Shown here one piece after another: positions 1-64,000 of a stretch of 64,000 nt of DNA. The notes beneath the pieces were generated by a model that did not search any database, was not told where the DNA came from, and worked only from the letters and a program-made list of their open reading frames with translations. The number at the start of each line of letters is the position of its first letter. Position 1 is the first letter of the stretch. The translations under genes were made by a program, and so were the position numbers. Source of the DNA: Escherichia coli (GTDB lineage Bacteria; Pseudomonadota; Gammaproteobacteria; Enterobacterales; Enterobacteriaceae). The DNA lies in the NCBI RefSeq assembly GCF_002854065.1, contig NZ_CP024147.1; one strand, written 5' to 3'.

Positions 1-173
1 AATGTTTAATGACGTACGAAACGTCAGCGGTCAACACCCGCCAGCAATGGACTGTATTGCGCTCTTCGTGCGTCGCGTCTGTTAAAAACTGGCGCTAACA
101 ATACAGGCTAAAGTCGAACCGCCAGGCTAGACTTTAGTTCCACAACACTAAACCTATAAGTTGGGGAAATACA
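1..173 (+). promoter_or_regulatory. cysK-ptsH intergenic region carrying the ptsH promoter and leader
   Basis: Non-coding stretch directly upstream of the HPr ORF; individual promoter elements not resolved by eye. Confidence 0.35.
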
Positions 174-431
174 ATGTTCCAGCAAGAAGTTACCATTACC
201 GCTCCGAACGGTCTGCACACCCGCCCTGCTGCCCAGTTTGTAAAAGAAGCTAAGGGCTTCACTTCTGAAATTACTGTGACTTCCAACGGCAAAAGCGCCA
301 GCGCGAAAAGCCTGTTTAAACTGCAGACTCTGGGCCTGACTCAAGGTACCGTTGTGACTATCTCCGCAGAAGGCGAAGACGAGCAGAAAGCGGTTGAACA
401 TCTGGTTAAACTGATGGCGGAACTCGAGTAA
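174..431 (+). CDS. ptsH: Phosphocarrier protein HPr of the PTS
   Basis: 85-aa [26 protein letters not shown] with active-site His15 context; followed by ptsI and crr. Confidence 0.95.
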
Positions 432-475
432 TTTCCCGGGTTCTTTTAAAAATCAGTCACAAGTAAGGTAGGGTT

Positions 476-2203
476 ATGATTTCAGGCATTTTAGCATCCC
501 CGGGTATCGCTTTCGGTAAAGCTCTGCTTCTGAAAGAAGACGAAATTGTCATTGACCGGAAAAAAATTTCTGCCGACCAGGTTGATCAGGAAGTTGAACG
601 TTTTCTGAGCGGTCGTGCCAAGGCATCAGCCCAGCTGGAAACGATCAAAACGAAAGCTGGTGAAACGTTCGGTGAAGAAAAAGAAGCCATCTTTGAAGGG
701 CATATTATGCTGCTCGAAGATGAGGAGCTGGAGCAGGAAATCATAGCCCTGATTAAAGATAAACACATGACAGCTGACGCAGCTGCTCATGAAGTTATCG
801 AAGGTCAGGCTTCTGCCCTGGAAGAGCTGGATGATGAATACCTGAAAGAACGTGCGGCTGACGTACGTGATATCGGTAAGCGCCTGCTGCGCAACATCCT
901 GGGCCTGAAGATTATCGACCTGAGCGCCATTCAGGATGAAGTCATTCTGGTTGCCGCTGACCTGACGCCGTCCGAAACCGCACAGCTGAACCTGAAGAAG
1001 GTGCTGGGTTTCATCACCGACGCGGGTGGCCGTACTTCCCACACCTCTATCATGGCGCGTTCTCTGGAACTGCCTGCTATCGTGGGTACCGGTAGCGTCA
1101 CCTCTCAGGTGAAAAATGACGACTATCTGATTCTGGATGCCGTAAATAATCAGGTTTACGTCAATCCAACCAACGAAGTTATTGATAAAATGCGCGCTGT
1201 TCAGGAGCAAGTGGCTTCTGAAAAAGCAGAGCTTGCTAAACTGAAAGATCTGCCAGCTATTACGCTGGACGGTCACCAGGTAGAAGTGTGCGCTAACATT
1301 GGTACGGTTCGTGACGTTGAAGGTGCAGAGCGTAACGGCGCTGAAGGCGTTGGTCTGTATCGTACTGAGTTCCTGTTCATGGACCGCGACGCGCTGCCCA
1401 CTGAAGAAGAACAGTTTGCTGCTTACAAAGCAGTGGCTGAAGCGTGTGGCTCGCAGGCGGTTATCGTTCGTACCATGGACATCGGCGGCGACAAAGAGCT
1501 GCCATACATGAACTTCCCGAAAGAAGAGAACCCGTTCCTCGGCTGGCGCGCTATCCGTATCGCGATGGATCGTAAAGAGATCCTGCGCGATCAGCTCCGC
1601 GCTATCCTGCGTGCCTCGGCTTTCGGTAAATTGCGCATTATGTTCCCGATGATCATCTCTGTTGAAGAAGTGCGTGCACTGCGCAAAGAGATCGAAATTT
1701 ACAAACAGGAACTGCGCGACGAAGGTAAAGCGTTTGACGAGTCAATTGAAATCGGCGTAATGGTGGAAACACCGGCTGCCGCAACAATTGCACGTCATTT
1801 AGCCAAAGAAGTTGATTTCTTTAGTATCGGCACCAATGATTTAACGCAGTACACTCTGGCAGTTGACCGTGGTAATGATATGATTTCACACCTTTACCAG
1901 CCAATGTCACCGTCCGTGCTGAACTTGATCAAGCAAGTTATTGATGCTTCTCATGCTGAAGGCAAATGGACTGGCATGTGTGGTGAGCTTGCTGGCGATG
2001 AACGTGCTACACTTCTGTTGCTGGGGATGGGTCTGGACGAATTCTCTATGAGCGCCATTTCTATCCCGCGCATTAAGAAGATTATCCGTAACACGAACTT
2101 CGAAGATGCGAAGGTGTTAGCAGAGCAGGCTCTTGCTCAACCGACAACGGACGAGTTAATGACGCTGGTTAACAAGTTCATTGAAGAAAAAACAATCTGC
2201 TAA
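476..2203 (+). CDS. ptsI: PTS enzyme I (phosphoenolpyruvate-protein phosphotransferase)
   Basis: 575-aa ORF with PEP-utilising enzyme motifs ([21 protein letters not shown]), between ptsH and crr. Confidence 0.95.
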
Positions 2204-2243
2204 TCCACGAGATGCGGCCCAATTTACTGCTTAGGAGAAGATC

Positions 2244-2753
2244 ATGGGTTTGTTCGATAAACTGAAATCTCTGGTTTCCGACGACAAGAAGGATACCGGA
2301 ACTATTGAGATCATTGCTCCGCTCTCTGGCGAGATCGTCAATATCGAAGACGTGCCGGATGTCGTTTTTGCGGAAAAAATCGTTGGTGATGGTATTGCTA
2401 TCAAACCAACGGGTAACAAAATGGTCGCGCCTGTAGACGGCACCATTGGTAAAATCTTTGAAACCAACCACGCATTCTCTATCGAATCTGATAGCGGCGT
2501 TGAACTGTTCGTCCACTTCGGTATCGACACCGTTGAACTGAAAGGCGAAGGCTTCAAGCGTATTGCTGAAGAAGGTCAGCGCGTGAAAGTTGGCGATACT
2601 GTCATTGAATTTGATCTGCCGCTGCTGGAAGAGAAAGCCAAGTCTACCCTGACTCCGGTTGTTATCTCCAACATGGACGAAATCAAAGAACTGATCAAAC
2701 TGTCCGGTAGCGTGACTGTGGGTGAAACCCCGGTTATCCGCATCAAGAAGTAA
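2244..2753 (+). CDS. crr: Glucose-specific PTS EIIA component
   Basis: 169-aa [42 protein letters not shown]; conserved pts operon position. Confidence 0.95.
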
Positions 2754-2766
2754 TTCTTGCCGCAGT

Positions 2767-2797
2767 GAAAAATGGCGCCCATCGGCGCCATTTTTTT
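2767..2797. terminator. Bidirectional Rho-independent terminator shared by crr (+) and pdxK (-)
   Basis: A-run, then GC stem tggcgcc / ggcgcca (2773-2790) with 4-nt loop, then T7 run; sits between convergent genes. Confidence 0.6.
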
Positions 2798-3647
2798 ATG
2801 CTTCCGCCAGCGGCGGCAAAATCAATTCATCGCTCTCATGCTGCTGGGTGTAGCGCATCACTTCCAGTACGCGCAACCCCGCGCGGTGCACCGCATCGTT
2901 TAATGCCTTCCCTTTCAGCAAACCACTGATAAGCTGAGCACAAAACAGGTCGCCAGTCCCTTTCAGGTCGGTTTTTACCCGTGAATGGGAAATGACATTC
3001 ACGCTGTCGGCAGTGACCACCACAACCTGCATCTCCTGATTTTCTTCATTACCGGAGGCGCTGGTAATCACCACCCATTTTAATGTGTCTGAAAGCAGAC
3101 TTTTTGCGGCAGCAATGGCACTGTCGAGATCGCGGCAATTTTTACCGGTCAGGATTTCCAACTCAAAGATATTGGGGGTAATTCCCTGCGCCAGCGGCAG
3201 TAAATATTGTCGATACGCTTCGGGAAGGTCAGGTTTGACATAAATTCCGCTGTCAATATCGCCAATCACCGGATCGACCATGATCAATAGGTCAGGATGG
3301 TCTTTGCGTAGCGCAGTCAGCCACTCGGCAAGGATTTTGATTTGCGATGCCGTTCCCATATAGCCCGTGGTTACAGCACGAAGTTGGCGCAGCGCATCAC
3401 GCTCCTGAAGCGCACGCAAATAGCCGCTAAACCATTCGTCCGGAATCGCACCACCGTAGAAAGTGTCATAATGCGGCGTATTGCTCAGCAATACCGTCGG
3501 CACGGCAAAGACATTCAGGCCGTTCTGTTTGATAGCAGGCACGGCAATGCTGTTGCCTACGCTGCCGTACACTACCTGCGACTGCACGGCGACGATATCC
3601 GCCTGCAGTGCCCTGCTCTTATCGTTAAACAACAACAAACTACTCAT
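2796..3647 (-). CDS. pdxK: Pyridoxal/pyridoxine/pyridoxamine kinase
   Basis: 283-aa ORF of the ribokinase-like PdxK family, convergent with crr. Confidence 0.9.
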
Positions 3648-3660
3648 TTAATTTTTTCTC

Positions 3661-4120
<460 letters not shown>

Positions 4121-4122
4121 TC

Positions 4123-5034
4123 TTAAATCCCCGCCCCCTGACTAAAATGCTCTTCCCCAAACACCCCGGTGGAAAGGTAGCGATCGCCACGATCGCAGAT
4201 GATCGCTACCACCACCGCACCAGGGTTAGCTTTTGCCACCCGCAGTGCTCCGGCAACCGCGCCGCCGGAGCTGACGCCACAGAATATTCCTTCCCGCACC
4301 GCCAGTTCGCGCATGGTGTTTTCCGCATCGCGCTGATGAATATCCAGCACCTCATCCACCAGAGAAGCGTTGAAAATCCCCGGCAGATATTCCGCAGGCC
4401 AGCGGCGAATGCCGGGAATGCTACTGCCCTCTTCCGGCTGCAGGCCAACAATGGTCACCGGTTTGGATTGTTCGCGCATAAAGCGTGAAACGCCGGTGAT
4501 AGTGCCGGTTGTTCCCATGCTGGAGACAAAATGGGTAATGCGCCCGCCAGTCTGCTGCCAGATTTCCGGCCCGGTAGTGGTGTAATGGGCGTAAGGGTTA
4601 TCGGGATTGTTGAACTGATCGAGCAGCTTTCCTTCACCACGATTCGCCATCTCCAGCGCCAGATCGCGCGCACCTTCCATGCCCTGCTCTTTGGTGACAA
4701 GAATCAGTTCCGCACCATAAGCACGCATCGCCGCACGGCGTTCCTGACTCATGTTGTCGGGCATCAGCAATTTCATGCGATAGCCTTTAAGCGCGGCAAT
4801 CATTGCCAGCGCAATGCCGGTGTTACCACTGGTGGCTTCGATTAACACATCACCCGGTTTAATTTCCCCGCGCTTTTCCGCCTCGACGATCATCCAAAGC
4901 GCAGCACGATCTTTCACCGAACCTGCCGGGTTATTGCCTTCCAGTTTTAACCACACTTCACTGCCGTTATTCGGCCCCATTCGCTGCAACTTCACCAGAG
5001 GCGTATTGCCTATTGTTTGTTCTAATGTACTCAC
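4123..5034 (-). CDS. cysM: Cysteine synthase B (O-acetylserine sulfhydrylase B)
   Basis: PLP-dependent cysteine synthase fold; start refined to the GTG (VSTLEQTIGNTPLV) inside the longer track ORF; adjacent to cysAWUP. Confidence 0.9.
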   Translation of the reverse strand: MSTLEQTIGNTPLVKLQRMGPNNGSEVWLKLEGNNPAGSVKDRAALWMIVEAEKRGEIKPGDVLIEATSGNTGIALAMIAALKGYRMKLLMPDNMSQERRAAMRAYGAELILVTKEQGMEGARDLALEMANRGEGKLLDQFNNPDNPYAHYTTTGPEIWQQTGGRITHFVSSMGTTGTITGVSRFMREQSKPVTIVGLQPEEGSSIPGIRRWPAEYLPGIFNASLVDEVLDIHQRDAENTMRELAVREGIFCGVSSGGAVAGALRVAKANPGAVVVAIICDRGDRYLSTGVFGEEHFSQGAGI

Positions 5035-5054
5035 GATCTCTGTCCATACGTGGT

Positions 5055-5095
5055 GTCGCCTGATGCGACGCTTGCGCGTCTTATCAGGCCTACAG
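5055..5095. repeat. REP (repetitive extragenic palindromic) element between cysM and cysA
   Basis: Sequence cgcctgatgcgacgcttgcgcgtcttatcaggcctaca is an imperfect palindrome of the REP type. Confidence 0.55.
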
Positions 5096-5167
5096 GTTAC
5101 AAACCTTGCCATTAAAAAACCCGGATCGCGGGAAGCGCCTCCGGGCGTTTAACATTCACTCAACCTA

Positions 5168-6265
5168 TCAGGCGCTTTGTGCGAGAGCAAGTTCCTCATC
5201 TCGGGTTTCGATACGCTCGTCGCCGTTATACAGCCGCGCATGTTGCAGACCAACGAATAAACGCTCGCCACGCTGCGGGGCATCGTCGCCATGCATCACG
5301 ACCGTCAGCGGTTCGTTGTACCACCCCAGCGGCTGCACCACTAATTGGGTGTAGTGACCTTTCGGGCTGGCTTCCAGTACCTGTACCGGCAGCGGCGAAT
5401 CGAGGCTGGTACGGCGGCTGATATCCACTTCCCACGGGCGCAGGAAGAGATCCACCGGCCCCTGATACGCAGGTGTGTAGCCCAGCGGCCAGCGATGTGC
5501 GCCAACATGGAACTGCCCGCCGCGAATGGTTCCCTGCAGGCGGTTCACTTCGCCCATAAATTCGAGCACAAAACGGGTCGCCGGTTCGCGCCATACCTGA
5601 TCCGGCGCGTCAGCCTGTTCAATATTGCCCTGGCTCATCACAACTACACGATCAGCTACTTCGGTCGCTTCTTCCTGATCGTGGGTCACAAAAACGCTGG
5701 TGAATTTTAGTTCTTCATGGAGTTGACGCAGCCAGCGACGCAGCTCTTTACGCACCTGCGCATCCAACGCGCCAAACGGTTCATCAAGCAGCAGAATTTG
5801 CGGTTCTACAGCAAGCGCACGCGCCAGCGCTACACGCTGTTTCTGGCCGCCGGAAAGCTGCGCCGGATAACGATCCGCCAGATGGGCAAGCTGGACCATT
5901 TCCAGCAATTTTGTCACTTTCGCTTTGATCGCCGCGGCATTCGGGCGCTCGCGACGCGGCAGCACCGTCAGGCCAAAAGCGATATTGTCGAATACCGTCA
6001 TATGGCGGAACAGCGCGTAATGCTGGAACACGAAACCGACTTTACGGTCGCGCGCATGCAGGCGGCTGACGTCGGTACCGTGGAAACGGATATGCCCGCT
6101 GGTTTGATGCTCCAGCCCGGCGATAATCCGCAGCAGCGTGGTTTTCCCGGAGCCGGAGGGCCCCAGCAACGCGACCATCTGACCAGAAGGAATATCCAGT
6201 GAGATATCGTTCAGCACCTGGGTGCGACCAAAAGACTTCTTAATATTGGCAATCTCAATGCTCAT
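5168..6265 (-). CDS. cysA: Sulfate/thiosulfate ABC transporter ATP-binding protein
   Basis: 365-aa ORF with Walker [10 protein letters not shown] and ABC signature LSGGQKQR. Confidence 0.95.
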
Positions 6266-7130
6266 GATGCTCCTCCTGCTGCGCGCGTTTTTCCTGATTC
6301 TCCAGACGCCACTGCAACATACTCTTTAAAAACAGGGTGATAATCGCCATCAGCGTCAACAGCGCGGCGGCGGTAAAGGAGCCGACGGTGTTGTAGTCCT
6401 GCTCCAGCAATTCAATCTGTAACGGCAGCGAAAGTGTTTCGCCACGAATCGAGCCGGAAACCACCGACACCGCGCCAAACTCGCCAATCGCGCGGGCGTT
6501 GGTCAGCACCACGCCGTAAAGCAGCGCCCAGCGAATATTCGGTAATGTAACGCGACGGAACATCTGCCAGCCAGACGCGCCAAGCAAAATCGCCGCTTCG
6601 TCTTCCTGGCTGCCCTGGCTTAACATCACCGGCACCAGCTCGCGCACCACAAACGGACACGTCACAAAGATGGTGACCAGCACCATTCCCGGCCAGGAGA
6701 ACATGATTTGCAGATTATGTTCATCCAGCCAGCCGCCCAGCGGGCCGTTAGAGCCGTAGAACAGCAGATACACCAGACCGGCAACCACCGGCGATACGGC
6801 AAACGGAATGTCCAGTAGCGTCAGCAGTAACTGGCGTCCGGGGAAGTTAAAGCGCGTCACCAGCCAGGCCAGCAGAATGCCGAACACCAGGTTCACCGGT
6901 ACGGCAATCAGCGCAATCATCACCGTCAGCCAAATCGCGTGCAACATGTCCGGATCGGCCAGATTCTGTAAAACCGGCATCAGCCCCTTGCTGAATGCCT
7001 GCACGAAGATGTAAATCATCGGCACCAGCAGGATGAACGCCGAAACCAGCATCCCGATGCCAATCAGAAACCATTTGCCCCAGTTAATCGGGCGCGCGTC
7101 ATAACGCTTCAATTGGGTAACTTCCGCCAT
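6255..7130 (-). CDS. cysW: Sulfate/thiosulfate ABC transporter permease
   Basis: 291-aa polytopic membrane ORF overlapping cysA start, typical cysUWA arrangement. Confidence 0.95.
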
Positions 7131-7963
7131 TAATGACCTACCACACGCCGACCAAAGCGACTTTGCAGAGTGTTAATTGAGAACAGCAGCAGCAGAGATG
7201 CCGCGAGGATCACCGAAGCAATCGCGCTCGCCGCCGGGTAATCAAACTCCTGCAAGCGCACAAAAATCATCAGCGACGTCACTTCCGTCTTCCAGGCGAT
7301 GTTCCCGGCGATAAATATCACCGCGCCAAACTCACCAAGACTACGGGTAAACGACAGCGCCACGCCCGCCACCAGCGCCGGAGAAAGCTCCGGCAGCACC
7401 ACTTTGCAGAAACTTTGCCAGCGCGTTGCGCCAAGCGTTTCTGCCGCTTCTTCATATTCCGGGCCCAACTCTTCCAGCACCGGCTGCACGGTACGCACCA
7501 CAAACGGGATGCTGGTAAAGGCCATCGCCACCGCGATCCCAAGCCAGGTGTAGGTGACTTTGATATCAAACTTCGCCAGCCATTCACCGTAAAAACCGTT
7601 CACGGAAAAGAGCGAGGCCAGCGTTAAACCGGCGACTGCCGTTGGCAGCGCAAAGGGTAAATCCATCAGCGCATCAAGCAGCGTGCGGCCCGGAAAGCGA
7701 TAGCGGGTTAAGATCCACGCCATCAGCAGACCGAAAACGCCGTTAAAAATTGATGCCACAAACGCCGACAGCAGCGTCACTTTGTAGGCCGCGACCACCT
7801 GCGGGTTGGTGATCACCTCCCAGTACTGCGCCCAGCTCATCTCAGAGAGTTGCATAACCAGCGCAGAGAGCGGTAGCAGCAAAATCAGGCACACAAACAG
7901 CAGACTGGTGCCGAGGCTTAAGGTAAAGCCCGGCAGCACGCGTCTTGATGAAACTGCAAACAT
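7130..7963 (-). CDS. cysU: Sulfate/thiosulfate ABC transporter permease
   Basis: 277-aa membrane ORF, stop overlaps cysW start. Confidence 0.95.
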   Translation of the reverse strand: MFAVSSRRVLPGFTLSLGTSLLFVCLILLLPLSALVMQLSEMSWAQYWEVITNPQVVAAYKVTLLSAFVASIFNGVFGLLMAWILTRYRFPGRTLLDALMDLPFALPTAVAGLTLASLFSVNGFYGEWLAKFDIKVTYTWLGIAVAMAFTSIPFVVRTVQPVLEELGPEYEEAAETLGATRWQSFCKVVLPELSPALVAGVALSFTRSLGEFGAVIFIAGNIAWKTEVTSLMIFVRLQEFDYPAASAIASVILAASLLLLFSINTLQSRFGRRVVGH

Positions 7964-8979
7964 TACTTACGCCCCGCCGCTAACAGCTTGTCTAACTCGC
8001 CGCCGCTGGTGAAATGGGTTTTCATCACTTCCAGCCAGGAGCCAAATTTGTCTTCCACGCGGAACAGCTCGGTCTGCGGGAATTTGTCTTTCAGTTTGTC
8101 CATGACTTCCGGGTTATTTACGCGGTAGTAATAGTCGGTGATGATGGTCTGCGCCTGCGGGCTGTAGAGCCAATTCAGATAGGCAATTGCTGCTTTTTCC
8201 GTACCGTTGTCCTGCACGTTTTTATCGACCCACGCCACCGGGAATTCCGCCAGAATGTTGGTTTTCGGAATCACCACTTCAAAGCCCTGCGCTTCATACT
8301 GTTTGCGGATGTTGTTCACTTCCGACTCGAAGCTGATCAGCACATCGCCCAGGCCGCGCTCGGCAAAAGTGGTGGTCGCGCCACGACCGCCAGTATCGAA
8401 CACTTCAACGTTTTTCAGGAACTGGGTCATAAACTGTTCGGTTTTGGCTTTATCGCCACCGTCAGCTTTGTCCGCTGCGCCCCATGCCGCCAGATAGGTG
8501 TAACGCGCGTTACCGGAGGTTTTTGGGTTCGGAAAAATTAGCTTCACATCGGAGCGCACCAGGTCGTTCCAGTCGTGGATATTTTTCGGGTTGCCCTTAC
8601 GCACCAGGAAGCCCATGGTGGAGTAGAACGGCGAGCTATTATTCGGCAGGCGCGACTGCCAGTCCGCCGGGATAAGCTTGCCTTTATCGTGCAGAATTTG
8701 TACGTCGGTCACCTGGTTATAAGTGACAACGTCGGCTTTTAAGCCCTGCAAAATTGCCAGCGCCTGTTTTGATGACCCGGCATGAGATTGTTTTATCGTC
8801 AGTTTGTCGCCGCCGTTATCTTTGGCCCATTGTTGCTCAAACGGCGGGTTCAGGGCGGCAAACAGCTCGCGGGAGACGTCATAAGAACTGTTCAGCAGTT
8901 CCGTTGCCTGTACATGGCCCGCCAGCAGCAGAGAAGCGACCAGCGCGAGTGAGTTCTTTTTCAGTAAGTTAACGGCCAT
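7963..8979 (-). CDS. cysP: Thiosulfate-binding periplasmic protein
   Basis: 338-aa ORF with signal peptide, first gene of the cysPUWA-cysM cluster. Confidence 0.95.
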
Positions 8980-9136
8980 TGCGCACCCTTATAAATTTAA
9001 TGACTTTCTAATAGCCATCATATTTATAACGGACGTGAAAGGAGTAACGGTTTTATATACCGTTTGGTGATTTGGAAGTTGAAAAGGGAATAAGACGAAA
9101 TCCTCCCCACACATGCAGGGAGGAAACAGAGGTGAA

Positions 9137-9928
9137 TCAGATACCGACGCTGACCGTCTCCGGCAGTGTGCTGCCGCCATCAATCACATTCTGTGTACCG
9201 GTTAAATAGCTGGATTCATCCGATGCAAGGAAGGCCGCCAGTTCGCCGACTTCCAGCGGATCGGCGAGGCGACGCAGCGGGATTGCTTTTGCCATATCAG
9301 TCAGCACCGACTCTGGATCTTCCGGGTTCGACTGGCGGGCAATGCTTTCCGCCATTGGCGTGCGGACGTATCCCGGGCAGATGGCGTTAACGCGAATACC
9401 GGATTGCGCGTACTCCACCGCCAGCGATTTTGTCAGGCCAACAATCGCCGCTTTCGTTAAGGCGTACGCCGTTTCACCCGGATCGGCCACCATATCACCA
9501 GTGACTGAAGACATCATCACAATGCGACCATCTTTGCGGGCAATCATCTCCGGCAGCACCGCCTTCGTGACGTTCCATACGCCTTTAATATTGATGTCAA
9601 TATGGAAATCGCGATCGTCATCGCTCATATCGAGGAAACTGCCCAGACGACAAACGCCTGCGTTATTCACCAGGATATCAATGCGCCCTTCTTTTTCCTT
9701 CGCGCGTTTGATAGCTGCGGCTACCGACGCCGGGTCACGCACATCGGCGACAACCGCCGTACAGCGATGACCACGACCACACAGTTCGTCCGCCAGCTTT
9801 TCGATCTCAGGGGAGATATCCAGCAAGATTAGGTTTGCGCCATGACGCGCAAAAGTTCTGGCAATTCCTTCGCCAATTCCCTGCAATGCGCCCGTAATCA
9901 GTGCTGTCTTGCCCGTGAGTTTACCCAT
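9137..9928 (-). CDS. ucpA: Short-chain dehydrogenase/reductase UcpA
   Basis: Rossmann motif TGALQGIGEG; start refined to internal ATG (MGKLTGKTALITG) at 9926-9928. Confidence 0.85.
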   Translation of the reverse strand: MGKLTGKTALITGALQGIGEGIARTFARHGANLILLDISPEIEKLADELCGRGHRCTAVVADVRDPASVAAAIKRAKEKEGRIDILVNNAGVCRLGSFLDMSDDDRDFHIDINIKGVWNVTKAVLPEMIARKDGRIVMMSSVTGDMVADPGETAYALTKAAIVGLTKSLAVEYAQSGIRVNAICPGYVRTPMAESIARQSNPEDPESVLTDMAKAIPLRRLADPLEVGELAAFLASDESSYLTGTQNVIDGGSTLPETVSVGI

Positions 9929-10056
9929 TTTAATGCTCTCCTTGTTAATACAGAGCGTTACACTCCATTCCCTCTGAAAATACAGGATAAACAAAATATT
10001 GCTGCGGATCAGCTCACTAATTCAGGAAAATCTCAATCCAGTCGCTGCTTTATGCA

Positions 10057-10914
10057 TCATTTCAGGCGTTGTGTTAGCTCACTGCTGCGCTGAATCATTT
10101 TCAATGACTCCACATCATTGAGTTGCACAAGACCAACAAACAGTAAATCGGTAACAGAATTTTGCGCCGTGCGGGTAGACATCGACGAGCTACGCCATTC
10201 GGTTTCACCGGAAACGGTATCGAGCGTGAAATGCGCCAGCCGCCGCAGCGGAGAGTCAGCCAGAGAAGTAATGGCAATCACCGTTGCCCCCTGCTTTCGT
10301 GCCGCTTCTGCGCACAAGACAATCTCTTTTTTACTGCCGCTGTAAGAGATAGCGATTTGTACATCGCCTTTTTTCAACGCCTGGGAAACGGTAGCTTGTA
10401 CGTGCGTGTCGGCTTCGCAGGCCACGCGATAGCCAATTTTCATCAGTTTGAACGACAGATCGCGCCCCACCAGCGCCGATCCGCCCAGGCCCGTTATCTG
10501 GATAAACGGTGCTTTACTGATGACCTCAATGATTTTTTGCAGCCGCGCGTAGTCGAACAACGCGCAGGTTTGCTCCAGCGCCAGCTCTTTTTCGCGATTC
10601 AGTTTGCGGGCAATCACTTCCAGCGAATCATCACTGGTAATCGAACTGTGCAGGTGCAGCGCCGTGGCATTCGTTTTCTCCCGGCTGGCACAGTATTCGC
10701 CTATTAACGCCATACGCAATTCAGTAAATCCTTGTGCGCCGAGCTTCTGGGCAAACTTCACAATACTCGACTGGCTGATGCCGAGCTGTTTCGCCATCTT
10801 GCGCGAAGAGACGGATTTCAGCTCACTCACGTTGGCCCGCAGAAAGTCAGCAATTTTTTGCTCGTTCTCGGTAAATTCACTTTCCGCATTGCGTATTTTC
10901 GTCAGGTACAACAT
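10057..10914 (-). CDS. murR: RpiR-family repressor of murQP
   Basis: HTH plus SIS domain; start refined to ATG at 10912-10914 ([14 protein letters not shown]); divergent from murQ. Confidence 0.85.
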
Positions 10915-11077
10915 CTTCCACTCTCCTGGGCTGGCAGCAAAAATTCCGCTTAAGTTCTTATGACGCTCTTCACACTCTGCGAGTGTAGACTCAATGATTC
11001 CTTTATGTCTGTCAATTCGGGATATATGATTCCATACATCTGCAATTATTTGATCGTAAATAGTAAGGTCACCACCG

Positions 11078-11974
11078 ATGCAACTTGAAAAGATGATTAC
11101 CGAAGGCTCGAACGCCGCCTCGGCTGAAATTGACCGCGTATCAACGCTGGAAATGTGCCGGATTGTCAACGATGAAGATAAAACCGTACCGCTTGCCGTT
11201 GAGCGCGTACTGCCGGATATCGCCGCGGCGATCGATGTTATCCACGCCCAGGTAAGCGGCGGCGGTCGTCTGATTTATCTCGGTGCGGGAACATCCGGTC
11301 GTCTGGGGATTCTGGATGCCAGCGAATGTCCGCCCACCTACGGCGTGAAACCGGGTTTGGTGGTTGGTTTGATTGCTGGAGGCGAATATGCCATTCAGCA
11401 CGCGGTGGAAGGCGCTGAAGATAGCCGGGAAGGTGGTGTTAACGATCTGAAAAATATTAATTTAACGGCACAGGATGTGGTGGTTGGTATTGCGGCCAGT
11501 GGTCGCACGCCGTATGTAATTGCCGGACTGGAATACGCACGCCAGCTCGGCTGCCGTACAGTGGGAATTTCCTGTAATCCGGGGAGTGCCGTTTCAACCA
11601 CCGCCGAGTTTGCCATTACACCGATTGTAGGTGCCGAAGTGGTTACCGGTTCTTCGCGAATGAAAGCAGGCACAGCGCAGAAACTGGTGCTCAATATGCT
11701 CTCCACCGGGCTGATGATTAAATCCGGCAAAGTGTTCGGCAACCTGATGGTCGATGTGGTCGCCACCAACGAAAAACTGCATGTGCGCCAGGTCAATATC
11801 GTTAAAAACGCTACCGGATGTAGCGCAGAGCAAGCGGAAGCGGCGTTAATTGCCTGCGAGCGCAACTGTAAAACGGCCATTGTGATGTTGCTGAAAAATC
11901 TCGATGCCGCAGAGGCTAAAAAACGCCTGGATCAACACGGCGGCTTTATTCGTCAGGTTTTAGACAAGGAATAA
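11078..11974 (+). CDS. murQ: N-acetylmuramic acid 6-phosphate etherase
   Basis: 298-aa SIS-domain ORF upstream of murP. Confidence 0.9.
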
Positions 11975-11977
11975 CCC

Positions 11978-13402
<1,425 letters not shown>

Positions 13403-13406
13403 TATT

Positions 13407-14711
13407 ATGAAACGGACAATGCTCTATCTTTCTCTGCTGGCTGTCAGCTATAGCGTCAGCGCCGCAAAATACCCTGTTCTGACAGAAAGTTCGCCAGAGA
13501 AAGCAGGGTTCAACGTCGAACGGCTTAACCAGATGGATCGCTGGATTAGCCAGCAAGTGGACGCCGGTTATCCCGGCGTAAACCTGCTGATTATAAAAGA
13601 TAATCAGATTGTGTATCGCAAAGCCTGGGGAGCGGCGAAAAAGTACGATGGCAGCGTATTGATGGAACAGCCTGTCAAAGCCACCACCGGGACGCTGTAT
13701 GACCTGGCTTCCAATACCAAGATGTACGCCACTAACTTTGCTCTGCAAAAGCTAATGAGCGAAGGCAAGCTGCATCCTGACGATCGGATTGCGAAATATA
13801 TTCCGGGATTTGCCGATAGTCCAAATGACACCATCAAAGGCAAAAACACGCTGCGGATTTCTGACCTGCTGCATCACAGCGGCGGTTTCCCGGCGGACCC
13901 ACAATATCCGAATAAAGCGGTCGCGGGCGCGTTATATTCCCAGGATAAAGGCCAAACGCTGGAGATGATCAAGCGCACGCCGCTAGAGTATCAGCCCGGC
14001 AGCAAGCATATTTACAGTGATGTCGATTATATGCTGCTTGGATTTATCGTCGAGTCGGTCACCGGTCAGCCGCTTGACCGCTATGTTGAAGAGTCGATTT
14101 ATCGCCCGCTCGGCCTGAAACATACGGTATTTAACCCGTTGCTGAAAGGCTTTAAACCGCAGCAAATTGCCGCCACGGAATTGAACGGCAATACCCGCGA
14201 TGGAGTGATCCACTTCCCGAATATCCGCACCTCCACTCTCTGGGGTCAGGTGCACGATGAAAAAGCCTTTTATTCGATGGGCGGCGTTTCCGGGCACGCA
14301 GGTTTGTTTTCCAATACCGGCGATATTGCGGTGTTAATGCAAACGATGCTGAACGGCGGGGGCTATGGCGATGTGCAGCTGTTCAGTGCGGAAACGGTGA
14401 AGATGTTCACCACCAGCTCTAAGGAAGATGCCACTTTTGGCCTCGGCTGGCGCGTGAATGGTAATGCCACCATGACGCCGACGTTTGGCACGCTGGCAAG
14501 CCCGCAAACCTACGGTCACACTGGCTGGACCGGAACGGTGACCGTTATCGATCCGGTGAATCATATGGCGATTGTGATGTTAAGCAACAAGCCACATTCG
14601 CCAGTTGCCGATCCGCAAAAGAATCCCAATATGTTCGAAAGCGGTCAGTTACCGATTGCAACTTATGGTTGGGTGGTTGATCAGGTATATGCGGCGTTAA
14701 AGCAGAAATAA
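13407..14711 (+). CDS. yfeW: Penicillin-binding protein 4B-like beta-lactamase-fold protein
   Basis: Signal peptide plus SxxK-type motif (ASNTKMY); start refined to ATG at 13407. Confidence 0.85.
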   Translation: MKRTMLYLSLLAVSYSVSAAKYPVLTESSPEKAGFNVERLNQMDRWISQQVDAGYPGVNLLIIKDNQIVYRKAWGAAKKYDGSVLMEQPVKATTGTLYDLASNTKMYATNFALQKLMSEGKLHPDDRIAKYIPGFADSPNDTIKGKNTLRISDLLHHSGGFPADPQYPNKAVAGALYSQDKGQTLEMIKRTPLEYQPGSKHIYSDVDYMLLGFIVESVTGQPLDRYVEESIYRPLGLKHTVFNPLLKGFKPQQIAATELNGNTRDGVIHFPNIRTSTLWGQVHDEKAFYSMGGVSGHAGLFSNTGDIAVLMQTMLNGGGYGDVQLFSAETVKMFTTSSKEDATFGLGWRVNGNATMTPTFGTLASPQTYGHTGWTGTVTVIDPVNHMAIVMLSNKPHSPVADPQKNPNMFESGQLPIATYGWVVDQVYAALKQK

Positions 14712-14768
14712 TAAAAAGGCCAGTCAGTTGTGTTACTGGCTGGCCTTGAATCATCGAATCAGAAACGC

Positions 14769-15752
<984 letters not shown>

Positions 15753-15763
15753 TCAGACGCAAA

Positions 15764-16339
15764 TTAACGCCGCCAGATAATTTTACTGACTTTCCAGTTT
15801 TTCAGGGTATCGTCCGAAGGCATTAACCCTTCAGGACCACTCCATTCCCCGCTGAACTGGTAGCTAATATGTTGACTGCCTTCGGCTTTACATTCGACGG
15901 CACGATTATCATCACCATCAGCTTTTTGGCAATTGCCAAATGCTTTGCTGTAAAGGTCGCTAAACGGTGTACCGATTTTAACACCGGTGTCAGCAGGAAT
16001 ATCGCTATCCAGCACGTCAATGCGACTGATCGTGCCTTGATCGCCGTTAATCACCATCGCCACGTTGTCGCCCTTCATCACTTCAAAAAAGCGCACCACG
16101 TTGCCGTTCGCGGTTTTCATTCCGCTGCGCAGGCGATAATCGCCATCAAGCGCATCGGCAATGGCTTGTTCTTGCAGTGGTGTGGACGCCGTTAATTCAC
16201 CAACGCCCTGCTCGCTCACTTTGGTGGACGACCCAAACCAGTTCCACGGGTTAGCGGCAGACCAGTTAACTGACGACATCGTGGAACAGCCGGTCAGCAT
16301 CAATGGCATAGCGCATAACATTAAACGCAGCGATTTCAT
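15764..16339 (-). CDS. yfeY: Lipoprotein YfeY
   Basis: 191-aa ORF with lipobox LTGCS after a signal peptide. Confidence 0.8.
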   Translation of the reverse strand: MKSLRLMLCAMPLMLTGCSTMSSVNWSAANPWNWFGSSTKVSEQGVGELTASTPLQEQAIADALDGDYRLRSGMKTANGNVVRFFEVMKGDNVAMVINGDQGTISRIDVLDSDIPADTGVKIGTPFSDLYSKAFGNCQKADGDDNRAVECKAEGSQHISYQFSGEWSGPEGLMPSDDTLKNWKVSKIIWRR

Positions 16340-16399
16340 GTCACTTCCTTTGGTTATTCAATAACGTTGCTTGGAGTGCAAATTCACCAAAAAGTGCCG

Positions 16400-16849
16400 T
16401 TATTCTTTTACTTCATTAAAACAAGCGCGTAAACGTCGATTGGTCAGCAGCCAGATTAACGCCACAATATCCGCCACTACCAGCGCCAGACCGAAACCGC
16501 TAACGGATTCACCGTTCAGCCACAGCCACGGTTGCCAGCAAAGTAAAACCACCTGCGCCAACAGCAACAGAAAATAGAGTACACGCCAGGTGCGAGGAAA
16601 CGTAGCCCGCCGACCGCTCAACAAAAACGCCAGCACCGCCGGAATGCCAGGAATCAGCCCCAGCCAGAAATTATCGTGATCGGGATAAAACAGATTTAGC
16701 AGCGCAGTACCCTGCTCGCGCGACGCACCGGCAATGACAAACAGCACCCAGGTTCGCGCCTGAAGCAATAGCACAAGCCAGAAGAGCAAGGGTAAACGCA
16801 GGCGACCGTGCGCATCATAATGGACAGGATGAAACTCAGTACTCTTCAT
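16400..16849 (-). CDS. yfeZ: Inner membrane protein YfeZ
   Basis: Small hydrophobic ORF with several predicted TM segments; synteny. Confidence 0.75.
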
Positions 16850-17261
16850 CTTCAATCAAACGCTTACCCAGACTCAGCACGTCGGCGTGTTCATATCCCA
16901 GGCGTTCATACATTCCGAGCACCATGTCGTTATCTTCCGGCACGTTGATCTGAATTTTCGGGCAGCCGCGAGCAATCAGCTTTTTCTCCAGCCGGTTAAG
17001 CAACGCATTGGCAATCCCACGCCCACGAAACTCTGGATGCACGCCAAGATAATAAGCAGACCCGCGATGCCCGTCATAACCGCCCATCACCGTTCCGACC
17101 ACTTCACCGTTCACCTCAGCGACCAGAAACAAACTGACGTCATGGTTCATCTTACGCTCGATGTCCATTTCCGGATCGTTCCACGGACGCAGCAAGTCGC
17201 AACGCTCCCAAAGGGTGATGACCTCTTCGAAATCTTCCTGGCGAAATACGCGTATCTCCAT
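16836..17261 (-). CDS. ypeA: GNAT-family acetyltransferase YpeA
   Basis: GNAT motif (GRGIANALL); start refined to ATG at 17259-17261 ([14 protein letters not shown]). Confidence 0.8.
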
Positions 17262-17474
17262 GGTATTCGTTACCTTTTTGCGGGTTAAAAGGCTGATTAT
17301 GGCGTGAACGGTCGAATTAGCCAATATCTGACGAAAATCGGTTGAAAAAGTGGCATAATGGGGAGTTGTCAACTATTGAAATGAAAAGTAAAACAATTCT
17401 CAACAGCAAACGGTCGTAACGGATTACGCGATACGATATAACATCTGGAACTTTATTATTACAACTCAGGCCGT

Positions 17475-18344
17475 ATGAGCACTTTTAAACCACTAAAAAC
17501 ACTCACTTCGCGCCGCCAGGTGCTGAAAGCCGGTTTGGCTGCCCTGACGTTGTCAGGAATGTCGCAAGCCATCGCCAAAGACGAACCTTTAAAAACCAGC
17601 AATGGACACAGCAAGCCGAAAGCTAAAAAATCTGGCGGCAAACGTGTCGTTGTTCTCGATCCAGGCCACGGCGGGATTGATACCGGAGCGATCGGGCGCA
17701 ACGGTTCGAAAGAAAAACATGTGGTGCTGGCGATTGCTAAAAACGTCCGTTCCATTTTGCGTAATCATGGGATTGATGCGCGTTTAACGCGTTCTGGCGA
17801 TACGTTTATCCCACTTTACGATCGCGTTGAAATCGCCCATAAACATGGCGCAGATCTGTTTATGTCAATTCATGCCGATGGCTTTACCAACCCGAAAGCT
17901 GCCGGTGCTTCGGTATTTGCCCTCTCTAACCGTGGGGCAAGTAGCGCAATGGCGAAATACCTGTCTGAACGCGAAAACCGCGCCGATGAAGTTGCCGGTA
18001 AAAAGGCGACTGACAAGGATCACCTATTGCAGCAAGTGCTGTTTGATCTGGTGCAAACCGATACTATTAAAAACAGCCTGACGCTTGGCTCGCATATTCT
18101 GAAAAAGATTAAGCCGGTGCATAAACTGCACAGCCGCAACACCGAACAAGCCGCGTTTGTGGTGTTGAAATCGCCGTCGGTTCCTTCGGTGCTGGTGGAA
18201 ACCTCGTTTATCACCAACCCGGAAGAAGAGCGGCTGTTAGGCACGGCGGCGTTTCGTCAGAAAATCGCCACAGCGATTGCTGAAGGCGTGATCAGTTATT
18301 TCCACTGGTTCGACAACCAGAAAGCACATTCGAAAAAGCGATAA
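17475..18344 (+). CDS. amiA: N-acetylmuramoyl-L-alanine amidase A
   Basis: Tat-type signal (SRRQVLKAG) and Amidase_3-like domain. Confidence 0.9.
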   Translation: MSTFKPLKTLTSRRQVLKAGLAALTLSGMSQAIAKDEPLKTSNGHSKPKAKKSGGKRVVVLDPGHGGIDTGAIGRNGSKEKHVVLAIAKNVRSILRNHGIDARLTRSGDTFIPLYDRVEIAHKHGADLFMSIHADGFTNPKAAGASVFALSNRGASSAMAKYLSERENRADEVAGKKATDKDHLLQQVLFDLVQTDTIKNSLTLGSHILKKIKPVHKLHSRNTEQAAFVVLKSPSVPSVLVETSFITNPEEERLLGTAAFRQKIATAIAEGVISYFHWFDNQKAHSKKR

Positions 18345-19247
<903 letters not shown>

Positions 19248-19252
19248 CTCCC

Positions 19253-20305
19253 TCACCCCCATTCCCGCATCCGCTGATGCAACGTCAACGACGGCTTCTC
19301 GGCAAACAGCTGCTGGTAATCCGTGGCAAATTGCCCCAGATGCCAGAATCCCCACTGCATGGCGGCGTCTTTTACCGTTGTGCTTTGCGACCACGGGCTT
19401 ATCAGTTCGCGGCGCACGGCGTTCAGGCGAATGCGTTTCAGCCACGCGTTTGGGCCAATGCCTAAAATAGCGTGAAACGCGTTTTGTAGCGTGCGGCGGC
19501 TGACATGCAGTTGATTACACAAATCCAGCACCGTCACCGGTTCGGACATGTTTTCCAGCACATATTCACGGGCGCGGGAAAGTAATCTACGGTAACTCTG
19601 ATGACTGATGCTTTCCGCCGTCACCATTGGCTGTGCTTCTTCCAGCATCGCCCCCATCGCCATTAGCAAATTATCCCCCAGCACTTTTCGCACTGCAGGC
19701 TGATGGAGATTTTCCGGGTTCTCGCAAAACGTCGCCAGCGCCTGTTGGACAAAGCCCCACAGCGCGGCTTTATGCTGCTCTTTCACTTCCAGCGCCGACT
19801 GGCTACGCAGCATATGTAATACCCGATCCGGATTATGCAAAAAGTTAGCCTGACGGGTGATGACATCTTCAGAAAGCACTACGCCCAGGATCGTGTAATC
19901 GTCCGGCGTACTTAATTCAAACTCGGTTCCACCGGGGCGCGTCGCTATTTCTGCGCTTCCCAGACATTGCGAACCGATAAATCCCTGCTCACCGCGCGTC
20001 GCCGGAATGCCAAACCAGAACGAGTTCGGCCAGACCAGGCACGACTGACGCAGCGCCAGACCGGTGTATTCACGAAAAACCTGAATATCATCGAGTAGAA
20101 TTTCCGTAAATTCACCATGAAACTTGCCCGGATGCAGCTGATCGTAAATCTGCTGCCAGGCGGTAATCGTTAAAGCATGTTCATAGACATCCGTTGTCTG
20201 TCGTTGATGAACATTATCCACTTCGACCTTCGGCGTGAGCTTCAGGTTTTCGGGTAAGGGTTCATGATAAAGATGGTGCAAATTGGCTGTACGGGTCTTT
20301 TTCAT
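19253..20305 (-). CDS. eutR: AraC-family activator of the eut operon
   Basis: 350-aa ORF with C-terminal AraC-type HTH; last gene of the eut cluster. Confidence 0.9.
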
Positions 20306-20350
20306 GATGTTAATGCCGGGTGTTGTAGGACACCCGGCACCTCCGACAGG

Positions 20351-20854
20351 TTAATGGGGCTTGAGACGATAACGACTACTGCGTTTACGTAACGTCCCGG
20401 CAGAAAAGAGCTGTTCGAGCGCATTTCTGGCTTTTTCCAGCGGCCAGCCAAAGTGGGCAGCCACTTCTCCTGCCGTCATTCCCTGACGTACTGATGTTAA
20501 CAGCGCCAACAACTCGTCAGCAGATTCCGCGACGATAACTGGCGCGTCGGGTTCCTTTACGGGTTGCTTCGGCTGGCGGTTAAAGCCAGTAACCAGCCAC
20601 TGGGTGTCATCGTCTGGCCGACCGATCTCCTTACGGCTGATGACACGCCCGGTACGCATCGCGGCAGCACAACCTGCGTCCAGCGCAGCACGACACGCCG
20701 CCAGATCGCCTTCCACCACCAGCGTTAAGCGACCAGGGTCAAGCACTTCGTGACTGAGCAGACAAACGTTAGCTGCTTTGAGCATGGCCGCTGCATCTAT
20801 CGCAGCGGCCATGCCGTCCACTTCCAGCAATCCCAGTGCATTGATCATCGGCAA
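20351..20854 (-). CDS. eutK: Ethanolamine-utilisation microcompartment shell protein EutK
   Basis: N-terminal BMC-domain-like sequence (ALGLLEVDGMAAAIDAAAMLKAANV) plus C-terminal extension; synteny. Confidence 0.85.
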   Translation of the reverse strand: MPMINALGLLEVDGMAAAIDAAAMLKAANVCLLSHEVLDPGRLTLVVEGDLAACRAALDAGCAAAMRTGRVISRKEIGRPDDDTQWLVTGFNRQPKQPVKEPDAPVIVAESADELLALLTSVRQGMTAGEVAAHFGWPLEKARNALEQLFSAGTLRKRSSRYRLKPH

Positions 20855-20860
20855 CCTCCA

Positions 20861-21520
20861 TTACGCACGCTGGATTGGATTACGCGCGATTTCCAGCACT
20901 GCATCGGTAAAGGCGTTACAGGCCGCTTTACACGCTGCCTGGCTACCGGTTAAAAATGCTGCCGAGTAGTTAGTTTCAGACGGTGGCGGGACATAGGTCA
21001 CCAGCTGTACGTCGGCAGATTTCAACGCTGCATCAATGCCGTAGGTCGCTTCCAGCGGCGGTGCCACCAGATACGCCATCGGATCGCCAAGCGTGATCCC
21101 GGCGGTTGATGAGAGATAAGAACCGGTACGCGAAACTACATGTGCCAGGAATGCCGTATCTTGCGCATCATTAGCCCACTGGAAAGCAGCGCCATTTTCA
21201 ATATGCGCAACCATCGCATCCAGACCGGCACGCACTTCCGCCGGGTTTGGCCCACCAAGCATAATCAGTACTTCACCGGCAGTCGGTGACGGGCCGTGTG
21301 CAGCGCCCGCATACAGCGAGCGGCCATACACCACTTCTACCATCGCTTGTTTGGTCGCTTCGTCAGCCGCAATGTAGGTTACGTCATCGGAATCAGCAGA
21401 AATCAGCCCGAGGCTACGAATATGCGGCGGCAATTTCAGTTCACGCGCAAAATCGGCGTTAACGGAGGCAATCACCCGCATAGCGGTGACAGACGGTCGA
21501 ATAAAATCTAAAGCTGGCAT
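20861..21520 (-). CDS. eutL: Ethanolamine-utilisation microcompartment shell protein EutL
   Basis: 219-aa tandem-BMC-type protein between eutC and eutK. Confidence 0.9.
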
Positions 21521-21529
21521 GATGCCTCC

Positions 21530-22417
21530 TTATCGGGTCATGTTGATGCCGGATGCTTTCTGCTCCAGCATACGTTTCGCCAAATCCACAATGACGGCTG
21601 CGGCTTCAACCGGCGGCGTGCCGCCCTGGTGAATGTTAGAGATACAGGTGCGATCGGCCTCAACGGTGGTCGCCATACGCGGCGAGTAAACGGCGTAGCA
21701 GGAGAGGCTTTCTGACTGACCCAACCCCGGACGTTCGCCCACCAGCAGGATCACTACTTTCGCGCCGAGGATCTCACCGATCTGATCTTCAATCTTCACG
21801 CGACCATAACGAACAAAGAATGGTGTACCGACTTTCAGCCCGGCCTGTTTCAGCCCCGCCATCAGCGGTGGCAGGATCTCTTCGTAGTTCACGGTGATCG
21901 CATCAGTTGACAGGCCATCAGAAATAACGACCTGTACGTCCGGATTAGCAACACACTGTGCTTTCAGCGCTTCAACAGCTTCTGCACACAGGCGGCGGCC
22001 CATATCCGGGCGAGTCAGGTAGAGATTTTTGTCGCTAATTTCAGAGCGTACTTCCAGCAAGCCCTGCGCTTTCACCCACTCTTCCGGCACTTCTTTAAGT
22101 ACGGTATCTTTCGAACGAGAGTGATCGGCCAGGAAACGCAGCAACGCCTGGGTACGCGGACGCGGACCGGCACGACCGGTACAAACGCGGGCCACGGTGC
22201 TGCGACGCAGTTCTGTTAACACATCCGCACGATGTGGGTTTTCAACACCAATCCACGCTTTTGCTTCCGCAGAACCTAAATCCAGCGCACAGCTTTCCGA
22301 GGTCACCGGTGCCGCACAGGTGGTAGTGGCGCACTTTGCTTCTGACGGCGCGGGGGCCGTTTGTCCCATTGACGCCATCACGCTGCGTACAATTTCTTCA
22401 ATCTGTTTTTGATCCAT
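21530..22417 (-). CDS. eutC: Ethanolamine ammonia-lyase small subunit
   Basis: 295-aa ORF downstream of eutB. Confidence 0.9.
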
Positions 22418-22437
22418 GATGTGTTATCTCCGCGTCA

Positions 22438-23799
22438 TCAGAAGAACAGTGACGGATCGCCCGCCCGTTTGATCAAGCGACCGTTTGCCATAATGCCCAT
22501 GCTTTCCAGCCAGCGTTCAAACTCCGGTGACGGGCGCAGGTTGAGTAACTGACGCACAGTGGCAGTGTCGTGGAAGGCGGTGGTCTGGTAGTTGAGCATG
22601 ATGTCATCGCCCAACGGCATCCCCATGATGTAATTGCAGCCTGCGGTGGCGAGCAGGATCATCAGGTTTTCGTTGAGGTTCTGGTCAGCGTCAGCGTGGT
22701 TGGTGTAACAGCAGTCACAGCCCATAGAGATGCCGCTCAGCTTGCCCATAAAGTGATCTTCTAAGCCCGCACGGATAATCTGGCGGTCGTTGTAGAGATA
22801 CTCCGGCCCAATAAAGCCGACCACGGTGTTGACGATAAACGGATCGTAATGACGCGCCAGCCCATAGTTACGTGCTTCCATCGTCACCTGGTCTGCGCCG
22901 AAGTTAGCGCCAGCGGATAGCGCTGAACCTTGTCCGGTTTCGAAGTAGAGGCAGTTTTCCCCGGCGATACGGTTGAACTCTGCACCCACTGCGCGCGCTT
23001 CGTCGAGCATCGCCAGTTCCACGCCAAACTCTTTCAGCCCTTTTTCACTGCCACAGATACTCTGGAAAATCAGCCCGCCTGGTGCGCCACGACGAATCGC
23101 TTCGATCTGGGTGGTGACGTGCGCCAGTACGCAGCCCTGAGTTGGGATGTTGAATTTGTCGATCACGCCATAGATGGTGTCCAGCACGCGGCTTAAGTTT
23201 TCCACGTCGTCAGTCACCGGGTTAACGCCGATCACCGCATCGCCCACCCCGAAGGAAAGCCCTTCGTAGATTTGCGCGGCGATACTTTGCACGTCGTCAC
23301 GGGTGTCATTTGGCTGCAAACGGGCGCTGAAGGTGCCCGGAATACCGATGGTGGTATTGGCCTTTTTGATTACCGGCATTTTCTTCGCGCCGTAGATCAG
23401 GTCCGCGTTGGAGCAAATCTTCGCTATCGCCGCGACCACTTCCGAGGTCAGCCCTTTGCGGGTAAAGGTAATGTCGTCCACGCTGGTTTCATCGCTCAGC
23501 ACATACTCACGCAGTTCGCTGATGCTCCAGTTTTTAATCTGGTTGTAGGCCGTTTCGTTAACATCGTCCTGAATCAGCCGCGTCACGCAGTCATCTTCAT
23601 AGGCAATCACCGGATTATTGCGGATGTCCGCTACGGTCATTTCCGACAACACCTGCTTTGCCGCCACGCGCTCCTGTGAACTTGCCGCTGCAACGCCTGC
23701 CAGCACATCCCCCGAACGCAGTTCGTTGGCTTTAGCCAGCACCTCTTTTACATCCTTAAACTGATATACATTGCCGAACAATGTGGTCTTTAGTTTCAT
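22438..23799 (-). CDS. eutB: Ethanolamine ammonia-lyase large subunit
   Basis: 453-aa ORF of the EutB family; first eut gene retained in this window. Confidence 0.9.
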   Translation of the reverse strand: MKLKTTLFGNVYQFKDVKEVLAKANELRSGDVLAGVAAASSQERVAAKQVLSEMTVADIRNNPVIAYEDDCVTRLIQDDVNETAYNQIKNWSISELREYVLSDETSVDDITFTRKGLTSEVVAAIAKICSNADLIYGAKKMPVIKKANTTIGIPGTFSARLQPNDTRDDVQSIAAQIYEGLSFGVGDAVIGVNPVTDDVENLSRVLDTIYGVIDKFNIPTQGCVLAHVTTQIEAIRRGAPGGLIFQSICGSEKGLKEFGVELAMLDEARAVGAEFNRIAGENCLYFETGQGSALSAGANFGADQVTMEARNYGLARHYDPFIVNTVVGFIGPEYLYNDRQIIRAGLEDHFMGKLSGISMGCDCCYTNHADADQNLNENLMILLATAGCNYIMGMPLGDDIMLNYQTTAFHDTATVRQLLNLRPSPEFERWLESMGIMANGRLIKRAGDPSLFF

Positions 23800-23986
23800 A
23801 AGTCGTTCCCTCAGGAAGAAGTGATGAGTAACATTTCTTCCAGCATTCGAACAATTCTATTTCATCGTTAGCCCTTGTCCTGTAAGGTAATTGTCTTAAC
23901 ACGCCCGTTATTCATCATGCCGAACGCAACCGAACGCGCCGGATACATGATCGGGTTTATCCAGTCGTTATGTCGAGGTATCCGGT

Positions 23987-25192
23987 TTGAGCAAGACACC
24001 ACTCACAGCAAAGGCCATCGCAGCCGCGCAGCCAAAAGACAAGCCCTATAAACTCACCGATTCACTGACGCCAGGACTGTTTTTGCTGGTGCATCCCAAC
24101 GGCAGCAAATACTGGCGATTCAGGTATTGGTTGAATAAACGAGAGTTTTTGCAGGCCATTGGTGTTTACCCGCTAATCACACTCAAAGAAGCACGCAGAC
24201 GCGCCACAGAGAGCCGATCTCTGATTGCTAATGGAATTAATCCAGTGGAAGAAGCACGCAAGGAAAAAGCCATTGATGCGCTCAACATGGCGGCAGGTTT
24301 TAAGACGGTAGCGGAGGACTGGCTGGCTACCAGGGTCAGCGGGTGGTCAGAGTCCTACACGAAACAGGTTAGATCGGCACTGGAAAAAGATGTTTACCCC
24401 GTGCTGGGGAAGCGGTCAATTGTCGATATAACGGCCCGTGACGTGCTGGAATTGCTTCAGAAGAAAGAGCGTACCGCACCGGAACAAGCCAGGAAGCTAC
24501 GCCAGCGTATCGGGGAGATCTTCAAATTTGCCGTTATCACCGAACTGGTGGCAAGAAATCCGGTTGCAGATCTGAACACAGCACTAAAAGCCCGCCGTCC
24601 GGGCCACAACGCATGGCTGCAAATTAACGAAATTCAGGCGTTCTATGAAGCACTTGAGAGAGCCGGGAGCGTCCAGATTCAGACGGCAATACGTTTGCTC
24701 ATATTGAGCGCTCTAAGGACGGTGGAACTGCGTAAAATGCGCTGGGAATGGGTTAACCTGGAAGACGCGATCATCACCCTACCCGCTGAAGTCATGAAGG
24801 CCCGTCGCCCGCATGTGGTCCCGCTATCACGGCAGGCGGTAGAGCTATTGCAGGACCAGTTTACTCGCACCGGATACAGCGCTTTCGTCTTCCCTGGTCG
24901 ATTCATGGATAAGCCCTTGTCTGCCAGCGCGATACTGAAAGCCCTGGAGCGTATCGGATACAAGTCGATAGCCACAGCACACGGCTGGCGTACAACGTTC
25001 AGCACGACGCTTAACGAGTCCGGCAGGTACTCACCAGACTGGATTGAAATCCAATTGGCCCACGTCCCGAAGGGTGTACGCGGTGTATATAACCAGGCGG
25101 CCTATCTCAAACAGCGCCGTCAAATGCTTCAGGACTACGCCGACGCCATTGATTCAATACTGGCTGGTGAAGGTAATCCGCTGGAACCGTGA
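23987..25192 (+). CDS. intZ: P4-type tyrosine integrase of a prophage remnant (TTG start)
   Basis: 401-aa ORF with N-terminal P4-integrase arm motif (KLTDSLTPGLFLLVHPNGSKYWRFRYW) and C-terminal tyrosine-recombinase core; K-12 has intZ next to eutB. Confidence 0.8.
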   Translation: MSKTPLTAKAIAAAQPKDKPYKLTDSLTPGLFLLVHPNGSKYWRFRYWLNKREFLQAIGVYPLITLKEARRRATESRSLIANGINPVEEARKEKAIDALNMAAGFKTVAEDWLATRVSGWSESYTKQVRSALEKDVYPVLGKRSIVDITARDVLELLQKKERTAPEQARKLRQRIGEIFKFAVITELVARNPVADLNTALKARRPGHNAWLQINEIQAFYEALERAGSVQIQTAIRLLILSALRTVELRKMRWEWVNLEDAIITLPAEVMKARRPHVVPLSRQAVELLQDQFTRTGYSAFVFPGRFMDKPLSASAILKALERIGYKSIATAHGWRTTFSTTLNESGRYSPDWIEIQLAHVPKGVRGVYNQAAYLKQRRQMLQDYADAIDSILAGEGNPLEP

Positions 25193-25198
25193 ACTATA

Positions 25199-25224
25199 AG
25201 GCCGGATTCGTCCGGCTTTTCTTT
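25199..25224 (+). terminator. Rho-independent terminator after the integrase gene
   Basis: Stem gccgga / tccggc with ttcg loop followed by ttttcttt. Confidence 0.5.
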
Positions 25225-25418
25225 CGCTAATTATTCCACTATTCCAATTAAGTGGAATAAATTATTCAATATCAAAAACTTACATCAATATTGCAACAAT
25301 AAAAACGGTGGCTTATGATCAGATCATGATTTTCGGTATGTGAACAGCAAAAACAAGAAGCCCGGAAAGGCGGCAACCAATCCGGGCGATATGGGAAAAG
25401 AGATTAGGAGGTTTCCCC

Positions 25419-26186
25419 ATGCGTAATAGTTTAGCAGTTCGCTTTAGCTTGCAGCAAGGCGAAGAATTATCACAGGAATATCAATTCATCAAATACGAAG
25501 AAGCGCCGGAACAGGTGCAAATAGCTTTTGATGATCAGCACTACGGCAACACTATCCGCTACGACGGTAAAAAATGGTTTCTCAATCCGGTAACAAATGC
25601 CATTCACGTATGTCAAATCATTACGCCAGTAAATAACAGCGCGGATAACGATTCGGCTATTGACGCTGAACTGGTGACAGAACCACTACCGCCACCGCCG
25701 CCAGTACAAGAAAGCGATGTAAAACCCGACGCCATCGATCTGACAGCAGAAGCCAGAGAGCGCAAACAACCGAAGCCGGAACAACCGCAAGCCAAGGATA
25801 ACAAACAGTGGCACGGTAACACGGCGTATCTGAATACGTTTGCTTGTCATCTTCATGAAGTGCTACCACAGGCCATCTATAGCACATGGTGCGACAAACA
25901 AACGGCGGCACACTTCCACCTGCTTTACGCGCTTTGCTACCTGGCAAGCTACGAAAACAAAGATGAAGGTATCGAGCTTGGCGAGGTGTTATATGGTGCT
26001 GAAAAGATCACAAAGGGCGGCGTAGTACCTGGTTTCCATATGGCCCGATCAACGTTCGATATCAAGATTAACGAGCTTGAACAGTGGGGATTAATCAAGG
26101 TAACACGAGGTAAGAAACGTAAGGACGGGCAAGGCAACTTGCCGAACAGTATCAAACTGAACTTTAAGCCGTACAGTTTAAAATAA
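25419..26186 (+). CDS. Hypothetical prophage protein, possibly a winged-helix replication-initiator-like protein
   Basis: 255-aa ORF behind a strong SD (aggagg); proline/acidic linker then a basic C-terminal segment (ELEQWGLIKVTRGKKRKDG) resembling winged-helix initiators; weak inference. Confidence 0.55.
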   Translation: MRNSLAVRFSLQQGEELSQEYQFIKYEEAPEQVQIAFDDQHYGNTIRYDGKKWFLNPVTNAIHVCQIITPVNNSADNDSAIDAELVTEPLPPPPPVQESDVKPDAIDLTAEARERKQPKPEQPQAKDNKQWHGNTAYLNTFACHLHEVLPQAIYSTWCDKQTAAHFHLLYALCYLASYENKDEGIELGEVLYGAEKITKGGVVPGFHMARSTFDIKINELEQWGLIKVTRGKKRKDGQGNLPNSIKLNFKPYSLK

Positions 26187-26194
26187 TCACACTA

Positions 26195-26220
26195 GGCGGG
26201 CAATGTTCCCGCCTTTTCTT
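26195..26220 (+). terminator. Rho-independent terminator after the 255-aa ORF
   Basis: Stem ggcggg / cccgcc with 7-nt loop followed by ttttctt. Confidence 0.5.
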
Positions 26221-26243
26221 TGCCTCAATCCTATAAAATTCAC

Positions 26244-26282
26244 ATCCCGAAAATCGGTATCTGGGTATCCCGAAAATCGGTA
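26244..26282. repeat. Two perfect 16-bp direct repeats ATCCCGAAAATCGGTA with 23-bp period
   Basis: Copies at 26244-26259 and 26267-26282, immediately followed by an AT-rich tract. Confidence 0.7.
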
Positions 26283-27668
26283 AGTAATAATAAGTATTAT
26301 CCTTAAAGGTAAAAACCATATAAGTAAGATCTATCTCTTCAAGAATGTATATATTCACTACGTTCATATATACATGAGAAGTTTCCCTTTCATGCAGTCA
26401 AAACTACATTCATCAGCATCGCTTTCTGCGCTCTCCTTCCCAGCAAGCTGGAAAGGCCCATTCACTCACGCACAACCTGCAAACCAGACCAACATACCAT
26501 CATGGCGATTCGTTCATGGGTAGCGCGGGTATATCTCAAAGGGTGATTTCTTCTTGGTGGACCTTCGGAAGACTTCGAGCAATCGCCAGCTCAAAAGACG
26601 GTCTGGCAGTGATGGTTATCATCGACAGCATTGAGCGCTACCGCGCCAACTTACAGCAGCAGGATAACTACCGAAGGAAAACCCACGCCGAAAGGGATTG
26701 ACTCACTGCAAAGCCAATGGGTTTTATCAGCGTATACAGACCAGACAGGAAACAGCAGCAAAGCAGCGTATAGCCAGGTGCAGACAGTACCATCACACAA
26801 CGCACAGCAGGCTGAGGTGAACACTCAAACAGGTTTATCCCCGCAGCCGACCAACGCAAACCATCCTGACCGTGCCAAATTCGAACGGAATGGTGCCTGT
26901 AACGCGATGAACACATATAACCGCTTACTTGCTTACCTGAAAACTTCACGTCGCCACAGAGCGATTTAGACGCATTATAATTGATGCGATTTCATTAAAT
27001 TTTCACCAGACACCGGAACAACGCCGATTAATCCAGGAATGGATTCATCGACATGCGCCGCTTTCCCCGCAGAACAGTCTCGCCTGAATAGTCTCACCAA
27101 CCAGATTTCAGATTGTCCAATCAGGCACGTCTCATTAAACGACAGAATGCGGCCTACAACGCCATCGCTGCCGATCTCGTTTGAGCAAGGTGCTGAGACT
27201 GAATGACGGACGCCCACTCCTCAGAGCTGAGGAATCGCCACACAGAACGCTGAGATCTGATATTACCGCCGCACCATTCCACGCCAGACGAATCAATCTA
27301 ATCACACCTGAGCAAATGCATTGCCAAAAATTAAGGCCGTCAGAATGCGTTATATTGCGTTTAAACGGCATCTAATTTTAATTAGTTTTGATGTGGTGAT
27401 TGCAGGCAAAAAAAATCCCGCCGGAGAGAGCGGGGAAGTGAAATCAATCGTTGTAGTTATAGATCACATTTTGAGTAAGGGTTACCAGCCCTTGAGTAAT
27501 ATTATCCCTGTATTACGTGAGATGCGCAATTATTTTTTGCTAATTAAAAGTTTTGTAAACATTACAGAATATCCCCTTTCCCTATATGGTAAAAGATGTG
27601 AAACAGGGACATGAGGAATATAATATTAAGTATCAACAGTAATGTTGGTCTTTAATTTCATTCAGGGC

Positions 27669-27710
27669 GCGGTGAGGGTTTTCCCATATTTTTCCTCACC
27701 GCTACTTTTT
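27669..27710 (+). terminator. Terminator/attenuator-like hairpin in the leader of the AlpA-like gene
   Basis: Perfect 9-bp stem gcggtgagg (27669-27677) / cctcaccgc (27694-27702), 16-nt loop, T5 run at 27706-27710. Confidence 0.4.
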
Positions 27711-27721
27711 GAGGTGAGAAC

Positions 27722-27913
27722 ATGAATGATAGCGAATTAATGACGGTGAGCGAGGTAGCCGCTTTATTCGGCGTTACCCGACGCACTATATTCCGCTGGC
27801 TGAACAAGATTAAAGGTTGGCCCGTTCCGGTTACTCCGGTCGGTGCACGAATTAAGTTTATCCGATCTGAGATTTTGGAATTCTATAAAAACAAAGGCGC
27901 TCGCCACCAATGA
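27722..27913 (+). CDS. AlpA/excisionase-family helix-turn-helix prophage regulator
   Basis: 63-aa ORF MNDSELMTVSEVAALFGVTRRTIFRWLNK; HTH typical of prophage AlpA/Xis-type regulators; SD gaggtga 6 nt upstream. Confidence 0.7.
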   Translation: MNDSELMTVSEVAALFGVTRRTIFRWLNKIKGWPVPVTPVGARIKFIRSEILEFYKNKGARHQ

Positions 27914-27989
27914 AAACAGCTACTGAGATTATCAAATAACCTATTGATTTAATAAGCTAGCTACCGCAATTTCTGAAGGAATAGGCAGC

Positions 27990-28316
27990 ATGAAAATCAA
28001 AGCAAACACAATTAAAGAAATAACATCAATCAAAGTAAAAGGAGCAGATGCCATGCATTCATTAGACAGTTATTTTCAGCGCACGACAGCCCCTAAATCA
28101 GCCGCCCAGGAACGCCGTGAGGAATTCCAGGAAAAAGTGATGCGTTCTGCTGATTATATTGCGGACAAGTTCGTGGAAACGGTTCGGCCACTTGTTGATG
28201 AAGTAGCTGATAAACTTCAGTCTGAAATGCCGGAAGACATGGAAGGCACTGCAAAGGCGCGACTCCTTTTTGAATTAAGTCGTCGTTTCGGCGTGTCAAT
28301 AAGCACTTTTAAATAA
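27990..28316 (+). CDS. Hypothetical prophage protein (108 aa; may start at internal Met)
   Basis: ORF in co-directional tight cassette; no recognisable motif. Confidence 0.45.
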   Translation: MKIKANTIKEITSIKVKGADAMHSLDSYFQRTTAPKSAAQERREEFQEKVMRSADYIADKFVETVRPLVDEVADKLQSEMPEDMEGTAKARLLFELSRRFGVSISTFK

Positions 28317-28333
28317 TCGGAGGAGAAAAGACA

Positions 28334-28876
28334 ATGGACGCATTTGATGTACTGACAAACAAAGGCGATGAACTGGTAGCACAGCGTGATAAAACCGCCA
28401 ACGAAGGGGAACGCGCACTGTTAAATAAGCAGATTAAAGCGATCCGTATGGCCCAGTTTAAATTAATCAGCAATGAAGTTATCGAAATAATTAAACCGCA
28501 GATCCCACAAATCGTTGCTGACGCTATTAAAGCCGCCGGACTGGAGAAACGCATTGCCGGGCTGAAAACGAACGCAGAGAAAATGGAGATGCACAAACAG
28601 AGCGGTGCTCCGACTCCGGATGAGTACTTCTCACCGGATGCTGAGTTTATGGCGCAGGTTGAGGAACGTCTGGGTAGCTGTCTCACCGAGGAACAGCGTC
28701 GCTATTTTGATGGAGTGGATAGTTCGGCAGGTATTGACCTGAACTCGTGTTTCGGTCGTGAAATTGAGCATTTTGATGCCGCCCCGTCTATGCCGGAGCC
28801 AGAACCAGAAATGGCCGCCGATCCTGAAGCTGAGCAACGGAAACGCGTATTCAATGCGATAGGGATTCGGTACTGA
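28334..28876 (+). CDS. Hypothetical prophage protein (180 aa) with acidic C-terminal tail
   Basis: Strong SD (ggagga) 7 nt upstream; predicted helical N-terminal half and PEPEPE-containing acidic tail; no recognisable motif. Confidence 0.55.
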   Translation: MDAFDVLTNKGDELVAQRDKTANEGERALLNKQIKAIRMAQFKLISNEVIEIIKPQIPQIVADAIKAAGLEKRIAGLKTNAEKMEMHKQSGAPTPDEYFSPDAEFMAQVEERLGSCLTEEQRRYFDGVDSSAGIDLNSCFGREIEHFDAAPSMPEPEPEMAADPEAEQRKRVFNAIGIRY

Positions 28877-28927
28877 TCGGATAAAAGAAAGCCGGGAATT
28901 ACCCCGGCTGACTTAACAATGTGACCA

Positions 28928-29302
28928 ATGAACAAATCGGACAAGACAAACAGGATAAGCAGTCTCGAAACAATGTTCGGGAACTATATTAGCACAAGTC
29001 CGGAGAAAATCATCATGTTGGCACTACGCATCATGCAGGGCATCGCTAAGACCCTCGCAGAACATGTCTTAGACCTGAAACATTCGCCACTGAGCAAACA
29101 GGCCATGAAGCGCCAAACGCTTCGTCTGTGGGCTGAATATTCGCTTGGAACTATCAATAAAATCATCGACATGAAATCGGGGCCGAGCAACCAGAGCGCG
29201 GAGGAAATGGAGTTCATCAGGCGTTTAATTCTCATTCGCAGAGATATTCATAGCCAGTTACACAGCGTGGGAATCGATATTAATGATGGGACGGGCGATT
29301 AA
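28928..29302 (+). CDS. Hypothetical prophage protein (124 aa)
   Basis: ORF in same cassette; basic, helical; no recognisable motif. Confidence 0.5.
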   Translation: MNKSDKTNRISSLETMFGNYISTSPEKIIMLALRIMQGIAKTLAEHVLDLKHSPLSKQAMKRQTLRLWAEYSLGTINKIIDMKSGPSNQSAEEMEFIRRLILIRRDIHSQLHSVGIDINDGTGD

Positions 29303-29340
29303 TTTTCGGACAAGTACAATGCGCGCGCGAGGAGCTGAAC

Positions 29341-29571
29341 ATGAAGCAAGATATTGCAGACAGGCTGGAGATACTCGAAGGCCAGCGGGCAGAAGCGAAA
29401 CAACTACGTAAGCAGGCCAGAAGAGCGCACAGGAACTACGAAGCAGAATCACTGACCGCTTTCATCAACTTCACAAACCGTTGCATCCAGGAGTGTTACA
29501 GGGAGGATGCAGAAAACTGGCTGGATTCATTGCCAGAACAGACTCTGCATGAACTGAACGGCGACCAGTAA
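29341..29571 (+). CDS. Hypothetical prophage protein (76 aa, coiled-coil-like)
   Basis: SD gaggag 7 nt upstream of ATG; Arg/Glu/Gln-rich helical sequence. Confidence 0.45.
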   Translation: MKQDIADRLEILEGQRAEAKQLRKQARRAHRNYEAESLTAFINFTNRCIQECYREDAENWLDSLPEQTLHELNGDQ

Positions 29572-29859
29572 ATAAATCCAGTACGTTTCCCGCAGTGCGC
29601 ATAACGTACATTATGTGAAAAACGATATGGATGTATATCAGTATTGATTTCATTGAGAAAACTGGGTTTTCAGTGGCACAGACAAAGAAGCATAGCTGAT
29701 ACAGCTTTATAAGCCATTGATTCTATTAAGTGATGTTTTTTGTGATTGGTTGAAGCAAACCAAAACACGATGCCACTGAAGCGTTAATAAACTGTTTCAA
29801 TGTGAAATTATTAGAGTAAAGAACAATTTGGAGGGTCCGCAAACGCGGATAACAATATC

Positions 29860-32040
29860 ATGAGTGGAAATCTCGGGACCATATACTACGAGGTCGATGC
29901 CCGCACTGGGAAACTTCTTATCGCGCAACAGCAGGCGGAAGAGGCGTTCGATCGCATTGAACGAGGAGCGCGGAAGGCTGATAGCGGCGTCAAAAAGTTA
30001 AATACGCAGATGACTAAAACATCAGCCGCAGTCAAAACCAACCTTTCCCCGGCAATCCGTAACGCATCATACCAGATCGCAGACCTTGCCACTCAATTGC
30101 AGATGGGCGGTAATGCGCTTCAGGCGTTCGCTGTGCAGGGTGCGCAGTTATTAGCTGGCTTTGGCACGATGGGCGCGGTAGCTGGCGCGGTGCTGGCTAT
30201 CGCTGGCGCTATGGGTGGAAGCCTGGCACAAGGCGCTGATAGTGCAGCCGGATCGGTTGAGTATCTGGACAAGGCGATCACCAAACTGAACGAGGTCATA
30301 GCTGTAAATGAACAGGGCGTGACGGTGATGAGTGATAGTTACGCCAGACTTTCTAAGGTTAACGCTGAAGTAGCGAAACAGATGCGGAACATGGCTGAAA
30401 TTCAGGCAATTGCAGCACTGCGTGACCTGAAAGAACAGGCAAGCCAGGCACAGGGGGAAATGTCGTCATTCTGGCGCAGCTTGCAGGGTGGTAAAGCTGA
30501 CGCAGCAGCAGCAGCACAGGCACTTGATGATCTTGGAATCACAACCAACGACTACAAAGAGGCGATAGCCATACTGAACGCCAATCAGCCGGATACACAG
30601 GCGCAAATGGCAACGCTAGCCAAATCCGTGATGTATGTTGGAGAGCAATATGATCTGACCAACCAGCAAGCATACGAATTTATACGCGCACTAAATAAGG
30701 CCGCGACAACGAAAACGCCGGAAGCCATGCAGGAGCTATCTGGCTTCATGCAGGTTTTGCTTCAGGATACCGAAAACGGTAACGAGGCATTCCGTGAACT
30801 GGCTATCAAATTCGTCGATGCACAAACCAAAGGCGCAATGTTGGAGGACCAACTAAACCGACTGAAAGGCGCTATTAGTGACGCAGCCACAGAAGCCAGA
30901 AACGCAAACTTTACCACTATGCTCAACACCGTCGCCGCACGCCTGGCAACCATTGAGCAAGGTTGGGAGGCAGGCGTTAGGATGCAGATGAAAGCCCAGG
31001 GCTACACTGAAGAGCAGATCGATGAATATGTGAACATGGAAACGGCGTACCGTGATGCAAAAGCCGCTTTGGACGAGAAGAACAAGGCCGACCGTGAAGC
31101 TATTGCGCTATCCAAACGCCAGGCCGCAGAAGCAGCCCGCAAGGCAAAACAGGAAGAAGCTGAAGCACAACGCAAGGCCAAACAGTTAGCCGCGCAGAAG
31201 GAGCAGGCAGGACGCTTTACGCAGCAAGTAATGACGGAATACCTGACGACCGTAGATCCGGCAACAGGCAAGGCGTTTAACCCTGCCGCACAAGTAGAAA
31301 TGCAGGAGCAGCAGAAGAAAGCGGCGCTGGATAAATACAGACAGTTGGGCGTCCTGGATGAACAGCAGTACCAGAACACGCTAACCGCCATCCAGAAAAC
31401 CGCGTCAATGCGCCGCCAGCAAATCATCAAAGACGAGGCCGACACGTTATTCAACAATCAGCAACAGTTGATCGGCACATTTGGCGATTTCTTCGGTGAA
31501 CTGTCTGGAGTCATAGCAGACGGTGCAGGTGAGCAAAACGCGGCATATCAAGCGCTATTTGCTGTGCAGAAGGGTTTTGTATTGGCATCAGCAGCTTTAA
31601 GCCTTCAGAAAGCGCTTGCTGAGGCAAACGCCTTGCCTTTCCCGGCTAATCTTCCGGCCTATGCGCAAGCTATGTCAGCAGGTACGCAGATCATTTCAGC
31701 TATTCGTGGAATAGCTTTCGGTGGCGGACGCTACAACGGCGGCGCGGTTGGTGCTGGCAACCTGTACCGCGTGGGTGAACACGGTAAGCCTGAGATATTC
31801 AAGGCGAACAATGGCAGCCAGTACATGATCCCAGGTGATAACGGTCGCGTGATAAGTAATCGTGACATTGGCGGCGGTGGCGGCGTAACAATCAACAGCC
31901 CGATCACCATTAACACTACGAATGGCTTCAGTGATGAAGACTCAAGGCGTCTTGAGGAAGCGATGAAGCGCGTAGCTATGGGCGTTTGCAGGCAGGAGTC
32001 AACCAGACCGGGAGGAATGTTAGCCCCGCGCCGTCGTTAA
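29860..32040 (+). CDS. Phage tail tape-measure-like protein
   Basis: 726-aa Ala/Gln-rich mostly helical ORF with glycine-rich hydrophobic N-terminal segment, long coiled-coil region (AEAARKAKQEEAEAQRKAKQLAAQKEQ) and C-terminal Gly-rich motif GGGRYNGGAVGAGNLYRVGEHG resembling the lambda gpH C-terminus as recalled. Confidence 0.65.
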   Translation: MSGNLGTIYYEVDARTGKLLIAQQQAEEAFDRIERGARKADSGVKKLNTQMTKTSAAVKTNLSPAIRNASYQIADLATQLQMGGNALQAFAVQGAQLLAGFGTMGAVAGAVLAIAGAMGGSLAQGADSAAGSVEYLDKAITKLNEVIAVNEQGVTVMSDSYARLSKVNAEVAKQMRNMAEIQAIAALRDLKEQASQAQGEMSSFWRSLQGGKADAAAAAQALDDLGITTNDYKEAIAILNANQPDTQAQMATLAKSVMYVGEQYDLTNQQAYEFIRALNKAATTKTPEAMQELSGFMQVLLQDTENGNEAFRELAIKFVDAQTKGAMLEDQLNRLKGAISDAATEARNANFTTMLNTVAARLATIEQGWEAGVRMQMKAQGYTEEQIDEYVNMETAYRDAKAALDEKNKADREAIALSKRQAAEAARKAKQEEAEAQRKAKQLAAQKEQAGRFTQQVMTEYLTTVDPATGKAFNPAAQVEMQEQQKKAALDKYRQLGVLDEQQYQNTLTAIQKTASMRRQQIIKDEADTLFNNQQQLIGTFGDFFGELSGVIADGAGEQNAAYQALFAVQKGFVLASAALSLQKALAEANALPFPANLPAYAQAMSAGTQIISAIRGIAFGGGRYNGGAVGAGNLYRVGEHGKPEIFKANNGSQYMIPGDNGRVISNRDIGGGGGVTINSPITINTTNGFSDEDSRRLEEAMKRVAMGVCRQESTRPGGMLAPRRR

Positions 32041-32163
32041 CCAAATCCCACGCCAGGGGAACAGACTGGCGGACCTTCAAAGACGGTCGCACACCGTGTT
32101 TGACATAATTTATTGTTTTTTGCTTGCTCTTATTATTGCAGCCGTTAGGGTAATGACTCCAAC

Positions 32164-32667
32164 TTATTGATAGTGTTTTATGTTCAGATAATGCCCGATG
32201 ACTTTGTCATGCAGCTCCACCGATTTTGAGAACGACAGCGACTTCCGTCCCAGCCGTGCCAGGTGCTGCCTCAGATTCAGGTTATGCCGCTCAATTCGCT
32301 GCGTATATCGCTTGCTGATTACGTGCAGCTTTCCCTTCAGGCGGGATTCATACAGCGGCCAGCCATCCGTCATCCATATCACCACGTCAAAGGGTGACAG
32401 CAGGCTCATAAGACGCCCCAGCGTCGCCATAGTGCGTTCACCGAATACGTGCGCAACAACCGTCTTCCGGAGACTGTCATACGCGTAAAACAGCCAGCGC
32501 TGGCGCGATTTAGCCCCGACGTATCCCCACTGTTCGTCCATTTCCGCGCAGACGATGACGTCACTGCCCGGCTGTATGCGCGAGGTTACCGACTGCGGCC
32601 TGAGTTTTTTAAATGGCGGAAAATCGTGTTGAGGCCAACGCCCATAATGCGGGCGGTTGCCCGGCAT
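32164..32667 (-). CDS. insB: IS1 InsB reading frame (expressed as InsAB transposase by -1 frameshift)
   Basis: 167-aa ORF overlapping the insA 3-prime end in the -1 frame, classic IS1 organisation. Confidence 0.85.
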
Positions 32668-32861
32668 CCAACGCCATTCATGGCCATATCAATGATTTTC
32701 TGGTGCGTACCGGGTTGAGAAGCGGTGTAAGTGAACTGCAGTTGCCATGTTTTACGGCAGTGAGAGCAGAGATAGCGCTGATGTCCGGCAGTGCTTTTGC
32801 CGTTACGCACCACCCCGTCAGTAGCTGAACAGGAGGGACAGCTGATAGAAACAGAAGCCAC
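32586..32861 (-). CDS. insA: IS1 InsA protein
   Basis: 91-aa [46 protein letters not shown] with zinc-finger cysteines. Confidence 0.9.
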
Positions 32862-32988
32862 TGGAGCACCTCAAAAACACCATCATACACTAAATCAGTA
32901 AGTTGGCAGCATCACCAGCTTTACTAATATATTGCAGCTGGACCGCTTACCCTGAATATTCAGGGTAAGCGTGAGAGTTAAAAAAGAA

Positions 32989-35268
32989 TTACAGCGGTTG
33001 GGTTTGCGCTTCAACCACGGCCAGCGCCACCATGTTGACGATACGACGTACCGATGCGATCGGCGTTAACACGTGAACCGGTTTCGCCACGCCCATCAGC
33101 ACCGGACCGACAGTCACACCTTCCGAGCTGGAAACGCGCAGTAAGTTGTAACTAATGCGGGCAGCTTCCATGTTTGGCATTACCAGAATATTGGCAGAAC
33201 CTTTCAAAGGGCTGTCCGGCATACGGTCGTTGCGAATCGCTTCCACCAGCGCTGCATCGCCGTGCATTTCACCATCAATCATCAGTTCTGGCGCACGTTC
33301 CCTGACCAGTTCCAGCGCCTGACGCATTTTGCTCGACGACGGACAGTCAGAAGAACCAAAGTTGGAGTGCGACAACAGAGCAACGCGCGGCTCAATACCA
33401 AAACGACGGACAGTTTCTGCCGCCATCAAGGTGATCTCCGCCAGCTCTTCTGCGTCTGGTTCGTCATTGACGTAGGTATCGGCAATAAAGGTGTTACCAC
33501 TCGGCAGCAGCAGCGCGTTCATTGCACCTGCGGTGTGAACGCCATCGCGATAACCAAAGACATTTTTCACCACGCTAAAATGTTCATGATAATCACCCAC
33601 CGTACCGCAAATCATTGCATCGGCTTCGCCACGCTGAACCATGATCGCGCCGATCACTGTCGGGTTACTGATCAACGCCCGCTGCGCCTGTTCCTGAGTG
33701 ACGCCGCGACGCTTCATGATCTGGAAGTATTCGGTCCAGTACTCTTTAAAGCGCGGATCGGATTCGTTATTGACGATCTCAAAATCAACGCCCGCTTTGA
33801 TCTGCAAGCCCAGTTTCTGAATGCGCATTTCGATCACGTTCGGACGACCGATAAGGATCGGTTTCGCCAGTCCCAGCGTTACCAGTTCCTGAGTGGCATG
33901 TAGAACGCGCGCCTCTTCCCCTTCCGGCAGAACTACGCGCTTCGGCGCTTTGCGAGCCTGGGAGAAAATCGGCTTCATAAACAGGTTGGTTTTGTAAACG
34001 AACTCAGTCAGCTTGTCGATGTAGACGTCGAAATCAGCAATCGGACGCGTCGCCACGCCCGACTCCATCGCCGCTTTCGCGACCGCAGGAGCGATCTTAA
34101 CGATCAAGCGCGGATCAAACGGTTTTGGAATGATGTATTCCGGACCAAAGCTCAGATCCTGATCGCCATACGCTGAAGCCACCACTTCGCTCTGTTCCGC
34201 ATGGGCCAGTTCTGCAATCGCGCGTACCGCCGCCAGTTTCATCTCTTCGTTGATGGCGGTTGCGCCAACGTCCAGCGCGCCACGGAAGATGAACGGGAAG
34301 CAAAGGACGTTGTTGACCTGGTTTGGATAGTCAGAACGACCGGTGCAGATGATGGCATCCGGACGCACTTCTTTCGCCAGCGGCGGCAGAATTTCCGGTT
34401 CCGGGTTCGCCAGCGCCAGGATCATTGGCGCTCGAGCCATTTTCTTCACCATTTCCTGGGTCAGCACTTTCGGGCCGGAACAGCCGAGGAAAATATCCGC
34501 GCCTTCAATCACATCATCGAGGGTACGTTTGCCGTCATCCACTACCGCATATGCGGCTTTGGTTTCCGCCATGTTTGGCTCACGGCCCTGATAGATAACG
34601 CCTTTTGAATCGCAAACCACGATGTTATGTTTTTGCAGACCCAGCGCGACCAGCAGGTTCATACAGGCGATTGCTGCAGCACCCGCGCCGGAAACCACCA
34701 TACGCACGTCAGAGATGTTTTTCTCCACCACGCGCAAGCCGTTGAGGATGGCGGCAGTGCTGATGATTGCCGTGCCGTGCTGATCGTCGTGGAATACCGG
34801 AATATTCATCCGCTCGCGCAGTTTCTGTTCAATATAGAAACATTCTGGCGCTTTAATGTCTTCGAGGTTGATTCCGCCGAAGGTCGGTTCGAGCGCAGCG
34901 ACGACTTCAATAAATTTGTCCGGGTCGAGTTCATCAACTTCAATGTCAAATACATCAATCCCGGCGAATTTCTTAAACAGAACGCCCTTGCCTTCCATCA
35001 CCGGTTTGCCTGCCAGCGCGCCAATGTTGCCTAACCCCAGCACCGCCGTACCGTTAGAGATCACCGCCACCAGGTTACCGCGCGCGGTATATTTGTAGGC
35101 TTTTAACGGGTCTTTTTCGATTTCAAGACAAGGTGCGGCAACGCCTGGTGAGTAGGCCAGCGCCAGATCGCGCTGCGTTGCCAGAGGCTTGGTTGGAGAA
35201 ACCTGGATTTTCCCTGGAACTGGAAATTCATGGAAATCAAGTGCACTTTGTTTTAACTGGTCATCCAT
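32989..35268 (-). CDS. maeB: NADP-dependent malic enzyme
   Basis: 759-aa ORF with N-terminal malic enzyme domain and C-terminal phosphotransacetylase-like domain. Confidence 0.95.
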
Positions 35269-35556
35269 TTGGTTGTTCCTTTCACGTAACGTTCACAAAT
35301 AAAGTGTGTGGGCAACAGCCCCTGCCCACAACGTGGCGCACATTATTACCTTGCCGGAGTCTACAGACTTTGAGCAAGTCCAAACTCTCACCATTAATAT
35401 AATGTTTTGGTAATAATCCTATAACACTGATGTTACCTGCTTAATCCAGCAATACCATGCCTGTCTGCTATGCTTTTTTGATGCGTTTAGCGAAATTTCT
35501 CAGAAGTGTGAATTAACGCACTCATCTAACACTTTACTTTTCAAGGAGTATTTCCT

Positions 35557-36507
35557 ATGAACGAGTTAGACGGCATCAAACAGTTCACCACTGTCGTGGC
35601 AGACAGCGGCGATATTGAGTCCATTCGCCATTATCATCCTCAGGATGCCACCACCAATCCTTCGCTGTTGCTCAAGGCTGCCGGATTATCACAATATGAG
35701 CATTTAATAGACGATGCTATCGCCTGGGGTAAAAAAAATGGCAAGACCCAGGAACAACAGGTGGTCGCAGCGTGTGACAAACTGGCGGTCAATTTCGGTG
35801 CTGAAATCCTCAAAATCGTACCCGGTCGCGTGTCAACAGAAGTTGATGCACGCCTCTCTTTTGATAAAGAAAAGAGTATTGAGAAGGCGCGCCATCTGGT
35901 GGACTTGTATCAGCAACAAGGCGTTGAGAAATCACGCATTCTGATCAAGCTGGCTTCGACCTGGGAAGGAATTCGCGCGGCAGAAGAGTTGGAAAAAGAA
36001 GGTATTAACTGCAACCTGACGCTGCTGTTTTCTTTTGCACAGGCCCGGGCCTGTGCGGAAGCAGGCGTTTTTCTGATTTCGCCGTTTGTCGGGCGTATTT
36101 ATGACTGGTATCAGGCACGCAAGCCGATGGACCCGTATGTGGTGGAAGAAGATCCAGGCGTTAAATCGGTGCGCAATATCTACGACTACTATAAGCAACA
36201 CCACTATGAAACCATTGTGATGGGCGCGAGCTTCCGTCGCACCGAACAAATCCTCGCCTTAACCGGCTGCGATCGACTAACTATCGCACCGAATTTGCTG
36301 AAGGAGCTGCAGGAAAAAGTTTCGCCAGTGGTACGTAAATTAATCCCACCTTCTCAGACGTTCCCACGCCCAGCTCCCATGAGCGAAGCGGAGTTCCGTT
36401 GGGAGCACAATCAGGATGCGATGGCGGTAGAAAAACTGTCTGAAGGCATTCGTCTGTTCGCCGTTGATCAACGCAAACTGGAAGATCTTCTTGCCGCCAA
36501 ACTATAA
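35557..36507 (+). CDS. talA: Transaldolase A
   Basis: 316-aa transaldolase directly upstream of tktB. Confidence 0.9.
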
Positions 36508-36526
36508 ACCAGCCACGGAGTGTTAT

Positions 36527-38530
36527 ATGTCCCGAAAAGACCTTGCCAATGCGATTCGCGCACTCAGTATGGATGCGGTACAAAAAGCCAATTCTGGTCA
36601 TCCCGGCGCGCCGATGGGCATGGCTGATATTGCCGAAGTGCTGTGGAACGATTTTCTTAAACATAACCCTACCGACCCAACCTGGTATGATCGCGACCGC
36701 TTTATTCTTTCCAACGGTCACGCGTCGATGCTGCTCTACAGTTTGCTACATCTGACCGGTTACGACCTGCCGCTGGAAGAGCTGAAGAACTTTCGTCAAC
36801 TGCATTCGAAAACCCCTGGCCACCCGGAAATCGGCTATACGCCCGGAGTTGAAACCACCACCGGTCCTCTTGGACAAGGTTTGGCGAACGCCGTCGGGCT
36901 GGCGATAGCGGAACGTACACTGGCGGCGCAGTTTAACCAGCCGGATCATGAAATTGTCGATCACTTCACCTATGTGTTTATGGGCGACGGCTGCCTGATG
37001 GAAGGTATTTCCCACGAAGTCTGTTCGCTGGCGGGCACGCTGGGACTGGGCAAGCTGATTGGTTTTTACGATCACAACGGTATTTCGATTGATGGAGAAA
37101 CCGAAGGCTGGTTTACCGACGATACGGCAAAACGTTTTGAAGCCTATCACTGGCATGTGATCCATGAAATCGACGGTCACGATCCGCAGGCGGTGAAGGA
37201 AGCGATCCTTGAAGCGCAAAGCGTGAAAGATAAGCCGTCGCTGATTATCTGTCGTACGGTGATTGGCTTTGGATCGCCGAATAAAGCAGGTAAGGAAGAG
37301 GCGCACGGCGCACCGCTGGGGGAAGAAGAAGTGGCGCTGGCACGGCAAAAACTGGGCTGGCACCATCCGCCATTTGAGATCCCTAAAGAGATTTATCACG
37401 CCTGGGATGCCCGCGAAAAAGGCGAAAAAGCGCAGCAGAGCTGGAATGAGAAGTTTGCCGCCTATAAAAAGGCTCATCCGCAACTGGCAGAAGAGTTTAT
37501 CCGTCGGATGAGCGGTGGTTTACCGAAGGACTGGGAGAAAACGACTCAGAAATATATCAATGAGTTACAGGCAAATCCGGCGAAAATCGCTACCCGTAAG
37601 GCTTCGCAAAATACGCTTAACGCTTACGGGCCGATACTACCGGAGCTGCTCGGCGGTTCGGCGGATCTGGCGCCCAGCAACCTGACCATCTGGAAAGGTT
37701 CTGTTTCGCTGAAGGAAGATCCGGCGGGCAACTACATTCACTACGGGGTGCGTGAATTTGGCATGACCGCTATCGCCAATGGCATTGCGCACCACGGTGG
37801 CTTTGTGCCGTATACCGCGACGTTCCTGATGTTTGTTGAATACGCCCGTAACGCCGCGCGGATGGCGGCACTGATGAAAGCGCGGCAGATTATGGTTTAT
37901 ACCCACGACTCAATTGGCCTAGGCGAAGATGGTCCGACGCACCAGGCTGTTGAGCAACTGGCCAGCCTGCGCTTAACGCCAAATTTCAGCACCTGGCGAC
38001 CGTGCGATCAGGTGGAAGCGGCGGTAGGCTGGAAGCTGGCGGTTGAGCGCCACAACGGACCGACGGCACTGATTCTCTCCAGGCAGAATCTGGCCCAGGT
38101 GGAACGTACGCCGGATCAGGTTAAAGAGATTGCTCGTGGCGGTTATGTGCTGAAAGACAGCGGCGGTAAGCCAGATATTATTTTGATTGCCACCGGTTCA
38201 GAGATGGAAATCACCCTGCAAGCGGCAGAGAAATTAGCGGGAGAAGGTCGCAATGTTCGCGTAGTTTCCCTGCCCTCGACCGATATTTTCGACGCCCAGG
38301 ATGAGGAATATCGGGAGTCGGTGTTGCCTTCTAACGTTGCGGCTCGCGTGGCGGTGGAAGCAGGTATTGCCGATTACTGGTACAAGTATGTTGGTCTGAA
38401 AGGGGCAATTGTCGGGATGACGGGTTATGGGGAATCTGCTCCGGCGGATAAGCTGTTCCCGTTCTTTGGCTTTACCGCCGAGAATATTGTGGCAAAAGCG
38501 CATAAGGTGCTGGGAGTAAAAGGTGCCTGA
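36527..38530 (+). CDS. tktB: Transketolase 2
   Basis: Thiamine-diphosphate transketolase family; start refined to ATG at 36527 ([18 protein letters not shown]). Confidence 0.9.
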
Positions 38531-38610
38531 TGGTGATCGCCGGATGCTGATTGCCGGATGCGACGCTGACGCGTCTTATCCGGCCTACAGCGTCTTATCC
38601 GGCCTACATG
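38531..38610. repeat. Cluster of REP elements (BIME-like) downstream of tktB
   Basis: gccggatgcgacgctgacgcgtcttatccggcctaca followed by a second gcgtcttatccggcctaca copy. Confidence 0.65.
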
Positions 38611-38624
38611 TCCCGCCATTTTGT

Positions 38625-39668
38625 TTAACGGGTGATCCACAACGTGGGCCAGGCGTCTGGCCCATGCCAGTTATCGCAGGTGGGCTCTGCGGCGTAACGC
38701 ACCAGGCGAAAACGCTGACCGTCAAAGCGCCAGCGCGCCTGAATGCCACAATCGCTTAATCCGCGCCCTTTCGCTAAGGTCACCAGTTCACGCGATTTCT
38801 CATCAAATGTTGCGTTCATCAGTTCCAGTTCATTCGTCTCCTGCCCGTTGTTGAACGGCAAACGCAACCGAACCGGACGCGAGGCCAGTGGCTTTTTACG
38901 CGACACAATCCATGCCAAATCAATGGTGTTATAGGCCCCTGCCTCACAGCTAATCATCATCAGCGCTTTATCATCAGTCAGCGCAGTGACATTCACCTCA
39001 CGACGTAACGGATCAAGCGAGCAGCGCAGACCATTCATCCGCCAGTTTCCATAATCCAGCAAATCGTTGCGTTCTTCGAGTGAGAGTGGCGTCGGCGTTG
39101 GGTTAACCACCGCGACCTCTTTCAGCGCAGGCGCGGGCGGTACGCTGAGCGGCGGTTCGTCCCCTTTCTTTATCCACGCGGTTTCACTGCCAACGCGCTT
39201 TTGCTGAGCATCAATAAACAACAACGCCGCTTTTAAGCCACTCAGAGAAATGGTCTGATTGCCGTCGCGTAAGGTGATCGCCTTCCCTTCCTGAATCATC
39301 TGCAAAAACGCGGTGATGGTTGCCGTATCATCGGTTACTAGTAACCATGGTGAAATCCGCCACTTGTCACCACTTAACGCCAACGGCTCACCATCTAACA
39401 GCAGCCGTGGCGCAATTTCCCCTTCAGACGCATCCGGCGACTTCAACCCGCCGCGCTCAATACGTAAAACGGCATCGGTATGCGCCCCGGCGCTGCGGCT
39501 CAGGGTCATCACCAGTCCATTATGATCGCCCGTATTACGCGCCACGCAGAAGTTTTGGTTATTACAGGTGACCTGCCAGTCGGAAAACGCCCGTTGCGCT
39601 GGTGCCGCCCACACCAAAGACGTCGGCAACAAAGCGAAAAAAAAGAGAAGGAAAATGCGATAGCGCAT
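38625..39668 (-). CDS. ypfG: Periplasmic hypothetical protein YpfG
   Basis: 347-aa ORF with signal peptide (MRYRIFLLFFFALLPTSLVWA); synteny. Confidence 0.8.
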   Translation of the reverse strand: MRYRIFLLFFFALLPTSLVWAAPAQRAFSDWQVTCNNQNFCVARNTGDHNGLVMTLSRSAGAHTDAVLRIERGGLKSPDASEGEIAPRLLLDGEPLALSGDKWRISPWLLVTDDTATITAFLQMIQEGKAITLRDGNQTISLSGLKAALLFIDAQQKRVGSETAWIKKGDEPPLSVPPAPALKEVAVVNPTPTPLSLEERNDLLDYGNWRMNGLRCSLDPLRREVNVTALTDDKALMMISCEAGAYNTIDLAWIVSRKKPLASRPVRLRLPFNNGQETNELELMNATFDEKSRELVTLAKGRGLSDCGIQARWRFDGQRFRLVRYAAEPTCDNWHGPDAWPTLWITR

Positions 39669-39793
39669 GGACGGTACGACCCCAGAAGTTCAAACAAACA
39701 GCACAAGTCGTATCTTCGTTGCGCAGGTAGCGCGGCTCAATCGGATTTGTCGGATTGAGCCAACAATAAACAACGAAATATTATTGTTATTTT

Positions 39794-40369
39794 TCAGTCC
39801 ATTAAATGTGACGTTTGCAAATAGTTAAGCAATAACACCGTCTTACCGTCACGTATCTCGCCGGTTTTGATCATCTCCAGCGCCTGGCTGAACGACAGCT
39901 CGAGCACTTCAATATCTTCATCTTCGACACCGCCACCGGCGTTAGCGCGCTGATTGTCACTGTATTCGGCGATAAAAAAGTGGATTAGCTCAGTCACACC
40001 GCCTGGCGACATATACAGTTCAAATAATTTGCGCACTTCACCCACTTCATAGCCCGTCTCTTCAATCGCTTCTTTGCGAATGCACACTTCCGGTTCGTCG
40101 TTATCCAGCAGCCCGGCGCAGGTTTCAATCAGCTGCCCGCTTTCATTGCCATTAACCCAAGTAGCGACACGGAACTGACGAATCAGAACCACGGTCTTTT
40201 TCTTCGCGTTGTACAGGAGGATCGTCGCACCATTACCGCGATCGTAAACTTCACGTTTATGGCGGATAACTTCGCCATCTTTGCGCGTGAGATCGTAAGT
40301 AATGTTGTGCAGGGTGAAATAGTTATCGGAGAGAATTTTGTCTTTAATGAGGGTGATTTGTTGCGTCAT
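39794..40369 (-). CDS. nudK: GDP-mannose pyrophosphatase (Nudix hydrolase)
   Basis: Nudix box ([13 protein letters not shown]); start refined to ATG at 40367-40369 ([11 protein letters not shown]). Confidence 0.85.
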
Positions 40370-40436
40370 ACCGACTCCACAGCGCGAAATGAACAATTAT
40401 CTTACGCTGTGAAGTCGGGTTTGTCTGCGCAGGCTA

Positions 40437-42416
40437 TCAGTGAGATTTGACTGATTTTACCCCCAGCCAGTCAATAATCCCCTGTGCCGCATGACGTCCT
40501 TCTGCCATTGCGGTAACCACCAGATCCGCACCACGCACGGCGTCGCCACCGGCGAAGATTTTCGGATTGGTGGTCTGGTAACGGTACTGGCTTTCCACAT
40601 CCGCGATGATGCGGCCCCATTTGTCTACCGTTACACCGTGCGACTCCAGCCACGGCATCCCGTGCGGATTGAAGCCAAACGCCATAATCACCGCGTCGGC
40701 TGGCATGACAAATTCACTGCCTTCCACCGGTACTGGACGCCGACGCCCCTGGGCATCCGGCTCGCCAAGACGCGTACGCAGGAAACGAATCCCGCAAACG
40801 TGACCTTGTTCATTCAGCTCAAGCGCCACCGGCTGGACGTTAAATTCGAAGTTGGCCCCCTCTTCGCGGGCGTTCTTCACCTCTTTCTTCGAGCCTGGCA
40901 TGTTAGCTTCATCACGACGATAAGCGCAGGTGACGTTACTCGCGCCGTGGCGCAGCGCAGTACGCACACAGTCCATCGCGGTGTCGCCGCCGCCCAGTAC
41001 CACGACGTTAAGTCCGGCGGTATTGATAAACGGCTCTTCCGGTAGCTCTTCGAGCCCCATCACCTGTTTAGTGTTGGCGATGAGGAACGGCAGCGCGTCA
41101 TAAACGCCCGGCGCATCTTCATTGGGTAAACCCGCTTTCATGGAACGGTAAGTGCCTACGCCAACGAAGACCGCGTCGTATTGTTCCAAAAGCGAATCCA
41201 AAGAGACATCTTTACCCACTTCACAATTGAGTTCGAAGTGAATCCCCATCGCGCTGAAGATTTCCCGACGGCGTGCCAGCAGGGATTTATCCAGTTTGAA
41301 AGAAGGAATGCCGAAAGTGAGCAAGCCACCGATTTCTGGATGGCGATCATACACCGTCACCGCCACGCCATTGCGGGTCAGAACATCCGCACAGGCCAGC
41401 CCTGCCGGACCTGCACCGATAATCGCCACCCGCTTGTCCACTTTGGTGACATGGCTTAAGTCAGGGCGCCAACCTTTCGCCAACGCCTGATCTGAAATGT
41501 AGCGTTCAATGTTGCCGATAGTTACCGCACCGTGCTCATCGCGAATAGTACAGGCACCTTCACACAAACGGTCTTGCGGACAAACGCGTCCGGTAATTTC
41601 CGGCAGGGTGTTGGTCAGGTGAGAAAGCTCGACGGCGGCGTCGATGTTTCCGGCTTTCACCAGTTCAATCCACTGCGGTATATGGTTATGCAGCGGGCAG
41701 GTCCATTCACAAACGCTGTGCTCGCCGCATTTAAGGCAGCGCGAGGCTTCCCGTTGTGCCTGATCGGCACGGAATGGCAGATAAATTTCATCAAAACTGG
41801 TTTTGCGCGCTTCAATCGCCAGTTTATCCGGCTCGCCACGCGCGGGCGTTGCCTGCATTTGTTCGACTTTACTCATTACCGGCATTTCTTGTGCAGCGGT
41901 ACTGGCATGCCACGGTTGATGTTCCTGACGTGCGGTACGCAAGCGGCGGGATTTCGCCATGCCTGAGAGTGCGGCGTCAGTGACCAGCTGCAGCGCGTCC
42001 GCCGGGCAATTCTCGACACAGGCAGGACCGTTTTCGCGCCCTGCACAAAGGTCGCATTTATGCGCCGTGGCTTTAACCTTGCCCGCTGCGACGGGTGTCA
42101 GGACGATTTGCATCGTACCAAACGGACAGGCCACCACGCAGGATTTACAGCCAATACACTTTTGCTGATTGACCTGAATGCTGTCATCAACGTGGCTGAT
42201 TGCGCCATTAGGGCAGCTACGGGCGCAGGGCGCATCTTCACAATGGTGACAGGTCACTGCACTACGTTGCTGCTGATGTTTGATAACCGTAATTCGGGGA
42301 TGAAAATGATGTTGGCTCAGGACATGTTGCTCATCATTGTGAGCCATGACACAAGCGATTTCACAAGCATGACAACCCAGACATTGCTGACTGTTGGCCA
42401 TAATAAAACGATTCAT
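40437..42416 (-). CDS. aegA: Putative Fe-S oxidoreductase AegA (glutamate synthase small-subunit-like)
   Basis: 659-aa ORF with N-terminal 4Fe-4S ferredoxin cysteine clusters and C-terminal FAD/NAD(P)-binding domain. Confidence 0.85.
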   Translation of the reverse strand: MNRFIMANSQQCLGCHACEIACVMAHNDEQHVLSQHHFHPRITVIKHQQQRSAVTCHHCEDAPCARSCPNGAISHVDDSIQVNQQKCIGCKSCVVACPFGTMQIVLTPVAAGKVKATAHKCDLCAGRENGPACVENCPADALQLVTDAALSGMAKSRRLRTARQEHQPWHASTAAQEMPVMSKVEQMQATPARGEPDKLAIEARKTSFDEIYLPFRADQAQREASRCLKCGEHSVCEWTCPLHNHIPQWIELVKAGNIDAAVELSHLTNTLPEITGRVCPQDRLCEGACTIRDEHGAVTIGNIERYISDQALAKGWRPDLSHVTKVDKRVAIIGAGPAGLACADVLTRNGVAVTVYDRHPEIGGLLTFGIPSFKLDKSLLARRREIFSAMGIHFELNCEVGKDVSLDSLLEQYDAVFVGVGTYRSMKAGLPNEDAPGVYDALPFLIANTKQVMGLEELPEEPFINTAGLNVVVLGGGDTAMDCVRTALRHGASNVTCAYRRDEANMPGSKKEVKNAREEGANFEFNVQPVALELNEQGHVCGIRFLRTRLGEPDAQGRRRPVPVEGSEFVMPADAVIMAFGFNPHGMPWLESHGVTVDKWGRIIADVESQYRYQTTNPKIFAGGDAVRGADLVVTAMAEGRHAAQGIIDWLGVKSVKSH

Positions 42417-42621
42417 AACGACCTTCTTTTTTGGTTGTAAAAACCTTATTCTTTATATGAGTGTTGTTATTACCCGACTTACAGGGGAATCGGCAATGTT
42501 CATGTGCCCAGAATAAGTAACTATTTCGCTATAAACTGTGGCAGATCAAATAATCCCATCATTGACTAAATTGCGTTTCAGCGAACTGGAACATTAATGA
42601 TTTTTTGTGGAGAAGACGCGT

Positions 42622-44322
42622 GTGATTGTTAAACGACCCGTCTCGGCCAGTCTGGCCCGGGCCTTTTTTTACATTGTGCTGCTGTCGATTCTTTCCACGG
42701 GTATCGCTCTGCTAACTCTGGCGAGCAGTTTGCGCGACGCTGAGGCTATCAATATTGCCGGATCGCTGCGTATGCAGAGTTACCGCCTGGGCTACGACTT
42801 GCAAAGTGGCAGTCCACAACTCAATGCACATCGCCAGTTATTTCAGCAGGCACTGCATTCACCGGTATTAACCAACCTCAACGTCTGGTATGTGCCAGAG
42901 GCAGTAAAAACTCGCTATGCGCATCTGAATGCTAACTGGCTGGAGATGAATAATCGTCTCAGCAAGGGCGACTTGCCGTGGTATCAGGCCAATATTAATA
43001 ACTATGTTAATCAGATAGACCTGTTCGTGCTGGCTTTACAGCACTACGCTGAACGCAAAATGCTGCTGGTGGTGGCGATTTCCCTGGCTGGCGGCATCGG
43101 TATTTTCACGCTGGTCTTTTTTACTTTGCGCCGCATACGCCATCAGGTGGTTGCCCCGCTGAATCAGCTGGTTACCGCCAGTCAGCGTATTGAACACGGA
43201 CAGTTCGACTCGCCACCGCTGGATACCAGCCTGCCGAATGAGCTTGGCCTGCTTGCAAAAACCTTTAACCAGATGTCGAGCGAGCTGCATAAATTGTACC
43301 GTTCGCTGGAGGCGTCAGTAGAAGAAAAGACCCGCGATCTCCACGAGGCCAAGCGTCGTCTGGAGGTGTTGTATCAATGTTCGCAGGCGCTGAACACCAG
43401 CCAGATTGATGTGCATTGTTTCCGCCATATTTTGCAGATTGTTCGCGACAATGAAGCGGCTGAATATCTGGAGTTAAATGTCGGTGAAAACTGGCGGATT
43501 AGCGAAGGGCAACCAAACCCGGAATTGCCGATGCAGATTTTACCGGTGACAATGCAAGAGACGGTTTACGGCGAACTGCACTGGCAAAATAGTCACGTTT
43601 CATCATCAGAACCGCTGCTTAACAGCGTTTCGTCGATGCTGGGACGCGGTTTGTACTTTAATCAGGCGCAGAAGCATTTTCAGCAGTTATTGTTGATGGA
43701 AGAACGTGCAACCATCGCCCGCGAATTGCACGACTCGCTGGCTCAGGTACTTTCTTACTTACGTATCCAGTTGACGTTACTTAAGCGTTCGATACCGGAA
43801 GATAACGCCACCGCACAAAGTATCATGGCCGATTTTTCCCAGGCGTTGAATGATGCTTATCGGCAGTTACGCGAGCTGTTGACTACTTTTCGCCTGACGC
43901 TGCAGCAGGCGGATCTCCCCTCCGCGTTGAGGGAAATGCTGGATACGTTACAAAATCAAACCAGCGCCAAACTGACCCTCGACTGCCGTCTGCCAACCCT
44001 GGCACTGGATGCGCAAATGCAGGTGCATTTGTTGCAAATTATTCGCGAAGCGGTGCTGAATGCGATGAAGCACGCCAACGCCAGCGAAATCGCCGTCAGT
44101 TGCGTCACCGCGCCGGACGGCAATCACACGGTTTATATCCGTGATAACGGGATTGGTATCGGTGAACCGAAAGAACCCGAAGGTCATTATGGTCTGAATA
44201 TCATGCGCGAACGCGCGGAACGGCTAGGTGGGACGCTGACTTTTTCACAACCTTCCGGCGGCGGTACGTTAGTGAGTATTAGCTTTCGCTCTGCGGAGGG
44301 TGAGGAAAGTCAGTTAATGTAA
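42622..44322 (+). CDS. narQ: Nitrate/nitrite sensor histidine kinase
   Basis: Two TM segments, HAMP region and histidine-kinase core; start set at in-frame GTG (VIVKRPVSASL) 15 nt inside the track ORF. Confidence 0.9.
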   Translation: MIVKRPVSASLARAFFYIVLLSILSTGIALLTLASSLRDAEAINIAGSLRMQSYRLGYDLQSGSPQLNAHRQLFQQALHSPVLTNLNVWYVPEAVKTRYAHLNANWLEMNNRLSKGDLPWYQANINNYVNQIDLFVLALQHYAERKMLLVVAISLAGGIGIFTLVFFTLRRIRHQVVAPLNQLVTASQRIEHGQFDSPPLDTSLPNELGLLAKTFNQMSSELHKLYRSLEASVEEKTRDLHEAKRRLEVLYQCSQALNTSQIDVHCFRHILQIVRDNEAAEYLELNVGENWRISEGQPNPELPMQILPVTMQETVYGELHWQNSHVSSSEPLLNSVSSMLGRGLYFNQAQKHFQQLLLMEERATIARELHDSLAQVLSYLRIQLTLLKRSIPEDNATAQSIMADFSQALNDAYRQLRELLTTFRLTLQQADLPSALREMLDTLQNQTSAKLTLDCRLPTLALDAQMQVHLLQIIREAVLNAMKHANASEIAVSCVTAPDGNHTVYIRDNGIGIGEPKEPEGHYGLNIMRERAERLGGTLTFSQPSGGGTLVSISFRSAEGEESQLM

Positions 44323-44485
44323 TGCCTCCTACTGACCAAAGAATGCTTGCACTTAAGGTTCAGTATAAAAGGGCATGATAATTTACATTAACTCCTTTTT
44401 TTCTCCACGATTGGCTCGTACCTTGCCGCTACAGTGAAGCAAGTCAAGCCTACAACGATACGCAGAAACACGAGGTCCTCTTTTA

Positions 44486-47400
44486 ATGGCGAATTTCTTT
44501 ATTGATCGCCCCATTTTTGCCTGGGTGCTGGCAATCCTGTTGTGTCTGACAGGTACCCTGGCGATTTTTTCATTGCCCGTTGAACAATACCCCGATCTCG
44601 CGCCACCGAATGTGCGAGTGACCGCTAACTATCCCGGCGCATCGGCCCAGACGCTGGAAAACACCGTGACCCAGGTTATCGAGCAAAATATGACTGGCCT
44701 CGATAATCTCATGTATATGTCATCTCAGAGCAGTGGCACCGGTCAGGCATCTGTCACTTTAAGTTTTAAAGCAGGCACCGATCCGGACGAAGCCGTGCAG
44801 CAAGTACAAAACCAGCTGCAATCAGCCATGCGAAAGTTACCGCAGGCGGTGCAAAATCAGGGCGTGACGGTGCGTAAAACCGGCGATACCAACATTCTGA
44901 CCATTGCCTTCGTCTCTACCGATGGTTCGATGGATAAACAGGATATTGCTGATTATGTTGCCAGTAATATTCAGGACCCGTTAAGCCGCGTGAATGGCGT
45001 CGGGGATATCGATGCCTATGGTTCGCAATATTCCATGCGTATCTGGCTGGACCCGGCGAAACTCAACAGTTTCCAGATGACGGCTAAAGATGTCACTGAT
45101 GCCATTGAGTCACAGAACGCGCAGATTGCGGTTGGGCAACTTGGGGGTACACCTTCCGTCGATAAGCAGGCGCTCAACGCCACCATTAACGCCCAGTCAC
45201 TGCTGCAAACACCAGAACAGTTCCGCGATATCACCTTGCGGGTGAATCAGGACGGCTCAGAGGTAAGGCTGGGCGATGTCGCCACCGTCGAAATGGGGGC
45301 GGAGAAATACGATTATCTTAGCCGCTTCAATGGTAAGCCAGCCTCCGGGCTGGGGGTAAAACTGGCCTCCGGCGCTAACGAAATGGCGACAGCGGAGCTG
45401 GTGCTCAATCGTCTCGACGAGCTGGCGCAGTATTTCCCGCATGGACTGGAATACAAGGTGGCGTATGAAACCACCTCGTTTGTTAAAGCCTCCATTGAAG
45501 ACGTGGTGAAAACGCTGCTGGAAGCTATCGCTCTGGTTTTCCTCGTTATGTATCTGTTCCTGCAAAACTTCCGCGCCACGCTGATACCCACTATCGCCGT
45601 GCCGGTGGTGTTGATGGGAACCTTCTCCGTACTTTACGCCTTCGGTTACAGCGTCAACACCTTAACCATGTTCGCGATGGTGCTGGCGATCGGTCTGCTG
45701 GTGGATGACGCCATCGTGGTGGTGGAAAACGTCGAACGTATTATGAGTGAGGAAGGACTCACTCCTCGCGAAGCCACACGTAAATCGATGGGGCAGATCC
45801 AGGGGGCACTGGTCGGGATTGCGATGGTGCTTTCGGCGGTATTTGTACCAATGGCCTTCTTCGGCGGCACCACCGGTGCCATCTATCGCCAGTTCTCTAT
45901 TACCATTGTTGCGGCGATGGTGCTGTCAGTACTGGTAGCGATGATCCTCACTCCGGCTCTGTGTGCCACACTACTTAAGCCACTGAAAAAAGGTGAGCAT
46001 CACGGGCAAAAAGGCTTTTTTGCCTGGTTTAACCAGATGTTTAACCGCAACGCCGAACGCTTCGAAAAAGGGGTGGCGAAAATTCTCCACCGCAGCCTGC
46101 GCTGGATTGTGATTTATGTCCTGCTGCTTGGCGGCATGGTGTTCCTGTTCCTGCGTTTGCCGACGTCGTTCTTACCGCTGGAAGACCGTGGCATGTTTAC
46201 TACCTCGGTACAATTGCCCAGCGGTTCAACCCAACAACAGACCCTGAAAGTCGTTGAGCAAATCGAGAAATATTACTTCACCCATGAAAAAGACAACATC
46301 ATGTCGGTGTTTGCCACTGTTGGTTCTGGCCCTGGGGGTAACGGGCAAAACGTGGCGCGAATGTTTATCCGCCTGAAAGACTGGAGCGAACGCGACAGTA
46401 AGACCGGCACCTCATTTGCCATTATCGAGCGTGCAACGAAGGCGTTTAACAAGATTAAAGAAGCTCGCGTTATCGCCAGCAGCCCGCCAGCAATTAGCGG
46501 TCTTGGTAGTTCTGCGGGTTTTGATATGGAGTTGCAGGACCACGCTGGAGCAGGTCACGATGCGCTGATGGCAGCACGTAACCAGTTGCTGGCGCTGGCG
46601 GCGGAAAACCCGGAGCTAACCCGTGTGCGCCATAACGGCCTCGACGACAGTCCGCAGTTGCAGATTGATATCGACCAGCGTAAAGCTCAGGCGCTGGGCG
46701 TTGCTATCGACGATATTAACGACACACTGCAAACCGCCTGGGGTTCGAGCTATGTGAATGACTTTATGGATCGCGGTCGCGTGAAGAAAGTCTATGTGCA
46801 GGCAGCTGCGCCGTATCGCATGCTGCCAGATGACATCAATCTCTGGTATGTCCGAAATAAAGATGGCGGCATGGTGCCCTTCTCTGCTTTCGCGACCTCA
46901 CGCTGGGAGACAGGCTCGCCGCGTCTGGAACGCTATAACGGTTATTCTGCGGTTGAAATTGTTGGGGAAGCCGCACCGGGGGTCAGTACCGGTACGGCGA
47001 TGGATATTATGGAATCGTTAGTGAAGCAGCTGCCAAACGGCTTTGGTCTGGAGTGGACGGCGATGTCGTATCAGGAGCGGCTTTCCGGCGCGCAGGCTCC
47101 GGCGCTGTACGCCATTTCCTTGCTGGTGGTATTCCTGTGTCTGGCTGCATTGTATGAAAGCTGGTCGGTACCGTTCTCGGTAATGCTGGTCGTGCCGCTG
47201 GGGGTAATCGGCGCGCTGCTGGCAACCTGGATGCGCGGGCTGGAAAACGACGTTTACTTCCAGGTGGGCCTGTTAACGGTCATTGGTTTATCGGCGAAAA
47301 ACGCCATCCTGATCGTCGAGTTTGCTAACGAGATGAACCAAAAAGGCCACGACCTGTTTGAAGCAACGCTCCACGCCTGCCGTCAGCGTTTACGCCCGAT

Positions 47401-47599
47401 TCTGATGACCTCGCTGGCATTTATCTTCGGCGTATTGCCAATGGCAACCAGCACGGGTGCCGGTTCCGGTGGTCAGCATGCGGTGGGTACTGGCGTAATG
47501 GGCGGGATGATTTCAGCTACTATTCTGGCTATTTACTTCGTGCCGCTGTTCTTTGTGCTGGTGCGCCGCCGCTTCCCGCTGAAGCCGCGCCCGGAATAA
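44486..47599 (+). CDS. acrD: RND-family aminoglycoside efflux pump permease
   Basis: 1037-aa 12-TM RND transporter ([19 protein letters not shown]). Confidence 0.9.
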
Positions 47600-47602
47600 G
47601 CA

Positions 47603-47637
47603 ATAAAAAAGGCGACATGCTAATGTGTCGCCTTTTT
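47603..47637. terminator. Bidirectional Rho-independent terminator after acrD (also usable by ypfM on the opposite strand)
   Basis: A6 run, stem ggcgacat / tgtgtcgcc, T5 run. Confidence 0.6.
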
Positions 47638-47707
47638 CAACTTTTTTCAACTTTCCGATTAAGAACCTGCTCAGCGGGTTCTTGCTGTTTGTACTTTGTC
47701 TCAGGAA

Positions 47708-47767
47708 TTACTTACGAAGCATAACTTCGATAAAGTCTTTCCAGTTCCCCAGTTCACGTTCAATCAT
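47708..47767 (-). CDS. ypfM: 19-aa small protein YpfM
   Basis: Minus-strand mini-ORF translating to MIERELGNWKDFIEVMLRK, matching the recalled K-12 small protein; below the ORF-track size cutoff. Confidence 0.55.
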   Translation of the reverse strand: MIERELGNWKDFIEVMLRK

Positions 47768-48129
47768 AACAACCTCTCTTATAATTATGGGTATTCTACG
47801 GAAACAATATACCGTGGTGAAGCTAATTTACTCGATTGCTGCGATGACTACCTCCGGGGGACAAACCTTATGTAAATACTATGGTCCTGCGGTGATGATT
47901 TGTATGTGATACACAGCAACATTTCGAGATATTCATACGGCATCTAATACTGATTTAATTCTGGTTAAAATACAGACAGATAACAAGATGAATATTCTTA
48001 ATGTTTACGTTAAAAATGTTTAATATTATTTAATAGTTGTTAATTTGAATACTTCGATAATGTTATATTTCCTGATAATCATTTGCAGGCAAAATGTTTT
48101 CACTCTTAAATGAGTATTTATTCTCATAA

Positions 48130-48504
<375 letters not shown>

Positions 48505-48507
48505 TCT

Positions 48508-49635
48508 ATGTCGTGCCCGGTTATTGAGCTGACACAACAGCTTATTCGCCGCCCTTCCCTGAGTCCTGATGACGCAGGATGCCAGGCTTTGTTGATTGAA
48601 CGTTTGCAGGCGATCGGTTTTACCGTTGAACGCATGGATTTTGCCGATACGCAGAATTTTTGGGCATGGCGTGGGCAAGGTGAAACATTGGCCTTTGCCG
48701 GGCATACCGACGTGGTGCCGCCTGGCGACGCCGATCGTTGGATCAATCCGCCGTTTGAACCAACCATTCGTGACGGCATGTTATTCGGGCGCGGTGCGGC
48801 AGATATGAAAGGCTCGCTGGCGGCGATGGTGGTAGCTGCAGAACGTTTTGTCGCACAACATCCCAACCATACGGGGCGACTGGCATTTCTGATCACCTCT
48901 GATGAAGAAGCCAGTGCCCACAACGGTACGGTAAAAGTCGTCGAAGCGTTAATGGCACGTAATGAGCGTCTCGATTACTGCCTGGTCGGCGAACCGTCGA
49001 GTATCGAAGTGGTAGGTGATGTGGTGAAAAATGGTCGTCGTGGATCGTTAACCTGCAACCTAACCATTCATGGCGTTCAGGGGCATGTTGCCTACCCACA
49101 TCTGGCTGACAATCCGGTACATCGCGCAGCACCTTTCCTTAATGAATTAGTGGCTATTGAGTGGGATCAAGGCAATGAATTCTTCCCGGCGACCAGTATG
49201 CAGATTGCCAATATTCAGGCGGGAACGGGCAGTAACAACGTTATTCCGGGTGAACTGTTTGTGCAGTTTAACTTCCGCTTCAGCACCGAACTGACTGATG
49301 AGATGATCAAAGCGCAGGTGCTTGCCCTGCTTGAAAAACATCAACTGCGCTATACGGTGGATTGGTGGCTTTCCGGGCAGCCATTTTTGACCGCGCGCGG
49401 TAAACTGGTGGATGCGGTCGTTAACGCGGTTGAGCACTATAATGAAATTAAACCGCAGCTACTGACCACAGGCGGAACGTCCGACGGGCGCTTTATTGCT
49501 CGCATGGGGGCGCAGGTGGTGGAACTCGGGCCGGTCAATGCCACTATTCATAAAATTAATGAATGTGTGAACGCTGCCGACCTGCAGCTACTTGCCCGTA
49601 TGTATCAACGTATCATGGAACAGCTCGTCGCGTGA
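48508..49635 (+). CDS. dapE: Succinyl-diaminopimelate desuccinylase
   Basis: 375-aa M20-peptidase-family ORF. Confidence 0.9.
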
Positions 49636-49662
49636 TGAGTGGTTCTGCAAGAGGAAATAAGC

Positions 49663-49863
49663 ATGGACTGGCTGGCTAAATATTGGTGGATTCTGGTGAT
49701 TGTCTTTTTGGTAGGCGTCCTGCTGAACGTGATTAAAGATCTCAAGCGCGTCGACCATAAGAAATTTCTCGCCAACAAGCCGGAGCTTCCCCCGCATCGT
49801 GATTTCAACGATAAGTGGGACGATGACGACGACTGGCCGAAAAAGGATCAACCGAAGAAGTAA
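49663..49863 (+). CDS. ypfN: Small membrane protein YpfN
   Basis: One TM helix then charged tail; start refined to ATG at 49663 ([18 protein letters not shown]). Confidence 0.7.
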
Positions 49864-49870
49864 GCTGAGT

Positions 49871-49902
49871 GGCCGGATAAGGCGTTCACGCCGCATCCGG
49901 CC
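49871..49902. repeat. REP element downstream of ypfN
   Basis: gccggataaggcgttcacgccgcatccggcc palindrome. Confidence 0.5.
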
Positions 49903-49943
49903 ATGATGTCTGATACGGTCTTATCAGCCCTACCCGGCTATTA

Positions 49944-50642
49944 TTACATCATTTCAATCACATCATCATCGCCAGGCTTACCGCCACTTAGCGCTTCGTC
50001 GAAATAATGTTTCGGAATGGTATAACGCAAGTGATCCAGGGCAAATTGCATACTGCGATTGTCGATCGCATGGCCTAAATCCTCCACGATATCCAGCGTC
50101 ACGTCACCACCAGCACTGATTAATGCTTCCTGCGCCGCAACCGCATGCGCCAGATCGATAACCGGATCTTCACCACCATGAATCAAGTGAATTGTCGTGG
50201 CTGTAGACGCGGTTTCCGGCAGGCTCGCATAGCGTCCGTTAAAGGCAATGACGCGCGAAGCAAGGCCCGGTTCGGCTTTAATGCTCTCCAGCGCCATAAT
50301 CGCGCCTTGTGAGAAACCAATTAGCGCCGTGGCGTTAGCCCCTACTCCACTCTGTTTCTGCCAGTAGCGTACCGTTTCAATAAACGTCGGCATGATCGCA
50401 TCCACACGCGCCTGGCGATTATCTTCCGTAATACCCTGCACCGAAAACCACTGACGCCCCGCCGGATTACCGCTCGGCTCCGCGCCTCCGACACTCACCA
50501 CCAGCGCATCCGGGAACAACGGTGCAAACCAACTGCCAATCTCCCCCATCGCTACCGGGTTATCACCGACGCCGTGAAAAAGCAGCAATAACTGTTGCGC
50601 AGGTTTATCCGGGCTTTGAACAACAAAATGGTCATGTTTCAT
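49944..50642 (-). CDS. ypfH: Esterase/phospholipase-like protein YpfH
   Basis: Alpha/beta-hydrolase ORF; start refined to ATG at 50640-50642 (MKHDHFVVQSP). Confidence 0.8.
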   Translation of the reverse strand: MKHDHFVVQSPDKPAQQLLLLFHGVGDNPVAMGEIGSWFAPLFPDALVVSVGGAEPSGNPAGRQWFSVQGITEDNRQARVDAIMPTFIETVRYWQKQSGVGANATALIGFSQGAIMALESIKAEPGLASRVIAFNGRYASLPETASTATTIHLIHGGEDPVIDLAHAVAAQEALISAGGDVTLDIVEDLGHAIDNRSMQFALDHLRYTIPKHYFDEALSGGKPGDDDVIEMM

Positions 50643-50715
50643 GGCGAACTCCTTAACTGATGTCATTAATTTTACGCCGCTGACTCACAATGACCATGGG
50701 AGAAAATTGAAGGAG

Positions 50716-52731
50716 TCAGTGAAAAAATTGCCATTGCGTTATGCGATCGCGCAGACGCTCAGTGCGAACATCATTAAGTGCGAACAGCGCCTGCGCGGCC
50801 TCTTCCCGCTGACGGACCAGTAACATCTTGCGGCCTGAAAGTTTAAGTGTGGTACATAACTGCGCGTCGCTGACGTTTTTCTGTAAACGCCCACGCAGCG
50901 CCGGTAATGCCAGTTCACTGGTTTGTAGCAGACGCAATAAGCAACCTAACGATGTTAATAGCGGACGATGAGCGAAAGCAAAACCGGCCAGCTCAAGCCA
51001 GTCGTCGTCAGAAAGCACGATATCGTTTAGTGGATCAACAGGAAGCATTTCGCCATTCCACTGCGCGAGAGCTTGCGCATCGCGACGTAAACGGAAATGC
51101 TCACGTTCAGCCAGCTGTTTACCCGCATCACTCATCGGTAACAGCGCCATCGCCGTATAGCAACCGCTGCTGGCTTCACGATGATTACCCATTCGCACCA
51201 GCACAAAACCGCAGCGTTGCCAGAAACGCCATAACTCCCCGGTGTAACCAAAACTCACCGAAAGATAGTCGAGGCCAGGCCTATATTGCAAAGCGCTGGC
51301 AATGAGCTGTTGCCCAACGCCTTCGCGCTGACGCGCCGGATGAACTGCTATCCGGCTGACCCGCCGTCCACGCAATGTCGCCGCCAGTGGATTGCTGCCG
51401 TGCGCCGCCAGCGACTGGGCCACCAGATTACCCCGCGGGCGACGAAAACCTGCCCATACCGCCTGACTGAGTTCTTGAGATAATCCACCCTCATCCACCA
51501 GCCACAGCGCTCCGGCAATCTCGTTTTCGCCAGCCGCCTGTAAAAAATGTTGCCCTGGTGCATCCATCATGCGGCGTAAATCCAGTGGCGAAGTCCGGTA
51601 GTGCGCACCAGACAATAACTGATAAACCTTTAACGGCGTTTCTGGCTCGATTCGCCATAACGTCTGTTCAAATGCGGAAATGACAATATTGCCTTGTGGT
51701 GTATGGGTGAAGTTTTCATCGTCAAAAACCAGTGCATTACTAACCATTTTTTCCAGCGGGCATCCCTGTGCCCAGCGGATCGGCTGTTGCAGTTCAAAAC
51801 GGTGTAAATGCGGAAAGCGAGCGCAAAATTTCAGCAAAAAACCACGTCCGGTGCCTTCGTAGCCCTGCACCGTAGTGGTTAACAACGTTCGAGGAAAACG
51901 CGATACCAGTTGATGCAACAACGGCGCAGGTATGGCTGCGGCTTCGTCGACCACCAGCCAGTCGGCTTGCTCATCGCTGGCTAACAAGGCATCCGGCGCA
52001 ATAAAGCGAAACTTCTCGCCCGCAAATTGTGCCAGTACATCCGTTGCCGCTTTTGCGGGCGCAGTGACAATCGCACTACCCGCAATACGAGAAATGAGTT
52101 GCCCTGCCAGCGCCGATTTACCGCGCCCACGCGCAGCAGTTACCGCTGCCACGCCCGACGGCATGGTCAGTAGCTGCTGTAAGATTTGCTGTTGTTCTGG
52201 TTGTGGTGCGCCGGTCGCGGGGTGCCAGTCAGTACGGGGAGTAAAATGCGCCAACGAGAACGGCTGGTTTTGCCGCCAGAGGATAGCGTCGTTATCCGCC
52301 GTAAGTACGCGTTTGAAATGCTGGACAAAATGCGGCGTCGCAATAGGGTCAGGGCAATCACTCCAGCGCAGCGAGTCGGCATCAGGTTGGTTTTCCCACT
52401 CTTCCCATACAGGGAGTAACAAAACCAGCCAGCTTCCCGCTTTCAACGTTCCGCTAAGTGCGGCAAAGGCAGCGGCATCAAAGCCGTGGCGGGCGTCGAA
52501 TACCGCATGCCGGAACTCGCGCCCAAGTAAAGTTTGTAGTGCCGAGGGAGAACAGTGGTTTTCAGCATCTGGCTGCGGCGAAATCCACAGCCAGTCGCCA
52601 GGTAAGGCATCACGTAACTTAAGCGCATGATCAAAACACCAACCCTCTTCCCCGCTCAACACCAGCAAGCGGCGGATCCCTTCACGTTTCATTTGCGCTG
52701 TTAATGTGTGAAGCGCAGTCAGTTCAGCCAT
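50716..52731 (-). CDS. tmcA: tRNA(Met) cytidine acetyltransferase
   Basis: 671-aa ORF with helicase-like Walker A (ARGRGKSA) and C-terminal GNAT domain. Confidence 0.85.
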   Translation of the reverse strand: MAELTALHTLTAQMKREGIRRLLVLSGEEGWCFDHALKLRDALPGDWLWISPQPDAENHCSPSALQTLLGREFRHAVFDARHGFDAAAFAALSGTLKAGSWLVLLLPVWEEWENQPDADSLRWSDCPDPIATPHFVQHFKRVLTADNDAILWRQNQPFSLAHFTPRTDWHPATGAPQPEQQQILQQLLTMPSGVAAVTAARGRGKSALAGQLISRIAGSAIVTAPAKAATDVLAQFAGEKFRFIAPDALLASDEQADWLVVDEAAAIPAPLLHQLVSRFPRTLLTTTVQGYEGTGRGFLLKFCARFPHLHRFELQQPIRWAQGCPLEKMVSNALVFDDENFTHTPQGNIVISAFEQTLWRIEPETPLKVYQLLSGAHYRTSPLDLRRMMDAPGQHFLQAAGENEIAGALWLVDEGGLSQELSQAVWAGFRRPRGNLVAQSLAAHGSNPLAATLRGRRVSRIAVHPARQREGVGQQLIASALQYRPGLDYLSVSFGYTGELWRFWQRCGFVLVRMGNHREASSGCYTAMALLPMSDAGKQLAEREHFRLRRDAQALAQWNGEMLPVDPLNDIVLSDDDWLELAGFAFAHRPLLTSLGCLLRLLQTSELALPALRGRLQKNVSDAQLCTTLKLSGRKMLLVRQREEAAQALFALNDVRTERLRDRITQWQFFH

Positions 52732-52745
52732 CCCTGCCCCGGAAG

Positions 52746-53609
52746 TTAAATGCTTTTACCAAAAGTATTGCATTGTGCCGGATCGCCGCTGTCGAAACCA
52801 CGTTTAAACCAGCTGTAGCGTTGCTGAGAAGTGCCATGAGTGAAACTGTCTGGTACTACTCGCCCCTGACTTTGCTGTTGTAAACGGTCATCGCCGATGG
52901 CCTGCGCCGCGTTCAGCGCCTCTTCCAGATCGCCGGTTTCCAGAACGCCTTGCTGCTGCATACTATGCCCCCAGACACCGGCAAAACAGTCGGCCTGGAG
53001 TTCCATACGCACAGATAAGCGGTTCACTTCCGCCTGCGTCGCGTTTTGTTGCAGTTGACGAACTTTCGGCTCGATGCCTAACAGTTTCTGCACATGATGA
53101 CCGACTTCATGGGCGATAACGTACCCCTGGGCAAAATCGCCATCCGCGCCAAGTTTGTCTTTCATGTCATCATAGAAGGAGAGATCGATATAAACCGTGC
53201 CATCCGCCGGGCAATAGAACGGCCCCATTATGGACTGGCCCGCCCCGCATCCGGTACGCGTCATTCCACGGTACATGACCAGCTTCGGTTGCTGATAGGT
53301 CTTACCCATCTTCTCGAACTGTTGTCCCCAGGTGTCTTCCGTGGTTGCCAGAATCACCGAGGTGAATTTTGCGGCTTCGTCTTCATTTGGGCTAATTGAC
53401 CGCGTTGATTGCAGTTGAGAAACCGGCTGCCCGGTCATCAACCCGGTTAAATCAACGCCATAGTAGCCTGCAACCAGCACGACTATCAGTAAAATCAGCC
53501 CGCCTTTACCGCTCGGCAGACGGAAACCGGGACCGCCCATTGACGGACCGCCGGAGCTATTGCGCCTGTCTTCAACATTGTCACTTTCACGTCGCCCTTG
53601 CCAACGCAT
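52746..53609 (-). CDS. ypfJ: Putative zinc metallopeptidase YpfJ
   Basis: 287-aa ORF with TM anchor and HExxH-like motif ([10 protein letters not shown]). Confidence 0.8.
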
Positions 53610-53776
53610 AGATACCTCAACAATATATTCATTATAGAAATGATCGTAGGTGGTTCAGAGGAAGATTACCACAGGAAAACGGGATGAAATGGCGGAGGAA
53701 TGAGCGTTCAATGCACATCTTACGAGAATGGTTGTCTTGCCGTGCTAGCAGCACGGCAAGATGATGAACAGAAAAA

Positions 53777-54490
53777 TCAGTCCAGCTGTACACCCAGGCG
53801 GCGGGCGACGGCTTCATAGGCCTCGATCAGGCCACCGAGGCTCTGGCGGAAACGGTCTTTGTCCATTTTCTCCAGCGTTTCTTTGTCCCACAGGCGGCTA
53901 CCGTCCGGGGAGAACTCATCACCCAGTACCACTTCGCCTTTGTACAGACCAAATTCCAGCTTGAAGTCGACCAGAATCAGACCAGCATCATCGAACAGTT
54001 TTTTCAGCACGTCGTTCGCTTTGTAGGTCAGCTCTTTCATACGCGCCAGGTTCTCTTTGCTCACCCAGCCAAAGGTTTCGCAGTAAGATTCGTTGACCAT
54101 CGGATCGTGCATGGCGTCGTTTTTCAGGAACAGATCGAACAGCGGCGGGTTCAGCTCAATACCTTCTTCGATTCCAAGACGTTTCACCAGAGAGCCCGCA
54201 GCACGGTTACGCACGACACACTCAACCGGTACCATATCCAGCTTTTTCACCAGACATTCGGTATCAGAGAGCAGACGCTCCATTTGAGTCGGGATACCCG
54301 CTTCAGCCAGTTTGCTCATAATGAAGTAGTTGAACTTGTTGTTCACCATACCTTTGCGATCAAACTGCTCAATGCGCGCGCCATCCCCTGCTGACGTATC
54401 ATTGCGGAATTCGAGCACCAACAGGTCCGGGTTTTCCGTGCTGTATACGGTTTTCGCTTTACCACGATACAACTCAGCTTGCTTTTGCAT
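53777..54490 (-). CDS. purC: Phosphoribosylaminoimidazole-succinocarboxamide synthase
   Basis: SAICAR synthetase family; start refined to ATG at 54488-54490 ([10 protein letters not shown]). Confidence 0.9.
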
Positions 54491-54553
54491 CTTTATCACT
54501 CCTGGGTGTGAATTAACGTTTTAAAATCTTTTGCTGTCTGGTGTGCCGGATGT

Positions 54554-54585
<32 letters not shown>

Positions 54586-54702
54586 ACTACGTCCGACAAA
54601 CAAATTTCGTGCGAATTACCGCTAAAATCGCGTTTTCCTGCCGACGCACACGTTTGCGTATCATATCAGAAAAAAGGGCCGGATGATTCCAGCCCTGTAT
54701 TT

Positions 54703-55737
54703 TTACTTGCTAAACGCAGCCTGGAAGACAGCTACCAGCGCGTCGTTCTGACTCTGAGTCAGAGTATGACCTTTCGGATCGATGAACTGTAGGCTGCTGC
54801 GGTTATCTAAATCACCAACCTGCAGTTTATAGTCACCGGATGCCAGGCCTGGATCGCTCGCGCCCAGTTCCTGCCAGTCGCTGTCAGACAGCGGCTTATA
54901 AGTTACGGCCATGTTGCCCTGCGAACGGGTGCTGTCGGTCACTTTCATGCCCACTTTTTCCAGCGCCGCTGGCAGACGTTGCCAAACCACATTGAACGGC
55001 CCGCGTACGACCAGCATTGGTAAACCGGTGTCATCAGCTGCACTTTGTACGTCCATAGTGGTGGAGGCACGATTTTGCGCAGCGTTCGCGGCGTCAGTGG
55101 CAGATTTATCCAGACCAGCGGAAATAACGTTCATCATCTCCGTGTTGTAACGCTGCATGGAAGCCGCGTCTGCAACCGGTTTGCCCGCCTGTTCCAGGTT
55201 CAGCAGTTTAACCGTAACCGCCTGCTGATAACCCTGCGGCTTAACAGAGATTTGATAACGACCACGATACTGCTCGTCTTCGTCCAGACGGTTCCATTGT
55301 ACCCAATCGGTGGTCAGTGTCTGACCAGCATCATCACGTTGGGTAATGGTGTAGTTTTTCGCCTGCAGCACGCTAACCACCTGCGGCCACAGAGTATTGC
55401 CACGACCATTTTCCACCAGCAATGAAGCGGTATCGCCCGTGAACTGGGTACGCGCGCCAGAAACCAGTGCCAGCGGCTGGGCTGGTGGACGAATGTCCAG
55501 CGCCTTACCGACAGCACCACTACCGTTGGTCACCGGGATTGCATAATCACCGGAGGTCACCGGCAAAATCATTCCAGCCGGGGCATGAAGCTCCGCAAGC
55601 GGTGCCGCTTCCAGGTAGGCTTCATCACCACTGACCTGACGCTTATAGCGTGAGTCAGAACTACAGGCAGCGAGTAATAAAACAAGCGAAACACCCGCAA
55701 CCTTTGCCAGGCGCGACTTTTGAACAGAGTAAGCCAT
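54703..55737 (-). CDS. bamC: Outer membrane protein assembly lipoprotein BamC
   Basis: Lipoprotein signal ([11 protein letters not shown]); start taken at second Met. Confidence 0.85.
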
Positions 55738-55753
55738 CAAATCTCCCTAAACT

Positions 55754-56632
55754 TTACAGCAAACCGGCATGCTTAAGCGCCGCTCTGACCGTCTCACGAC
55801 CACTGTCGGTGATTGGTGTCATTGGCAGGCGCAGCGTATCGGTCGCCACAAGACCCAGTTCCTTACATGCCCATTTCACCGGGATTGGATTGGGTTCGAC
55901 AAATAGTTTGTTGTGTAATGGCATCAGACGCTGATTAATAACGCGTGCCTCGGCAAAATGCCCTTCTGCTGCCAGTTTGCACATCTGGGCCATATCACGC
56001 GCTGCGACGTTAGCCGTAACGGAAATAACCCCATGACCGCCTAATTGCATGAAGTCCAGCGCGCTCGCATCATCGCCGCTCAGCAGAACAAAATCATCTG
56101 AAACCAGCTCTTTGATCTGGTTTACACGCGTTAAGTTCCCTGTTGCCTCTTTGATTCCGATAATATTTTTTACTTTCGCCAGACGGCCCACCGTTTCCGG
56201 GAGCAGATCGCAGCCAGTACGGGACGGCACATTATACAGAATTTGCGGCAGGTCAGTATGCTCAGCGATGGCTTTGAAATGCTGATACAAACCTTCTTGC
56301 GACGGACGATTGTAGTAAGGGGTTACCGTCAGGCAGCCGACGATACCACTGTCATTGAAGCGCTGCGTCAGGCTAATGGCTTCCGCAGTAGCGTTAGCAC
56401 CGGTCCCGGCAATCACCGGAATGCGCCCGTCAGCCAGCTCCAGCGTCATCATCACCACATCAGCATGTTCGTCATGATTTAAGGTAGCGGACTCGCCAGT
56501 GGTGCCAACAGAAACGATCGCCGAAGTACCGCTGGCGACATGATAATCAATCAGTTTTTTCAAGCTAGCCCGACAGACATTACCTTTTTCATCCATCGGA
56601 GTAACAATCGCGACAATACTTCCCGTGAACAT
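55754..56632 (-). CDS. dapA: 4-hydroxy-tetrahydrodipicolinate synthase
   Basis: DapA family; start refined to ATG at 56630-56632 ([17 protein letters not shown]). Confidence 0.9.
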
Positions 56633-56777
56633 GGGCCATCCTCTGTGCAAACAAGTGTCTCAATGGTACGTTTGGTATGGCATTAAAAGCAAGCAGACAG
56701 AACCGTTCTGATTGTTGTATGCATGTTTTTTTTATGCTTTCCTTAAGAACAACTCACCCCTTAAAGGAATAACCAGT

Positions 56778-57350
56778 TTGACACTGTCATCGCAACATTA
56801 TCTGGTGATCACTGCGTTGGGTGCCGATCGCCCTGGAATTGTGAACACCATCACCCGTCATGTCAGTAGTTGCGGCTGTAATATTGAAGACAGTCGCCTG
56901 GCGATGCTGGGAGAAGAGTTCACGTTTATCATGCTGCTTTCCGGTTCATGGAATGCCATTACTCTGATTGAATCAACGTTACCGTTGAAAGGTGCCGAAC
57001 TGGATCTTTTAATCGTGATGAAGCGCACGACGGCGCGTCCGCGTCCGCCAATGCCAGCATCTGTCTGGGTTCAGGTCGATGTTGCAGACTCCCCGCATTT
57101 AATTGAACGCTTCACAGCACTTTTCGACGCGCATCATATGAACATTGCGGAGCTGGTGTCGCGCACACAACCTGCTGAAAATGAACGGGCTGCGCAGTTG
57201 CATATTCAGATTACTGCCCACAGCCCCGCATCTGCGGACGCAGCAAATATTGAGCAAGCGTTCAAAGCCCTATGTACAGAACTCAATGCACAAGGCAGTA
57301 TTAACGTCGTCAATTATTCCCAACATGATGAACAGGATGGAGTTAAGTAA
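56778..57350 (+). CDS. gcvR: Glycine cleavage system transcriptional repressor (TTG start)
   Basis: Tandem ACT-like domains; start set at TTG 56778 (TLSSQHYLVITALGADRPG) inside the longer track ORF. Confidence 0.8.
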   Translation: MTLSSQHYLVITALGADRPGIVNTITRHVSSCGCNIEDSRLAMLGEEFTFIMLLSGSWNAITLIESTLPLKGAELDLLIVMKRTTARPRPPMPASVWVQVDVADSPHLIERFTALFDAHHMNIAELVSRTQPAENERAAQLHIQITAHSPASADAANIEQAFKALCTELNAQGSINVVNYSQHDEQDGVK

Positions 57351-57820
57351 TGAATCCACTGAAAGCCGGTGATATCGCACCGAAATTTAGCTTGCCGGAT
57401 CAAGACGGAGAACAAGTTAATTTGACCGACTTCCAGGGACAGCGTGTTCTGGTTTATTTCTACCCGAAAGCCATGACCCCCGGCTGTACCGTACAGGCCT
57501 GCGGCTTACGCGATAACATGGATGAGTTGAAAAAAGCGGGCGTTGATGTGCTGGGTATCAGCACCGATAAACCCGAAAAACTCTCCCGTTTTGCGGAAAA
57601 AGAGCTGCTTAACTTTACGCTCCTGTCTGATGAGGACCACCAGGTGTGCGAGCAATTCGGCGTCTGGGGGGAAAAGTCCTTCATGGGCAAAACCTACGAT
57701 GGTATTCATCGCATCAGCTTCCTGATTGACGCTGATGGCAAAATCGAACATGTCTTTGACGATTTCAAAACCAGCAATCACCACGACGTTGTGCTGAACT
57801 GGCTGAAAGAACACGCCTGA
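57350..57820 (+). CDS. bcp: Peroxiredoxin Bcp (thiol peroxidase)
   Basis: 156-aa ORF with peroxiredoxin motif (PGCT). Confidence 0.9.
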   Translation: MNPLKAGDIAPKFSLPDQDGEQVNLTDFQGQRVLVYFYPKAMTPGCTVQACGLRDNMDELKKAGVDVLGISTDKPEKLSRFAEKELLNFTLLSDEDHQVCEQFGVWGEKSFMGKTYDGIHRISFLIDADGKIEHVFDDFKTSNHHDVVLNWLKEHA

Positions 57821-58015
57821 TTACTTTGCTCCATTCCGTGCTGGCTGCGCTTGCGGTCAGCACACCTCACTTATCGTGATCAAGATCACATTCTCGCTTT
57901 CCCCTGCGACACGGGTGTCGAATCCATTTTTTGCTGAACGTTAATGACCATCATTTTTGTACCGTTCAGAATCCAGTTAATTCATAAATTATTGAATATA
58001 TTAAATTAATCAGAC

Positions 58016-58031
58016 TGGCATCCTTTATGCA
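58016..58031 (+). promoter_or_regulatory. Candidate sigma-54 (-24/-12) promoter of the hyf operon
   Basis: TGGCAT-N7-TGCA with GG at 58017-58018 and GC at 58029-58030, matching the TGGCAC-N5-TTGCA spacing. Confidence 0.5.
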
Positions 58032-58033
58032 AT

Positions 58034-58690
58034 ATGAAATGCAATGTTTCATATCATTTTCAAGGAGCCGACATAAACCGCTTTGTGGTGGCCGAACCAC
58101 TGTGGTGTACAGGATGTAATACCTGTCTCGCTGCCTGTTCGGACGTGCATAAAACGCAAGGTTTACAGCAACACCCGCGCCTGGCCCTGGCGAAGACGTC
58201 AACACTCACTGCCCCTGTCGTGTGTCATCACTGTGAGGAAGCCCCTTGCCTGCAGGTCTGCCCGGTCAATGCCATCTCCCAGAGGGATGATGCGATCCAA
58301 CTCAACGAAAGCCTCTGTATTGGCTGCAAGCTTTGCGCCGTGGTCTGCCCATTTGGCGCAATCAGCGCTTCAGGAAGCCGTCCGGTGAATGCCCCTGCGC
58401 AATATGTTTTTCAGGCTGAAGGCTCACTCAAAGACGGCGAAGAAAACGCGCCAACCCAACATGCTTTGCTGCGCTGGGAACCGGGTGTCCAGACCGTCGC
58501 GGTGAAATGCGACCTGTGTGATTTCTTGCCACAAGGTCCGGCCTGCGTTCGCGCTTGCCCGAATCAGGCGTTACGGCTGATCACCGACGATAGCCTGCAA
58601 CGTCAGATGAAAGAAAAACAGCGCCTTGCCGCAAGCTGGTTTGCCAATGGCGGGGAGGATCCCCTTTCCCTCACTCAGGAGCAACGCTAA
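58034..58690 (+). CDS. hyfA: Hydrogenase-4 component A, 4Fe-4S ferredoxin-type subunit (start codon uncertain, probably downstream near 58073)
   Basis: Multiple CxxCxxCxxxCP ferredoxin motifs; first gene of the hyf cluster. Confidence 0.8.
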   Translation: MKCNVSYHFQGADINRFVVAEPLWCTGCNTCLAACSDVHKTQGLQQHPRLALAKTSTLTAPVVCHHCEEAPCLQVCPVNAISQRDDAIQLNESLCIGCKLCAVVCPFGAISASGSRPVNAPAQYVFQAEGSLKDGEENAPTQHALLRWEPGVQTVAVKCDLCDFLPQGPACVRACPNQALRLITDDSLQRQMKEKQRLAASWFANGGEDPLSLTQEQR

Positions 58691-60708
58691 TGGATGCCCT
58701 GCAATTATTAACCTGGTCGCTGATCCTCTATCTGTTTGCCAGTCTGGCTTCGCTGTTTTTACTCGGTCTGGACAGACTGGCTATTAAGCTTTCCGGCATC
58801 ACATCGCTGGTGGGCGGCGTGATTGGCATTATCAGCGGAATTACGCAATTACATGCAGGCGTAACTTTAGTCGCCCGTTTTGCCACCCCTTTTGACTTTG
58901 CCGATTTAACCCTGCGAATGGATAGCCTCTCGGCATTTATGGTGCTGGTTATCTCCTTGCTGGTGGTGGTTTGTTCGCTCTATTCATTGACTTATATGCG
59001 CGAATACGAGGGCAAAGGCGCGGCGGCGATGGGCTTCTTTATGAATATTTTCATCGCATCGATGGTTGCCCTGCTGGTGATGGACAACGCTTTTTGGTTC
59101 ATCGTGCTGTTTGAAATGATGTCACTGTCTTCCTGGTTTCTGGTCATTGCCAGGCAGGATAAAAGGTCGATCAACGCTGGCATGCTCTACTTTTTTATCG
59201 CCCACGCCGGATCGGTGCTGATAATGATCGCCTTCTTGCTGATGGGGCGCGAAAGCGGCAGCCTCGATTTTGCCAGTTTCCGCACGCTTTCACTTTCTCC
59301 GGGGCTGGCGTCGGCGGTGTTCCTGCTGGCCTTTTTCGGTTTTGGCGCGAAAGCCGGGATGATGCCGTTGCACAGCTGGTTGCCGCGCGCTCACCCTGCC
59401 GCACCATCGCACGCTTCGGCGTTGATGTCTGGCGTAATGGTCAAAATCGGTATTTTCGGCATCCTGAAAGTGGCGATGGATCTGCTGGCGCAAACGGGTT
59501 TGCCGCTGTGGTGGGGCATTCTGGTGATGGCGATCGGCGCAATCTCCGCGCTCCTGGGCGTGCTGTATGCGCTGGCGGAACAGGATATCAAACGGCTGCT
59601 GGCCTGGAGTACCGTCGAAAACGTCGGCATTATTTTGCTGGCAGTCGGTGTGGCGATGGTCGGTCTGTCACTGCACGACCCGCTGCTCACCGTGGTTGGA
59701 CTGCTCGGCGCACTGTTTCATCTGCTCAACCATGCGCTGTTCAAAGGGCTGCTATTTCTCGGCGCGGGCGCGATTATTTCGCGTTTGCATACCCACGACA
59801 TGGAAAAAATGGGGGCACTGGCGAAACGGATGCCGTGGACAGCCGCAGCATGCCTGATTGGTTGCCTCGCGATATCAGCCATTCCTCCGCTGAATGGTTT
59901 TATCAGCGAATGGTACACCTGGCAGTCGCTGTTCTCACTAAGTCGTGTGGAAGCCGTAGCGCTACAACTTGCGGGTCCTATTGCTATGGTAATGCTGGCA
60001 GTCACTGGTGGGCTGGCAGTAATGTGCTTCGTCAAAATGTACGGTATTACTTTCTGTGGTGCGCCGCGCAGTACACACGCTGAAGAGGCACAGGAAGTGC
60101 CAAATACGATGATCGTCGCCATGCTACTGCTCGCGGCACTCTGCGTATTAATTGCGCTTAGTGCCAGTTGGCTGGCACCGAAGATAATGCATATTGCCCA
60201 TGCGTTTACCAATACCCCTCCCGTCACTGTCGCCAGCGGAATAGCACTTGTACCCGGCACGTTTCATACACAGGTCACCCCCTCATTACTGTTGCTGTTA
60301 CTACTGGCGATGCCTTTGCTGCCTGGCCTTTACTGGCTGTGGTGTCGTTCGCGCCGCGCAGCGTTTCGTCGCACAGGAGATGCCTGGGCATGCGGCTACG
60401 GCTGGGAAAATGCGATGGCCCCGTCAGGCAATGGCGTGATGCAGCCGCTGCGTGTGGTCTTTTCTGCGCTATTTCGTCTACGACAACAGCTCGACCCTAC
60501 GCTGAGGCTAAATAAAGGCCTTGCGCACGTCACCGCCAGGGCTCAGAGCACAGAACCCTTCTGGGATGAGCGGGTGATCCGCCCCATCGTGAGCGCCACC
60601 CAACGGCTGGCCAAAGAAATACAGCATCTGCAAAGCGGCGACTTTCGTCTCTATTGCCTGTATGTGGTTGCCGCACTGGTTGTGCTGCTAATCGCTATTG
60701 CCGTCTAA
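58690..60708 (+). CDS. hyfB: Hydrogenase-4 membrane subunit B (NuoL/MnhA-like antiporter subunit)
   Basis: 672-aa polytopic membrane ORF. Confidence 0.9.
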   Translation: MDALQLLTWSLILYLFASLASLFLLGLDRLAIKLSGITSLVGGVIGIISGITQLHAGVTLVARFATPFDFADLTLRMDSLSAFMVLVISLLVVVCSLYSLTYMREYEGKGAAAMGFFMNIFIASMVALLVMDNAFWFIVLFEMMSLSSWFLVIARQDKRSINAGMLYFFIAHAGSVLIMIAFLLMGRESGSLDFASFRTLSLSPGLASAVFLLAFFGFGAKAGMMPLHSWLPRAHPAAPSHASALMSGVMVKIGIFGILKVAMDLLAQTGLPLWWGILVMAIGAISALLGVLYALAEQDIKRLLAWSTVENVGIILLAVGVAMVGLSLHDPLLTVVGLLGALFHLLNHALFKGLLFLGAGAIISRLHTHDMEKMGALAKRMPWTAAACLIGCLAISAIPPLNGFISEWYTWQSLFSLSRVEAVALQLAGPIAMVMLAVTGGLAVMCFVKMYGITFCGAPRSTHAEEAQEVPNTMIVAMLLLAALCVLIALSASWLAPKIMHIAHAFTNTPPVTVASGIALVPGTFHTQVTPSLLLLLLLAMPLLPGLYWLWCRSRRAAFRRTGDAWACGYGWENAMAPSGNGVMQPLRVVFSALFRLRQQLDPTLRLNKGLAHVTARAQSTEPFWDERVIRPIVSATQRLAKEIQHLQSGDFRLYCLYVVAALVVLLIAIAV

Positions 60709-60718
60709 GGAAATCACC

Positions 60719-61666
60719 ATGAGACAAACTCTTTGCGACGGATATCTGGTCATTCTTGCGTTAGCACAGGCCGTGATTCTGCTGATGCTAACCCCACTTT
60801 TTACGGGTATTTCCCGGCAGATACGCGCGCGAATGCACTCCCGCCGCGGACCGGGGATCTGGCAGGATTATCGCGATATCCACAAACTGTTTAAACGCCA
60901 GGAAGTTGCGCCGACATCTTCAGGTCTGATGTTCCGCCTGATGCCGTGGGTATTAATCAGCAGCATGCTGGTGCTGGCGATGGCCCTACCACTATTTATT
61001 ACCGTTTCCCCTTTTGCGGGCGGCGGCGATCTGATCACCCTTATCTATCTTCTTGCCCTGTTTCGTTTTTTCTTTGCTCTTTCAGGGCTGGATACCGGAA
61101 GCCCGTTTGCGGGAGTCGGTGCCAGTCGCGAGTTGACGCTCGGCATTCTGGTCGAACCCATGCTCATTCTCTCACTGCTGGTATTGGCGCTGATAGCGGA
61201 TTCCACGCATATCGAGATGATCAGCAATACGCTGGCGATGGGCTGGAACTCGCCGCTAACCACCGTACTGGCGTTACTGGCCTGTGGTTTTGCCTGCTTC
61301 ATTGAGATGGGAAAAATTCCCTTTGATGTTGCTGAAGCAGAACAGGAATTACAGGAAGGCCCGCTGACAGAATATTCCGGTGCCGGGCTGGCGCTGGCGA
61401 AATGGGGGCTGGGGCTGAAACAGGTCGTGATGGCAGCACTGTTTGTGGCCCTGTTTCTGCCCTTTGAGCGCGCGCAAGAACTTTCTCTCGCCTGCCTGCT
61501 GACTTCACTTGTCGTTACGCTGCTCAAGGTTTTGCTGATTTTTGTACTGGCCTCAATCGCAGAAAACACGCTGGCACGCGGGCGTTTTTTACTCATTCAC
61601 CATGTGACCTGGCTTGGCTTCAGCCTTGCTGCGCTTGCATGGGTCTTCTGGTTAACCGGTCTGTAA
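60719..61666 (+). CDS. hyfC: Hydrogenase-4 membrane subunit C (NuoH-like)
   Basis: Polytopic membrane ORF; start refined to ATG at 60719 (MRQTLCDGYL). Confidence 0.85.
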   Translation: MRQTLCDGYLVILALAQAVILLMLTPLFTGISRQIRARMHSRRGPGIWQDYRDIHKLFKRQEVAPTSSGLMFRLMPWVLISSMLVLAMALPLFITVSPFAGGGDLITLIYLLALFRFFFALSGLDTGSPFAGVGASRELTLGILVEPMLILSLLVLALIADSTHIEMISNTLAMGWNSPLTTVLALLACGFACFIEMGKIPFDVAEAEQELQEGPLTEYSGAGLALAKWGLGLKQVVMAALFVALFLPFERAQELSLACLLTSLVVTLLKVLLIFVLASIAENTLARGRFLLIHHVTWLGFSLAALAWVFWLTGL

Positions 61667-61682
61667 GGAGCACTGACGGAAT

Positions 61683-63122
61683 ATGGAAAATCTTGCTCTG
61701 ACGACGTTAATGCTGCCTTTTATCGGCGCACTGGTCGTTTCGTTTTCGCCACAACGTCGGGCCGCCGAATGGGGGGTTTTGTTCGCCGCGCTGACCACGC
61801 TGTGCATGTTGTCGCTGATCTCCGCGTTTTATCAGGCCGATAAAGTTGCCGTCACGTTGACGTTGGTCAACGTGGGGGATGTGGCATTGTTTGGCCTGGT
61901 CATTGATCGCGTGAGTACGCTGATTCTGTTTGTGGTGGTGTTTCTCGGTTTGCTGGTCACGATCTACTCCACGGGTTATCTGACGGATAAAAATCGCGAA
62001 CACCCGCATAACGGCACGAATCGTTATTACGCATTTTTGCTGTTGTTTATCGGCGCGATGGCGGGACTGGTACTCTCCTCGACGCTGCTCGGTCAGTTGT
62101 TGTTTTTTGAAATTACGGGCGGCTGCTCCTGGGCGTTGATCAGTTATTACCAGAGCGATAAAGCACAGCGTTCAGCACTAAAAGCGTTACTTATCACTCA
62201 TATCGGCTCGTTGGGGTTGTATCTTGCCGCCGCCACGCTGTTTTTGCAGACCGAAACGTTTGCGCTTAGCGCGATGAGCGAGTTACACGGCGACGCACGT
62301 TATCTGGTTTATGGCGGCATCCTGTTTTCCGCGTGGGGGAAATCGGCCCAGCTACCGATGCAAGCGTGGCTACCGGACGCAATGGAAGCGCCAACACCGA
62401 TCAGCGCCTATCTCCACGCCGCATCGATGGTGAAAGTGGGCGTTTACATTTTTGCCCGCGCCATTATCGACGGCGGCAATATCCCGCATGTGATTGGCGG
62501 CGTTGGCATGGTCATGGCGCTGGTCACCATTCTTTATGGCTTCCTGATGTATTTGCCACAGCAGGATATGAAGCGGTTGCTGGCCTGGTCGACCATCACT
62601 CAACTTGGCTGGATGTTCTTCGGCTTGTCGCTCTCCATCTTCGGCTCGCGGCTGGCGCTGGAGGGCAGCATCGCCTACATCGTCAACCACGCGTTCGCTA
62701 AAAGCCTGTTTTTCCTTGTAGCAGGTGCGCTGAGTTACAGCTGCGGCACGCGCTTGTTGCCGCGTCTGCGTGGCGTATTGCACACCCTGCCGTTGCCAGG
62801 CGTGGGTTTCTGCGTGGCAGCGCTGGCGATTACCGGCGTACCGCCGTTCAACGGCTTCTTCAGTAAATTCCCGCTGTTTGCTGCCGGTTTTGCGTTGTCA
62901 GTGGAGTACTGGATCCTGCTGCCCGCCATGATTCTGCTGATGATTGAATCGGTCGCCAGTTTCGCCTGGTTTATTCGCTGGTTTGGTCGCGTCGTCCCCG
63001 GCAAACCGAGCGAGGCCGTCGCCGATGCCGCACCGCTGCCAGGGTCAATGCGCCTGGTGCTGATTGTACTGATTGTGATGTCGCTGATTTCCAGCGTAAT
63101 CGCCGCGACCTGGTTGCAGTAA
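61683..63122 (+). CDS. hyfD: Hydrogenase-4 membrane subunit D (NuoM/N-like)
   Basis: 479-aa polytopic membrane ORF. Confidence 0.9.
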   Translation: MENLALTTLMLPFIGALVVSFSPQRRAAEWGVLFAALTTLCMLSLISAFYQADKVAVTLTLVNVGDVALFGLVIDRVSTLILFVVVFLGLLVTIYSTGYLTDKNREHPHNGTNRYYAFLLLFIGAMAGLVLSSTLLGQLLFFEITGGCSWALISYYQSDKAQRSALKALLITHIGSLGLYLAAATLFLQTETFALSAMSELHGDARYLVYGGILFSAWGKSAQLPMQAWLPDAMEAPTPISAYLHAASMVKVGVYIFARAIIDGGNIPHVIGGVGMVMALVTILYGFLMYLPQQDMKRLLAWSTITQLGWMFFGLSLSIFGSRLALEGSIAYIVNHAFAKSLFFLVAGALSYSCGTRLLPRLRGVLHTLPLPGVGFCVAALAITGVPPFNGFFSKFPLFAAGFALSVEYWILLPAMILLMIESVASFAWFIRWFGRVVPGKPSEAVADAAPLPGSMRLVLIVLIVMSLISSVIAATWLQ

Positions 63123-63133
63123 GGAGATGATGA

Positions 63134-63784
63134 ATGACCGGTTCTATGATCGTAAATAATCTGGCGGGACTGATGATGCTGACATCGCTGTTTGTGATTA
63201 GCGTCAAAAGCTATCGCCTGTCATGCGGATTTTACGCCTGCCAGTCGCTGGTGCTGGTGTCTATTTTCGCCACTCTCTCGTGCCTGTTCACCGCAGAGCA
63301 ACTGCTGATCTGGTCCGCCAGCGCCTTTATCACCAAAGTGCTGCTGGTACCGTTAATCATGACTTACGCTGCACGAAATATTCCCCAGAACATCCCGGAA
63401 AAAGCGTTATTCGGTCCGGCAATGATGGCACTGCTCGCGGCGTTAATTGTCCTGCTTTGCGCATTTGTCGTTCAGCCCGTGAAGCTACCGATGGCTACCG
63501 GACTGAAACCGGCGCTGGCGGTGGCGTTAGGTCATTTTCTGCTTGGCCTGCTGTGCATTGTTAGCCAGCGCAATATCCTGCGGCAAATTTTTGGTTACTG
63601 CCTGATGGAAAACGGCTCCCATCTGGTGCTGGCGCTTCTAGCCTGGCGTGCACCGGAACTGGTGGAAATTGGTATCGCTACCGACGCCATCTTCGCCGTC
63701 ATTGTGATGGTGTTACTGGCAAGAAAAATATGGCGTACCCACGGCACGCTGGACGTGAACAACTTGACCGCGCTGAAGGGATAA
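63134..63784 (+). CDS. hyfE: Hydrogenase-4 membrane subunit E
   Basis: 216-aa hydrophobic ORF. Confidence 0.9.
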
Positions 63785-63788
63785 TGAG

Positions 63789-64000
63789 ATGAGTTATTCT
63801 GTGATGTTCGCTTTACTCCTGCTCACGCCGCTGCTTTTTTCGCTGCTCTGTTTTGCCTGCCGGAAACGGGGGCACTCTGCGACTCGCACGGTGACAGTAT
63901 TACATTGCTTAGGGATCACACTGCTGCTGATTCTGGCACTCTGGGTGGTCCAAACTGCCGCTGATGCAGGAGAAATATTCGCTGCGGGACTGTGGCTTCA
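63789..64000 (+). CDS. hyfF: Hydrogenase-4 membrane subunit F, 5-prime partial (runs off the window)
   Basis: ATG at 63789 opens a hydrophobic frame ([20 protein letters not shown]) still open at the window end. Confidence 0.75.

Follow-up and report, generated by a model that had tools for sequence, protein, structure and literature searches.

The gene-free stretch of about 1.3 kb in a CPZ-55-like integrative island of Escherichia coli is best explained as a mosaic non-coding spacer, made up of a block kept by descent, a cargo slot, a gene stump and a small RNA (sRNA) gene of ~90 nt that likely silences the alpA/HNH operon, and we give this reading as a whole a probability of roughly 0.7 on comparative grounds. 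Except for its right end, the gap is ordinary decaying mosaic spacer DNA. What occupies the right end is strongly supported, by comparison with relatives, as a convincing and previously uncatalogued sRNA gene with a predicted transcript. All coordinates refer to the window, which is the whole stretch of 64,000 nucleotides of E. coli DNA that was analysed.

The island lies beside eutB, at the site of the cryptic prophage CPZ-55 in K-12, and a copy 99.9% identical to that of the window is carried by E. coli CUWW06. The gap separates the iteron/AT-rich module from the alpA-like gene (Table 1), and to the right of the latter follow several small ORFs, a 726-aa tape-measure-like gene and an IS1, with maeB located directly after the IS1. 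RefSeq leaves the gap blank in most relatives, the exception being an 89-aa 'hypothetical protein' at 27345-27614 (+). The initial annotation had seen no convincing protein gene here, which is borne out by searches of Pfam and PHROGs that returned no match for any ORF in 26390-27720; PADLOC and NCBIfam, run on the genes adjoining the gap, likewise gave no family for any gap ORF.

Table 1. Features of the island and its gene-free gap, in window coordinates.
Feature	Position	Strand	Remarks
intZ	23987-25192
yffL-like gene, 255 aa	25419-26186		has its own terminator
Iterons, two exact 16-nt copies	26244-26259 and 26267-26282		followed by an AT-rich palindromic stretch
Gene-free gap	~1.3 kb		between the iteron/AT-rich (origin-like) module and the alpA-like gene
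C-rich sequence right of the iteron/AT-rich module	26390-26554		GC skew -0.43
Non-coding block	26555-27003		84-92% identity across islands with unrelated initiator genes and iterons
Variable slot	27004-27282		the window's filling is common to L006, L007 and L008
3' end (~30 codons) left from a gene of a ~150-aa family	27283-27378	+	tblastn
Predicted sRNA, ~87-90 nt	27408-27497	-	alignments, folds, covariance model
U8 tail	27415-27408	-	preceded by A (27416); A8 on the + strand
Terminator stem	27434-27417	-	CCCGC...GCGGG, 6 pairs, 5 of them G-C
Conserved single-stranded stretch	27476-27436	-
5' hairpin	27493-27489 / 27481-27477	-
Probable transcription start	27493-27497	-	placed from promoter position only
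Predicted sigma-70 promoter	27501-27529	-	-35 TTGCGC 27529-27524, 17-nt spacer, -10 GATAAT 27506-27501
Divergent control region, sRNA promoter to alpA-like start codon	27530-27721		possible -10 TATAAT 27619-27624 (+)
Leader hairpin in the control region	27668-27703		then UACUUUUU; -31.3 kcal/mol, z = -3.2
alpA-like gene, HTH_17 / excisionase family	27722-27913	+	PF12728 E = 3e-8; phrog_66; TIGR01764

A minus-strand terminator hairpin with a U8 run had been placed at 27408-27435 by the initial annotation, and a consensus scan finds it there. The same scan returns five terminator-like sites in 3.2 kb against 3.4 expected, and the fold of the single sRNA sequence (z = -1.1) is not unusual; bare patterns are thus near chance, and the case for the sRNA rests on comparison with relatives. 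Versions of the sRNA were collected from E. coli genomes, at 72-100% identity, and from 25 metagenome contigs found by the pattern GTGATCT-N0-4-ATAACTACAACGAT, which together gave 29 distinct versions. On eight of the metagenome contigs a eutB gene is present that is 96.8-100% identical to that of the window, indicating that those contigs are E. coli.

The predicted promoter is conserved in the elements that a sigma factor would read. The -10 hexamer GATAAT and the ATT that follows it (GATAATATT) are invariant in all 29 versions, the -35 hexamer is TTGCGC, TTGCAC, TTGTAC or TTGCGA, and the spacer is always 17 nt long, its sequence having diverged (ATCTCACGTAATACAGG versus CCATCACATAACGGCGC, and others). 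This promoter was missed by the consensus scan because its -35 hexamer matches the consensus at only three of six positions. The scan's own minus-strand candidate, TTTACA/AAAAAT at 27559-27532, is not conserved beyond two variant types, and TTGCGC/GATAAT is therefore preferred as the promoter of the sRNA.

Both hairpins retain their pairing while their sequences change. The 5' stem is AAGGG/CCCTT in the window and GAGGAT/ATCCTC, AAGGATT/AATCCTT, CGAGGG/CCCTCG or TGAGG/CCTCA elsewhere, and the terminator stem is CCCGC/GCGGG or, in some versions, CCAGC/GCTGG, with a tail of 7-9 U. In the terminator helix 97% of cells are paired, and a C-G pair is replaced by A-U in two versions. Each variant, when folded alone, gives the same two hairpins. 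In the pair count, both partners have changed in 5 of 12 pairs, and pairing is seen in 90% of cells, as against 29-44% when the partner is slid, figures that lean towards structure since the alignment was registered by hand on the AGG/CCT core; the variant stems can also be read directly from the unaligned sequences. The covariation score is 0.184, compared with 0.078 +/- 0.014 in shuffles, none of the 500 of which reaches the observed value. A covariance model built from 20 versions has a single match in the window, at 105.8 bits.

Between the two hairpins, the single-stranded stretch holds the motifs CUCAAAAUGUGAUCU and AUAACUACAACGAU. The whole of AUAACUACAACGAU and the GUGAUCU core of CUCAAAAUGUGAUCU are invariant in 29 of 29 versions, and about half of the versions carry a 4-nt insertion between the two motifs. 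A U-rich segment precedes the terminator stem. The order of elements (5' stem-loop, conserved single-stranded stretch, U-rich segment, and terminator with a long U tail) points to an sRNA of the base-pairing type, and the alignments show the pattern of conservation expected of a transcribed, structured RNA. The short leftward transcript divergent from the alpA-like gene, which had been proposed from the hairpin, thereby gains comparative support in the form of the predicted promoter (27501-27529) and the compensatory changes in both hairpins. The sRNA, its promoter and the control region are 97-100% identical in pairs of islands whose alpA genes have a dS of 0.29-0.36.

The genes upstream on the plus strand, namely the initiator gene and the ~150-aa gene, are followed by no convincing plus-strand terminator before the sRNA gene, which is convergent with them, and an RNA reading through from them would match the sRNA as its perfect complement. 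This arrangement would suit a cis-antisense regulator of rightward read-through towards alpA, acting like OOP of lambda or sar of P22 via transcriptional interference and RNase III cleavage, although we regard such a role as unlikely: cis-antisense pairing does not call for a constant sequence, yet 34 nt never vary between flanks that do, and in the window the upstream ~150-aa gene is a stump for which no promoter was identified. A cis-antisense role is compatible with silencing of the alpA/HNH operon by the sRNA and not exclusive of it.

The same conservation might reflect a DNA-level element at 27408-27530, such as a terminator working in both directions and shielding the alpA operon, combined with protein-binding sites. 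In relatives, the convergent ~150-aa gene stops ~30 nt short of the hairpin, and the invariant 34-nt stretch, with its perfect half-site of the CRP type (AAATGTGATCT), might serve to bind a protein. We consider this improbable on four counts. No T run follows the hairpin on the plus strand, so termination in that direction would be poor; the sequence of the 5' hairpin changes completely with its pairing kept, which fits selection on RNA rather than on a DNA site; both promoter hexamers (-35 and -10) are preserved, always 17 nt apart, on either side of a spacer that varies in sequence; and the 4-nt insertion that half of the variants carry in the invariant stretch would destroy the CRP-type dyad.

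The sRNA is present in 187 of 5426 complete E. coli genomes, once per genome and always on the chromosome. A search with the covariance model found no copy in CPZ-55 of K-12 or in two other related islands (L003 and L007). L007 has lost the sRNA gene through a deletion of 27232-27516, so the island can stay in the chromosome without it. The sequence has no match in a phage collection (blastn) or in viral contigs (exact-pattern scan), and the single match to its pattern in a collection of one genome per species is a chance occurrence inside a Chloroflexi coding region. An Rfam scan of 20000-32000 on both strands at E <= 1 returned only a sub-threshold hit to GcvB (RF00022; 19.9 bits against a gathering threshold of 42, E = 0.8), in which only the terminator part aligns with confidence, and the C4 family, which includes the CI immunity RNA of P4, gave no match in the same scan. 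In the literature, no paper was found that contains the sRNA sequence, and searches for CPZ-55 sRNAs, sRNAs of alpA-type satellites and intZ/eutB returned nothing relevant.

The one protein annotated over this segment, WP_001268866.1 (89 aa, 27345-27614, +), runs antisense across the sRNA gene, and its frame stays open in no more than 3 of the 31 versions, since the length of the U run and the terminator loop vary. On this evidence it is almost certainly spurious.

To find candidate targets, the divergent operon of every locus, and additionally the 64-kb window, was searched for sequences complementary to the invariant stretch. In relatives, the start region of an HNH endonuclease gene reads ...ATCACATTT(T)GAGG-N8-10-ATG, which is the complement of CCUCAAAAUGUGAU and spans the Shine-Dalgarno sequence; this holds for every relative whose HTH/alpA-like gene is followed by an HNH gene with a start region of its own. 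Complementarity between the seed and the HNH ribosome-binding site covers 14 of 14 positions in two loci (L016 and L027) and elsewhere consists of 9-10 bp plus 5 bp (GAGGC/GCCUC) with one bulge. In four of the six loci tested, no other start region of the locus forms as good a compact duplex as the HNH site. By our own count, ~20 start regions would be expected to match a 45-nt RNA exactly over 14 nt ~1e-4 times by chance, a figure to be read with the relatedness of the copies in mind. Duplex energies are not significant when compared with those of shuffled seeds, even in HNH-carrying loci, and no compensatory change between the seed and the HNH site was seen.

The window itself lacks an HNH gene. 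Its alpA start region (ACUUUUUGAGG), the sole local complement, forms 7 bp, a mismatch and 3 bp with the seed and ranks 61 of 260. Pairing of the seed with the alpA leader was examined among the variants, and type-B variants carry an extra C on both sides; this produces a C-C mismatch rather than compensation, so that seed-leader pairing is not claimed. The search of the 64-kb window by duplex energy and mismatch patterns returned nothing beyond chance, and a pairing of -25.5 kcal/mol with minus-strand 27120-27200 is no better than those of shuffled seeds. No candidate target emerged for the second motif, AUAACUACAACGAU.

In the mechanism we propose, the sRNA would be transcribed leftward from its own promoter, divergent from the alpA-like gene, and would base-pair through the invariant single-stranded stretch, that is, CUCAAAAUGUGAUCU, which contains an anti-Shine-Dalgarno-like CCUC/CUC, and AUAACUACAACGAU. 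Pairing would occlude ribosome-binding sites of the rightward alpA/HNH operon and silence it post-transcriptionally; the sRNA would be the RNA equivalent of a repressor whose gene points away from those it controls. As the window has no HNH gene, the target of the sRNA there would be either the alpA site, with weak action through 7+3 bp, or something encoded beyond the window. Silencing by occlusion of ribosome-binding sites is our best guess at the likeliest mechanism, with modest support in relatives and weak support in the window. It is a more doubtful proposal that CPZ-55-like islands at the eut locus of E. coli are phage satellites kept quiescent by a trans-acting, divergently transcribed sRNA instead of a protein repressor, the sRNA blocking the ribosome-binding sites of an alpA/HNH operon for induction and packaging. 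In this proposal AUAACUACAACGAU would target a helper-phage or host mRNA; if true, such a target would explain the invariance of the sRNA in islands that, like that of the window, have lost the HNH gene.

Hfq-type base-pairing sRNAs are known from prophages and islands of enterobacteria, and include DicF of the Qin prophage and the phage-encoded anti-sRNAs AgvB and AsxR of EHEC. The predicted island sRNA resembles these in its length of ~90 nt, its own predicted sigma-70 promoter, its 5' stem-loop and conserved single-stranded seed, its U-rich stretch, G+C-rich terminator hairpin and long U tail, and its location in horizontally acquired DNA. It differs in that it has no similarity to any Rfam family, by sequence or by covariance model, and in that its seed complements a gene of the element itself (HNH in relatives) and no known host mRNA.

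Phage immunity RNAs, such as c4 of P1/P7 and the CI RNA of P4 (both Rfam C4), are processed from the transcript that they regulate; P4 is itself an E. coli satellite with an alpA/vis-type regulator. The proposed function is similar, in that a small RNA, rather than a protein repressor, would pair at or close to leader or ribosome-binding sequences and so silence lytic or induction genes of the element that encodes it. Unlike c4 and CI, the island sRNA has its own predicted promoter, divergent from the candidate target operon, and its own terminator, and it does not match the C4 model. Among satellites, the PLE of Vibrio cholerae encodes SviR, a trans-acting sRNA proposed to regulate genes of the element and possibly of its helper phage. 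SviR belongs to a different host and element family and has no detectable homology with the island sRNA, and the satellite status of CPZ-55-like islands is putative. The antisense RNAs OOP of lambda and sar of P22 overlap their target genes. The island sRNA shares with them the form of a short leftward RNA, as predicted, in a phage-type control region and convergent with an upstream gene, but it ends ~30 nt past the stop codon of the convergent gene in relatives, and in the window only a stump of this gene is present.

If expressed, the sRNA would represent an uncatalogued family found in about 3% of complete E. coli genomes, and would offer a testable handle on the control of alpA-type operons in the widespread and uncharacterised small islands related to CPZ-55. 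Large non-coding regions with small ORFs and pseudogenes have been described in the minimalist satellites termed PICMIs, where they were set aside as non-functional (PMC10803314). The island examined here is similarly of the int-alpA type, with a long gene-poor stretch and small ORFs that are not conserved; in contrast to the PICMIs (PMC10803314), part of this gene-poor stretch holds a conserved predicted sRNA gene.

The remainder of the gap is organised in blocks, whose boundaries were taken from BLAST of the gap against 12 related loci. At the left, 26390-26554 is common only to relatives that have the same yffL-like gene and iterons (L005, L006, L007 and partly L002), whereas the other relatives have their own iterons in its place, each with its own triple direct repeat just upstream of the 26555-27003 block; in these comparisons 26190-26717 travels with the yffL-like/iteron module. 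The helix-turn-helix proteins that accompany the block in relatives resemble phage O-like or DnaD-like replication initiators, HTH_36 among them. The slot at 27004-27282 is occupied in relatives by a ~150-aa gene (L004, L009, L011 and L017), by a 236-aa winged-helix gene (L002) or by short unrelated filler. From 27283 to 27720 the sequence is again widely common to relatives. Two deletions are seen, one removing 26718-26848 in L006 and L007 and the other removing 27232-27516 in L007.

Whether an island has a yffL-like or an HTH_36 / phage O-like initiator-like gene, its iterons and AT-rich stretch are always followed on the right by the block at 26555-27003. Divergence of the block between islands is 0.10-0.17, lower than dS in the same pairs both for int (0.38-0.81) and for alpA (0.29-0.36). 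It is possible that the block plays a cis role next to the origin. A dedicated function as part of the replication origin, acting in cis, or as a site for packaging would account for its persistence beside unrelated iteron and initiator modules, but seems to us improbable, if slightly less so than a DNA-level element at the right end. Neighbouring ORFs are 99-100% identical in the same pairs in which the block has diverged, which indicates that recombination histories differ by segment, so that low divergence of the block need not mean constraint. Part of the block (26718-26848) is missing from L006 and L007, and no repeats or conserved structure stand out within it; RNAalifold on 26550-27010 found no conserved structure, with -12.3 kcal/mol over 460 nt and an unfavourable covariation term.

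The two overlapping plus-strand ORFs in different frames on which the initial annotation had commented are real as ORFs, at 26516-26701 (61 aa, ATG) and 26631-26969 (112 aa, TTG). Its suggestion that they are a single gene of 150-170 aa split by a frameshift, and intact in related elements, is contradicted by dN/dS values near 1, by indels and by shifting frames among copies, and we consider it very unlikely. Some relatives (P0004, P0007, P0012, P0016, L021 and L030) do have a continuous ORF of 151-161 aa that joins both frames, and the middle part of the ORF (AYTDQTGNSSKAAYSQVQ...) is open in many copies. However, dN/dS (Nei-Gojobori) in the ORF frame of 26516-26969 is 0.9-1.2 and is similar in the other two frames, whereas the same pairs give 0.05-0.13 for int, 0.13 for the yffL-like gene and, where alpA has diverged, 0.10-0.13 for alpA. 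Against seven relatives, substitutions are spread evenly over the three codon positions, with no codon periodicity, and synonymous to non-synonymous codon changes stand at ~1:4, which is the random expectation. Single-nucleotide indels are frequent and scattered through the block, and new stop codons appear.

An intact gene at 26500-27000 in relatives had been put forward as the check on this suggestion, and no consistent one is found in the 31 distinct DNA copies compared: they are open over as few as 53 or as many as 160 codons, the upstream part of the open stretch falls into three different frames, and the ORF bearing the motif is absent from 18 of the 31. A protein search with the 112-aa ORF gave 25 matches of 61-195 aa, with differing ends and no domains; the named ones are all E. 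coli 'hypothetical proteins', and one is an unnamed call from a phage metagenome. The ORFs of 26516-26969 have no match in Pfam, PHROGs or NCBIfam. The one apparently intact homologue of near-identical sequence, P0001 (155 aa, 98% identical), comes from contigs of <=1.9 kb and was rejected as a gene, as two Trp of the protein are in-frame TGA codons under the bacterial code, at positions corresponding to 26544-26546 and 26619-26621 of the window.

The plus strand of the block is T-poor, with an AT skew of up to +0.46, which would make stop codons rarer and long ORFs easy to obtain by chance. The ORFs at 26516-26701 and 26631-26969 are accordingly best regarded as probable chance products of a T-poor strand, and 26555-27003 as non-coding DNA inherited by descent, as judged from the comparison of copies. 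Many metagenome 'hypothetical proteins' called over 26500-27000 would then not be genes, and annotation should be corrected both for these calls and for WP_001268866.1.

The true coding remnant in the gap is instead, on tblastn evidence, the stump at 27283-27378 rather than anything in 26500-27000. It matches only the C-terminal residues 119-150 of proteins of relatives, with 56% identity over 30-32 aa (E = 6e-7 and 2e-6), and the remainder of the ~150-aa gene is absent from the window. In relatives, intact genes of 150-151 aa are annotated just to the left of the hairpin, for example those encoding WP_001204667.1 and WP_001205730.1.

The leader of the alpA-like gene contains a strong hairpin formed by GCGGTGAGG and CCUCACCGC and followed by UACUUUUU, with the start codon of the gene located 12 nt further on. 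The region between 27630 and 27730 folds with −31.3 kcal/mol (z = −3.2), and alignment with related islands shows that the hairpin is kept in all relatives that carry alpA. The element resembles an attenuator or intrinsic terminator within the alpA leader; alternatively, base pairing could form between its 3' arm and the Shine-Dalgarno region, GAGGUGAG.

The alpA leader also shares a direct repeat with the gene of the divergently encoded, predicted sRNA, in which one copy (ACATTTTGAG) is antisense to the seed, part of the conserved single-stranded stretch of the sRNA, and the other (ACTTTTTGAG) lies in the leader. In the type-B group of sequence variants, both copies have gained one base at the same position, a G in one and a C in the other. 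In related islands the HNH endonuclease gene has a ribosome-binding site that is complementary to the seed (14/14 in L016 and L027, two of these loci). Some of the HNH-carrying islands contain a small-terminase-like gene, which points to a possible phage-satellite lifestyle for these elements.

Two protein calls in this region are doubtful. The reading frame of WP_001268866.1 covers the entire sRNA gene in antisense and is disrupted in 28 of the 31 sequence versions. The DNA underlying the 155-aa protein of L049, a related contig, contains two in-frame stops under table 11, and the protein evidently stems from a gene call that translated TGA as Trp, a case that cautions against taking large protein collections as evidence for an intact ORF.

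The origin-like module consists of two exact 16-nt iterons, ATCCCGAAAATCGGTA, spaced 23 nt apart, and an AT-rich stretch containing a perfect 10-nt palindrome. At the position of these iterons, related islands each have their own distinct triple repeat, and the HTH protein paired with it, which is similar to replication initiators of phages, likewise differs from island to island.

Features of the island and of related loci (positions without a locus handle refer to the window)
Feature	Position	Strand	Remarks
Origin-like module	26244-26375		downstream of yffL-like gene; iterons, then AT-rich stretch
155-aa protein call	L049 518-985 (Logan contig ERR10900750_5953) = window 26502-26969		large protein collection
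WP_001268866.1, 'hypothetical protein', 89 aa	27345-27614	+	RefSeq annotation, several genomes
Direct repeat, sRNA seed antisense	27466-27475	+
Leader hairpin	27668-27711	+	alpA-like leader
Direct repeat, leader copy	27704-27713	+	immediately 5' of alpA Shine-Dalgarno sequence
726-aa tape-measure-like protein	29860-32040	+	phrog_1538, E = 7e-103
IS1	32164-32667		right end of island
maeB	32989-35268		directly after IS1
YafO-family toxin-antitoxin pair	L004 2943-3792; L009 1858-2707; L013 3705-4184		between intZ and gene-free gap
HNH start regions complementary to seed	L009 4648-4675; also L016, L027, L015, L047, L023, L028

The island's left arm is a hotspot for cargo, and in three related loci (L004, L009 and L013) the YafO-family pair replaces the yffL-like gene. 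The tape-measure-like gene, around which no other recognisable tail genes were found, is an unusual gene for an island of 8 kb to carry. In K-12, the island is followed by the portion of the ethanolamine operon that runs from eutA to eutS; this portion is missing in both the window and strain CUWW06, since the IS1 directly adjoins maeB, and was presumably lost through an IS1-mediated deletion.

Follow-up and report, generated by a model that had tools for sequence, protein, structure and literature searches.

A single-copy RNA hairpin in the leader of a CPZ-55-family satellite operon, possibly a leaky terminator

There is nothing unusual in a mobile-element regulator whose leader carries a terminator, and the hairpin described here is a new, unannotated instance of such a leader signal. 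Phage late operons, for instance, have intrinsic terminators close to their promoters, as in lambda, where PR' is followed by tR' with a short '6S' transcript, and in Stx phages, with StxS. Other familiar leader signals are the classical attenuators of trp and pyrBI, as well as the 5′ UTR elements that sequester the Shine-Dalgarno (SD) sequence, such as the fourU and ROSE thermometers and anti-SD hairpins.

Closer to the present case are systems found in satellites and in elements regulated by AlpA. In Pseudomonas aeruginosa, AlpA acts by processive antitermination, bypassing terminators that lie immediately upstream of the genes it switches on (PMC7969949, PMC9371919). The immunity of satellite P4 involves the segments seqA, seqB and seqC, the CI RNA and premature termination, and E. 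coli satellites have been reported to carry immunity RNAs (PMC10111431). In the PICIs of E. coli, AlpA is known to stimulate its own expression, and alpA is induced by helper phages through an unidentified route (PMC6092414).

The satellite and the surroundings of its rightward operon

The window, that is, the whole stretch of 64,000 nucleotides that was analysed, is E. coli chromosome, and the island of interest adjoins eutB, where K-12 has its cryptic prophage CPZ-55. An intact relative (L066) is a 13-kb element between eutB and eutA whose rightward operon has a small-terminase-like gene (PF20901); in relatives, this operon also includes an HNH gene. For this reason, the CPZ-55-family element is read as a small phage satellite, of which the window carries a truncated copy. 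At its truncated end (29860-32667) lie a gene for a 726-aa tape-measure-like protein, IS1 and maeB, and the genes from eutA to eutS, which are present in K-12 and in L066, are missing. CPZ-55 of K-12 shares the integrase and about 200 bp with this island and is devoid of this leader; thus, K-12 transcript maps do not help. A literature search found no paper on the regulation of CPZ-55-type elements. The following features are referred to below:

23987-25192: intZ-like integrase.
Plus strand: gene of 255 aa with its own canonical terminator at 26194-26214 (discriminant d = +9.6), then two iteron-like repeats.
27408-27527, minus strand: sRNA-like unit, about 120 nt long and divergent with respect to the HTH leader, with a promoter-like sequence at 27559..27532 and a terminator at 27434..27417 followed by U8.
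27619-27624, plus strand: putative -10 element TATAAT of the HTH-operon promoter (TAAAAT in L020 and in type II leaders).
27634-27647, plus strand: small 5′ hairpin CAACA-GUAA-UGUUG seen in minimum free energy (MFE) folds, kept in type I variants and absent from type II.
27642-27725, plus strand: upstream open reading frame (uORF) of 27 codons that runs through the hairpin, has no SD and overlaps the start of the HTH gene at ATGA.
27669-27677, plus strand: 5′ arm A of the hairpin, gcggtgagg (GCGGUGAGG); 27669..27678 with G27678.
27679-27692, plus strand: loop UUUUCCCAUAUUUU, long and pyrimidine-rich in the folds.
27694-27702, plus strand: 3′ arm B, cctcaccgc (U+CCUCACCGC); 27693..27702 with U27693.
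27703-27710, plus strand: tail UACUUUUU, that is, tac and then U5 at 27706-27710, the candidate termination point.
27711-27718, plus strand: Shine-Dalgarno sequence GAGGUGAG; its segment C, ggtgag at 27713-27718, lies inside GAGGTGAG.
27722-27913, plus strand: gene for a 63-aa HTH_17/excisionase-type protein, known from its open reading frame and profile matches, first of the satellite's rightward operon.
After the HTH gene: open reading frames of 108, 180, 124 and 76 aa, then the 726-aa protein matching tape-measure families, IS1 and maeB.

The first gene of the operon had been called AlpA-like in a sequence-only reading of the window. Its product is indeed a small excisionase-type HTH protein, but the AlpA label holds loosely. 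The best Pfam match is HTH_17 (3.9e-8), while Phage_AlpA (PF05930), weak in some members, reaches E ≤0.001 in one of 11 members of the family; the NCBIfam 'excise' profile scores 25.6 bits, below its cut-off of 28.8. Homologues are named 'AlpA family' in some sources. A comparison of the 63-aa protein with solved structures gave nothing significant, and no AlpA entry was among the matches. A word-based search placed the members of the protein family in E. coli only, at 70-90% identity.

Between the iteron-like repeats and the HTH gene lies about 1.1 kb in which no open reading frame is credible as a gene. In practical terms, the region from the 255-aa gene to the HTH gene (26187-27721) should be annotated as regulatory RNA and DNA rather than as coding sequence. 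The repeats are two exact 16-bp direct copies of ATCCCGAAAATCGGTA, 23 bp apart, after the terminator of the 255-aa gene (within 26194-26282, plus strand); four different iterons occupy the same relative place in CPZ-55 of K-12, and the repeats of 26194-26282 look like a likely replication origin. In a few genomes, PGAP places an 89-aa 'hypothetical protein' at 27345-27614 on the plus strand, overlapping the sRNA-like unit. Its variants differ by 1-nt indels, and this protein is probably spurious and not a gene. Further downstream, between the 180-aa and 124-aa genes, there is a good terminator-like hairpin on the minus strand (28890-28909, d = +22.8), with nothing obvious transcribed leftward into it.

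The divergent sRNA-like unit may be more interesting than the leader hairpin. Its central stem-loop (27477-27493) occurs in relatives as three unrelated stem alleles, AAGGG/CCCUU, GAGGAU/AUCCUC and UAACAC/GUGUUA, and the G-C-to-G.U and U-A-to-U.G variants of the conserved enclosing helix GAUAAUAUU/AAAUGUGAUC fit the minus strand only. The fold of the whole RNA is no more stable than those of shuffled sequences (z -0.04), and the unit has no match in Rfam. Pairing of this RNA with the leader or the operon was considered and rejected, as duplex energies were no better than those of shuffles and cognate pairs were not preferred. Searches for its partners gave no complement of more than 9 nt in the operon, no second copy of the variable stem-loop and no target in the element. 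In one metagenomic relative (L050), a deletion equivalent to 27233-27524 removes the body of the unit and keeps the leader.

A -10-like TATAAT or TAAAAT is conserved about 50 nt upstream of the hairpin, which would place the transcription start at about 27630-27632. A consensus promoter scan did not call this promoter, whose -35 is poor. Together with the conserved block just upstream, the TATAAT suggests a promoter with a poor -35 that is perhaps dependent on an activator. Two tandem 10-bp repeats, ATGGTAAAAG and ATGTGAAACA, lie at the -35 position (27586-27605, plus strand) in a block conserved between types I and II, and they are a possible activator site. The palindrome TAATATTA occurs twice, at 27497-27505, inside the sRNA-like unit, and at 27620-27628, overlapping the putative -10, and both copies are conserved in relatives. 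Since the 255-aa gene has a separate terminator and the conserved -10 lies upstream, the hairpin is within a leader, and not at the end of a gene, in leader types I and II.

A stable hairpin kept in three types of leader

Arm B is the exact reverse complement of arm A, forming a perfect 9-bp inverted repeat that was also listed independently in an inverted-repeat search, and an extra G27678.U27693 pair can extend the stem. Arm A resembles an SD sequence, while arm B contains the anti-SD CUCACC, so that ctcacc (27695-27700) is also complementary to the ggtgag of the SD (27713-27718). The positions given in the sequence-only reading for both arms, the T5 run, the SD and the ATG proved exact when read from the sequence, and its proposal of a terminator-like hairpin followed by a U-run directly 5′ of the HTH gene is supported. 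The 81-nt stretch that it put forward for folding has an MFE of -25.5 kcal/mol (z -3.79, none of 200 shuffles as good), with A:B as the core of the fold. The hairpin and its tail alone reach -18.2 kcal/mol (z -4.83, none of 500 shuffles as good), and the same architecture is kept in relatives with other stems. Thus, A:B is a genuine RNA hairpin in untranslated RNA directly upstream of the HTH gene.

A repeat of this kind is not rare in itself. Perfect 9-bp inverted repeats with loops of at most 20 nt occur about five times per 64 kb in shuffled sequence, and the real window holds 39 overlapping ones (about 17 loci). The weight of the argument therefore rests on the position of the hairpin, on its U-run and on its conservation. 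No Rfam family matched at its gathering score anywhere in the 64-kb window, and permissive searches of 26900-28000 (E up to 10) and of 27380-27760 (E up to 1) gave nothing significant. A REP-like repeated element was ruled out, as there is one copy per genome and the arms are not enriched in the window. The loop is complementary to 27584-27594; roughly estimated, chance alone would supply about 0.7 pairs of this kind.

Leaders were collected from complete genomes, from Logan and NCBI contigs and from metagenomes, and they fall into three types. The type I hairpin, that of the window, is present in 142 of 5426 complete E. coli genomes, in one copy each and always beside the HTH gene, with a nearly invariant stem GCGGUGAGG/CCUCACCGC. 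It is thus single-copy and specific to the CPZ-55-family satellite next to eutB. In type II, the stem is CCGCCUCCAGG/CCUGGGGGCGG, with a CU-rich loop of 14-28 nt followed by UUCUUUUU, and folds have z values of -4.25 (L025), -3.8 (L060) and -1.8 (the bulged L021). Type III, found in a related island at rssA, has the stem GCCGCUAGG/CCUGGUGGC, a 29-nt CU-rich loop and then GAUC with U7-8 (z -2.5). Despite these differences, a U-run of at least five residues comes 0-5 nt after the stem in every type and abuts GAGGUG and the ATG. GAGGTG is invariant in all relatives, and all leader types share, without variation, the T-run of at least five beside the stem. The loops carry indels. No further usable leaders came from a genome contig scan with the 63-aa protein, which gave only remote actinobacterial and MAG matches; a viral contig pattern scan returned chance matches only, and no INPHARED phage record matches the region.

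Substitutions in the stems tend to preserve pairing. In the alignment of types II and III, eight stem pairs are 90.6% paired, as compared with 44-70% when the partner is slid. Between these two types, six of the eight aligned pairs are kept: four are invariant, one changes from C-G to U.G (one side) and one from U.G to G.U (both sides), while the two outer pairs are lost in type III. Likewise, the variant L020 has an A-to-G change after which the two bases still pair, as G.U, and a U-to-C change by which a G-C pair is gained. In strain WS3294A (L068), by contrast, an uncompensated G-to-A change at the equivalent of 27671 leaves an A.C mismatch in the arm A stem. This covariation rests on very few independent evolutionary events. 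Nevertheless, changes that tolerate wobble pairs point to RNA pairing rather than to a DNA palindrome, and, together with the recurrence of a stem and U-run before the SD with different stems, they support a functional RNA hairpin.

Type III differs in what lies upstream. In L016 (2206-2500), a 66-aa Phage_AlpA gene directly precedes the hairpin and a 62-aa homologue of the HTH protein, giving two small HTH genes with a terminator-like hairpin between them. The hairpin lies about 25 nt after the stop codon of the AlpA gene, which is the usual place for a terminator. The 66-aa AlpA has a weak match to the solved 'AlpA family' protein 8c3t (E 0.007).

Termination, competing folds and other readings

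The stem has the length and stability of an intrinsic terminator: the 9-10 bp of type I fold with the z of -4.8 given above, and the stems of types II and III have 9-11 bp. The loop does not, as intrinsic terminators usually have loops of 3-8 nt, and the leaders have loops of 14-16 nt (type I) or 14-29 nt (types II and III). Consequently, a consensus terminator scan with a loop limit of 8 nt did not call the site. By a d'Aubenton-Carafa-type formula, the discriminant is -17 for the leader in the window and -3 to -65 in relatives, while the gene-end terminators of the same window score +9 to +45 by the same formula; the leader hairpin thus falls short of a positive score. The tails (UACUUUUU in type I, UUCUUUUU in type II and GAUCUUUUUUUU in type III) score 1.4-3.7 across leader types, with 2.1-3.2 for the tail at 27703-27710, versus 4-5 for the gene-end terminators in the window, and the U-run is preceded by a spacer, UAC in type I and GAUC in type III. 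The long loops, the interrupted tail and the negative discriminant together indicate that the hairpin is at best a weak, leaky and sub-canonical intrinsic terminator.

A weak terminator would fit the position of this hairpin. The U-run ends one base before the SD, which leaves no room for a promoter downstream, and transcripts of the HTH gene must therefore read through it; the gene is expressible only in this way. The reading that we prefer, with a probability of just under one half, is that A:B and its U-run act as a weak (leaky) intrinsic terminator or attenuator in the leader of the rightward operon of CPZ-55-family satellites. RNA polymerase would partly stop at the U-run after A:B has formed, and any transcription of the HTH gene and of the genes that follow would have to pass the hairpin, so that a leaky stop would hold basal expression of the operon low. 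In the transcripts that do read through, the anti-SD arm B would stay inside A:B, leaving the ribosome-binding site (RBS) free of occlusion by B.

This last point bears on the switch that had been put forward from the letters of the sequence, in which A:B, as terminator, and B:C, as occluder of the SD, are mutually exclusive folds. Both complementarities are present, and B:C folds at -10.3 kcal/mol in isolation and appears when A is forced single-stranded. In the ensemble of the full leader, however, A:B has a pair probability of 1.0 versus 0.001 for B:C, and opening A costs about 11 kcal/mol (-36.4 vs -25.4). In addition, A and B are transcribed before C, which means that A:B forms first, and, with C placed beyond the U-run, B:C cannot serve as an antiterminator. 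No upstream partner for arm A that could serve as a cis antiterminator was seen on reading the leader sequence. In type I, 3% of shuffles that preserve the composition of the hairpin region also attain the six Watson-Crick pairs of B:C (p = 0.03, marginal), but in types II and III the complementarity between hairpin region and SD is no better than chance (p about 0.8, shuffle test), and an anti-SD arm as a conserved feature was ruled out there. B:C would form only when something else blocks A; if anything, A:B, which locks away segment B, holds the anti-SD off the SD in read-through transcripts. A two-fold switch is therefore very improbable, and the occlusion of the RBS by B finds no support, as B is paired with A in essentially the whole ensemble. 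Of the tight post-initiation control that had been proposed for this gene, the terminator-like fold keeps the general idea plausible, but not the two competing hairpins. A classical attenuator or riboswitch-type switch was rejected for the same lack of a competing antiterminator, and an SD-sequestering riboregulator because its anti-SD is not paired with the SD in the dominant fold and the complementarity is not conserved in relatives.

The conserved CU-rich loop and the U-run could instead bind a protein or an RNA, or enhance translation, and the loop is the main reason why a post-transcriptional role and an sRNA role are kept as rivals. In the former, translation or mRNA stability would be adjusted by the loop together with the U-run beside the SD, for example through binding of S1, Hfq or a cold-shock-type protein, through weak pairing of the U-run with the SD, or because the anti-SD is locked and the SD left free. 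The loop motifs UUUUCC and UUCCUC are indeed the most conserved sequence across the three types despite their differing stems, the terminator scores are negative, and the SD core is mostly paired in the ensemble (unpaired probability 0.15-0.24) through two small helices, UACUU:AGGUG and UCAUUCA:UGAAUGA, the latter over the start codon. Those helices are weak, though, and were not seen conserved in type II; no binding protein can be named from the sequence, and a stem beside a U-run that recurs with unrelated stems is a hallmark of intrinsic terminators, all of which makes this reading rather unlikely. The idea that the terminated leader is itself a regulatory sRNA of about 80 nt, akin to sRNAs derived from 5′ UTRs or to the short PR'-tR' transcripts of lambdoid phages, is clearly more doubtful. 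Its 5′ hairpin, A/U-rich linker, terminator hairpin with a conserved, CU-rich and anti-SD-like loop and U tail match the architecture of Hfq-type sRNAs, and there is a weak, non-significant Rfam match to LhrC over 27611-27709 (23.6 bits against a gathering score of 110, E 0.21). This match is far under threshold and comes from an unrelated phylum, and membership in the LhrC type was rejected, the resemblance being one of architecture only (5′ hairpin, linker and CU-rich-loop terminator hairpin). No target was identified, and an sRNA of this kind would need efficient termination, which the scores do not predict.

Ribosome-coupled attenuation, comparable to that of pyrBI or of P4 eta, would have translation of the uORF melt A:B, suppress termination and couple through ATGA into the HTH gene. 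In all type I and II variants, an ATG about 5-12 nt from the inferred start does open a reading frame across the hairpin, and these frames stop at +1 (ATGA), -7 or -15. The uORF is nevertheless without an SD, neither its frame nor its peptide is conserved, type III has no spanning frame, and a spanning ATG reading frame arises in 23% of dinucleotide shuffles, as a CU-rich leader has few stop codons. The uORF at 27642-27725 is thus probably fortuitous, and the coupling would be a highly doubtful mechanism. The reading with the least to recommend it, which is scarcely credible, takes the repeat as a DNA palindrome and operator for the HTH protein or another regulator. The arms are perfect over 9 bp and lie near a putative promoter, but a centre-to-centre spacing of 25 bp puts the half-sites off one helix face, the occurrence of the arms elsewhere in the window is not beyond chance, and changes compatible with G.U matter only in RNA. 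Moreover, all protein variants have one and the same recognition helix, TRRTIFRW, even though the leader types have entirely different arms; since the arms do not co-vary with the residues that read DNA, an operator of the HTH protein itself was ruled out.

The leader and known regulatory systems

Should transcription stop at the hairpin, read-through of a single short signal would gate the entire rightward operon of this satellite family, which would offer a simple handle on the silence of satellites and on their waking by helper phages. A more ambitious version of this idea makes the hairpin the stop signal of an antitermination-based induction switch in CPZ-55-family satellites, and it is a long shot. 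In the resting state, transcripts from a constitutive or weak promoter would end at the leader hairpin, and the short RNA with its CU-rich loop, together with the divergent 120-nt sRNA, would provide an RNA-based immunity. On induction, a helper-phage or island factor, similar to Q, N or AlpA, would drive read-through into the HTH, HNH and small-terminase operon. If true, this would be a concrete mechanism for the switching-on of Gram-negative satellites by helper phages, an open question in PMC6092414.

The comparison with known systems is of different value in each case. As in the trp and pyrBI attenuators, there is a terminator hairpin in a leader and a reading frame running through it; unlike in those leaders, no antiterminator partner for arm A is seen here, and the uORF has no SD and does not rise above chance. 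The leader also shares with fourU and ROSE elements a CCUC-containing segment and a U-run close to the SD, except that the anti-SD here pairs with A, and not with the SD, in essentially the whole ensemble. The likeness to P4 immunity lies in one segment that is complementary to two others, and in a terminator, within the leader of a satellite operon. In contrast to P4, all the segments here fall within 50 nt and fold into a single dominant hairpin, and the sRNA-like neighbour is divergent and not co-linear, with a complementarity to the leader that is not above that of shuffles. In addition, no immunity RNA of the P4/P1 C4/CI type was matched in the window at the Rfam gathering score, nor at E up to 10 in 26900-28000.

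Two comparisons are closer to a leaky leader terminator. In P. aeruginosa, a small HTH protein of the AlpA/excisionase type is associated with intrinsic terminators, as it is here with a putative one, and type III has a true Phage_AlpA just upstream of the hairpin. Here, by contrast, the hairpin of types I and II stands before the HTH gene itself, and no binding element for AlpA was identified. The lambda PR'-tR' region belongs to a lambdoid phage rather than to a 13-kb satellite, and the satellite leader has a sub-canonical hairpin and neither an identified Q-like antiterminator nor a Q-binding element. Nevertheless, both share a terminator-like hairpin and U-run shortly after a promoter, a putative one in the satellite, and before a long unidirectional operon, which in the relatives of this satellite contains packaging genes, and in both read-through is required to reach that operon. 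For the induction of alpA by helper phages in the PICIs of E. coli, a leader terminator might offer a natural point of control.

What the first reader, a model, noticed from the sequence alone, without database searches (positions are those of the whole stretch)
27990..29571. Four-gene cassette of uncharacterised small proteins between the AlpA-like regulator and the tape-measure gene
Four co-directional ORFs (108, 180, 124 and 76 aa) sit with short spacers, and the 180-aa and 76-aa ORFs have strong Shine-Dalgarno sequences. I could find no catalytic or nucleic-acid-binding motif by eye. The 180-aa protein ends in an acidic PEPEPE-containing tail and the 76-aa protein is Arg/Glu-rich and helical. 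Their position behind an AlpA-type regulator in a prophage remnant is where cargo such as superinfection-exclusion, anti-defence or toxin-antitoxin functions often lies. This is the best candidate for an undescribed function in the window, but the assignment is only positional.
Basis: inference. Interest (0 to 1): 0.6.

Follow-up and report, generated by a model that had tools for sequence, protein, structure and literature searches.

The report
Core genes of a CPZ-55-type island
The four small genes are real and of unknown function, but at least three are not cargo: they are the conserved backbone of a narrow E. coli family of small mobile elements (CPZ-55 type) that looks like a phage satellite.

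Summary
The ORFs exist at the stated coordinates and all four are under purifying selection. Two are probably shorter than stated: 87 aa starting at 28053, and 95 aa starting at 29015. None matches any family in Pfam, PHROGs, NCBIfam, PADLOC, PDB sequences or 50,697 phage genomes.

The window element is a CPZ-55-type (IntZ) island between eutB and eutA. An IS1-linked deletion has immobilised this copy.

Three of the four genes (p108/87, p180, and p95, the YffM family) occur in the same order, after alpA (and HNH) and before TerS or the tape-measure gene, in every related element recovered. These are islands with three unrelated tyrosine integrases at different sites, plus two closed 9-kb circular E. 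coli plasmids with a serine recombinase. Variable cargo, such as a YafO toxin module, sits elsewhere, between int and alpA.

The genes are therefore backbone, not cargo. p76 fills a variable slot.

The proteins are soluble and all-helical, with no catalytic features. My best reading is that they are AlpA-switched adaptor proteins in a satellite-like programme that exploits a helper phage for packaging or assembly. That mechanism is inferred, not shown.

The parts
23811..23818 (.). Left copy of the 8-bp target duplication TCAGGAAG at the eutB side of the island. The right copy is missing in this window.
   Evidence: the repeat flanks the island on both sides in L002, L003 (K-12), L004 and L013, but is found only once here. 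PMC6379469 describes this duplication for CPZ-55.
23987..25192 (+). intZ-type tyrosine integrase
   Evidence: phrog_1, E 1e-65. RefSeq names it intZ. About 85% nucleotide identity to K-12 intZ.
25419..26186 (+). p255, a YffL-like protein in the variable int-alpA slot
   Evidence: 28% identity to K-12 YffL over 134 aa, E 9e-11. No family hits. Strain PE164 has a YafO toxin module in its place.
26557..27014 (.). Conserved non-coding block, a candidate ori or packaging site
   Evidence: 85-87% identical in islands with unrelated integrases (L012, L013, L002, K-12).
27669..27709 (+). Terminator-like hairpin plus U tract immediately upstream of the alpA ribosome-binding site
   Evidence: the 86-nt region 27640-27725 containing the hairpin folds at -26.6 kcal/mol, z = -3.1.
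27722..27913 (+). AlpA/excisionase-type HTH regulator
   Evidence: phrog_66, E 1.5e-8. TIGR01764 excise domain. Siblings carry PF05930 Phage_AlpA.
27990..28316 (+). p108. Probable true start is 28053, giving 87 aa. Member of the family-wide 96-107-aa helical protein that follows alpA/HNH.
   Evidence: hhalign probability 91.7%, E 7.6e-7, to the 5-member positional family. 95% identical copy in the ychK/ychJ island. dN/dS.
28334..28876 (+). p180. Three long N-terminal helices, then an acidic low-confidence region with repeated (D/E/R)xYF-type motifs, then a conserved C-terminal helix (RKRVFNAIGI). It is a fusion of two genes that are separate in other members.
   Evidence: AF2 model. Alignment A1. 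Split as 86+140 or 82+145 aa in L013 and L006. Only about 3 full-length 50%-identity clusters among 1.8 billion representatives.
28890..28909 (+). GC-rich hairpin after p180, followed by a CAACAATG(C/T)G motif. It separates the cassette into two gene pairs and coincides with a recombination breakpoint.
   Evidence: A hairpin is present at the same place, with different stem sequences, in 6 element types. dS is 0.06-0.09 upstream versus 0.8-0.9 downstream when compared with L012.
29015..29302 (+). p95 (YffM family). The ORF as listed runs from 28928 (124 aa). Confident three-helix bundle.
29341..29571 (+). p76, an Escherichia/Shigella-only orphan protein occupying a variable slot after p95
   Evidence: Homologues occur only in E. 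coli and Shigella, at 65% identity or more. Other members carry the unrelated YffN or other proteins in this slot (hhalign probability 0.2%).
29594..29859 (+). Non-coding leader that travels with the tape-measure gene
   Evidence: 90% identical to the region upstream of the L013 tape-measure gene, although the upstream neighbour gene differs.
29860..32040 (+). Full-length tape-measure-like gene (726 aa)
   Evidence: phrog_1538 E 7e-103 and phrog_1107 E 7e-58. The homologue in phage mEp013 (about 76% nt identity over the 3' 264 nt; N-terminal 75 aa 44% identical) is 735 aa and lies in the tail module. dN/dS 0.11.
32149..32916 (-). IS1 at the junction of a deletion that removed the island's right end, the right-hand repeat, and eutA through eutS

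Best explanation
**What it is.** The four ORFs are genuine genes of the AlpA-headed operon of a CPZ-55-type mobile element.

- Three of them (p108/87, p180, and p95 = YffM family) are the signature backbone genes of this narrow Escherichia/Shigella/Citrobacter element family.
- They always lie between alpA (and HNH) and the small-terminase or tape-measure genes.
- p76 is a lineage-specific occupant of the next, variable slot.

**How it probably works.** They encode small, soluble, all-helical, non-enzymatic proteins. The most likely role (inferred, not shown) is as protein-binding adaptors in a satellite-type programme that exploits a helper phage.

1. AlpA is the helper-induced master activator in characterised Gram-negative PICIs.
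2. After AlpA switches the operon on, these proteins would act together with the element's HNH/TerS packaging genes.
3. They would redirect or interfere with helper packaging or virion assembly.

p180 has a long coiled-coil-like N-terminus, an acidic flexible linker and a conserved basic C-terminal helix. This build is scaffold- or adaptor-like.

They are not accessory cargo.
For: **Shown here**

1. The genes are coding and constrained (dN/dS 0-0.42).
2. The same gene order, alpA-(HNH)-p108fam-p180fam-p95fam-X-(TerS)-(TMP), appears in every related element recovered:
   - IntZ islands at eutB/eutA (window; L002; L004; L013/L014).
   - An island with a 29%-identical integrase next to ychJ (L010-L012).
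   - A Citrobacter island with a third integrase (L016).
   - Contigs L005 and L006.
   - Two closed circular 8.9- and 9.7-kb plasmids with a serine recombinase.
3. Clustering puts the p180 and p95 families in all element types compared. hhalign joins p108 to the positional family.
4. The variable genes lie elsewhere: YafO toxin module versus p255 between int and alpA, and 3'-end genes.
5. The flanking conserved genes are packaging genes: HNH and Sf6-type TerS.
6. No phage, defence or toxin-antitoxin homology.
7. No transmembrane segment.
8. Structures: p95 is a confident three-helix bundle. p180 is an N-terminal helical rod plus an acidic, low-confidence tail and a C-terminal helix.

**From the literature**
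- AlpA is the helper-induced master regulator needed for PICI lytic-gene expression (PMC6092414; PMC11773190).
- In PICIs, the interference and packaging genes lie upstream of terS (PMC6092414).
Against: - No helper phage, excision, induction or packaging has been shown for any member.
- The window copy lacks HNH and TerS, and cannot excise because attR is lost.
- The family was not found in IMG/VR viral contigs.
- Fold searches give only generic helical matches, so the adaptor/scaffold idea rests on architecture and position alone.
- The slot directly after alpA holds replication genes in canonical Gram-negative PICIs, so a replication role is a serious rival.
- The comparison set is about ten elements recovered through homologues of these same proteins. 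'Always present' is therefore partly circular for p180 and p95. However, each family was recovered when searching with the other, and alongside independent markers (alpA, HNH, TerS).
Confidence: 0.5

Rival explanations
1. Replication or maintenance helpers. The trio recruits or loads host replisome components at the element's origin, filling the place that pri-rep occupies directly after alpA in canonical Gram-negative PICIs.
For: - Canonical PICIs place the replication module next to the regulator (PMC6092414).
- The window island has no recognisable primase or helicase.
- A conserved non-coding block that could be an origin lies just upstream.
- p180 carries repeated acidic xYF motifs in a flexible region, a style used by short peptide motifs that bind replisome proteins (my inference).
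Against: - No similarity to any replication protein family.
- The trio is kept unchanged in members that have their own D5-like primase (L006, L017), and in members with an initiator-like HTH_36 protein encoded elsewhere.
- It is bracketed by packaging genes (HNH, TerS), not by an origin.
Confidence: 0.2
2. One reading: accessory cargo, meaning superinfection exclusion, anti-defence, toxin-antitoxin or another anti-phage function.
For: - The proteins are small orphans in a mobile element.
- p180 and p76 are acidic (pI 4.8 and 5.1), as many anti-defence proteins are.
- PICIs do carry immune genes at internal hot spots (PMC11364771).
- p76 itself sits in a variable slot, so a cargo-like role for p76 alone is not excluded.
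Against: - Three of the four are the most conserved syntenic genes of the family rather than variable.
- Recognised cargo (the YafO module) sits between int and alpA.
- No PADLOC, NCBIfam or Pfam defence or toxin-antitoxin hit. The weak GnsAB match has E 0.73 and lies in the probably untranslated N-extension.
- No membrane segments, which argues against typical exclusion proteins.
Confidence: 0.12
3. Tail-assembly chaperones or other virion parts that serve the neighbouring tape-measure protein.
For: - They lie upstream of a full-length tape-measure gene.
- In L012 a Neck1/tail-completion homologue sits between p72 and the tape-measure gene.
- p76 is in the -1 frame relative to p95.
Against: - The trio is present in members with no tape-measure gene (L016, L017, L018).
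- It is separated from the tape-measure gene by PPIase/TerS/YffP in others.
- The 266-bp leader travels with the tape-measure gene, not with the cassette.
- No slippery heptamer; the frames overlap by only 16 nt.
- No PHROG tail or chaperone hit.
- No homologues in 50,697 phage genomes.
Confidence: 0.06

Closest known systems
Cryptic prophage CPZ-55 of E. coli K-12 (intZ, yffL-yffS)
   Same: - Same integration site, just after the eutA stop codon, with the TCAGGAAG duplication.
- intZ is about 85% identical at the nucleotide level.
- p255 is related to YffL.
- p95 belongs to the YffM family.
- Sibling islands carry YffN, YffO (TerS) and YffP.
   Different: - K-12 CPZ-55 is a deleted version. 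It lacks alpA, the p108 and p180 families and the tape-measure gene, and its YffM is N-terminally truncated (81 aa).
- The window island lacks YffN, YffO and YffP.
Gram-negative phage-inducible chromosomal islands (PICIs, e.g. EcCICFT073, EcCIMP1)
   Same: - A small island with an integrase at one end and a co-oriented alpA heading a long operon.
- Family members carry terS and HNH.
- Cargo sits near the ends.
- Many genes are exclusive to the element family (PMC6092414).
   Different: - No pri-rep module in the window island.
- A phage structural gene (tape measure) is present, which the PICI definitions and SatelliteFinder forbid.
- The family has plasmid-state members, which PICIs are said not to have.
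- None of the four proteins matches a known PICI protein family held in PHROGs, Pfam or PDB.
SaPI operon I (cpmA/cpmB, ptiA/M/B, ppi upstream of terS)
   Same: - Works-like analogy only.
- A run of small, mostly helical, element-specific proteins lies just upstream of the satellite terS. They bind helper proteins to remodel capsids or block helper packaging (my knowledge of the SaPI literature; gene-order statement in PMC6092414).
   Different: - No sequence or fold relationship was detected.
- Different bacterial phylum.
- No experimental link.
P4-like satellites
   Same: - An AlpA/Vis-type regulator.
- Some family members have a D5/alpha-like primase and a plasmid state.
   Different: - No PHROG hit to any P4-family protein (psu, delta, sid, epsilon) for the window-island proteins or the sampled sibling proteins.
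- Different packaging genes (HNH plus Sf6-type TerS).

Membership tests
CPZ-55-type (IntZ) island | IntZ-type integrase and insertion after the eutA stop codon with the 8-bp TCAGGAAG duplication | tested here: met
   The integrase is about 85% identical at the nucleotide level to K-12 intZ. The left repeat is at 23811; the right repeat was lost through IS1 and a deletion. Intact siblings have both repeats.
CPZ-55-type (IntZ) island | Shared gene content with K-12 CPZ-55 (yffL, yffM ...) | tested here: met
   p255 matches YffL at E 9e-11. p95 aligns with YffM.
Gram-negative PICI | Integrase plus a co-oriented AlpA master regulator | tested here: met
   by homology and gene order only. Regulation itself was not tested.
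Gram-negative PICI | Replication module (pri-rep plus ori) | tested here: not met
   No primase or helicase in the window island. Siblings have an HTH_36 initiator-like protein or a D5-like primase.
Gram-negative PICI | Absence of phage structural and lysis genes | tested here: not met
   A full-length tape-measure homologue is present. Siblings also have a Neck1/tail-completion protein and a tail assembly protein. Tail genes are forbidden components in SatelliteFinder.
Gram-negative PICI | No plasmid state | tested here: not met
   Closed circular 8.9- and 9.7-kb plasmid records carry the same core module.
Gram-negative PICI | Helper-dependent induction, specific packaging and high-frequency transfer | not testable with these tools
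   This needs induction and transduction experiments. The family was not found in IMG/VR viral contigs.
Tail assembly chaperones (gpG/gpGT type) | Immediately upstream of the tape-measure gene, with a -1 slippery frameshift and membership of a chaperone family | tested here: not met
   A 289-bp gap separates them from the tape-measure gene. No slippery heptamer. No PHROG or Pfam hit. The trio occurs without a tape-measure gene in L016-L018.
Toxin-antitoxin or known defence systems | Match to a toxin, antitoxin or defence protein family | tested here: not met
   PADLOC, NCBIfam and Pfam give nothing significant.
Superinfection-exclusion proteins | Membrane or lipoprotein character (typical, not universal) | tested here: not met
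   The maximum Kyte-Doolittle 19-residue window is 0.99 or lower for all four proteins.
P4-like satellite | psu-delta-sid capsid-size operon and alpha primase | tested here: not met
   No PHROG hits to these for the window proteins.

The most novel reading that the evidence does not exclude
The CPZ-55-type elements are an unrecognised family of phage satellites. They exist both as islands, with swappable integrases, and as 9-kb plasmids. Current satellite finders miss them because several members bring their own tape-measure or tail-assembly genes. The conserved orphan trio (p108, p180, p95) would then be a new helper-hijacking device, for example a scaffold or adaptor set that couples the element's HNH/TerS to helper capsids or tails.
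Probability: 0.3. Interest if true: 0.75.

Novelty: new variant of a known kind. Interest (0 to 1): 0.5.

Why it matters
If the reading is right, a long-known 'cryptic prophage' of E. coli K-12 (CPZ-55) is a decayed member of a living family of satellite-like elements. Its core machinery consists entirely of proteins with no known relatives.

Some members of the family carry a tape-measure gene. That gene class is used as an exclusion criterion when searching for satellites, so the family would have been filtered out.

This would give a tractable E. coli system for finding a new way of exploiting helper phages. It would also assign a first biological context to the YffM family.

If it is wrong, these remain narrow-range orphan genes of limited general interest.

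Tried and rejected
**Family and profile searches, all negative**
- PHROGs, NCBIfam, PADLOC and Pfam scans of all four proteins and of distant family members gave nothing significant.
- The sub-threshold hits were judged to be noise: GnsAB (E 0.73), KleA/KleC (E 0.017), DUF1178, CFAP141.

**Solved-structure sequence searches**
- PDB profile searches gave only designed helical-repeat or TPR-like matches to the p108 family. I read these as helix-hairpin composition, not homology.

**Phage and viral collections**
- tblastn of all four proteins against 50,697 phage genomes gave no match.
- IMG/VR gave none.

**Range**
- An exhaustive HMMER scan of 1.8 billion representatives with p180 found only the same tiny family.
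- A scan of 100,044 species genomes with the p95 profile found one extra locus, in Citrobacter.

**Structure**

**Specific ideas tested and dropped**
- Tai tail-assembly-inhibition proteins were considered after reading PMC11364771. No Tai sequence was available for a direct comparison. Tai genes are mostly phage-borne, including in phi80, yet the four proteins have no PHROG or phage-genome match, so the idea was not pursued.
- gpG/gpGT frameshift: no slippery site.
- p76 versus YffN-type slot-mates: unrelated.
- Rfam on the island: nothing.
- Exact long att repeats: not found; only the published 8-bp duplication.
- RNAalifold on the inter-pair hairpin was uninformative because MAFFT misaligned the stems. 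Single-sequence folds were used instead.
Full report
**Where the finding sits**

The window is E. coli chromosome. The region from about 23.8 to 32.1 kb is a small island inserted between eutB and eutA. This is the site of the K-12 cryptic prophage CPZ-55, and RefSeq names the integrase intZ.

Intact copies are flanked by the published 8-bp duplication TCAGGAAG (PMC6379469). In this window only the left copy survives, at 23811. An IS1 (32149-32916) sits at a deletion that removed the island's right end, the right repeat, and eutA through eutS, joining the island to maeB. This copy is therefore immobilised.

The island layout is:

| Feature | Coordinates |
|---|---|
| intZ | 23987-25192 |
| p255 (YffL-like) | 25419-26186 |
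| Non-coding stretch, about 1.1 kb | 26187-27344 |
| alpA-type HTH | 27722-27913 |
| The four ORFs of the finding | 27990-29571 |
| Gap | 289 bp |
| Tape-measure-like gene, 726 aa | 29860-32040 |

**Checking the observation**

- The two strong Shine-Dalgarno sites are present.
- The PEPEPE-containing acidic tail of p180 and the Arg/Glu-rich composition of p76 are correct.
- The ORFs are real genes. Against diverged copies in other elements, dN/dS is 0.42 and 0.16 for p180, 0.17 for p95 and 0.30 for p76. The p87 core shows 0 non-synonymous and 4 synonymous changes.

Two ORFs are probably over-extended.

- The first most likely starts at 28053 (87 aa).
  - It has an AGGAG at the right distance.
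  - The 21-codon extension shows only non-synonymous changes plus an indel.
  - Distant relatives lack the extension.
- The third most likely starts at 29015 (95 aa).
  - It has a GGAG site.
  - RefSeq uses this start.
  - Full-length homologues from other elements are 92-100 aa.

With those starts the cassette is really two gene pairs, p87-p180 and p95-p76. They are separated by 138 bp that contain a GC-rich hairpin (28890-28909).

**No recognisable families**

- Pfam, PHROGs, NCBIfam and PADLOC give nothing significant for any of the four, or for their distant family members.
- tblastn against 50,697 phage genomes finds nothing for any of them.
- Profile searches against all PDB sequences find nothing credible.
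- An exhaustive HMMER scan of 1.8 billion representative proteins with p180 finds only about three full-length clusters.
- The p95, p76 and p180 families are confined to Escherichia and Shigella (plus one Salmonella-labelled p180 fragment). One extra Citrobacter locus turned up among 100,044 species genomes.
- None of the proteins has a hydrophobic segment.

**Structure**

- p95 is a confident three-helix bundle (pLDDT 88, pTM 0.77). It resembles only generic spectrin/syntaxin-Habc/BAG-type bundles.
- p180 has three long, confidently predicted helices in residues 1-90. These are followed by a low-confidence acidic region with DEYF / RYF / SCF / EHF motifs, and a C-terminal helix carrying a conserved RKRVFNAIGI motif. 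It has no fold match.
- I saw no catalytic or DNA-binding signature.

**The decisive evidence is comparative**

Following the homologues to their contigs shows one conserved gene order: alpA - (HNH) - p108 family - p180 family - p95 family - variable slot - (Sf6-type TerS - YffP-like) - (tape measure).

| Element | Backbone |
|---|---|
| Window, L002, L004, L013/L014 | IntZ islands at eutB/eutA |
| L010-L012 | Island next to ychJ; integrase only 29% identical to IntZ |
| L016 | Citrobacter island with a third integrase; no tape-measure gene |
| L005, L006 | Contigs carrying the same module |
| CP058022.1, CP057337.1 | Closed circular 8.9- and 9.7-kb E. coli plasmids with a serine recombinase; one also has a D5-like primase |

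Further points from the comparison:

- In the ychJ island, p108 is 95% identical to the window copy, p180 92%, p95 72%, p76 69%, and the tape measure only 40%.
- Clustering places the p180 and p95 families in every element type compared.
- hhalign joins p87 to the positional 96-107-aa family (probability 91.7%, E 7.6e-7).
- p180 is a fusion. In several members its two halves are separate adjacent genes (86+140 or 82+145 aa).
- p76 is found only in the window-type and ychJ-type elements. It is unrelated to the proteins that fill the same slot elsewhere, such as YffN.
- The interval between int and alpA is genuinely variable: p255 here, and a YafO-type toxin module in strain PE164.

Their stated refutation, confident homology to ordinary structural proteins, did not occur.

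The positional argument for cargo fails, for three reasons:

- Three of the four genes are the family's backbone.
- They are retained while the integrase, integration site, replication or maintenance genes and tail genes are all swapped.
- They are bracketed by packaging genes (HNH, TerS).

**How it most likely works**

[quoted passage not shown] The interference and packaging genes lie upstream of terS.

By position and conservation, I think these proteins are AlpA-switched, protein-binding adaptors of a satellite-type programme that exploits a helper phage for packaging or assembly. p180's build, a rod plus an acidic linker plus a basic C-terminal helix, is scaffold- or adaptor-like.

- Shown: gene reality, constraint, conserved order, narrow range, lack of known domains, helical folds.
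- Inferred: AlpA control, any helper phage, and the molecular targets.
- Confidence: I put the backbone-not-cargo conclusion at about 0.75, and the specific helper-exploitation role at about 0.5.

**Rivals**

- **Replication helper (about 0.2).** The slot after alpA holds pri-rep in canonical PICIs, and this island has no primase. Against it, the trio persists unchanged in members that have their own primase or an initiator-like protein elsewhere.
- **Cargo (about 0.12).** This is plausible mainly for p76.
- **Tail chaperones (about 0.06).**
  - The trio occurs without any tape-measure gene.
  - The 266-bp leader travels with the tape-measure gene rather than with the cassette.
  - There is no slippery site.

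**Comparison with known systems**

- The element is a member of the CPZ-55/IntZ island group.
- It resembles Gram-negative PICIs in int-alpA architecture and in the TerS/HNH of siblings.
- It fails three defining PICI features that I tested:
  - It has no pri-rep module.
  - It carries a phage structural gene, which is forbidden in SatelliteFinder models.
  - The family has plasmid-state members, whereas PICIs are said to have none.
- It is not P4-like: there is no psu, delta or sid.
- I found no paper linking CPZ-55 to satellites or describing a function for YffM.

**Verdict**

This is a real, conserved module of orphan genes whose context was misread. It is the core of a little-studied, satellite-like element family rather than cargo.

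It is moderately interesting. Function remains unproven and the range is narrow. However, the family offers a tractable E. coli system and an unusual feature, satellite-like elements that carry a tape-measure gene.

Noticed in passing
window 29594-32040; L012 10561-11004; L013 14307-14840: The island carries a full-length tape-measure homologue under purifying selection (dN/dS 0.11), with its own conserved 266-bp leader. Sibling islands add a Neck1/tail-completion protein or a tail assembly protein. Tail genes in a 9-13-kb AlpA island are unusual and would make satellite finders reject these elements. Phage homologues are only 30-40% identical.
   Followed up: partly
L017 (CP058022.1, 8873 bp) and L018 (CP057337.1, 9653 bp): Two closed circular E. 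coli 'plasmids' from sheep faeces carry the same alpA-HNH-trio-TerS-YffP-like module, with a serine recombinase. One also has a D5-like primase. They look like episomal members of the same family.
   Followed up: partly
window 26557-27014 and 27238-27389; repeats at 26244-26282 and 25312-25344: A non-coding block is 85-87% identical between islands with unrelated integrases. In L012 it lies at the opposite end, next to the initiator-like gene. It is a candidate origin or packaging site. A 16-nt repeat, ATCCCGAAAATCGGTA, occurs twice downstream of p255, with inverted copies upstream of it.
   Followed up: no
window 27669-27709: A 10-bp GC-rich hairpin followed by a U tract lies directly upstream of the alpA ribosome-binding site (the 86-nt region 27640-27725 folds with z = -3.1). 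It is a possible attenuator controlling read-through into the alpA operon.
   Followed up: no
window 28890-28924: The hairpin after p180 is kept at the same position with different stem sequences in six element types. It is followed by a conserved CAACAATG(C/T)G motif. Sequence divergence against L012 jumps from dS of about 0.07 to about 0.9 across it, marking a recombination breakpoint.
   Followed up: partly
window 32149-32916 and flanks: An IS1 sits at a deletion that removed the island's right end, the right target repeat, and the eutA-eutS half of the ethanolamine operon. The tape-measure gene now lies next to maeB, so the strain should be Eut-negative and the island unable to excise.
   Followed up: yes
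L002 11508-12357 versus window 25419-26186: The int-alpA interval is the real variable slot. Strain PE164 has a YafO-family toxin plus a partner gene where the window has the YffL-like p255.
   Followed up: partly
window 27345-27614: RefSeq annotates an 89-aa hypothetical protein here. Related islands break its reading frame (two tblastn segments in different frames), so it is probably not a gene.
   Followed up: partly

Follow-up and report, generated by a model that had tools for sequence, protein, structure and literature searches.

The tape-measure gene and its neighbourhood

The window, namely the whole 64-kb stretch of Escherichia coli DNA analyzed here, carries at 29860..32040 on the plus strand a gene coding for 726 aa, which the initial annotation had described as an orphan resembling the genes for tail tape-measure proteins, hereafter abbreviated as TMP. 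The reading frame is intact as claimed, with an ATG start and a single stop, and the identical frame and start are annotated by RefSeq in a sister strain. Judging from PHROG and PDB matches, full-length alignments with phage TMPs and dN/dS values, this gene is a true, selectively maintained tail tape-measure homologue. In the PHROG scan the protein matches phrog_1538 (E 7e-103, aa 1-455) and phrog_1107 (E 7e-58, aa 418-725) together with five more TMP families, and its sole relative in the PDB is the TMP gp18 (9occ_M, E 5e-11). It also aligns from end to end, at 28-34% identity, with phage TMPs of 727-803 aa lying inside complete siphophage tail modules, its own length being about that of these relatives. 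The family assignment is therefore upheld by profile search, to which Pfam adds only a marginal match to TMP_2 (E 0.007) and NCBIfam no match; neither a signal peptide nor a defence family (PADLOC) was found for the protein.

The composition is rich in Ala (16.9%) and Gln (8.8%), as previously stated, with 8.7% Gly, and the Gly-rich hydrophobic segment noted in the N-terminal part corresponds to a Gly/Ala-rich stretch at about aa 87-126 (30118..30237, plus strand), where Kyte-Doolittle windows exceed 1.2; a second hydrophobic segment lies at about aa 560-585. The C-terminal motif FGGGRYNGGAVGAGNLYRVGEHGKPEIF, which had been likened to the end of lambda gpH, is indeed present from aa 620, but the likeness is not significant (VGAGNLYRV versus IGVGNLYRL, 6/9 residues, E 0.33). 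The only match to gpH is a marginal one between the N-terminal hydrophobic segment and gpH residues 68-134 (36% over 67 aa, pairwise E 0.002). The C-terminal motif is widespread among TMPs, with 62-71% identity over about 40 aa in many siphophages of Salmonella, Klebsiella and Escherichia.

The gene belongs to an island, the left boundary of which is the attL core TCAGGAAG (23811..23818, plus strand, as are all genes given below unless stated otherwise) at the intergenic site between the eutA stop codon and the eutB start, as defined by comparing occupied sites with an empty site; attR is absent from the window. Beside attL lies intZ (23987..25192), coding for a tyrosine integrase of 401 aa (PHROG integrase, E 1e-65). 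Compared with the IntZ proteins of K-12 and of every island variant, its amino acid identity is 89-93%; among 5426 genomes, intZ is present in 437, each time once and on the chromosome. The following gene (25419..26186) encodes a YffL-like protein of 255 aa, with 27% identity to K-12 YffL, 24% identity to an HTH-domain protein at the equivalent position in the related island L004 and no Pfam match, which is possibly a regulator or a replication DNA-binding protein. The subsequent 1.5 kb (26187..27721) contain short ORFs only and no convincing gene, and correspond to the island's variable or degenerate slot: homology to an ORF of L007 is scattered across three frames, and the corresponding gene is annotated as frameshifted in L003 and L004. 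Next comes a DNA-binding protein of 63 aa (27722..27913) of the HTH_17/excisionase family, AlpA/Xis-like, which matches the PHROG 'excisionase and transcriptional regulator' (E 1.5e-8), scores 25.6 bits against the TIGR01764 excisionase domain (below the cut-off of 28.8) and is kept in all island variants.

Between this HTH protein and the TMP gene lie a 108-aa protein of the window-type module (27990..28316; no family match), a 180-aa protein with EYF/YFDG-type motifs (28334..28876; no Pfam or PDB match) and a 76-aa helical protein present in the window-type module only (29341..29571; no family match), which are 99-100%, 98-99% and 100% identical, respectively, in L002, L003 and L004. Motifs similar to EYF/YFDG also appear in module-B proteins of L014, and the 76-aa gene occupies the slot of a small-terminase-like gene in sister islands. 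In the same interval is a small YffM-family protein of 95 aa (29015..29302, with a longer ORF from 28928), 35-49% identical to K-12 YffM and to proteins in L005, L006, L007 and L009, for which AlphaFold predicts a three-helix bundle (pLDDT 89); a fold search with this model returned generic helical-bundle matches only, none informative. The integrase, the HTH protein, the TMP and the YffM-family protein, and no other protein, are common to all island variants. The neighbours of 255, 108, 180, 95/124 and 76 aa gave no informative match in PHROG, NCBIfam, PADLOC, Pfam and PDB-sequence scans, and PADLOC matched neither the TMP nor the small proteins, the HTH protein alone resembling mad1-type HTH proteins. 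The TMP gene is preceded by a conserved non-coding leader (29572..29859) with many invariant columns, which extend to islands with differing upstream modules and to L009, and with a hairpin, GTCCGC-N4-GCGGAT, between GGAGG and ATG. The leader has no Rfam family, no plus-strand sigma-70 consensus and no likeness to the mEp021 DNA examined, and Rfam and promoter/terminator scans across the island gave nothing above chance.

The lack of flanking tail genes pointed out in the initial annotation is confirmed by tblastn with phage markers, which detected no homologue of major-tail, chaperone, tail-tip, capsid, portal or large-terminase proteins in the 64-kb window, and by PHROG scans of the neighbours; no overlapping plus-strand ORF that could form a frameshifted chaperone pair lies 5' of the TMP gene. 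The position of a TMP gene in a tail module (after the tail tube and a frameshifted chaperone pair, before the tail-tip genes) is thus found neither in the window nor in any of the island variants.

The CPZ-55 (IntZ) island family and the truncated copy of the window

The island can be assigned to the CPZ-55 family on the basis of its IntZ, 92.5% identical in amino acids to that of K-12, and of the matching attL flank. A search for exact repeats gave no att sites, and these emerged only when occupied sites were set against the unoccupied one of O157:H7 (L011); this places integration at the eutA stop codon with an 8-bp core, attL and attR being precise with respect to the empty site. In intact relatives, the TMP gene is contained in an island of 9-12 kb bounded by both att sites. 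A core of integrase, HTH protein, small genes and TMP lies between eutB and eutA in L002, L003, L004, L012 and L013, and L005, L006, L007 and L009 have TMPs that are just 43-53% identical, yet their island is at the identical site. The conserved core always terminates in the TMP gene, which in several strains is the final gene before eutA and therefore never had an adjoining tail module. None of the islands examined contains capsid, portal, large-terminase, tail-tube or tail-tip genes. The variable cargo beside int includes toxin-antitoxin and AIPR genes, and sister islands have a small-terminase-like gene and one for an HNH endonuclease. The only candidate for a replication gene is that of the YffL-like or an HTH_36 DNA-binding protein, with no primase or helicase. 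(TMP-carrying elements bearing a primase were seen in Pantoea, Erwinia, Proteus, Leclercia and Pasteurella.)

In the window, the right end of the island, attR and eutA-eutS are deleted, and the deletion is marked by an IS1 of 768 bp (32149..32916, minus strand), the IS1B transposase of which is annotated in the sister strain CUWW06. The TMP stop ends at 32040, so that the gap of 108 bp to IS1 was correctly read; this segment (32041..32148, plus strand) is retained island DNA, and its homology to L002, an intact island, continues as far as the end of IS1. On its other side IS1 directly adjoins maeB, at the place where L002 continues with three more genes of the island, followed by eutA and the genes after it; no target-site duplication was found at the IS1 ends. 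In CUWW06 an additional 197 bp are gone, including the last 29 TMP codons. The window copy is stranded because IS1 removed attR, the right-hand island genes and eutA-eutS. Comparison with L002, the TMP of which differs by 1 aa from that of the window, substantiates the recent truncation that had been suspected, and the intact frame in this copy therefore reflects recency and not selection in this lineage.

CPZ-55 of K-12 (intZ, yffL-yffS) is integrated between eutB and eutA as is the window island, with which it has the YffL-like and YffM-family proteins in common. With the sister islands it has in common yffO, which is their TerS-like (small-terminase-like) gene, and yffP, which lies directly 5' of the TMP gene. 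At 6.8 kb, however, the K-12 element is without TMP: its sequence breaks off where the TMP leader begins and resumes directly after the TMP stop, which indicates a clean deletion. The window island, in contrast, has the TMP gene but no yffN, yffO or yffP, and has lost yffQ, yffR, yffS and attR through IS1. CPZ-55 of K-12 excises at low frequency (PMC3105296) and was lost from strain ER2796 through precise excision (PMC4444293). It is conventionally named a cryptic prophage, and in the literature searched no paper ties CPZ-55, intZ or the yff genes to satellites.

Constraint and modularity of the island TMPs

A survey of stops and indels among homologues, as proposed in the initial annotation, found no stop or frameshift in eight DNA copies of the TMP gene. 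The dN/dS values among these copies are 0.05-0.23 at dS of 0.16-0.72, and constraint is seen in each 100-codon block except the recombinant 3' end. In the best 120 protein clusters, all from E. coli, almost all proteins have 725-729 aa, the exceptions having 689 and 718 aa. The island TMP is therefore under strong purifying selection, and its length is conserved.

These data bear on the possibility that the island is the relic of a full prophage, the tail module of which has decayed while one long ORF stayed intact by chance or owing to very recent truncation. The conventional label of CPZ-55, the apparently degenerate 1.5-kb stretch and the loss of attR in the IS1-truncated element of the window would suit such an origin, and yet the intact islands with two att sites span just 9-12 kb, have the TMP gene last or near-last and contain no tail genes, none of the 8 copies is disrupted at low dN/dS over dS up to 0.72, lengths are near-uniform in the best 120 clusters, and several deeply diverged variants retain architecture and site. 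We consider this origin very improbable and, indeed, already contradicted. The same holds for the chance survival of the frame in a degraded prophage, which tail-less intact islands and purifying selection contradict; the co-option suggested in the initial annotation fits only in the sense of a phage TMP captured by a satellite-like element and not otherwise. Likewise, the search for a conserved tail block around homologues has a divided outcome: distant homologues (about 30-35% identity) do lie in complete tail modules, whereas all the close ones and several with 43-53% identity lie in tail-less islands. The TMP gene is the standard last gene of the small integrative CPZ-55 (IntZ) island, not the leftover of a decayed prophage.

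The TMPs of different islands combine segments of contrasting similarity. The N-terminal module of the window protein (aa 1-60, 29860..30039, plus strand), 53-58% identical to the TMPs of mEp021 and of the STEC307 prophage, is 97% identical in the island L009, where the middle of the TMP is 27% identical. The C-terminal module (aa 620-726, 31717..32037, plus strand), which is the presumed docking end, is 65% identical to the mEp021 TMP (E 3e-48) and 100% identical in L005 and L007, the middles of which are 21-32% identical; other C-terminal alleles are present in L003, L014 and L015. Both terminal modules are exchangeable and have been shuffled between islands.

Relation to mEpimmI siphophages and to phage satellites

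The TMPs of the mEpimmI coliphages (mEp021, mEp010, mEp013, mEp044, mEp554 and MagusPhagus) are homologous to the island TMP throughout, with 28% identity. For the mEp021 type, identity is 57% in the N-terminal 60 aa and 65% in the C-terminal 107 aa, whereas it is about 20% in the central 550 aa or so; over mEp021 and the related prophage, the termini are 53-71% identical and the middles again about 20%. The mEp021-type protein has 781 aa versus 726 aa in the island, and the mEpimmI TMP gene is part of a full tail module (tail tube, a DUF6246 chaperone-like gene, then M, L, K, I and J), whereas that of the island does not. Sister islands additionally carry a small-terminase-like gene with 31-40% identity to mEp021 TerS (Pfam PF20901 in L007 and L009), an HK97-gp10-like, or head-tail-connector, gene that matches mEp021_59 at 45% identity (E 4e-36), and a protein mimicking the N-terminal 36 aa of the large terminase of mEp021. 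Matches to mEp021 among the islands are limited to these genes and the TMP, which is the sole morphogenesis homologue of mEp021 type in the window copy.

On this comparative basis, we regard it as somewhat probable that the gene encodes the functional TMP of the CPZ-55 island, and that the island is a satellite of mEpimmI-like temperate siphophages, which it would provide with an alternative TMP for chimeric tails. Integration traits of satellite type are present (integrase, excisionase-like HTH protein and defined att cores, this copy being without attR), and so is the gene content, namely 9-12 kb, no capsid, tail or lysis modules, and a few homologues of helper morphogenesis genes. During helper growth, the island TMP would dock via its conserved termini onto the tail-tip initiator and the tail-terminator/chaperone machinery of the helper, and would thereby either take the place of the helper's own TMP or compete with it. 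At about 1.6 A per residue, the difference between 781 and 726 aa would shorten such chimeric tails by roughly 8-9 nm; the particles bearing them would carry island DNA and lower the helper yield, as has been demonstrated by experiment in Vibrio cholerae PLEs.

Several observations count against a satellite nature of the island. In the window-type module, neither a small terminase nor a replication protein nor a tail assembly chaperone can be recognised, and the window copy, being without attR, cannot excise; moreover, CPZ-55 persists in K-12 although its TMP is lost. Comparison by blastn of the non-coding DNA of the island with mEp021 24-46 kb gave no similarity, and therefore no shared pac/cos site was identified. 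Island-bearing genomes have, at the DNA level, a median of one TMP place per genome; usually there is no second such TMP, and the helper is therefore not normally co-resident. Among IMG/VR viral contigs there is no close relative of the island TMP, the best being 36-37% identical over most of the length; the matches are to 40-50 kb phages only, with at most 51% identity over long stretches. Finally, the literature searched contains no experiment on induction, packaging or transfer of CPZ-55-family islands.

The absence of an identifiable packaging gene in window-type islands would also suit a defence by interference only, in which the TMP acts as a decoy: by joining the tail assembly of an infecting siphophage, or by binding up its tail-tip and chaperone partners, it would poison tail formation and protect the population, with no role in island transfer. 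The protein matches phage TMPs at its termini but not in its middle, toxin-antitoxin and AIPR genes sit in the cargo beside int, and interference of mobile elements with tail assembly is documented, for Tai systems (PMC11364771) and for PLE11 Rta. However, a decoy requires the docking ends alone, yet the length of 726 aa is kept within 3 residues in nearly all of the best 120 clusters and the central region of the TMP is under purifying selection; small-terminase-like and connector genes in sister islands whose TMP is of the same type argue for packaging, and no PADLOC defence family is matched. We thus judge a pure decoy to be unlikely.

TMPs act at the inner membrane in DNA entry and are targeted by exclusion systems (Cumby et al. 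2012 and 2015, cited in PMC11364771). A co-opted envelope function might consequently be envisaged, the TMP-like protein sitting in the membrane and blocking the entry route of phage TMPs (superinfection exclusion), or serving as some other host-beneficial factor. Its Gly/Ala-rich hydrophobic segments are typical of the membrane-inserting parts of TMPs, and the gene has its own conserved leader, apart from the upstream genes. Such a function appears distinctly unlikely, given the lack of a signal peptide and of a defence family match, the kept docking termini and ruler length, which suit a structural TMP and not a membrane blocker, and the association with TerS-like and connector genes, which it leaves unexplained.

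With respect to the satellite interpretation, a close parallel in gene content, with no sequence relationship claimed, is the Vibrio cholerae PLE (Nature 2026, PMC12987554), likewise a small integrative element that encodes a TMP but neither tail tube nor tail fibres. PLE-encoded TMPs are built into chimeric tails and are required for transduction, and putative tmp genes have been noted in other satellites (PMC11838301 / PMC12987554). As in the island, the PLE TMP is a diverged and somewhat shorter homologue of that of the helper, shorter chimeric tails being the expected outcome; its function has been demonstrated, whereas that of the island TMP is deduced. PLEs differ in parasitising the lytic myovirus ICP1 and in encoding, besides the TMP, a tail assembly chaperone and in many cases also a baseplate hub, for neither of which was a homologue found in the island, and their TMPs are about 20% identical overall to the ICP1 TMP, whereas the island TMP resembles that of the candidate helper only at the termini (53-71%).

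The PICI and cf-PICI of Enterobacteriaceae are similar to the island in having a tyrosine integrase, an AlpA/Xis-like HTH protein and a size of about 10 kb; a small terminase and, in addition, an HNH endonuclease are shared with the sister islands. Putative tmp genes are reported for some cf-PICIs (PMC12987554, Extended Data Fig. 10 legend). The set of capsid, portal, protease and connector genes of cf-PICIs is missing from the island, in which no primase-replicase of the classical PICI kind is recognisable either. EPIP satellites of Mycolicibacterium (bioRxiv 10.64898/2025.12.02.691453) are reported to have TMP, small-terminase and head-tail connector genes, a likeness of reported gene content and not of compared sequences; they differ in their actinobacterial host, their serine integrase and their tails, reported to be longer and more variable than those of the helper.

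Taken more widely, we would give an even chance to the view that CPZ-55-family islands, including CPZ-55 of K-12, constitute an unrecognised family of E. coli satellites living on mEpimmI-type gut siphophages, the tails of which they would remodel via a modular TMP. Recombination may exchange the docking modules and so let the islands keep up with their helpers, the ruler meanwhile drifting at constant length, and, with the primase-bearing elements mentioned above as a second TMP-carrying class, satellite TMPs may be common in Enterobacterales. Satellite TMPs and chimeric tails have so far been shown experimentally for Vibrio PLEs only (2025-2026). For annotation, it follows that a lone TMP gene beside an integrase should not be taken for prophage debris. 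If the satellite interpretation is true, E. coli would offer a system in which the candidate helpers (the mEp phages) can be cultivated and the genetics of K-12 applied, so that the choice between satellite and helper TMP, the docking place of each TMP end and the gain from a different ruler could be tested directly. The small-terminase-like yffO and the missing TMP of K-12 would then acquire putative roles, and CPZ-55, which is counted among the nine 'cryptic prophages' of K-12, would be reclassified as a satellite remnant.

A tape-measure gene without a tail

The open reading frame at 29860-32040 of the window encodes 726 amino acids (Ala 16.9%, Gln 8.8%, Gly 8.7%), with a hydrophobic Gly/Ala-rich segment at residues 87-126 and the motif FGGGRYNGGAVGAGNLYRVGEHG starting at residue 620, exactly as described in the initial annotation. 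On the basis of homology, it is a tape-measure protein, hereafter abbreviated as TMP. PHROG profiles of TMPs match it with E 7e-103 (residues 1-455) and E 7e-58 (residues 418-725), the one relative in PDB, 9occ_M (E 5e-11), is itself a tape measure, and it aligns end to end with phage TMPs of 727-803 aa at 28-34% identity (no composition correction); the latter occupy complete siphophage tail modules in the order terminator, tube, DUF6246 chaperone-like gene, TMP and then M-L-K-I-J. These matches bear out the tape-measure likeness first noticed in the sequence. The suggested resemblance of the C-terminal motif to the C-terminus of lambda gpH is not significant; the FGGGRYNGGAVGAGNLYRVGEHG region carries a general C-terminal motif of the TMPs of many enterobacterial siphophages. 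The RefSeq label 'hypothetical' follows from the weak evidence of Pfam (TMP_2, E 0.007) and of NCBIfam, the search of which gave no match.

The window is chromosomal E. coli DNA. To the left of the gene, eutB ends at ~23800 and is followed by intZ (23987-25192), a YffL-like gene, a gene-poor stretch of 1.5 kb, an excisionase-like HTH gene and four small genes; to its right, 108 bp separate it from IS1 (32149-32916), beyond which lie maeB, talA and tktB. The early remark that no tail genes flank the ORF holds for the whole 64 kb, in which no homologue of tail, capsid, portal or large-terminase proteins was found. A 180-aa protein encoded at 28334-28876 has repeated EYF, YFDG and SYF(D/S) motifs in an acidic, proline-rich tail, as do two module-B proteins of the compared locus L014 (4583-5398); family searches gave no match for these proteins.

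An island at the eutA stop codon

The reading of the gene as the relic of a decayed prophage, surviving in a degraded element, is contradicted by the presence of the same gene, at 90-100% DNA identity, in tail-less islands between eutB and eutA of seven other E. coli strains (13TMH22, J3, CV839-06, TST3, MDK9L1, fM51a and CE0011b); it is not an orphan left by decay. Each island begins with intZ and a variable slot, continues with the HTH gene and small genes, and then has TMP, followed at times by a few cargo genes; the TMP of CV839-06 is the final gene before eutA. Four further variants (L005, L006, L007 and L009) have TMPs only 43-53% identical to that of the window, yet share the same site and layout. 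Comparison with the empty site of O157:H7 fixes the ends of the island: it is inserted at the stop codon of eutA, attL and attR each contain the core TCAGGAAG, and the attR arm is conserved. IntZ is found in one copy, always chromosomal, in 437 of 5426 complete genomes; window-type TMP is present in 72 of these genomes, with coverage of at least 80% in 60. In the variable slot that separates intZ from the HTH gene, the cargo differs from strain to strain (for example L006 1916-2395 and L012 2247-3096): it is a YafO-type toxin with its partner, an AIPR-family protein, an ISNCY transposase or an HNH endonuclease. The slot recalls the hotspots for accessory or defence genes in other satellites.

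The TMP gene is full-length and under selection. Of the 120 protein clusters closest to it, which all come from E. coli, nearly all are 725-729 aa long (exceptions, 689 and 718 aa); eight DNA copies contain no stops or frameshifts and show pairwise dN/dS of 0.05-0.23 at dS of 0.16-0.72, every 100-codon block being constrained except for the recombinant 3' end. Such dS values are large for copies at one chromosomal site within one species; set against the general diversity of E. coli, they suggest an old, horizontally moving lineage.

In the copy of the window, IS1 lacks a target duplication and adjoins on the outer side the maeB terminator region, whereas intact islands go on with three more genes, attR and then eutA onwards; IS1 therefore deleted the right end of the island, attR and eutA-eutS (region 32041-32988). 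This copy cannot excise, and of the eut operon the strain has lost the larger part, keeping only eutR-K-L-C-B. The near-identical strain CUWW06 shares the IS1-maeB junction (L001 14157-14993) and has a further IS1-adjacent deletion of 197 bp, with the loss of the last 29 TMP codons. Given this deletion and the single residue that distinguishes the window TMP from that of the intact 13TMH22 island, the intact frame here shows how recent the event is rather than selection in this lineage, in line with the recent truncation initially considered.

CPZ-55, a 'cryptic prophage' of K-12, belongs to the same family. Its IntZ is 92.5% identical to that of the window, yffM is the small protein common to all island variants, yffO the small-terminase-like gene of sister islands and yffP the gene directly upstream of TMP in L007 and L009. 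The TMP gene is cleanly deleted between yffP and yffQ, where the sequence of the TMP leader start is joined, via an overlap of ~25 bp, to that following the TMP stop of L009 (6618-6741 of the MG1655 locus, L023). Low-frequency excision of CPZ-55 has been reported (PMC3105296), as has its precise loss in ER2796 (PMC4444293); the site is likewise empty in MC1000.

A non-coding leader of ~290 bp (29572-29859) precedes the TMP gene and has many invariant columns across islands, with a hairpin (GTCCGC-N4-GCGGAT) between GGAGG and ATG. It is kept despite differing upstream gene modules, even with the ~50% diverged TMP of L009. The leader matches no Rfam family, contains no sigma-70 consensus and has no similarity to the DNA examined (positions 24-46 kb) of mEp021, a temperate siphophage of the mEpimmI type. 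It may serve as a promoter that a helper activates, or as a site for packaging.

Exchangeable ends and the mEpimmI phages

The TMP of mEp021 (781 aa) is 57% identical to island TMP along the N-terminal ~60 aa and 65% along the C-terminal 107 aa (E 3e-48), with ~20% identity in the middle. Phages of the mEpimmI group account for all the best N-terminal matches in the phage collection, and the C-terminal third is matched most strongly by mEp021. The ends have been shuffled from island to island independently of the middle: the window, L005 and L007 share the C-terminal 107 aa at 100% identity and have middles that are 21-32% identical, and L009 matches the N-terminal 60 aa at 97% and the middle at 27%; alternative C-terminal alleles (L003, L014 and L015) occur on genes otherwise 95-97% identical. 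Other island genes point to the same phage group. The TerS-like proteins of sister islands resemble the mEp021 small terminase (31-40%), L006 encodes an HK97-gp10-like protein with 45% identity to mEp021_59 (E 4e-36), and the first 36 aa of a 129-aa protein of L009 (8190-8579) match the N-terminus of the mEp021 large terminase at 44% identity (E 4e-8). This L009 protein could mimic the end of TerL that binds TerS. Phages of the mEpimmI group are gut coliphages with heads of ~60 nm and tails of ~130 nm (PMC11893012).

In related phages, a stretch of 1-5 kb between the tube/chaperone genes and TMP is occupied by unrelated genes, in part of reverse orientation, for Arc-like repressors, antirepressors and KilA-N proteins (L017 3264-3680 and 6338-8187; L026 6738-9961; L027 5146-9940). 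TMP is thus set apart and starts its own unit, an arrangement that may have made it easier for islands to acquire.

Proposed TMP-carrying satellites and their possible recurrence

The island that carries TMP is small and site-specific and has no further tail gene, the exchangeable TMP ends correspond to those of one particular phage group, and sister islands also encode mimics of packaging and connector proteins of that group; our confidence in these descriptive findings is high. With moderate confidence, slightly on the favourable side, we propose that the island would be a satellite of mEpimmI-like phages, in which the conserved TMP ends would dock into the tail assembly pathway of the helper to give chimeric tails ~8-9 nm shorter, serving island transfer and lowering helper yield. 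A chimeric-tail mechanism has been demonstrated for the PLEs of Vibrio, the TMP of which is in virions and required for transduction (PMC11838301 / PMC12987554). Counting against the satellite mechanism, no terminase, replicase or chaperone could be recognised in the window-type module, DNA-level searches of island-bearing genomes found no co-resident helper-type TMP, and IMG/VR contains no close relative of island TMP; the protein might instead have a pure decoy or defence role, or one in the envelope such as exclusion. Satellite-encoded TMPs have become known only very recently: besides the experimentally shown case of PLE, some cf-PICIs (PMC12987554) and the EPIPs (bioRxiv 10.64898/2025.12.02.691453) are predicted to carry them. 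The present family differs from every one of these. It has neither chaperone nor hub, neither capsid genes nor a primase, and the literature searched holds no description of it as a satellite.

A scan with the island-TMP alignment against one genome per species gave 73 loci, ~60 of which are ordinary prophages. In eight loci (L037, L040, L041, L042, L049, L059, L071 and L074, with TMP at ~7000-12600 in each), which come from Pantoea, Erwinia, Chimaeribacter, Proteus, Leclercia and Pasteurella, the surroundings of the TMP homologue contain no genes for capsid, tail tube, tail tip or fibres; these homologues are 807-1136 aa long and share the C-terminal motif. A PHROG scan confirmed a large P4-alpha-like DNA primase/helicase (phrog_1139) in all three loci tested (L040, L071 and L074), similar-sized ORFs occupy its position in most of the other five, and the DUF6246 chaperone-like gene is also present in L037 and L042. 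The contexts of P0123 (L024 and L025) look like these elements. The tail-less loci form a second class of TMP-carrying elements, and from these eight it would seem that the satellite-like kind is recurrent in Enterobacterales.

Follow-up and report, generated by a model that had tools for sequence, protein, structure and literature searches.

The window, by which we mean the whole stretch of 64,000 nucleotides of Escherichia coli DNA analyzed, contains only eutB, eutC, eutL, eutK and eutR of the 17-gene eut operon (eutS to eutR). These genes lie on the minus strand and encode EutR, the AraC-type activator of the operon (19253..20305; NCBIfam NF007522, E-value = 2e-238, model positions 1-350 of 350), the microcompartment shell protein EutK (20351..20854; NF012010, E-value = 2e-104), the shell protein EutL (20861..21520; NF011934), and the small and large subunits of ethanolamine ammonia-lyase, EutC (21530..22417; NF003971) and EutB (22438..23799; NF011649). 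According to the NCBIfam equivalog models, all five ORFs are full length. None of the genes eutA, eutH, eutG, eutJ, eutE, eutN, eutM, eutD, eutT, eutQ, eutP and eutS was found within the 64-kb window, where the only related matches were at the level of paralogues (EutM to EutK, and EutD to the PTA domain of MaeB). The eutBCLKR group is an orphan remnant without the promoter of the operon. The gene maeB, encoding the NADP malic enzyme, is intact (32989..35268, minus strand; NF009501); in intact strains, it lies next to eutS on its upstream side, both genes being encoded by one strand.

The eutB start codon is followed directly by AAGTCGTTCCC-TCAGGAAG, and from there on the sequence no longer matches the order found without a prophage, where TCAGGAAG and the stop codon of eutA overlap. 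When strain GF124.3, which is free of the prophage, and strain 13TMH22 were compared with the window, TCAGGAAG at 23811..23818 was recognized as the attL core of a CPZ-55-like prophage; in K-12, the attachment core of CPZ-55 is an 8-bp duplication (PMC6379469). The assignment to the CPZ-55 type follows from TCAGGAAG adjoining eutB and from an intZ-type integrase at the eutB-proximal end. The prophage (23819..32148, plus strand) is cryptic and truncated, being 8,330 bp long, with approximately 2.6 kb of its distal part gone. It carries a tyrosine integrase gene (23987-25192; NCBIfam), annotated as intZ in the near-identical genomes CUWW06 and 100416 and also in 13TMH22, an excisionase-like HTH gene (27722-27913; PHROGs match) and a 726-aa tape-measure-like ORF (29860-32040) matching tail tape-measure PHROGs (phrog_1538, E-value = 7e-103), with a weak match to PF10145. 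A search of the prophage ORFs against PHROGs gave matches for the tape-measure and the HTH/excisionase-like ORFs only, a PADLOC search of nine prophage ORFs gave none, and an Rfam scan of 23700-33300 revealed no family at the gathering score. It should be noted that a module at 25205-26706, including a 255-aa ORF (25419-26186) with no match in PHROGs or PADLOC, did not align to the corresponding part of the 13TMH22 prophage; to judge by this, it looks like a swapped cargo segment beside the integrase.

The tape-measure-like ORF is followed by the last 108 bp of retained prophage DNA (32041..32148), which are identical to 13TMH22 up to position 21549 of its locus (L005), and then by a complete IS1 of the IS1B type (768 bp, 32149..32916, minus strand). 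Its IRR end (32149) is directed towards the prophage and the deletion, whereas its IRL end at 32916 faces maeB; the terminal inverted repeats (32149-32171 and 32894-32916) are imperfect, 23 nt long, with arms that are 78% complementary. The 91-aa insA frame (32586-32861, minus strand), the translation of which is full length, and the 167-aa insB' frame (32164-32667, minus strand) both match the IS1 transposase model NF033558 (transpos_IS1), and the A6C frameshift motif TTTAAAAAAC is located on the coding strand at approximately 32603-32612. The identical copy in CUWW06 and 100416 is labelled in RefSeq as 'IS1B family transposase, programmed frameshift', and all 768 bp align with IS1 copies of other genomes at 98.7-99.9% identity. 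By its length, inverted repeats, reading frames and transposase model, the element is a bona fide IS1.

Between IS1 and maeB, 72 of the 292 bp of the maeB-eutS spacer remain (32917..32988; aligned to L005 from 34577). The positions given in the original prediction for the eutR-eutB block (19253-23799), the end of the prophage ORF (32040), IS1 (32149-32916), the 72-bp interval and the maeB stop codon (32989) were all correct. Within the 72 bp, just downstream of maeB, a perfect hairpin with a 12-bp stem was found at 32944-32971 (−24 kcal/mol, z = −4.65). The hairpin was rejected as a canonical intrinsic terminator, the maeB strand having no U-tract, and is regarded as a 3' hairpin only; a scan of 31900-33100 for intrinsic terminators gave no canonical matches. 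A promoter-like pattern (TTGGCA, 16-nt spacer, TAATAT; 32903-32930, plus strand) extends across the IRL end of IS1 and the flank and points antisense into the 3' end of maeB, being predicted by pattern only.

DNA missing relative to an intact strain

Strain 13TMH22, which carries a prophage of the same type (99.5% identity) in the full arrangement, served as the comparator. Its gene order is eutR-K-L-C-B, intZ and prophage, two hypothetical genes, yffS, eutA-H-G-J-E-N-M-D(pta)-T-Q-P-S and maeB, and the order of eut and prophage genes in K-12 is the same (PMC6379469, PMC7617246). The K-12 order with eutS beside maeB, on which the original prediction was based, was thus confirmed both by 13TMH22 and by the published descriptions. 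Pairwise alignment placed the breakpoints at window 32148 (L005 21549) and window 32917 (L005 34577), so that the left junction of the deletion is 32148|32149, in AT-rich surroundings, and the right one adjoins the spacer remnant. In total, 13,027 bp of the 13TMH22 sequence (L005 21550-34576) are absent, with IS1 in their place, and comprise 2,582 bp of the distal prophage with attR, 10,225 bp from eutA to eutS and 220 bp upstream of eutS.

The twelve eut genes predicted to be missing are exactly those located in the absent segment. The predicted loss of the distal prophage end was also borne out, since two hypothetical genes, yffS and attR (approximately 2.6 kb) are gone. The second copy of TCAGGAAG, which represents attR, is part of the lost DNA (L005 24132-24139); where the locus is intact, this copy overlaps the stop codon of eutA. 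Consequently, the window prophage is a truncated remnant that is locked in place, and its excision is no longer possible, because attR is missing. As for the main eut promoter, which had likewise been predicted to be lost, all 220 bp upstream of eutS are gone; to judge by the geometry of the locus, the eutS-proximal promoter would lie in this lost portion, since the retained 72 bp hold only the strong hairpin after maeB. The deletion itself is near certain, and chance is of no concern here, as the evidence is a direct structural comparison.

The flanks of IS1 were compared with those of a simple insertion, which is expected to show a direct target duplication of 9 bp (occasionally 8 bp) on both sides. 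In the window, IS1 is bordered by AGCCGTTAG on the prophage side and by AGCTTTACT on the maeB side, that is, there is no 9-bp target duplication. The positive control, a simple IS1 insertion in strain A30 with intact eut genes, is located 22 bp closer to maeB and has CAAACCGCT on both sides. Since the target duplication is absent, the IS1 sequence and its flanks indicate that the window copy is not a simple insertion. A 9-mer, TATTGCAGC, present at 32134-32142 and at 32930-32938, was considered as an att or recombination signal and rejected owing to its unequal offsets from the IS ends; the colinearity of both IS1 flanks with their separate positions in the intact strain also argues against such a signal.

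Related strains and the distribution of IS1 insertions

Among 5,426 complete E. coli genomes, eutE was detected in 5,410 and was lacking in 16, and an identical IS1-maeB junction was found only in CUWW06 (wastewater, Thailand) and 100416 (human stool, Gambia), both of which are closed genomes. A link with the B lineage, references of which the original prediction had proposed for alignment, did not hold: BL21 carries eutE, and no B strain has the junction. The sister genomes were examined with a chimeric query combining 1.4 kb of the rare prophage and 0.9 kb of eutE, with the number of matching places per record being counted. CUWW06 and 100416 each gave one place (the prophage only), so that eutE is not present elsewhere on the chromosome, whereas every other prophage-bearing genome among the matches listed gave two. 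The proviso of the original prediction that eutA-eutS might be found elsewhere in the genome is therefore answered in favour of a deletion, directly (for eutE) in these two closed relatives and by analogy for the source genome, 64 kb of which were covered.

The prevalence of the operon was at first assessed with a 9.4-kb eutA-eutQ query (L005 24132-33554), which was spoiled by a short repeat and replaced by eutE alone; the repeat, at query positions of about 2658-2742 near the eutH/eutG spacer, matches almost every genome. With the longer query, less than 80% of eutA-eutQ was matched in one place in approximately 850 of the 5,426 complete genomes, many of which matched from eutG onward only (query 2658-9423). 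This pattern suggests that a sizeable group of strains either has a divergent eutA-eutH allele or carries an insertion close to the eutH/eutG repeat.

Over about 25 kb, only a few SNPs distinguish the window, CUWW06 and 100416 from one another, and their IS1 copies are separated by one base at most. The right junction is the same in all three; the prophage-side ends, in window-equivalent coordinates, are located at 32148 in the window, at 31951 in CUWW06 (197 bp further into the prophage) and at 28446/7 in 100416 (approximately 3.7 kb further in). Shared derived bases group the window with CUWW06, which is its best match among the complete genomes and differs from it at the left junction and in the hyf region. 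In the latter, the stretch at 60631-63367, from the 3' end of hyfB through hyfC and hyfD to the 5' end of hyfE, is intact in the window, whereas in CUWW06 IS26 has taken its place, leaving a truncated hyfB and only part of hyfE; the two genomes are set apart by this second IS-associated loss.

An exact-protein look-up of the tape-measure-like ORF provided a set of draft contigs, in which the 23 contigs read represented six distinct public contigs (four from NCBI assemblies, one from an ENA metagenome and one from a Logan run). Draft assemblies counted among the clade are GCA_028755615.1, GCA_903974175.1, GCA_036586325.1 and GCA_027979865.1. All six run through the same 108 bp into IS1 without a single mismatch and end inside IS1, and hence they document the left junction only. 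Across about 12.4 kb, they show 3-14 mismatches relative to the window. As contigs diverged to this extent carry the same left junction, it is common to a diversified clone and plausibly represents an earlier state than the junctions of CUWW06 and 100416. An ancestor with IS1 at the exact site, flanked on either side by AGCTTTACT, and with the eut operon intact is predicted from these data; it was absent from the 5,426 complete genomes, and scanning metagenome contigs for exact matches to it also gave nothing. The number of IS1 matching places per chromosome in this lineage is at least 39-40, compared with a median of 10.

The maeB-eutS spacer is 292 bp long and has an A+T content of 64%, compared with 47.7% for the window. 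IS1 insertions in and near it were inspected directly in four other genomes (comparator loci L004, L009, L010 and L002), all of them being simple insertions in the same orientation with intact eut genes: 50 bp from the maeB stop codon in A30, 102 bp in 503025, 256 bp in PO06101, and between eutS and eutP in GF124.3. Together with the window and with LF3-1, which is discussed below, the checked IS1 sites are at 50, 72, 102 and 256 bp from the maeB stop codon, in the eutS/eutP gap and inside eutP. The spans of the matched pieces suggest a dozen or more distinct IS1 positions among 25 genomes, the spacer query detecting same-orientation IS1 only. IS1 prefers AT-rich targets, and the spacer insertions fit this preference. 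Thus, the AT-rich maeB-eutS spacer appears to be a hot spot for IS1. In strain LF3-1, which also carries an intZ prophage (locus L008, 8757-9907), IS1 lies inside eutP, and eutQ-eutA are gone; this is an independent case of IS1-associated eut loss. Beside this IS1, a partial second IS1 and unrelated genes (gadC-like, murI and a decarboxylase fragment) were observed.

Origin of the deletion

The most probable origin of this structure, which we hold with good though not complete confidence, is an adjacent deletion anchored at an IS1 copy already resident in the maeB-eutS spacer. An ancestor would have carried a CPZ-55-like prophage at TCAGGAAG between eutA and eutB, and IS1 would then have inserted into the AT-rich spacer, 72 bp downstream of maeB in terms of its stop codon and 220 bp upstream of eutS. 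Subsequently, the prophage-facing IRR end of the resident IS1 would have attacked a site in the prophage on the same chromosome (intramolecular transposition), removing 13,027 bp with the eut promoter region, eutS to eutA, attR, yffS and two other prophage genes. Such an event would leave IS1 and its maeB-side flank untouched and produce no target duplication, and the same IS1 end may later have cut further into the prophage in the sister strains. A fixed end on one side and nested, variable ends on the other are characteristic of adjacent deletions arising from a resident IS. Correspondingly, IS1 was kept in the window, contiguous DNA of intact relatives is missing from one side of it only, and in the window, CUWW06 and 100416 the right junction is fixed while the left one varies. 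In view of the nested series, IS1 would have occupied its fixed site before the deletion. IS copies lacking a target site duplication are known to arise from adjacent deletions, which have been described for IS elements in general (PMC11708052). On every feature that can be examined in the sequence, the structure fits an IS adjacent deletion; the order of events, and transposition rather than recombination as the cutting step, are what we infer from it.

The alternative of homologous recombination assumes a second IS1 in the same orientation in the prophage at 32148, followed by RecA-dependent recombination that looped out 13 kb and left one hybrid IS1. Its product would be identical base for base, namely, a single IS1 whose flanks come from two insertions and show no matching duplication; moreover, new insertions should be frequent in a lineage with about 40 IS1 copies, and in the long-term evolution experiment, recombination between IS copies accounted for about 70% of the large rearrangements (PMC4173774). 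However, three left ends combined with one constant right end would require a fresh same-orientation IS1 each time, one of them only 197 bp from an existing IS1, and two steps per event instead of the single step of an adjacent deletion, which is less parsimonious; a two-copy intermediate was not seen among the genomes compared. Recombination is therefore considered unlikely, though worth keeping in view, and adjacent deletion of the transposition type stands well ahead of it.

Far less probable still is an assembly artefact, in which two IS1 copies with the eut genes between them were collapsed into one. IS1 is a multi-copy repeat, and all short-read contigs with the left junction break inside it; yet in each of the two genomes of this lineage that were closed independently, one IS1 copy adjoins maeB and the rest of the chromosome is devoid of eutE, and the window sequence runs without a break through IS1 into unique DNA at either end. 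The remaining reading, that the junction is ancestral and that eutA-eutS were never present in this lineage and were gained by other strains, is refuted, with practically no probability left to it: no point in its support was found, and it is contradicted by the presence of eutE in 5,410 of the 5,426 complete genomes, by the loss from the window prophage of attR and of distal genes, which are retained by strains whose copy of this prophage is 99.5-99.9% identical, by the mobile element exactly at the breakpoint, and by the nature of eutBCLKR, which is the tail of an operon, eutB having no promoter of its own. The original prediction, which had named an ancestral arrangement as its possible refutation, is upheld on this point, and the junction is derived, as is also indicated by the lack of a target duplication.

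Comparison with known systems and state of the eut pathway

The preferred reading, adjacent deletion from a resident IS1, has close counterparts. Reif and Saedler reportedly described IS1-promoted adjacent deletions in the gal region of E. coli K-12 in 1975. The deletion in the window resembles them in that IS1 is kept at the junction, one flank is constant and the other variable, and no target duplication is present; as in the gal deletions and in IS adjacent deletions in general, the lost DNA is contiguous in intact relatives, and progressively larger deletions share the same end. In contrast to the gal deletions, the present case concerns natural isolates instead of a selection experiment, the ancestral simple insertion was not recovered, and the loss includes the end of a prophage and most of a 17-gene catabolic operon.

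A further parallel is provided by the IS150-associated rbs deletions of the long-term evolution experiment, in which a resident IS beside a dispensable catabolic operon gave rise to recurrent loss of the operon, with the end fixed at the IS and varying distal ends (PMC4173774). IS150 is a member of the IS3 family, which distinguishes it from IS1 at the eut locus, and the rbs losses are reported as beneficial and highly parallel in 12 populations. At eut, parallelism amounts to three endpoints in one clone and one independent case (LF3-1).

With K-12 CPZ-55, the window prophage shares the insertion site TCAGGAAG at the eutA stop codon, an intZ-type integrase and the expected Eut-negative state. 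In K-12, none of the 17 eut genes and neither of the att sites has been lost, and excision could in principle restore the operon there, whereas in the window attR and 12 genes are gone; the cargo is also different, the 8.3-kb remnant containing the tape-measure-like gene. Insertion of CPZ-55 between eutA and eutB is sufficient by itself to make K-12 Eut-negative (PMC3045373, PMC6379469, PMC7617246), and the eutA/eutB site is presented in PMC6652756 as a hot spot of prophage insertion. Since the prophage splits eutA from eutB, the eut operon of the window was, by analogy with K-12, probably non-functional before the deletion.

Relaxed selection would be a sufficient explanation for the loss, because the deletion most likely met an operon that had already been disabled. 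The view that the loss was a favoured, repeatable route and not a neutral accident seems to us rather improbable. In that case, induction by ethanolamine and B12 would lead to expression of the twelve upstream genes, including those for shell proteins, without the lyase; such expression would be wasteful and possibly harmful, the IS1 hot spot would supply the tool for its removal, and LF3-1, having lost eutQ-eutA, would provide a second case. Ethanolamine use has been linked to competition in the gut and the urinary tract (PMC6652756 and PMC11101070).

Taken from the sequence, the loss of ethanolamine use would now be irreversible, as there is no attR for excision and twelve genes are gone, and the corresponding phenotype is what this gene content predicts. 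Growth of the strain on ethanolamine is therefore not to be expected, and the remaining annotation of eutBCLKR should not be equated with a functional pathway. A literature search combining the eut operon, IS1 and deletion returned nothing relevant to this deletion. The locus is a new instance of the textbook IS-mediated deletion and involves no new element or mechanism. Its value is that of a rare lineage in which a pathway near-universal in E. coli was removed, apparently irreversibly, by a route resolved to the base pair, while the three nested endpoints capture, in natural isolates, the stepwise erosion of a locus from a single IS end, a process otherwise documented mainly in laboratory evolution.

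The substitutions private to the window in the retained eutBCLKR genes number two, L6F in EutL and T443I in EutB (window 21503 and 22472, respectively), and both are non-synonymous; this fits relaxed constraint on an orphan remnant, with which two changes are compatible while being too few to carry weight. EutR and EutBC, which were retained, may also serve some function apart from the operon, such as ethanolamine sensing, although this, too, seems rather improbable.

Follow-up and report, generated by a model that had tools for sequence, protein, structure and literature searches.

An intact IS1 element in the window (the whole 64-kb stretch of E. coli DNA analyzed here) stands exactly at the junction of a deletion that runs from a CPZ-55-like prophage to the eutS-maeB spacer. 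As reference we used E. coli 13TMH22 (locus L001), which is without IS1 at this locus. The gene order in 13TMH22 is hemF, eutR-K-L-C-B, intZ, a CPZ-like element ending in yffS, eutA-H-G-J-E-N-M-D-T-Q-P-S and maeB. Left of IS1 the window aligns to 13TMH22 through position 22000, and right of IS1 it aligns from position 35028 in the same orientation, with IS1 taking the place of the segment in between (22001-35027, 13,027 bp). A comparison of both flanks, which the initial annotation had proposed, thus places each of them natively on its own side of IS1. In 13TMH22 they are colinear, at a distance of 13,027 bp; therefore, the junction is a deletion, with exact endpoints and an intact IS1 between them. 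Flanks that are colinear but not contiguous in the reference, with an intact IS exactly where they meet, are one mark of an adjacent deletion. This result supports the initial reading of the locus as an IS1-mediated adjacent deletion or a recombination between two IS1 copies, and not a simple insertion. Coordinates of the main features are collected in Table 1.

Table 1. Features around the IS1 junction, in window coordinates.
Feature	Position	Strand	Basis or remark
CPZ-55-like integrated element remnant, intZ to just beyond the tape-measure-like ORF	23987..32148	+	right end cut off by the deletion
Tape-measure-like ORF, 726 aa	29860-32040	+	PHROG 1538, E 7e-103; PHROG 1107, E 7e-58
Left 9-bp flank, agccgttag	32140..32148		deletion endpoint within the CPZ-55-like prophage; 13TMH22 (L001) 21992-22000
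Complete IS1 (IS1B-like), 768 bp	32149..32916	-	transposase genes on the minus strand; both inverted repeats found
IRR end of IS1	32149..32171	+	exact match to GGTAATGACTCCAACTTATTGAT; adjoins prophage DNA
insB frame, 167 codons	32164..32667	-	ORF list and translation
insA, 91 codons	32586..32861	-	ORF list and translation
A6C frameshift motif AAAAAAC	32604-32610		IS1 position 307
IRL end of IS1	32894..32916	-	exact match to GGTGATGCTGCCAACTTACTGAT (reverse complement); adjoins the eutS-maeB spacer
Right 9-bp flank, agctttact	32917..32925		eutS-maeB spacer, probable original IS1 target; 13TMH22 (L001) 35028-35036
maeB, intact, directly right of IS1	32989..35268	-	ORF list and annotation in relatives

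The left endpoint of the deletion falls in the prophage between eutB and eutA, and the right endpoint falls in the eutS-maeB spacer, which has a GC content of 33%. Missing from the window are the eut promoter region, eutS-P-Q-T-D-M-N-E-J-G-H-A, and the right end of the prophage, with yffS and three further ORFs. Twelve of the seventeen eut genes are absent from the locus, and eutBCLKR are kept. Few E. coli genomes have lost most of the eut operon. The segment from eutG to eutE was matched in 5,410 of 5,426 complete E. coli genomes, leaving 16 without a match, in agreement with a published account that places eut in the E. coli core genome (bioRxiv 10.1101/2024.03.04.583360).

The surviving part of the CPZ-55-like element begins with intZ, annotated in relatives, whose integrase domain gave an NCBIfam match below the curated cut-off. 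The 726-aa ORF near the truncated end matched no NCBIfam model. It looks like an isolated remnant, with no further tail genes evident nearby, and four small prophage ORFs had no match in PHROG. By megablast, the left 2 kb are present in only 82 of the 5,426 complete E. coli genomes, as a hypothetical protein in an integrated element. Within the element, 1.5 kb (window 25206-26705) did not align to 13TMH22, and the adjacent parts align at 94% and 99.5%; the element is therefore mosaic. The unaligned portion covers most of a 255-aa ORF (25419-26186) that has no PHROG match. The same position is occupied in K-12 (BW25113) by CPZ-55, likewise an intZ-bearing element between eutB and eutA (bioRxiv 10.1101/2024.03.04.583360). 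K-12, however, keeps all eut genes, whereas the window is without the right end of the element and the twelve upstream eut genes. The window element also differs from K-12 CPZ-55 in carrying the tape-measure-like ORF.

Both transposase frames (insA and insB), the A6C motif and the two inverted repeats are present, so the window IS1 is intact. Each canonical IS1 end sequence has a single exact match in the 64-kb window, where the chance expectation is 0, and a repeat finder scored the 23-nt inverted arms as 78% complementary. A modelled InsAB' fusion, produced by a -1 frameshift at A6C, is 232 aa long and scored 241.9 bits against the NCBIfam model NF033558, 'IS1 family transposase' (cut-off 100). 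In length, inverted repeats, reading frames and transposase model the element agrees with the IS1 family, and the 8-9-bp target duplication is the only family feature that it lacks. Such a duplication is the footprint of an insertion event and not a defining property of the element. The window copy is 99.87% identical to the copy in two related genomes, CUWW06 and 100416, where it is annotated as 'IS1-like element IS1B family transposase'. The sole base separating them, at 32473, lies in codon 65 of InsB and reads AGT (Ser) in the window and AGG (Arg) in the relatives. It sits in the left third of IS1, and one such site can mean either a point mutation or the trace of a second IS1 copy.

A promoter-like site at 32903-32930 (+), with its -35 (TTGGCA) within the IS1 end and its -10 (TAATAT) in flanking DNA, faces outward and antisense to maeB. 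This is a consensus match only; the region from 31900 to 33100 holds two promoter-like sites, a number no greater than chance and no higher than in shuffles. No terminators were called in a scan of the same region, and a 14+14 palindrome downstream of maeB (32944-32971) did not satisfy the terminator pattern. An Rfam scan over the whole window returned zero matches.

The claim that the 9-bp flanks of IS1, agccgttag and agctttact, differ was borne out. A scripted search for direct repeats of 4 to 14 bp across the IS1 ends was negative at every length. The two flanks have the same base at 4 of 9 positions, no more than chance would give. The left flank lies 108 bp past the stop of the 726-aa ORF, and the right flank starts 72 bp from the maeB stop. 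A decayed duplication was ruled out, since both flanks are identical to the IS1-free 13TMH22, each at its own locus. A target preference that would produce the mismatch without a deletion was also ruled out, the flanks being 13 kb apart in 13TMH22. Inversion was rejected as well, as both flanks are in the reference orientation. Unlike flanks would be the default expectation for random 9-mers, and the mismatch is informative here because simple IS1 insertions do leave duplications.

That simple insertions do so was confirmed at this same spacer. IS1 lies in or near the 290-bp eutS-maeB spacer in 41 of 5,426 complete genomes. As a control, the 150-bp flanks of IS1 at 18 such loci were mapped onto 13TMH22; the query for these loci demanded IS1 in the window's orientation beside the maeB end, and could not pick up other orientations or deletions that run into maeB or rightwards. 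Where the flanks overlap in 13TMH22, marking a simple insertion (A30, E41, STO_Bone1B, PO06101, 503829, HCP4S3_I4, AVS0051, strain 61, 300081, PRO_A-1374, GF124.3 and ET745), a duplication was found in 12/12 copies, of 9 bp in eight and 8 bp in four. Where the flanks are non-contiguous, a duplication was found in 0/6 copies: the window (13,027 bp missing), CUWW06 (13,224 bp), 100416 (16,729 bp), GDSC2239PM (4,484 bp), ZH177 (1,376 bp) and O177:H21 (775 bp). Several spacer copies of IS1 have eaten into eut. The sampled junctions occupy 11 distinct positions, from 34844 to 35105 in 13TMH22 coordinates, and the spacer is thus a recurrent IS1 target.

Two of the loci show other outcomes. In O177:H21 and 13 other genomes, the right junction of an IS1B lies 5 bp inside the maeB 3' end (13TMH22 35105), and the left junction lies in eutP. 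In this 14-genome group maeB is still annotated as full-length, so IS1 sequence must supply its final codons and stop. In WS4437A-1 (L012, NZ_CP035822.1, 2256-4250), two IS1 copies in inverted orientation surround an inverted eutS, and within each flank pair one 9-mer is the reverse complement of the other (taacttttg/caaaagtta and cacagcgaa/ttcgctgtg). The arrangement is an inversion product of IS1 activity, or else of IS1-IS1 recombination, at the locus.

The relatives CUWW06 and 100416 carry the same junction in altered form. Most of a query spanning the window junction was covered in a single genome, CUWW06, with 100% identity over the aligned 95% and a 197-bp gap; the exact left junction of the window was in none of the complete genomes searched. 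Both relatives have the same IS1 and the same right junction, agctttact at 72 bp from maeB, which was found in no other of the 5,426 genomes. In 13TMH22 coordinates the right junction is at 35028 in all three, and the left junction is at 22000 in the window, 21803 in CUWW06 (flank caaggcgtc) and 18298 in 100416 (flank agcgatccg). The window therefore has the shallowest endpoint, and the deletion reaches deeper into the prophage by 197 bp in CUWW06 and by 3,702 bp in 100416. With one junction constant and the other variable among relatives, the three genomes are a nested, one-ended deletion series.

The relatives are 99.95-99.98% identical to the window over the aligned parts of the 64 kb, within which 14 positions separate the window from CUWW06 and 24 separate it from 100416. 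Nine of the differences are common to both relatives (8033, 21503, 22472, 23971, 26926, 32473, 46062, 55145 and 58075). At eight of these nine sites the relatives have G or C and the window has A or T. Three of the nine could be polarized with 13TMH22, and all three changed only in the window, so that the nine shared differences look private to the window. The private branch is longer for the window than for CUWW06, with its 3 private SNPs. Two other sites, 24450 and 27800, place the window with CUWW06 in a weakly supported tree. On that tree, no fewer than three events are required for the three endpoints: one primary deletion and two independent extensions, or three independent deletions from an undeleted ancestor. 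The shared right and variable left junctions mark the right end as the anchor, from which leftward deletions were made or extended at least three times.

The clone's IS1 population appears to be expanded, with at least 39-40 IS1-matching places per genome in CUWW06 and 100416 versus a median of 10 across genomes. CUWW06 shows a further deletion in the clone that is associated with another IS (L014 28551-29778; window from about 60630 onward): IS26 lies in the hyf operon, and hyfC, hyfD and part of hyfE are missing. The hyf region is intact in the window and in 100416.

An intact IS with unrelated flanks can arise by two classical routes, intramolecular replicative transposition (adjacent deletion) and homologous recombination between direct copies. 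Adjacent deletions promoted by IS1 were reportedly described by Reif and Saedler in 1975 for the gal region of E. coli K-12, under laboratory selection. Like those classical deletions, the one in the window starts exactly at one end of a retained, intact IS1, leaves one flank fixed while the other endpoint varies, and lacks a duplication. Unlike them, it occurs in natural isolates, with no precursor insertion observed. Of the IS-associated deletions in the E. coli long-term evolution experiment, 14/14 were without duplications, and they often enlarged over time; missing duplications have been ascribed to IS-IS recombination or adjacent deletion (PMC11708052). The IS150 adjacent deletions of that E. 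coli B experiment also lie beside a resident IS, lack duplications and grow stepwise; IS150, however, belongs to the IS3 family, and its precursor insertion was seen directly in the time series (PMC11708052), whereas the element here is IS1 and the precursor is inferred. The missing duplication in the window is the ordinary footprint of an IS1-driven deletion, a textbook phenomenon that calls for no new mechanism. No specific report of an IS1 deletion of eut beside maeB came up in the literature searched.

Of the two routes offered by the initial annotation, adjacent deletion is favored because the relatives share the right junction and have deeper left junctions. The most likely history, which we consider probable, is insertion of IS1 in the eutS-maeB spacer followed by adjacent deletion through intramolecular transposition. 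IS1 would first have inserted in the AT-rich spacer, and the right flank agctttact that is kept today would be one copy of its target. The same IS1 would then have attacked a site on the same chromosome from its IRR end by intramolecular replicative transposition. IS1 would have stayed in place, with loss of all DNA up to the new target, 13,027 bp as measured on 13TMH22. The expected product keeps one original flank, has its other IS end joined to new DNA and carries no duplication. IRR would accordingly be the end from which the deletion extends and IRL the fixed end. For this locus we infer in which order the events took place, which way the deletion ran, and that it depended on transposase rather than on homologous recombination.

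The proposed precursor, with IS1 at the same site, an agctttact duplication and intact eutS, was sought with a constructed 500-bp query, which had no exact match in the 5,426 complete genomes. The full-coverage matches to this query were 16 genomes with IS1 beside an intact eutS, all at other positions. Because a precursor genome was not found, the first insertion step is reconstructed and not observed. A search for an IS1 copy carrying one of the two flanks together with a matching duplication, as the initial annotation had suggested, likewise came back empty across the 5,426 complete E. coli genomes.

The same structure could have come from two direct IS1 copies, one in the prophage with an agccgttag duplication and one in the spacer with an agctttact duplication, that recombined, excised the 13 kb and left a hybrid IS1. 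Recombination of this kind yields exactly what is observed, and the window alone cannot separate it from adjacent deletion. Substrates are plentiful, given the many IS1-matching places in the lineage, the difference at 32473 from the relatives' copy is what a hybrid element might show, and IS1-IS1 recombination has been named as a common cause of missing duplications (PMC11708052). However, none of the 5,426 genomes matched 80% or more of a constructed query for IS1 at the prophage site (IS1 end, agccgttag and the prophage DNA downstream), and the change at 32473 fits the other private GC-to-AT changes of the window. CUWW06 and 100416, with steps of 197 bp and 3.7 kb, would each need an extra, correctly oriented insertion and a further recombination, and the 197-bp step in particular is hard to get by recombining two IS1 copies. 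We therefore regard two-copy recombination as unlikely, though it may account for the first step.

Adjacent deletion could also have run the other way, with IS1 first in the prophage at agccgttag and then a rightward deletion to the spacer. The window alone does not separate the two directions, and the prophage target region is also AT-rich, at 39% GC over 100 bp. It is the right junction, however, that all three related genomes share, and the left that varies. The spacer is repeatedly hit and no IS1 was found at the prophage site in the 5,426 genomes, which favors a deletion anchored on the maeB side and makes a prophage-side origin improbable.

IS1 could instead have been captured at a chromosome break while an unrelated deletion formed, in one event that leaves no duplication and needs no prior IS1 at either end. 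Such a mechanism has been proposed for some IS movements (PMC11708052), and no ancestor with IS1 at either site was found. The proposal is unproven, nothing supports it for IS1, and it leaves the shared exact junction and the variable other junction in the relatives unexplained; we consider it very improbable. Least credible is an assembly artefact in which a collapsed IS1 repeat misjoined two contigs and the 13-kb segment is really still present: the lineage has many IS1 copies and no complete genome searched repeats the exact left junction of the window, but two independently assembled complete genomes have the prophage-IS1-maeB join with the same right junction, and a random misjoin would not bring together flanks that are colinear and only 13 kb apart in 13TMH22.

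For the strain itself, the gene content of the locus predicts that it is likely unable to build or run the Eut ethanolamine microcompartment pathway. The CPZ-55-like remnant, shorn of its right end, can likely no longer excise and would be locked in place. The locus is a natural illustration of an IS eroding a core operon, and the nested series in three natural isolates, together with a spacer prone to IS1, lends it mild interest. Tentatively, the eutS-maeB spacer may be a natural IS1 hot spot that seeds stepwise, one-ended deletions, by which E. coli lineages lose the near-universal eut operon, possibly because selection in some niches acts against the Eut microcompartment. If the spacer is such a hot spot, the lineage of the window would be a series caught in the act, with three successive endpoints.
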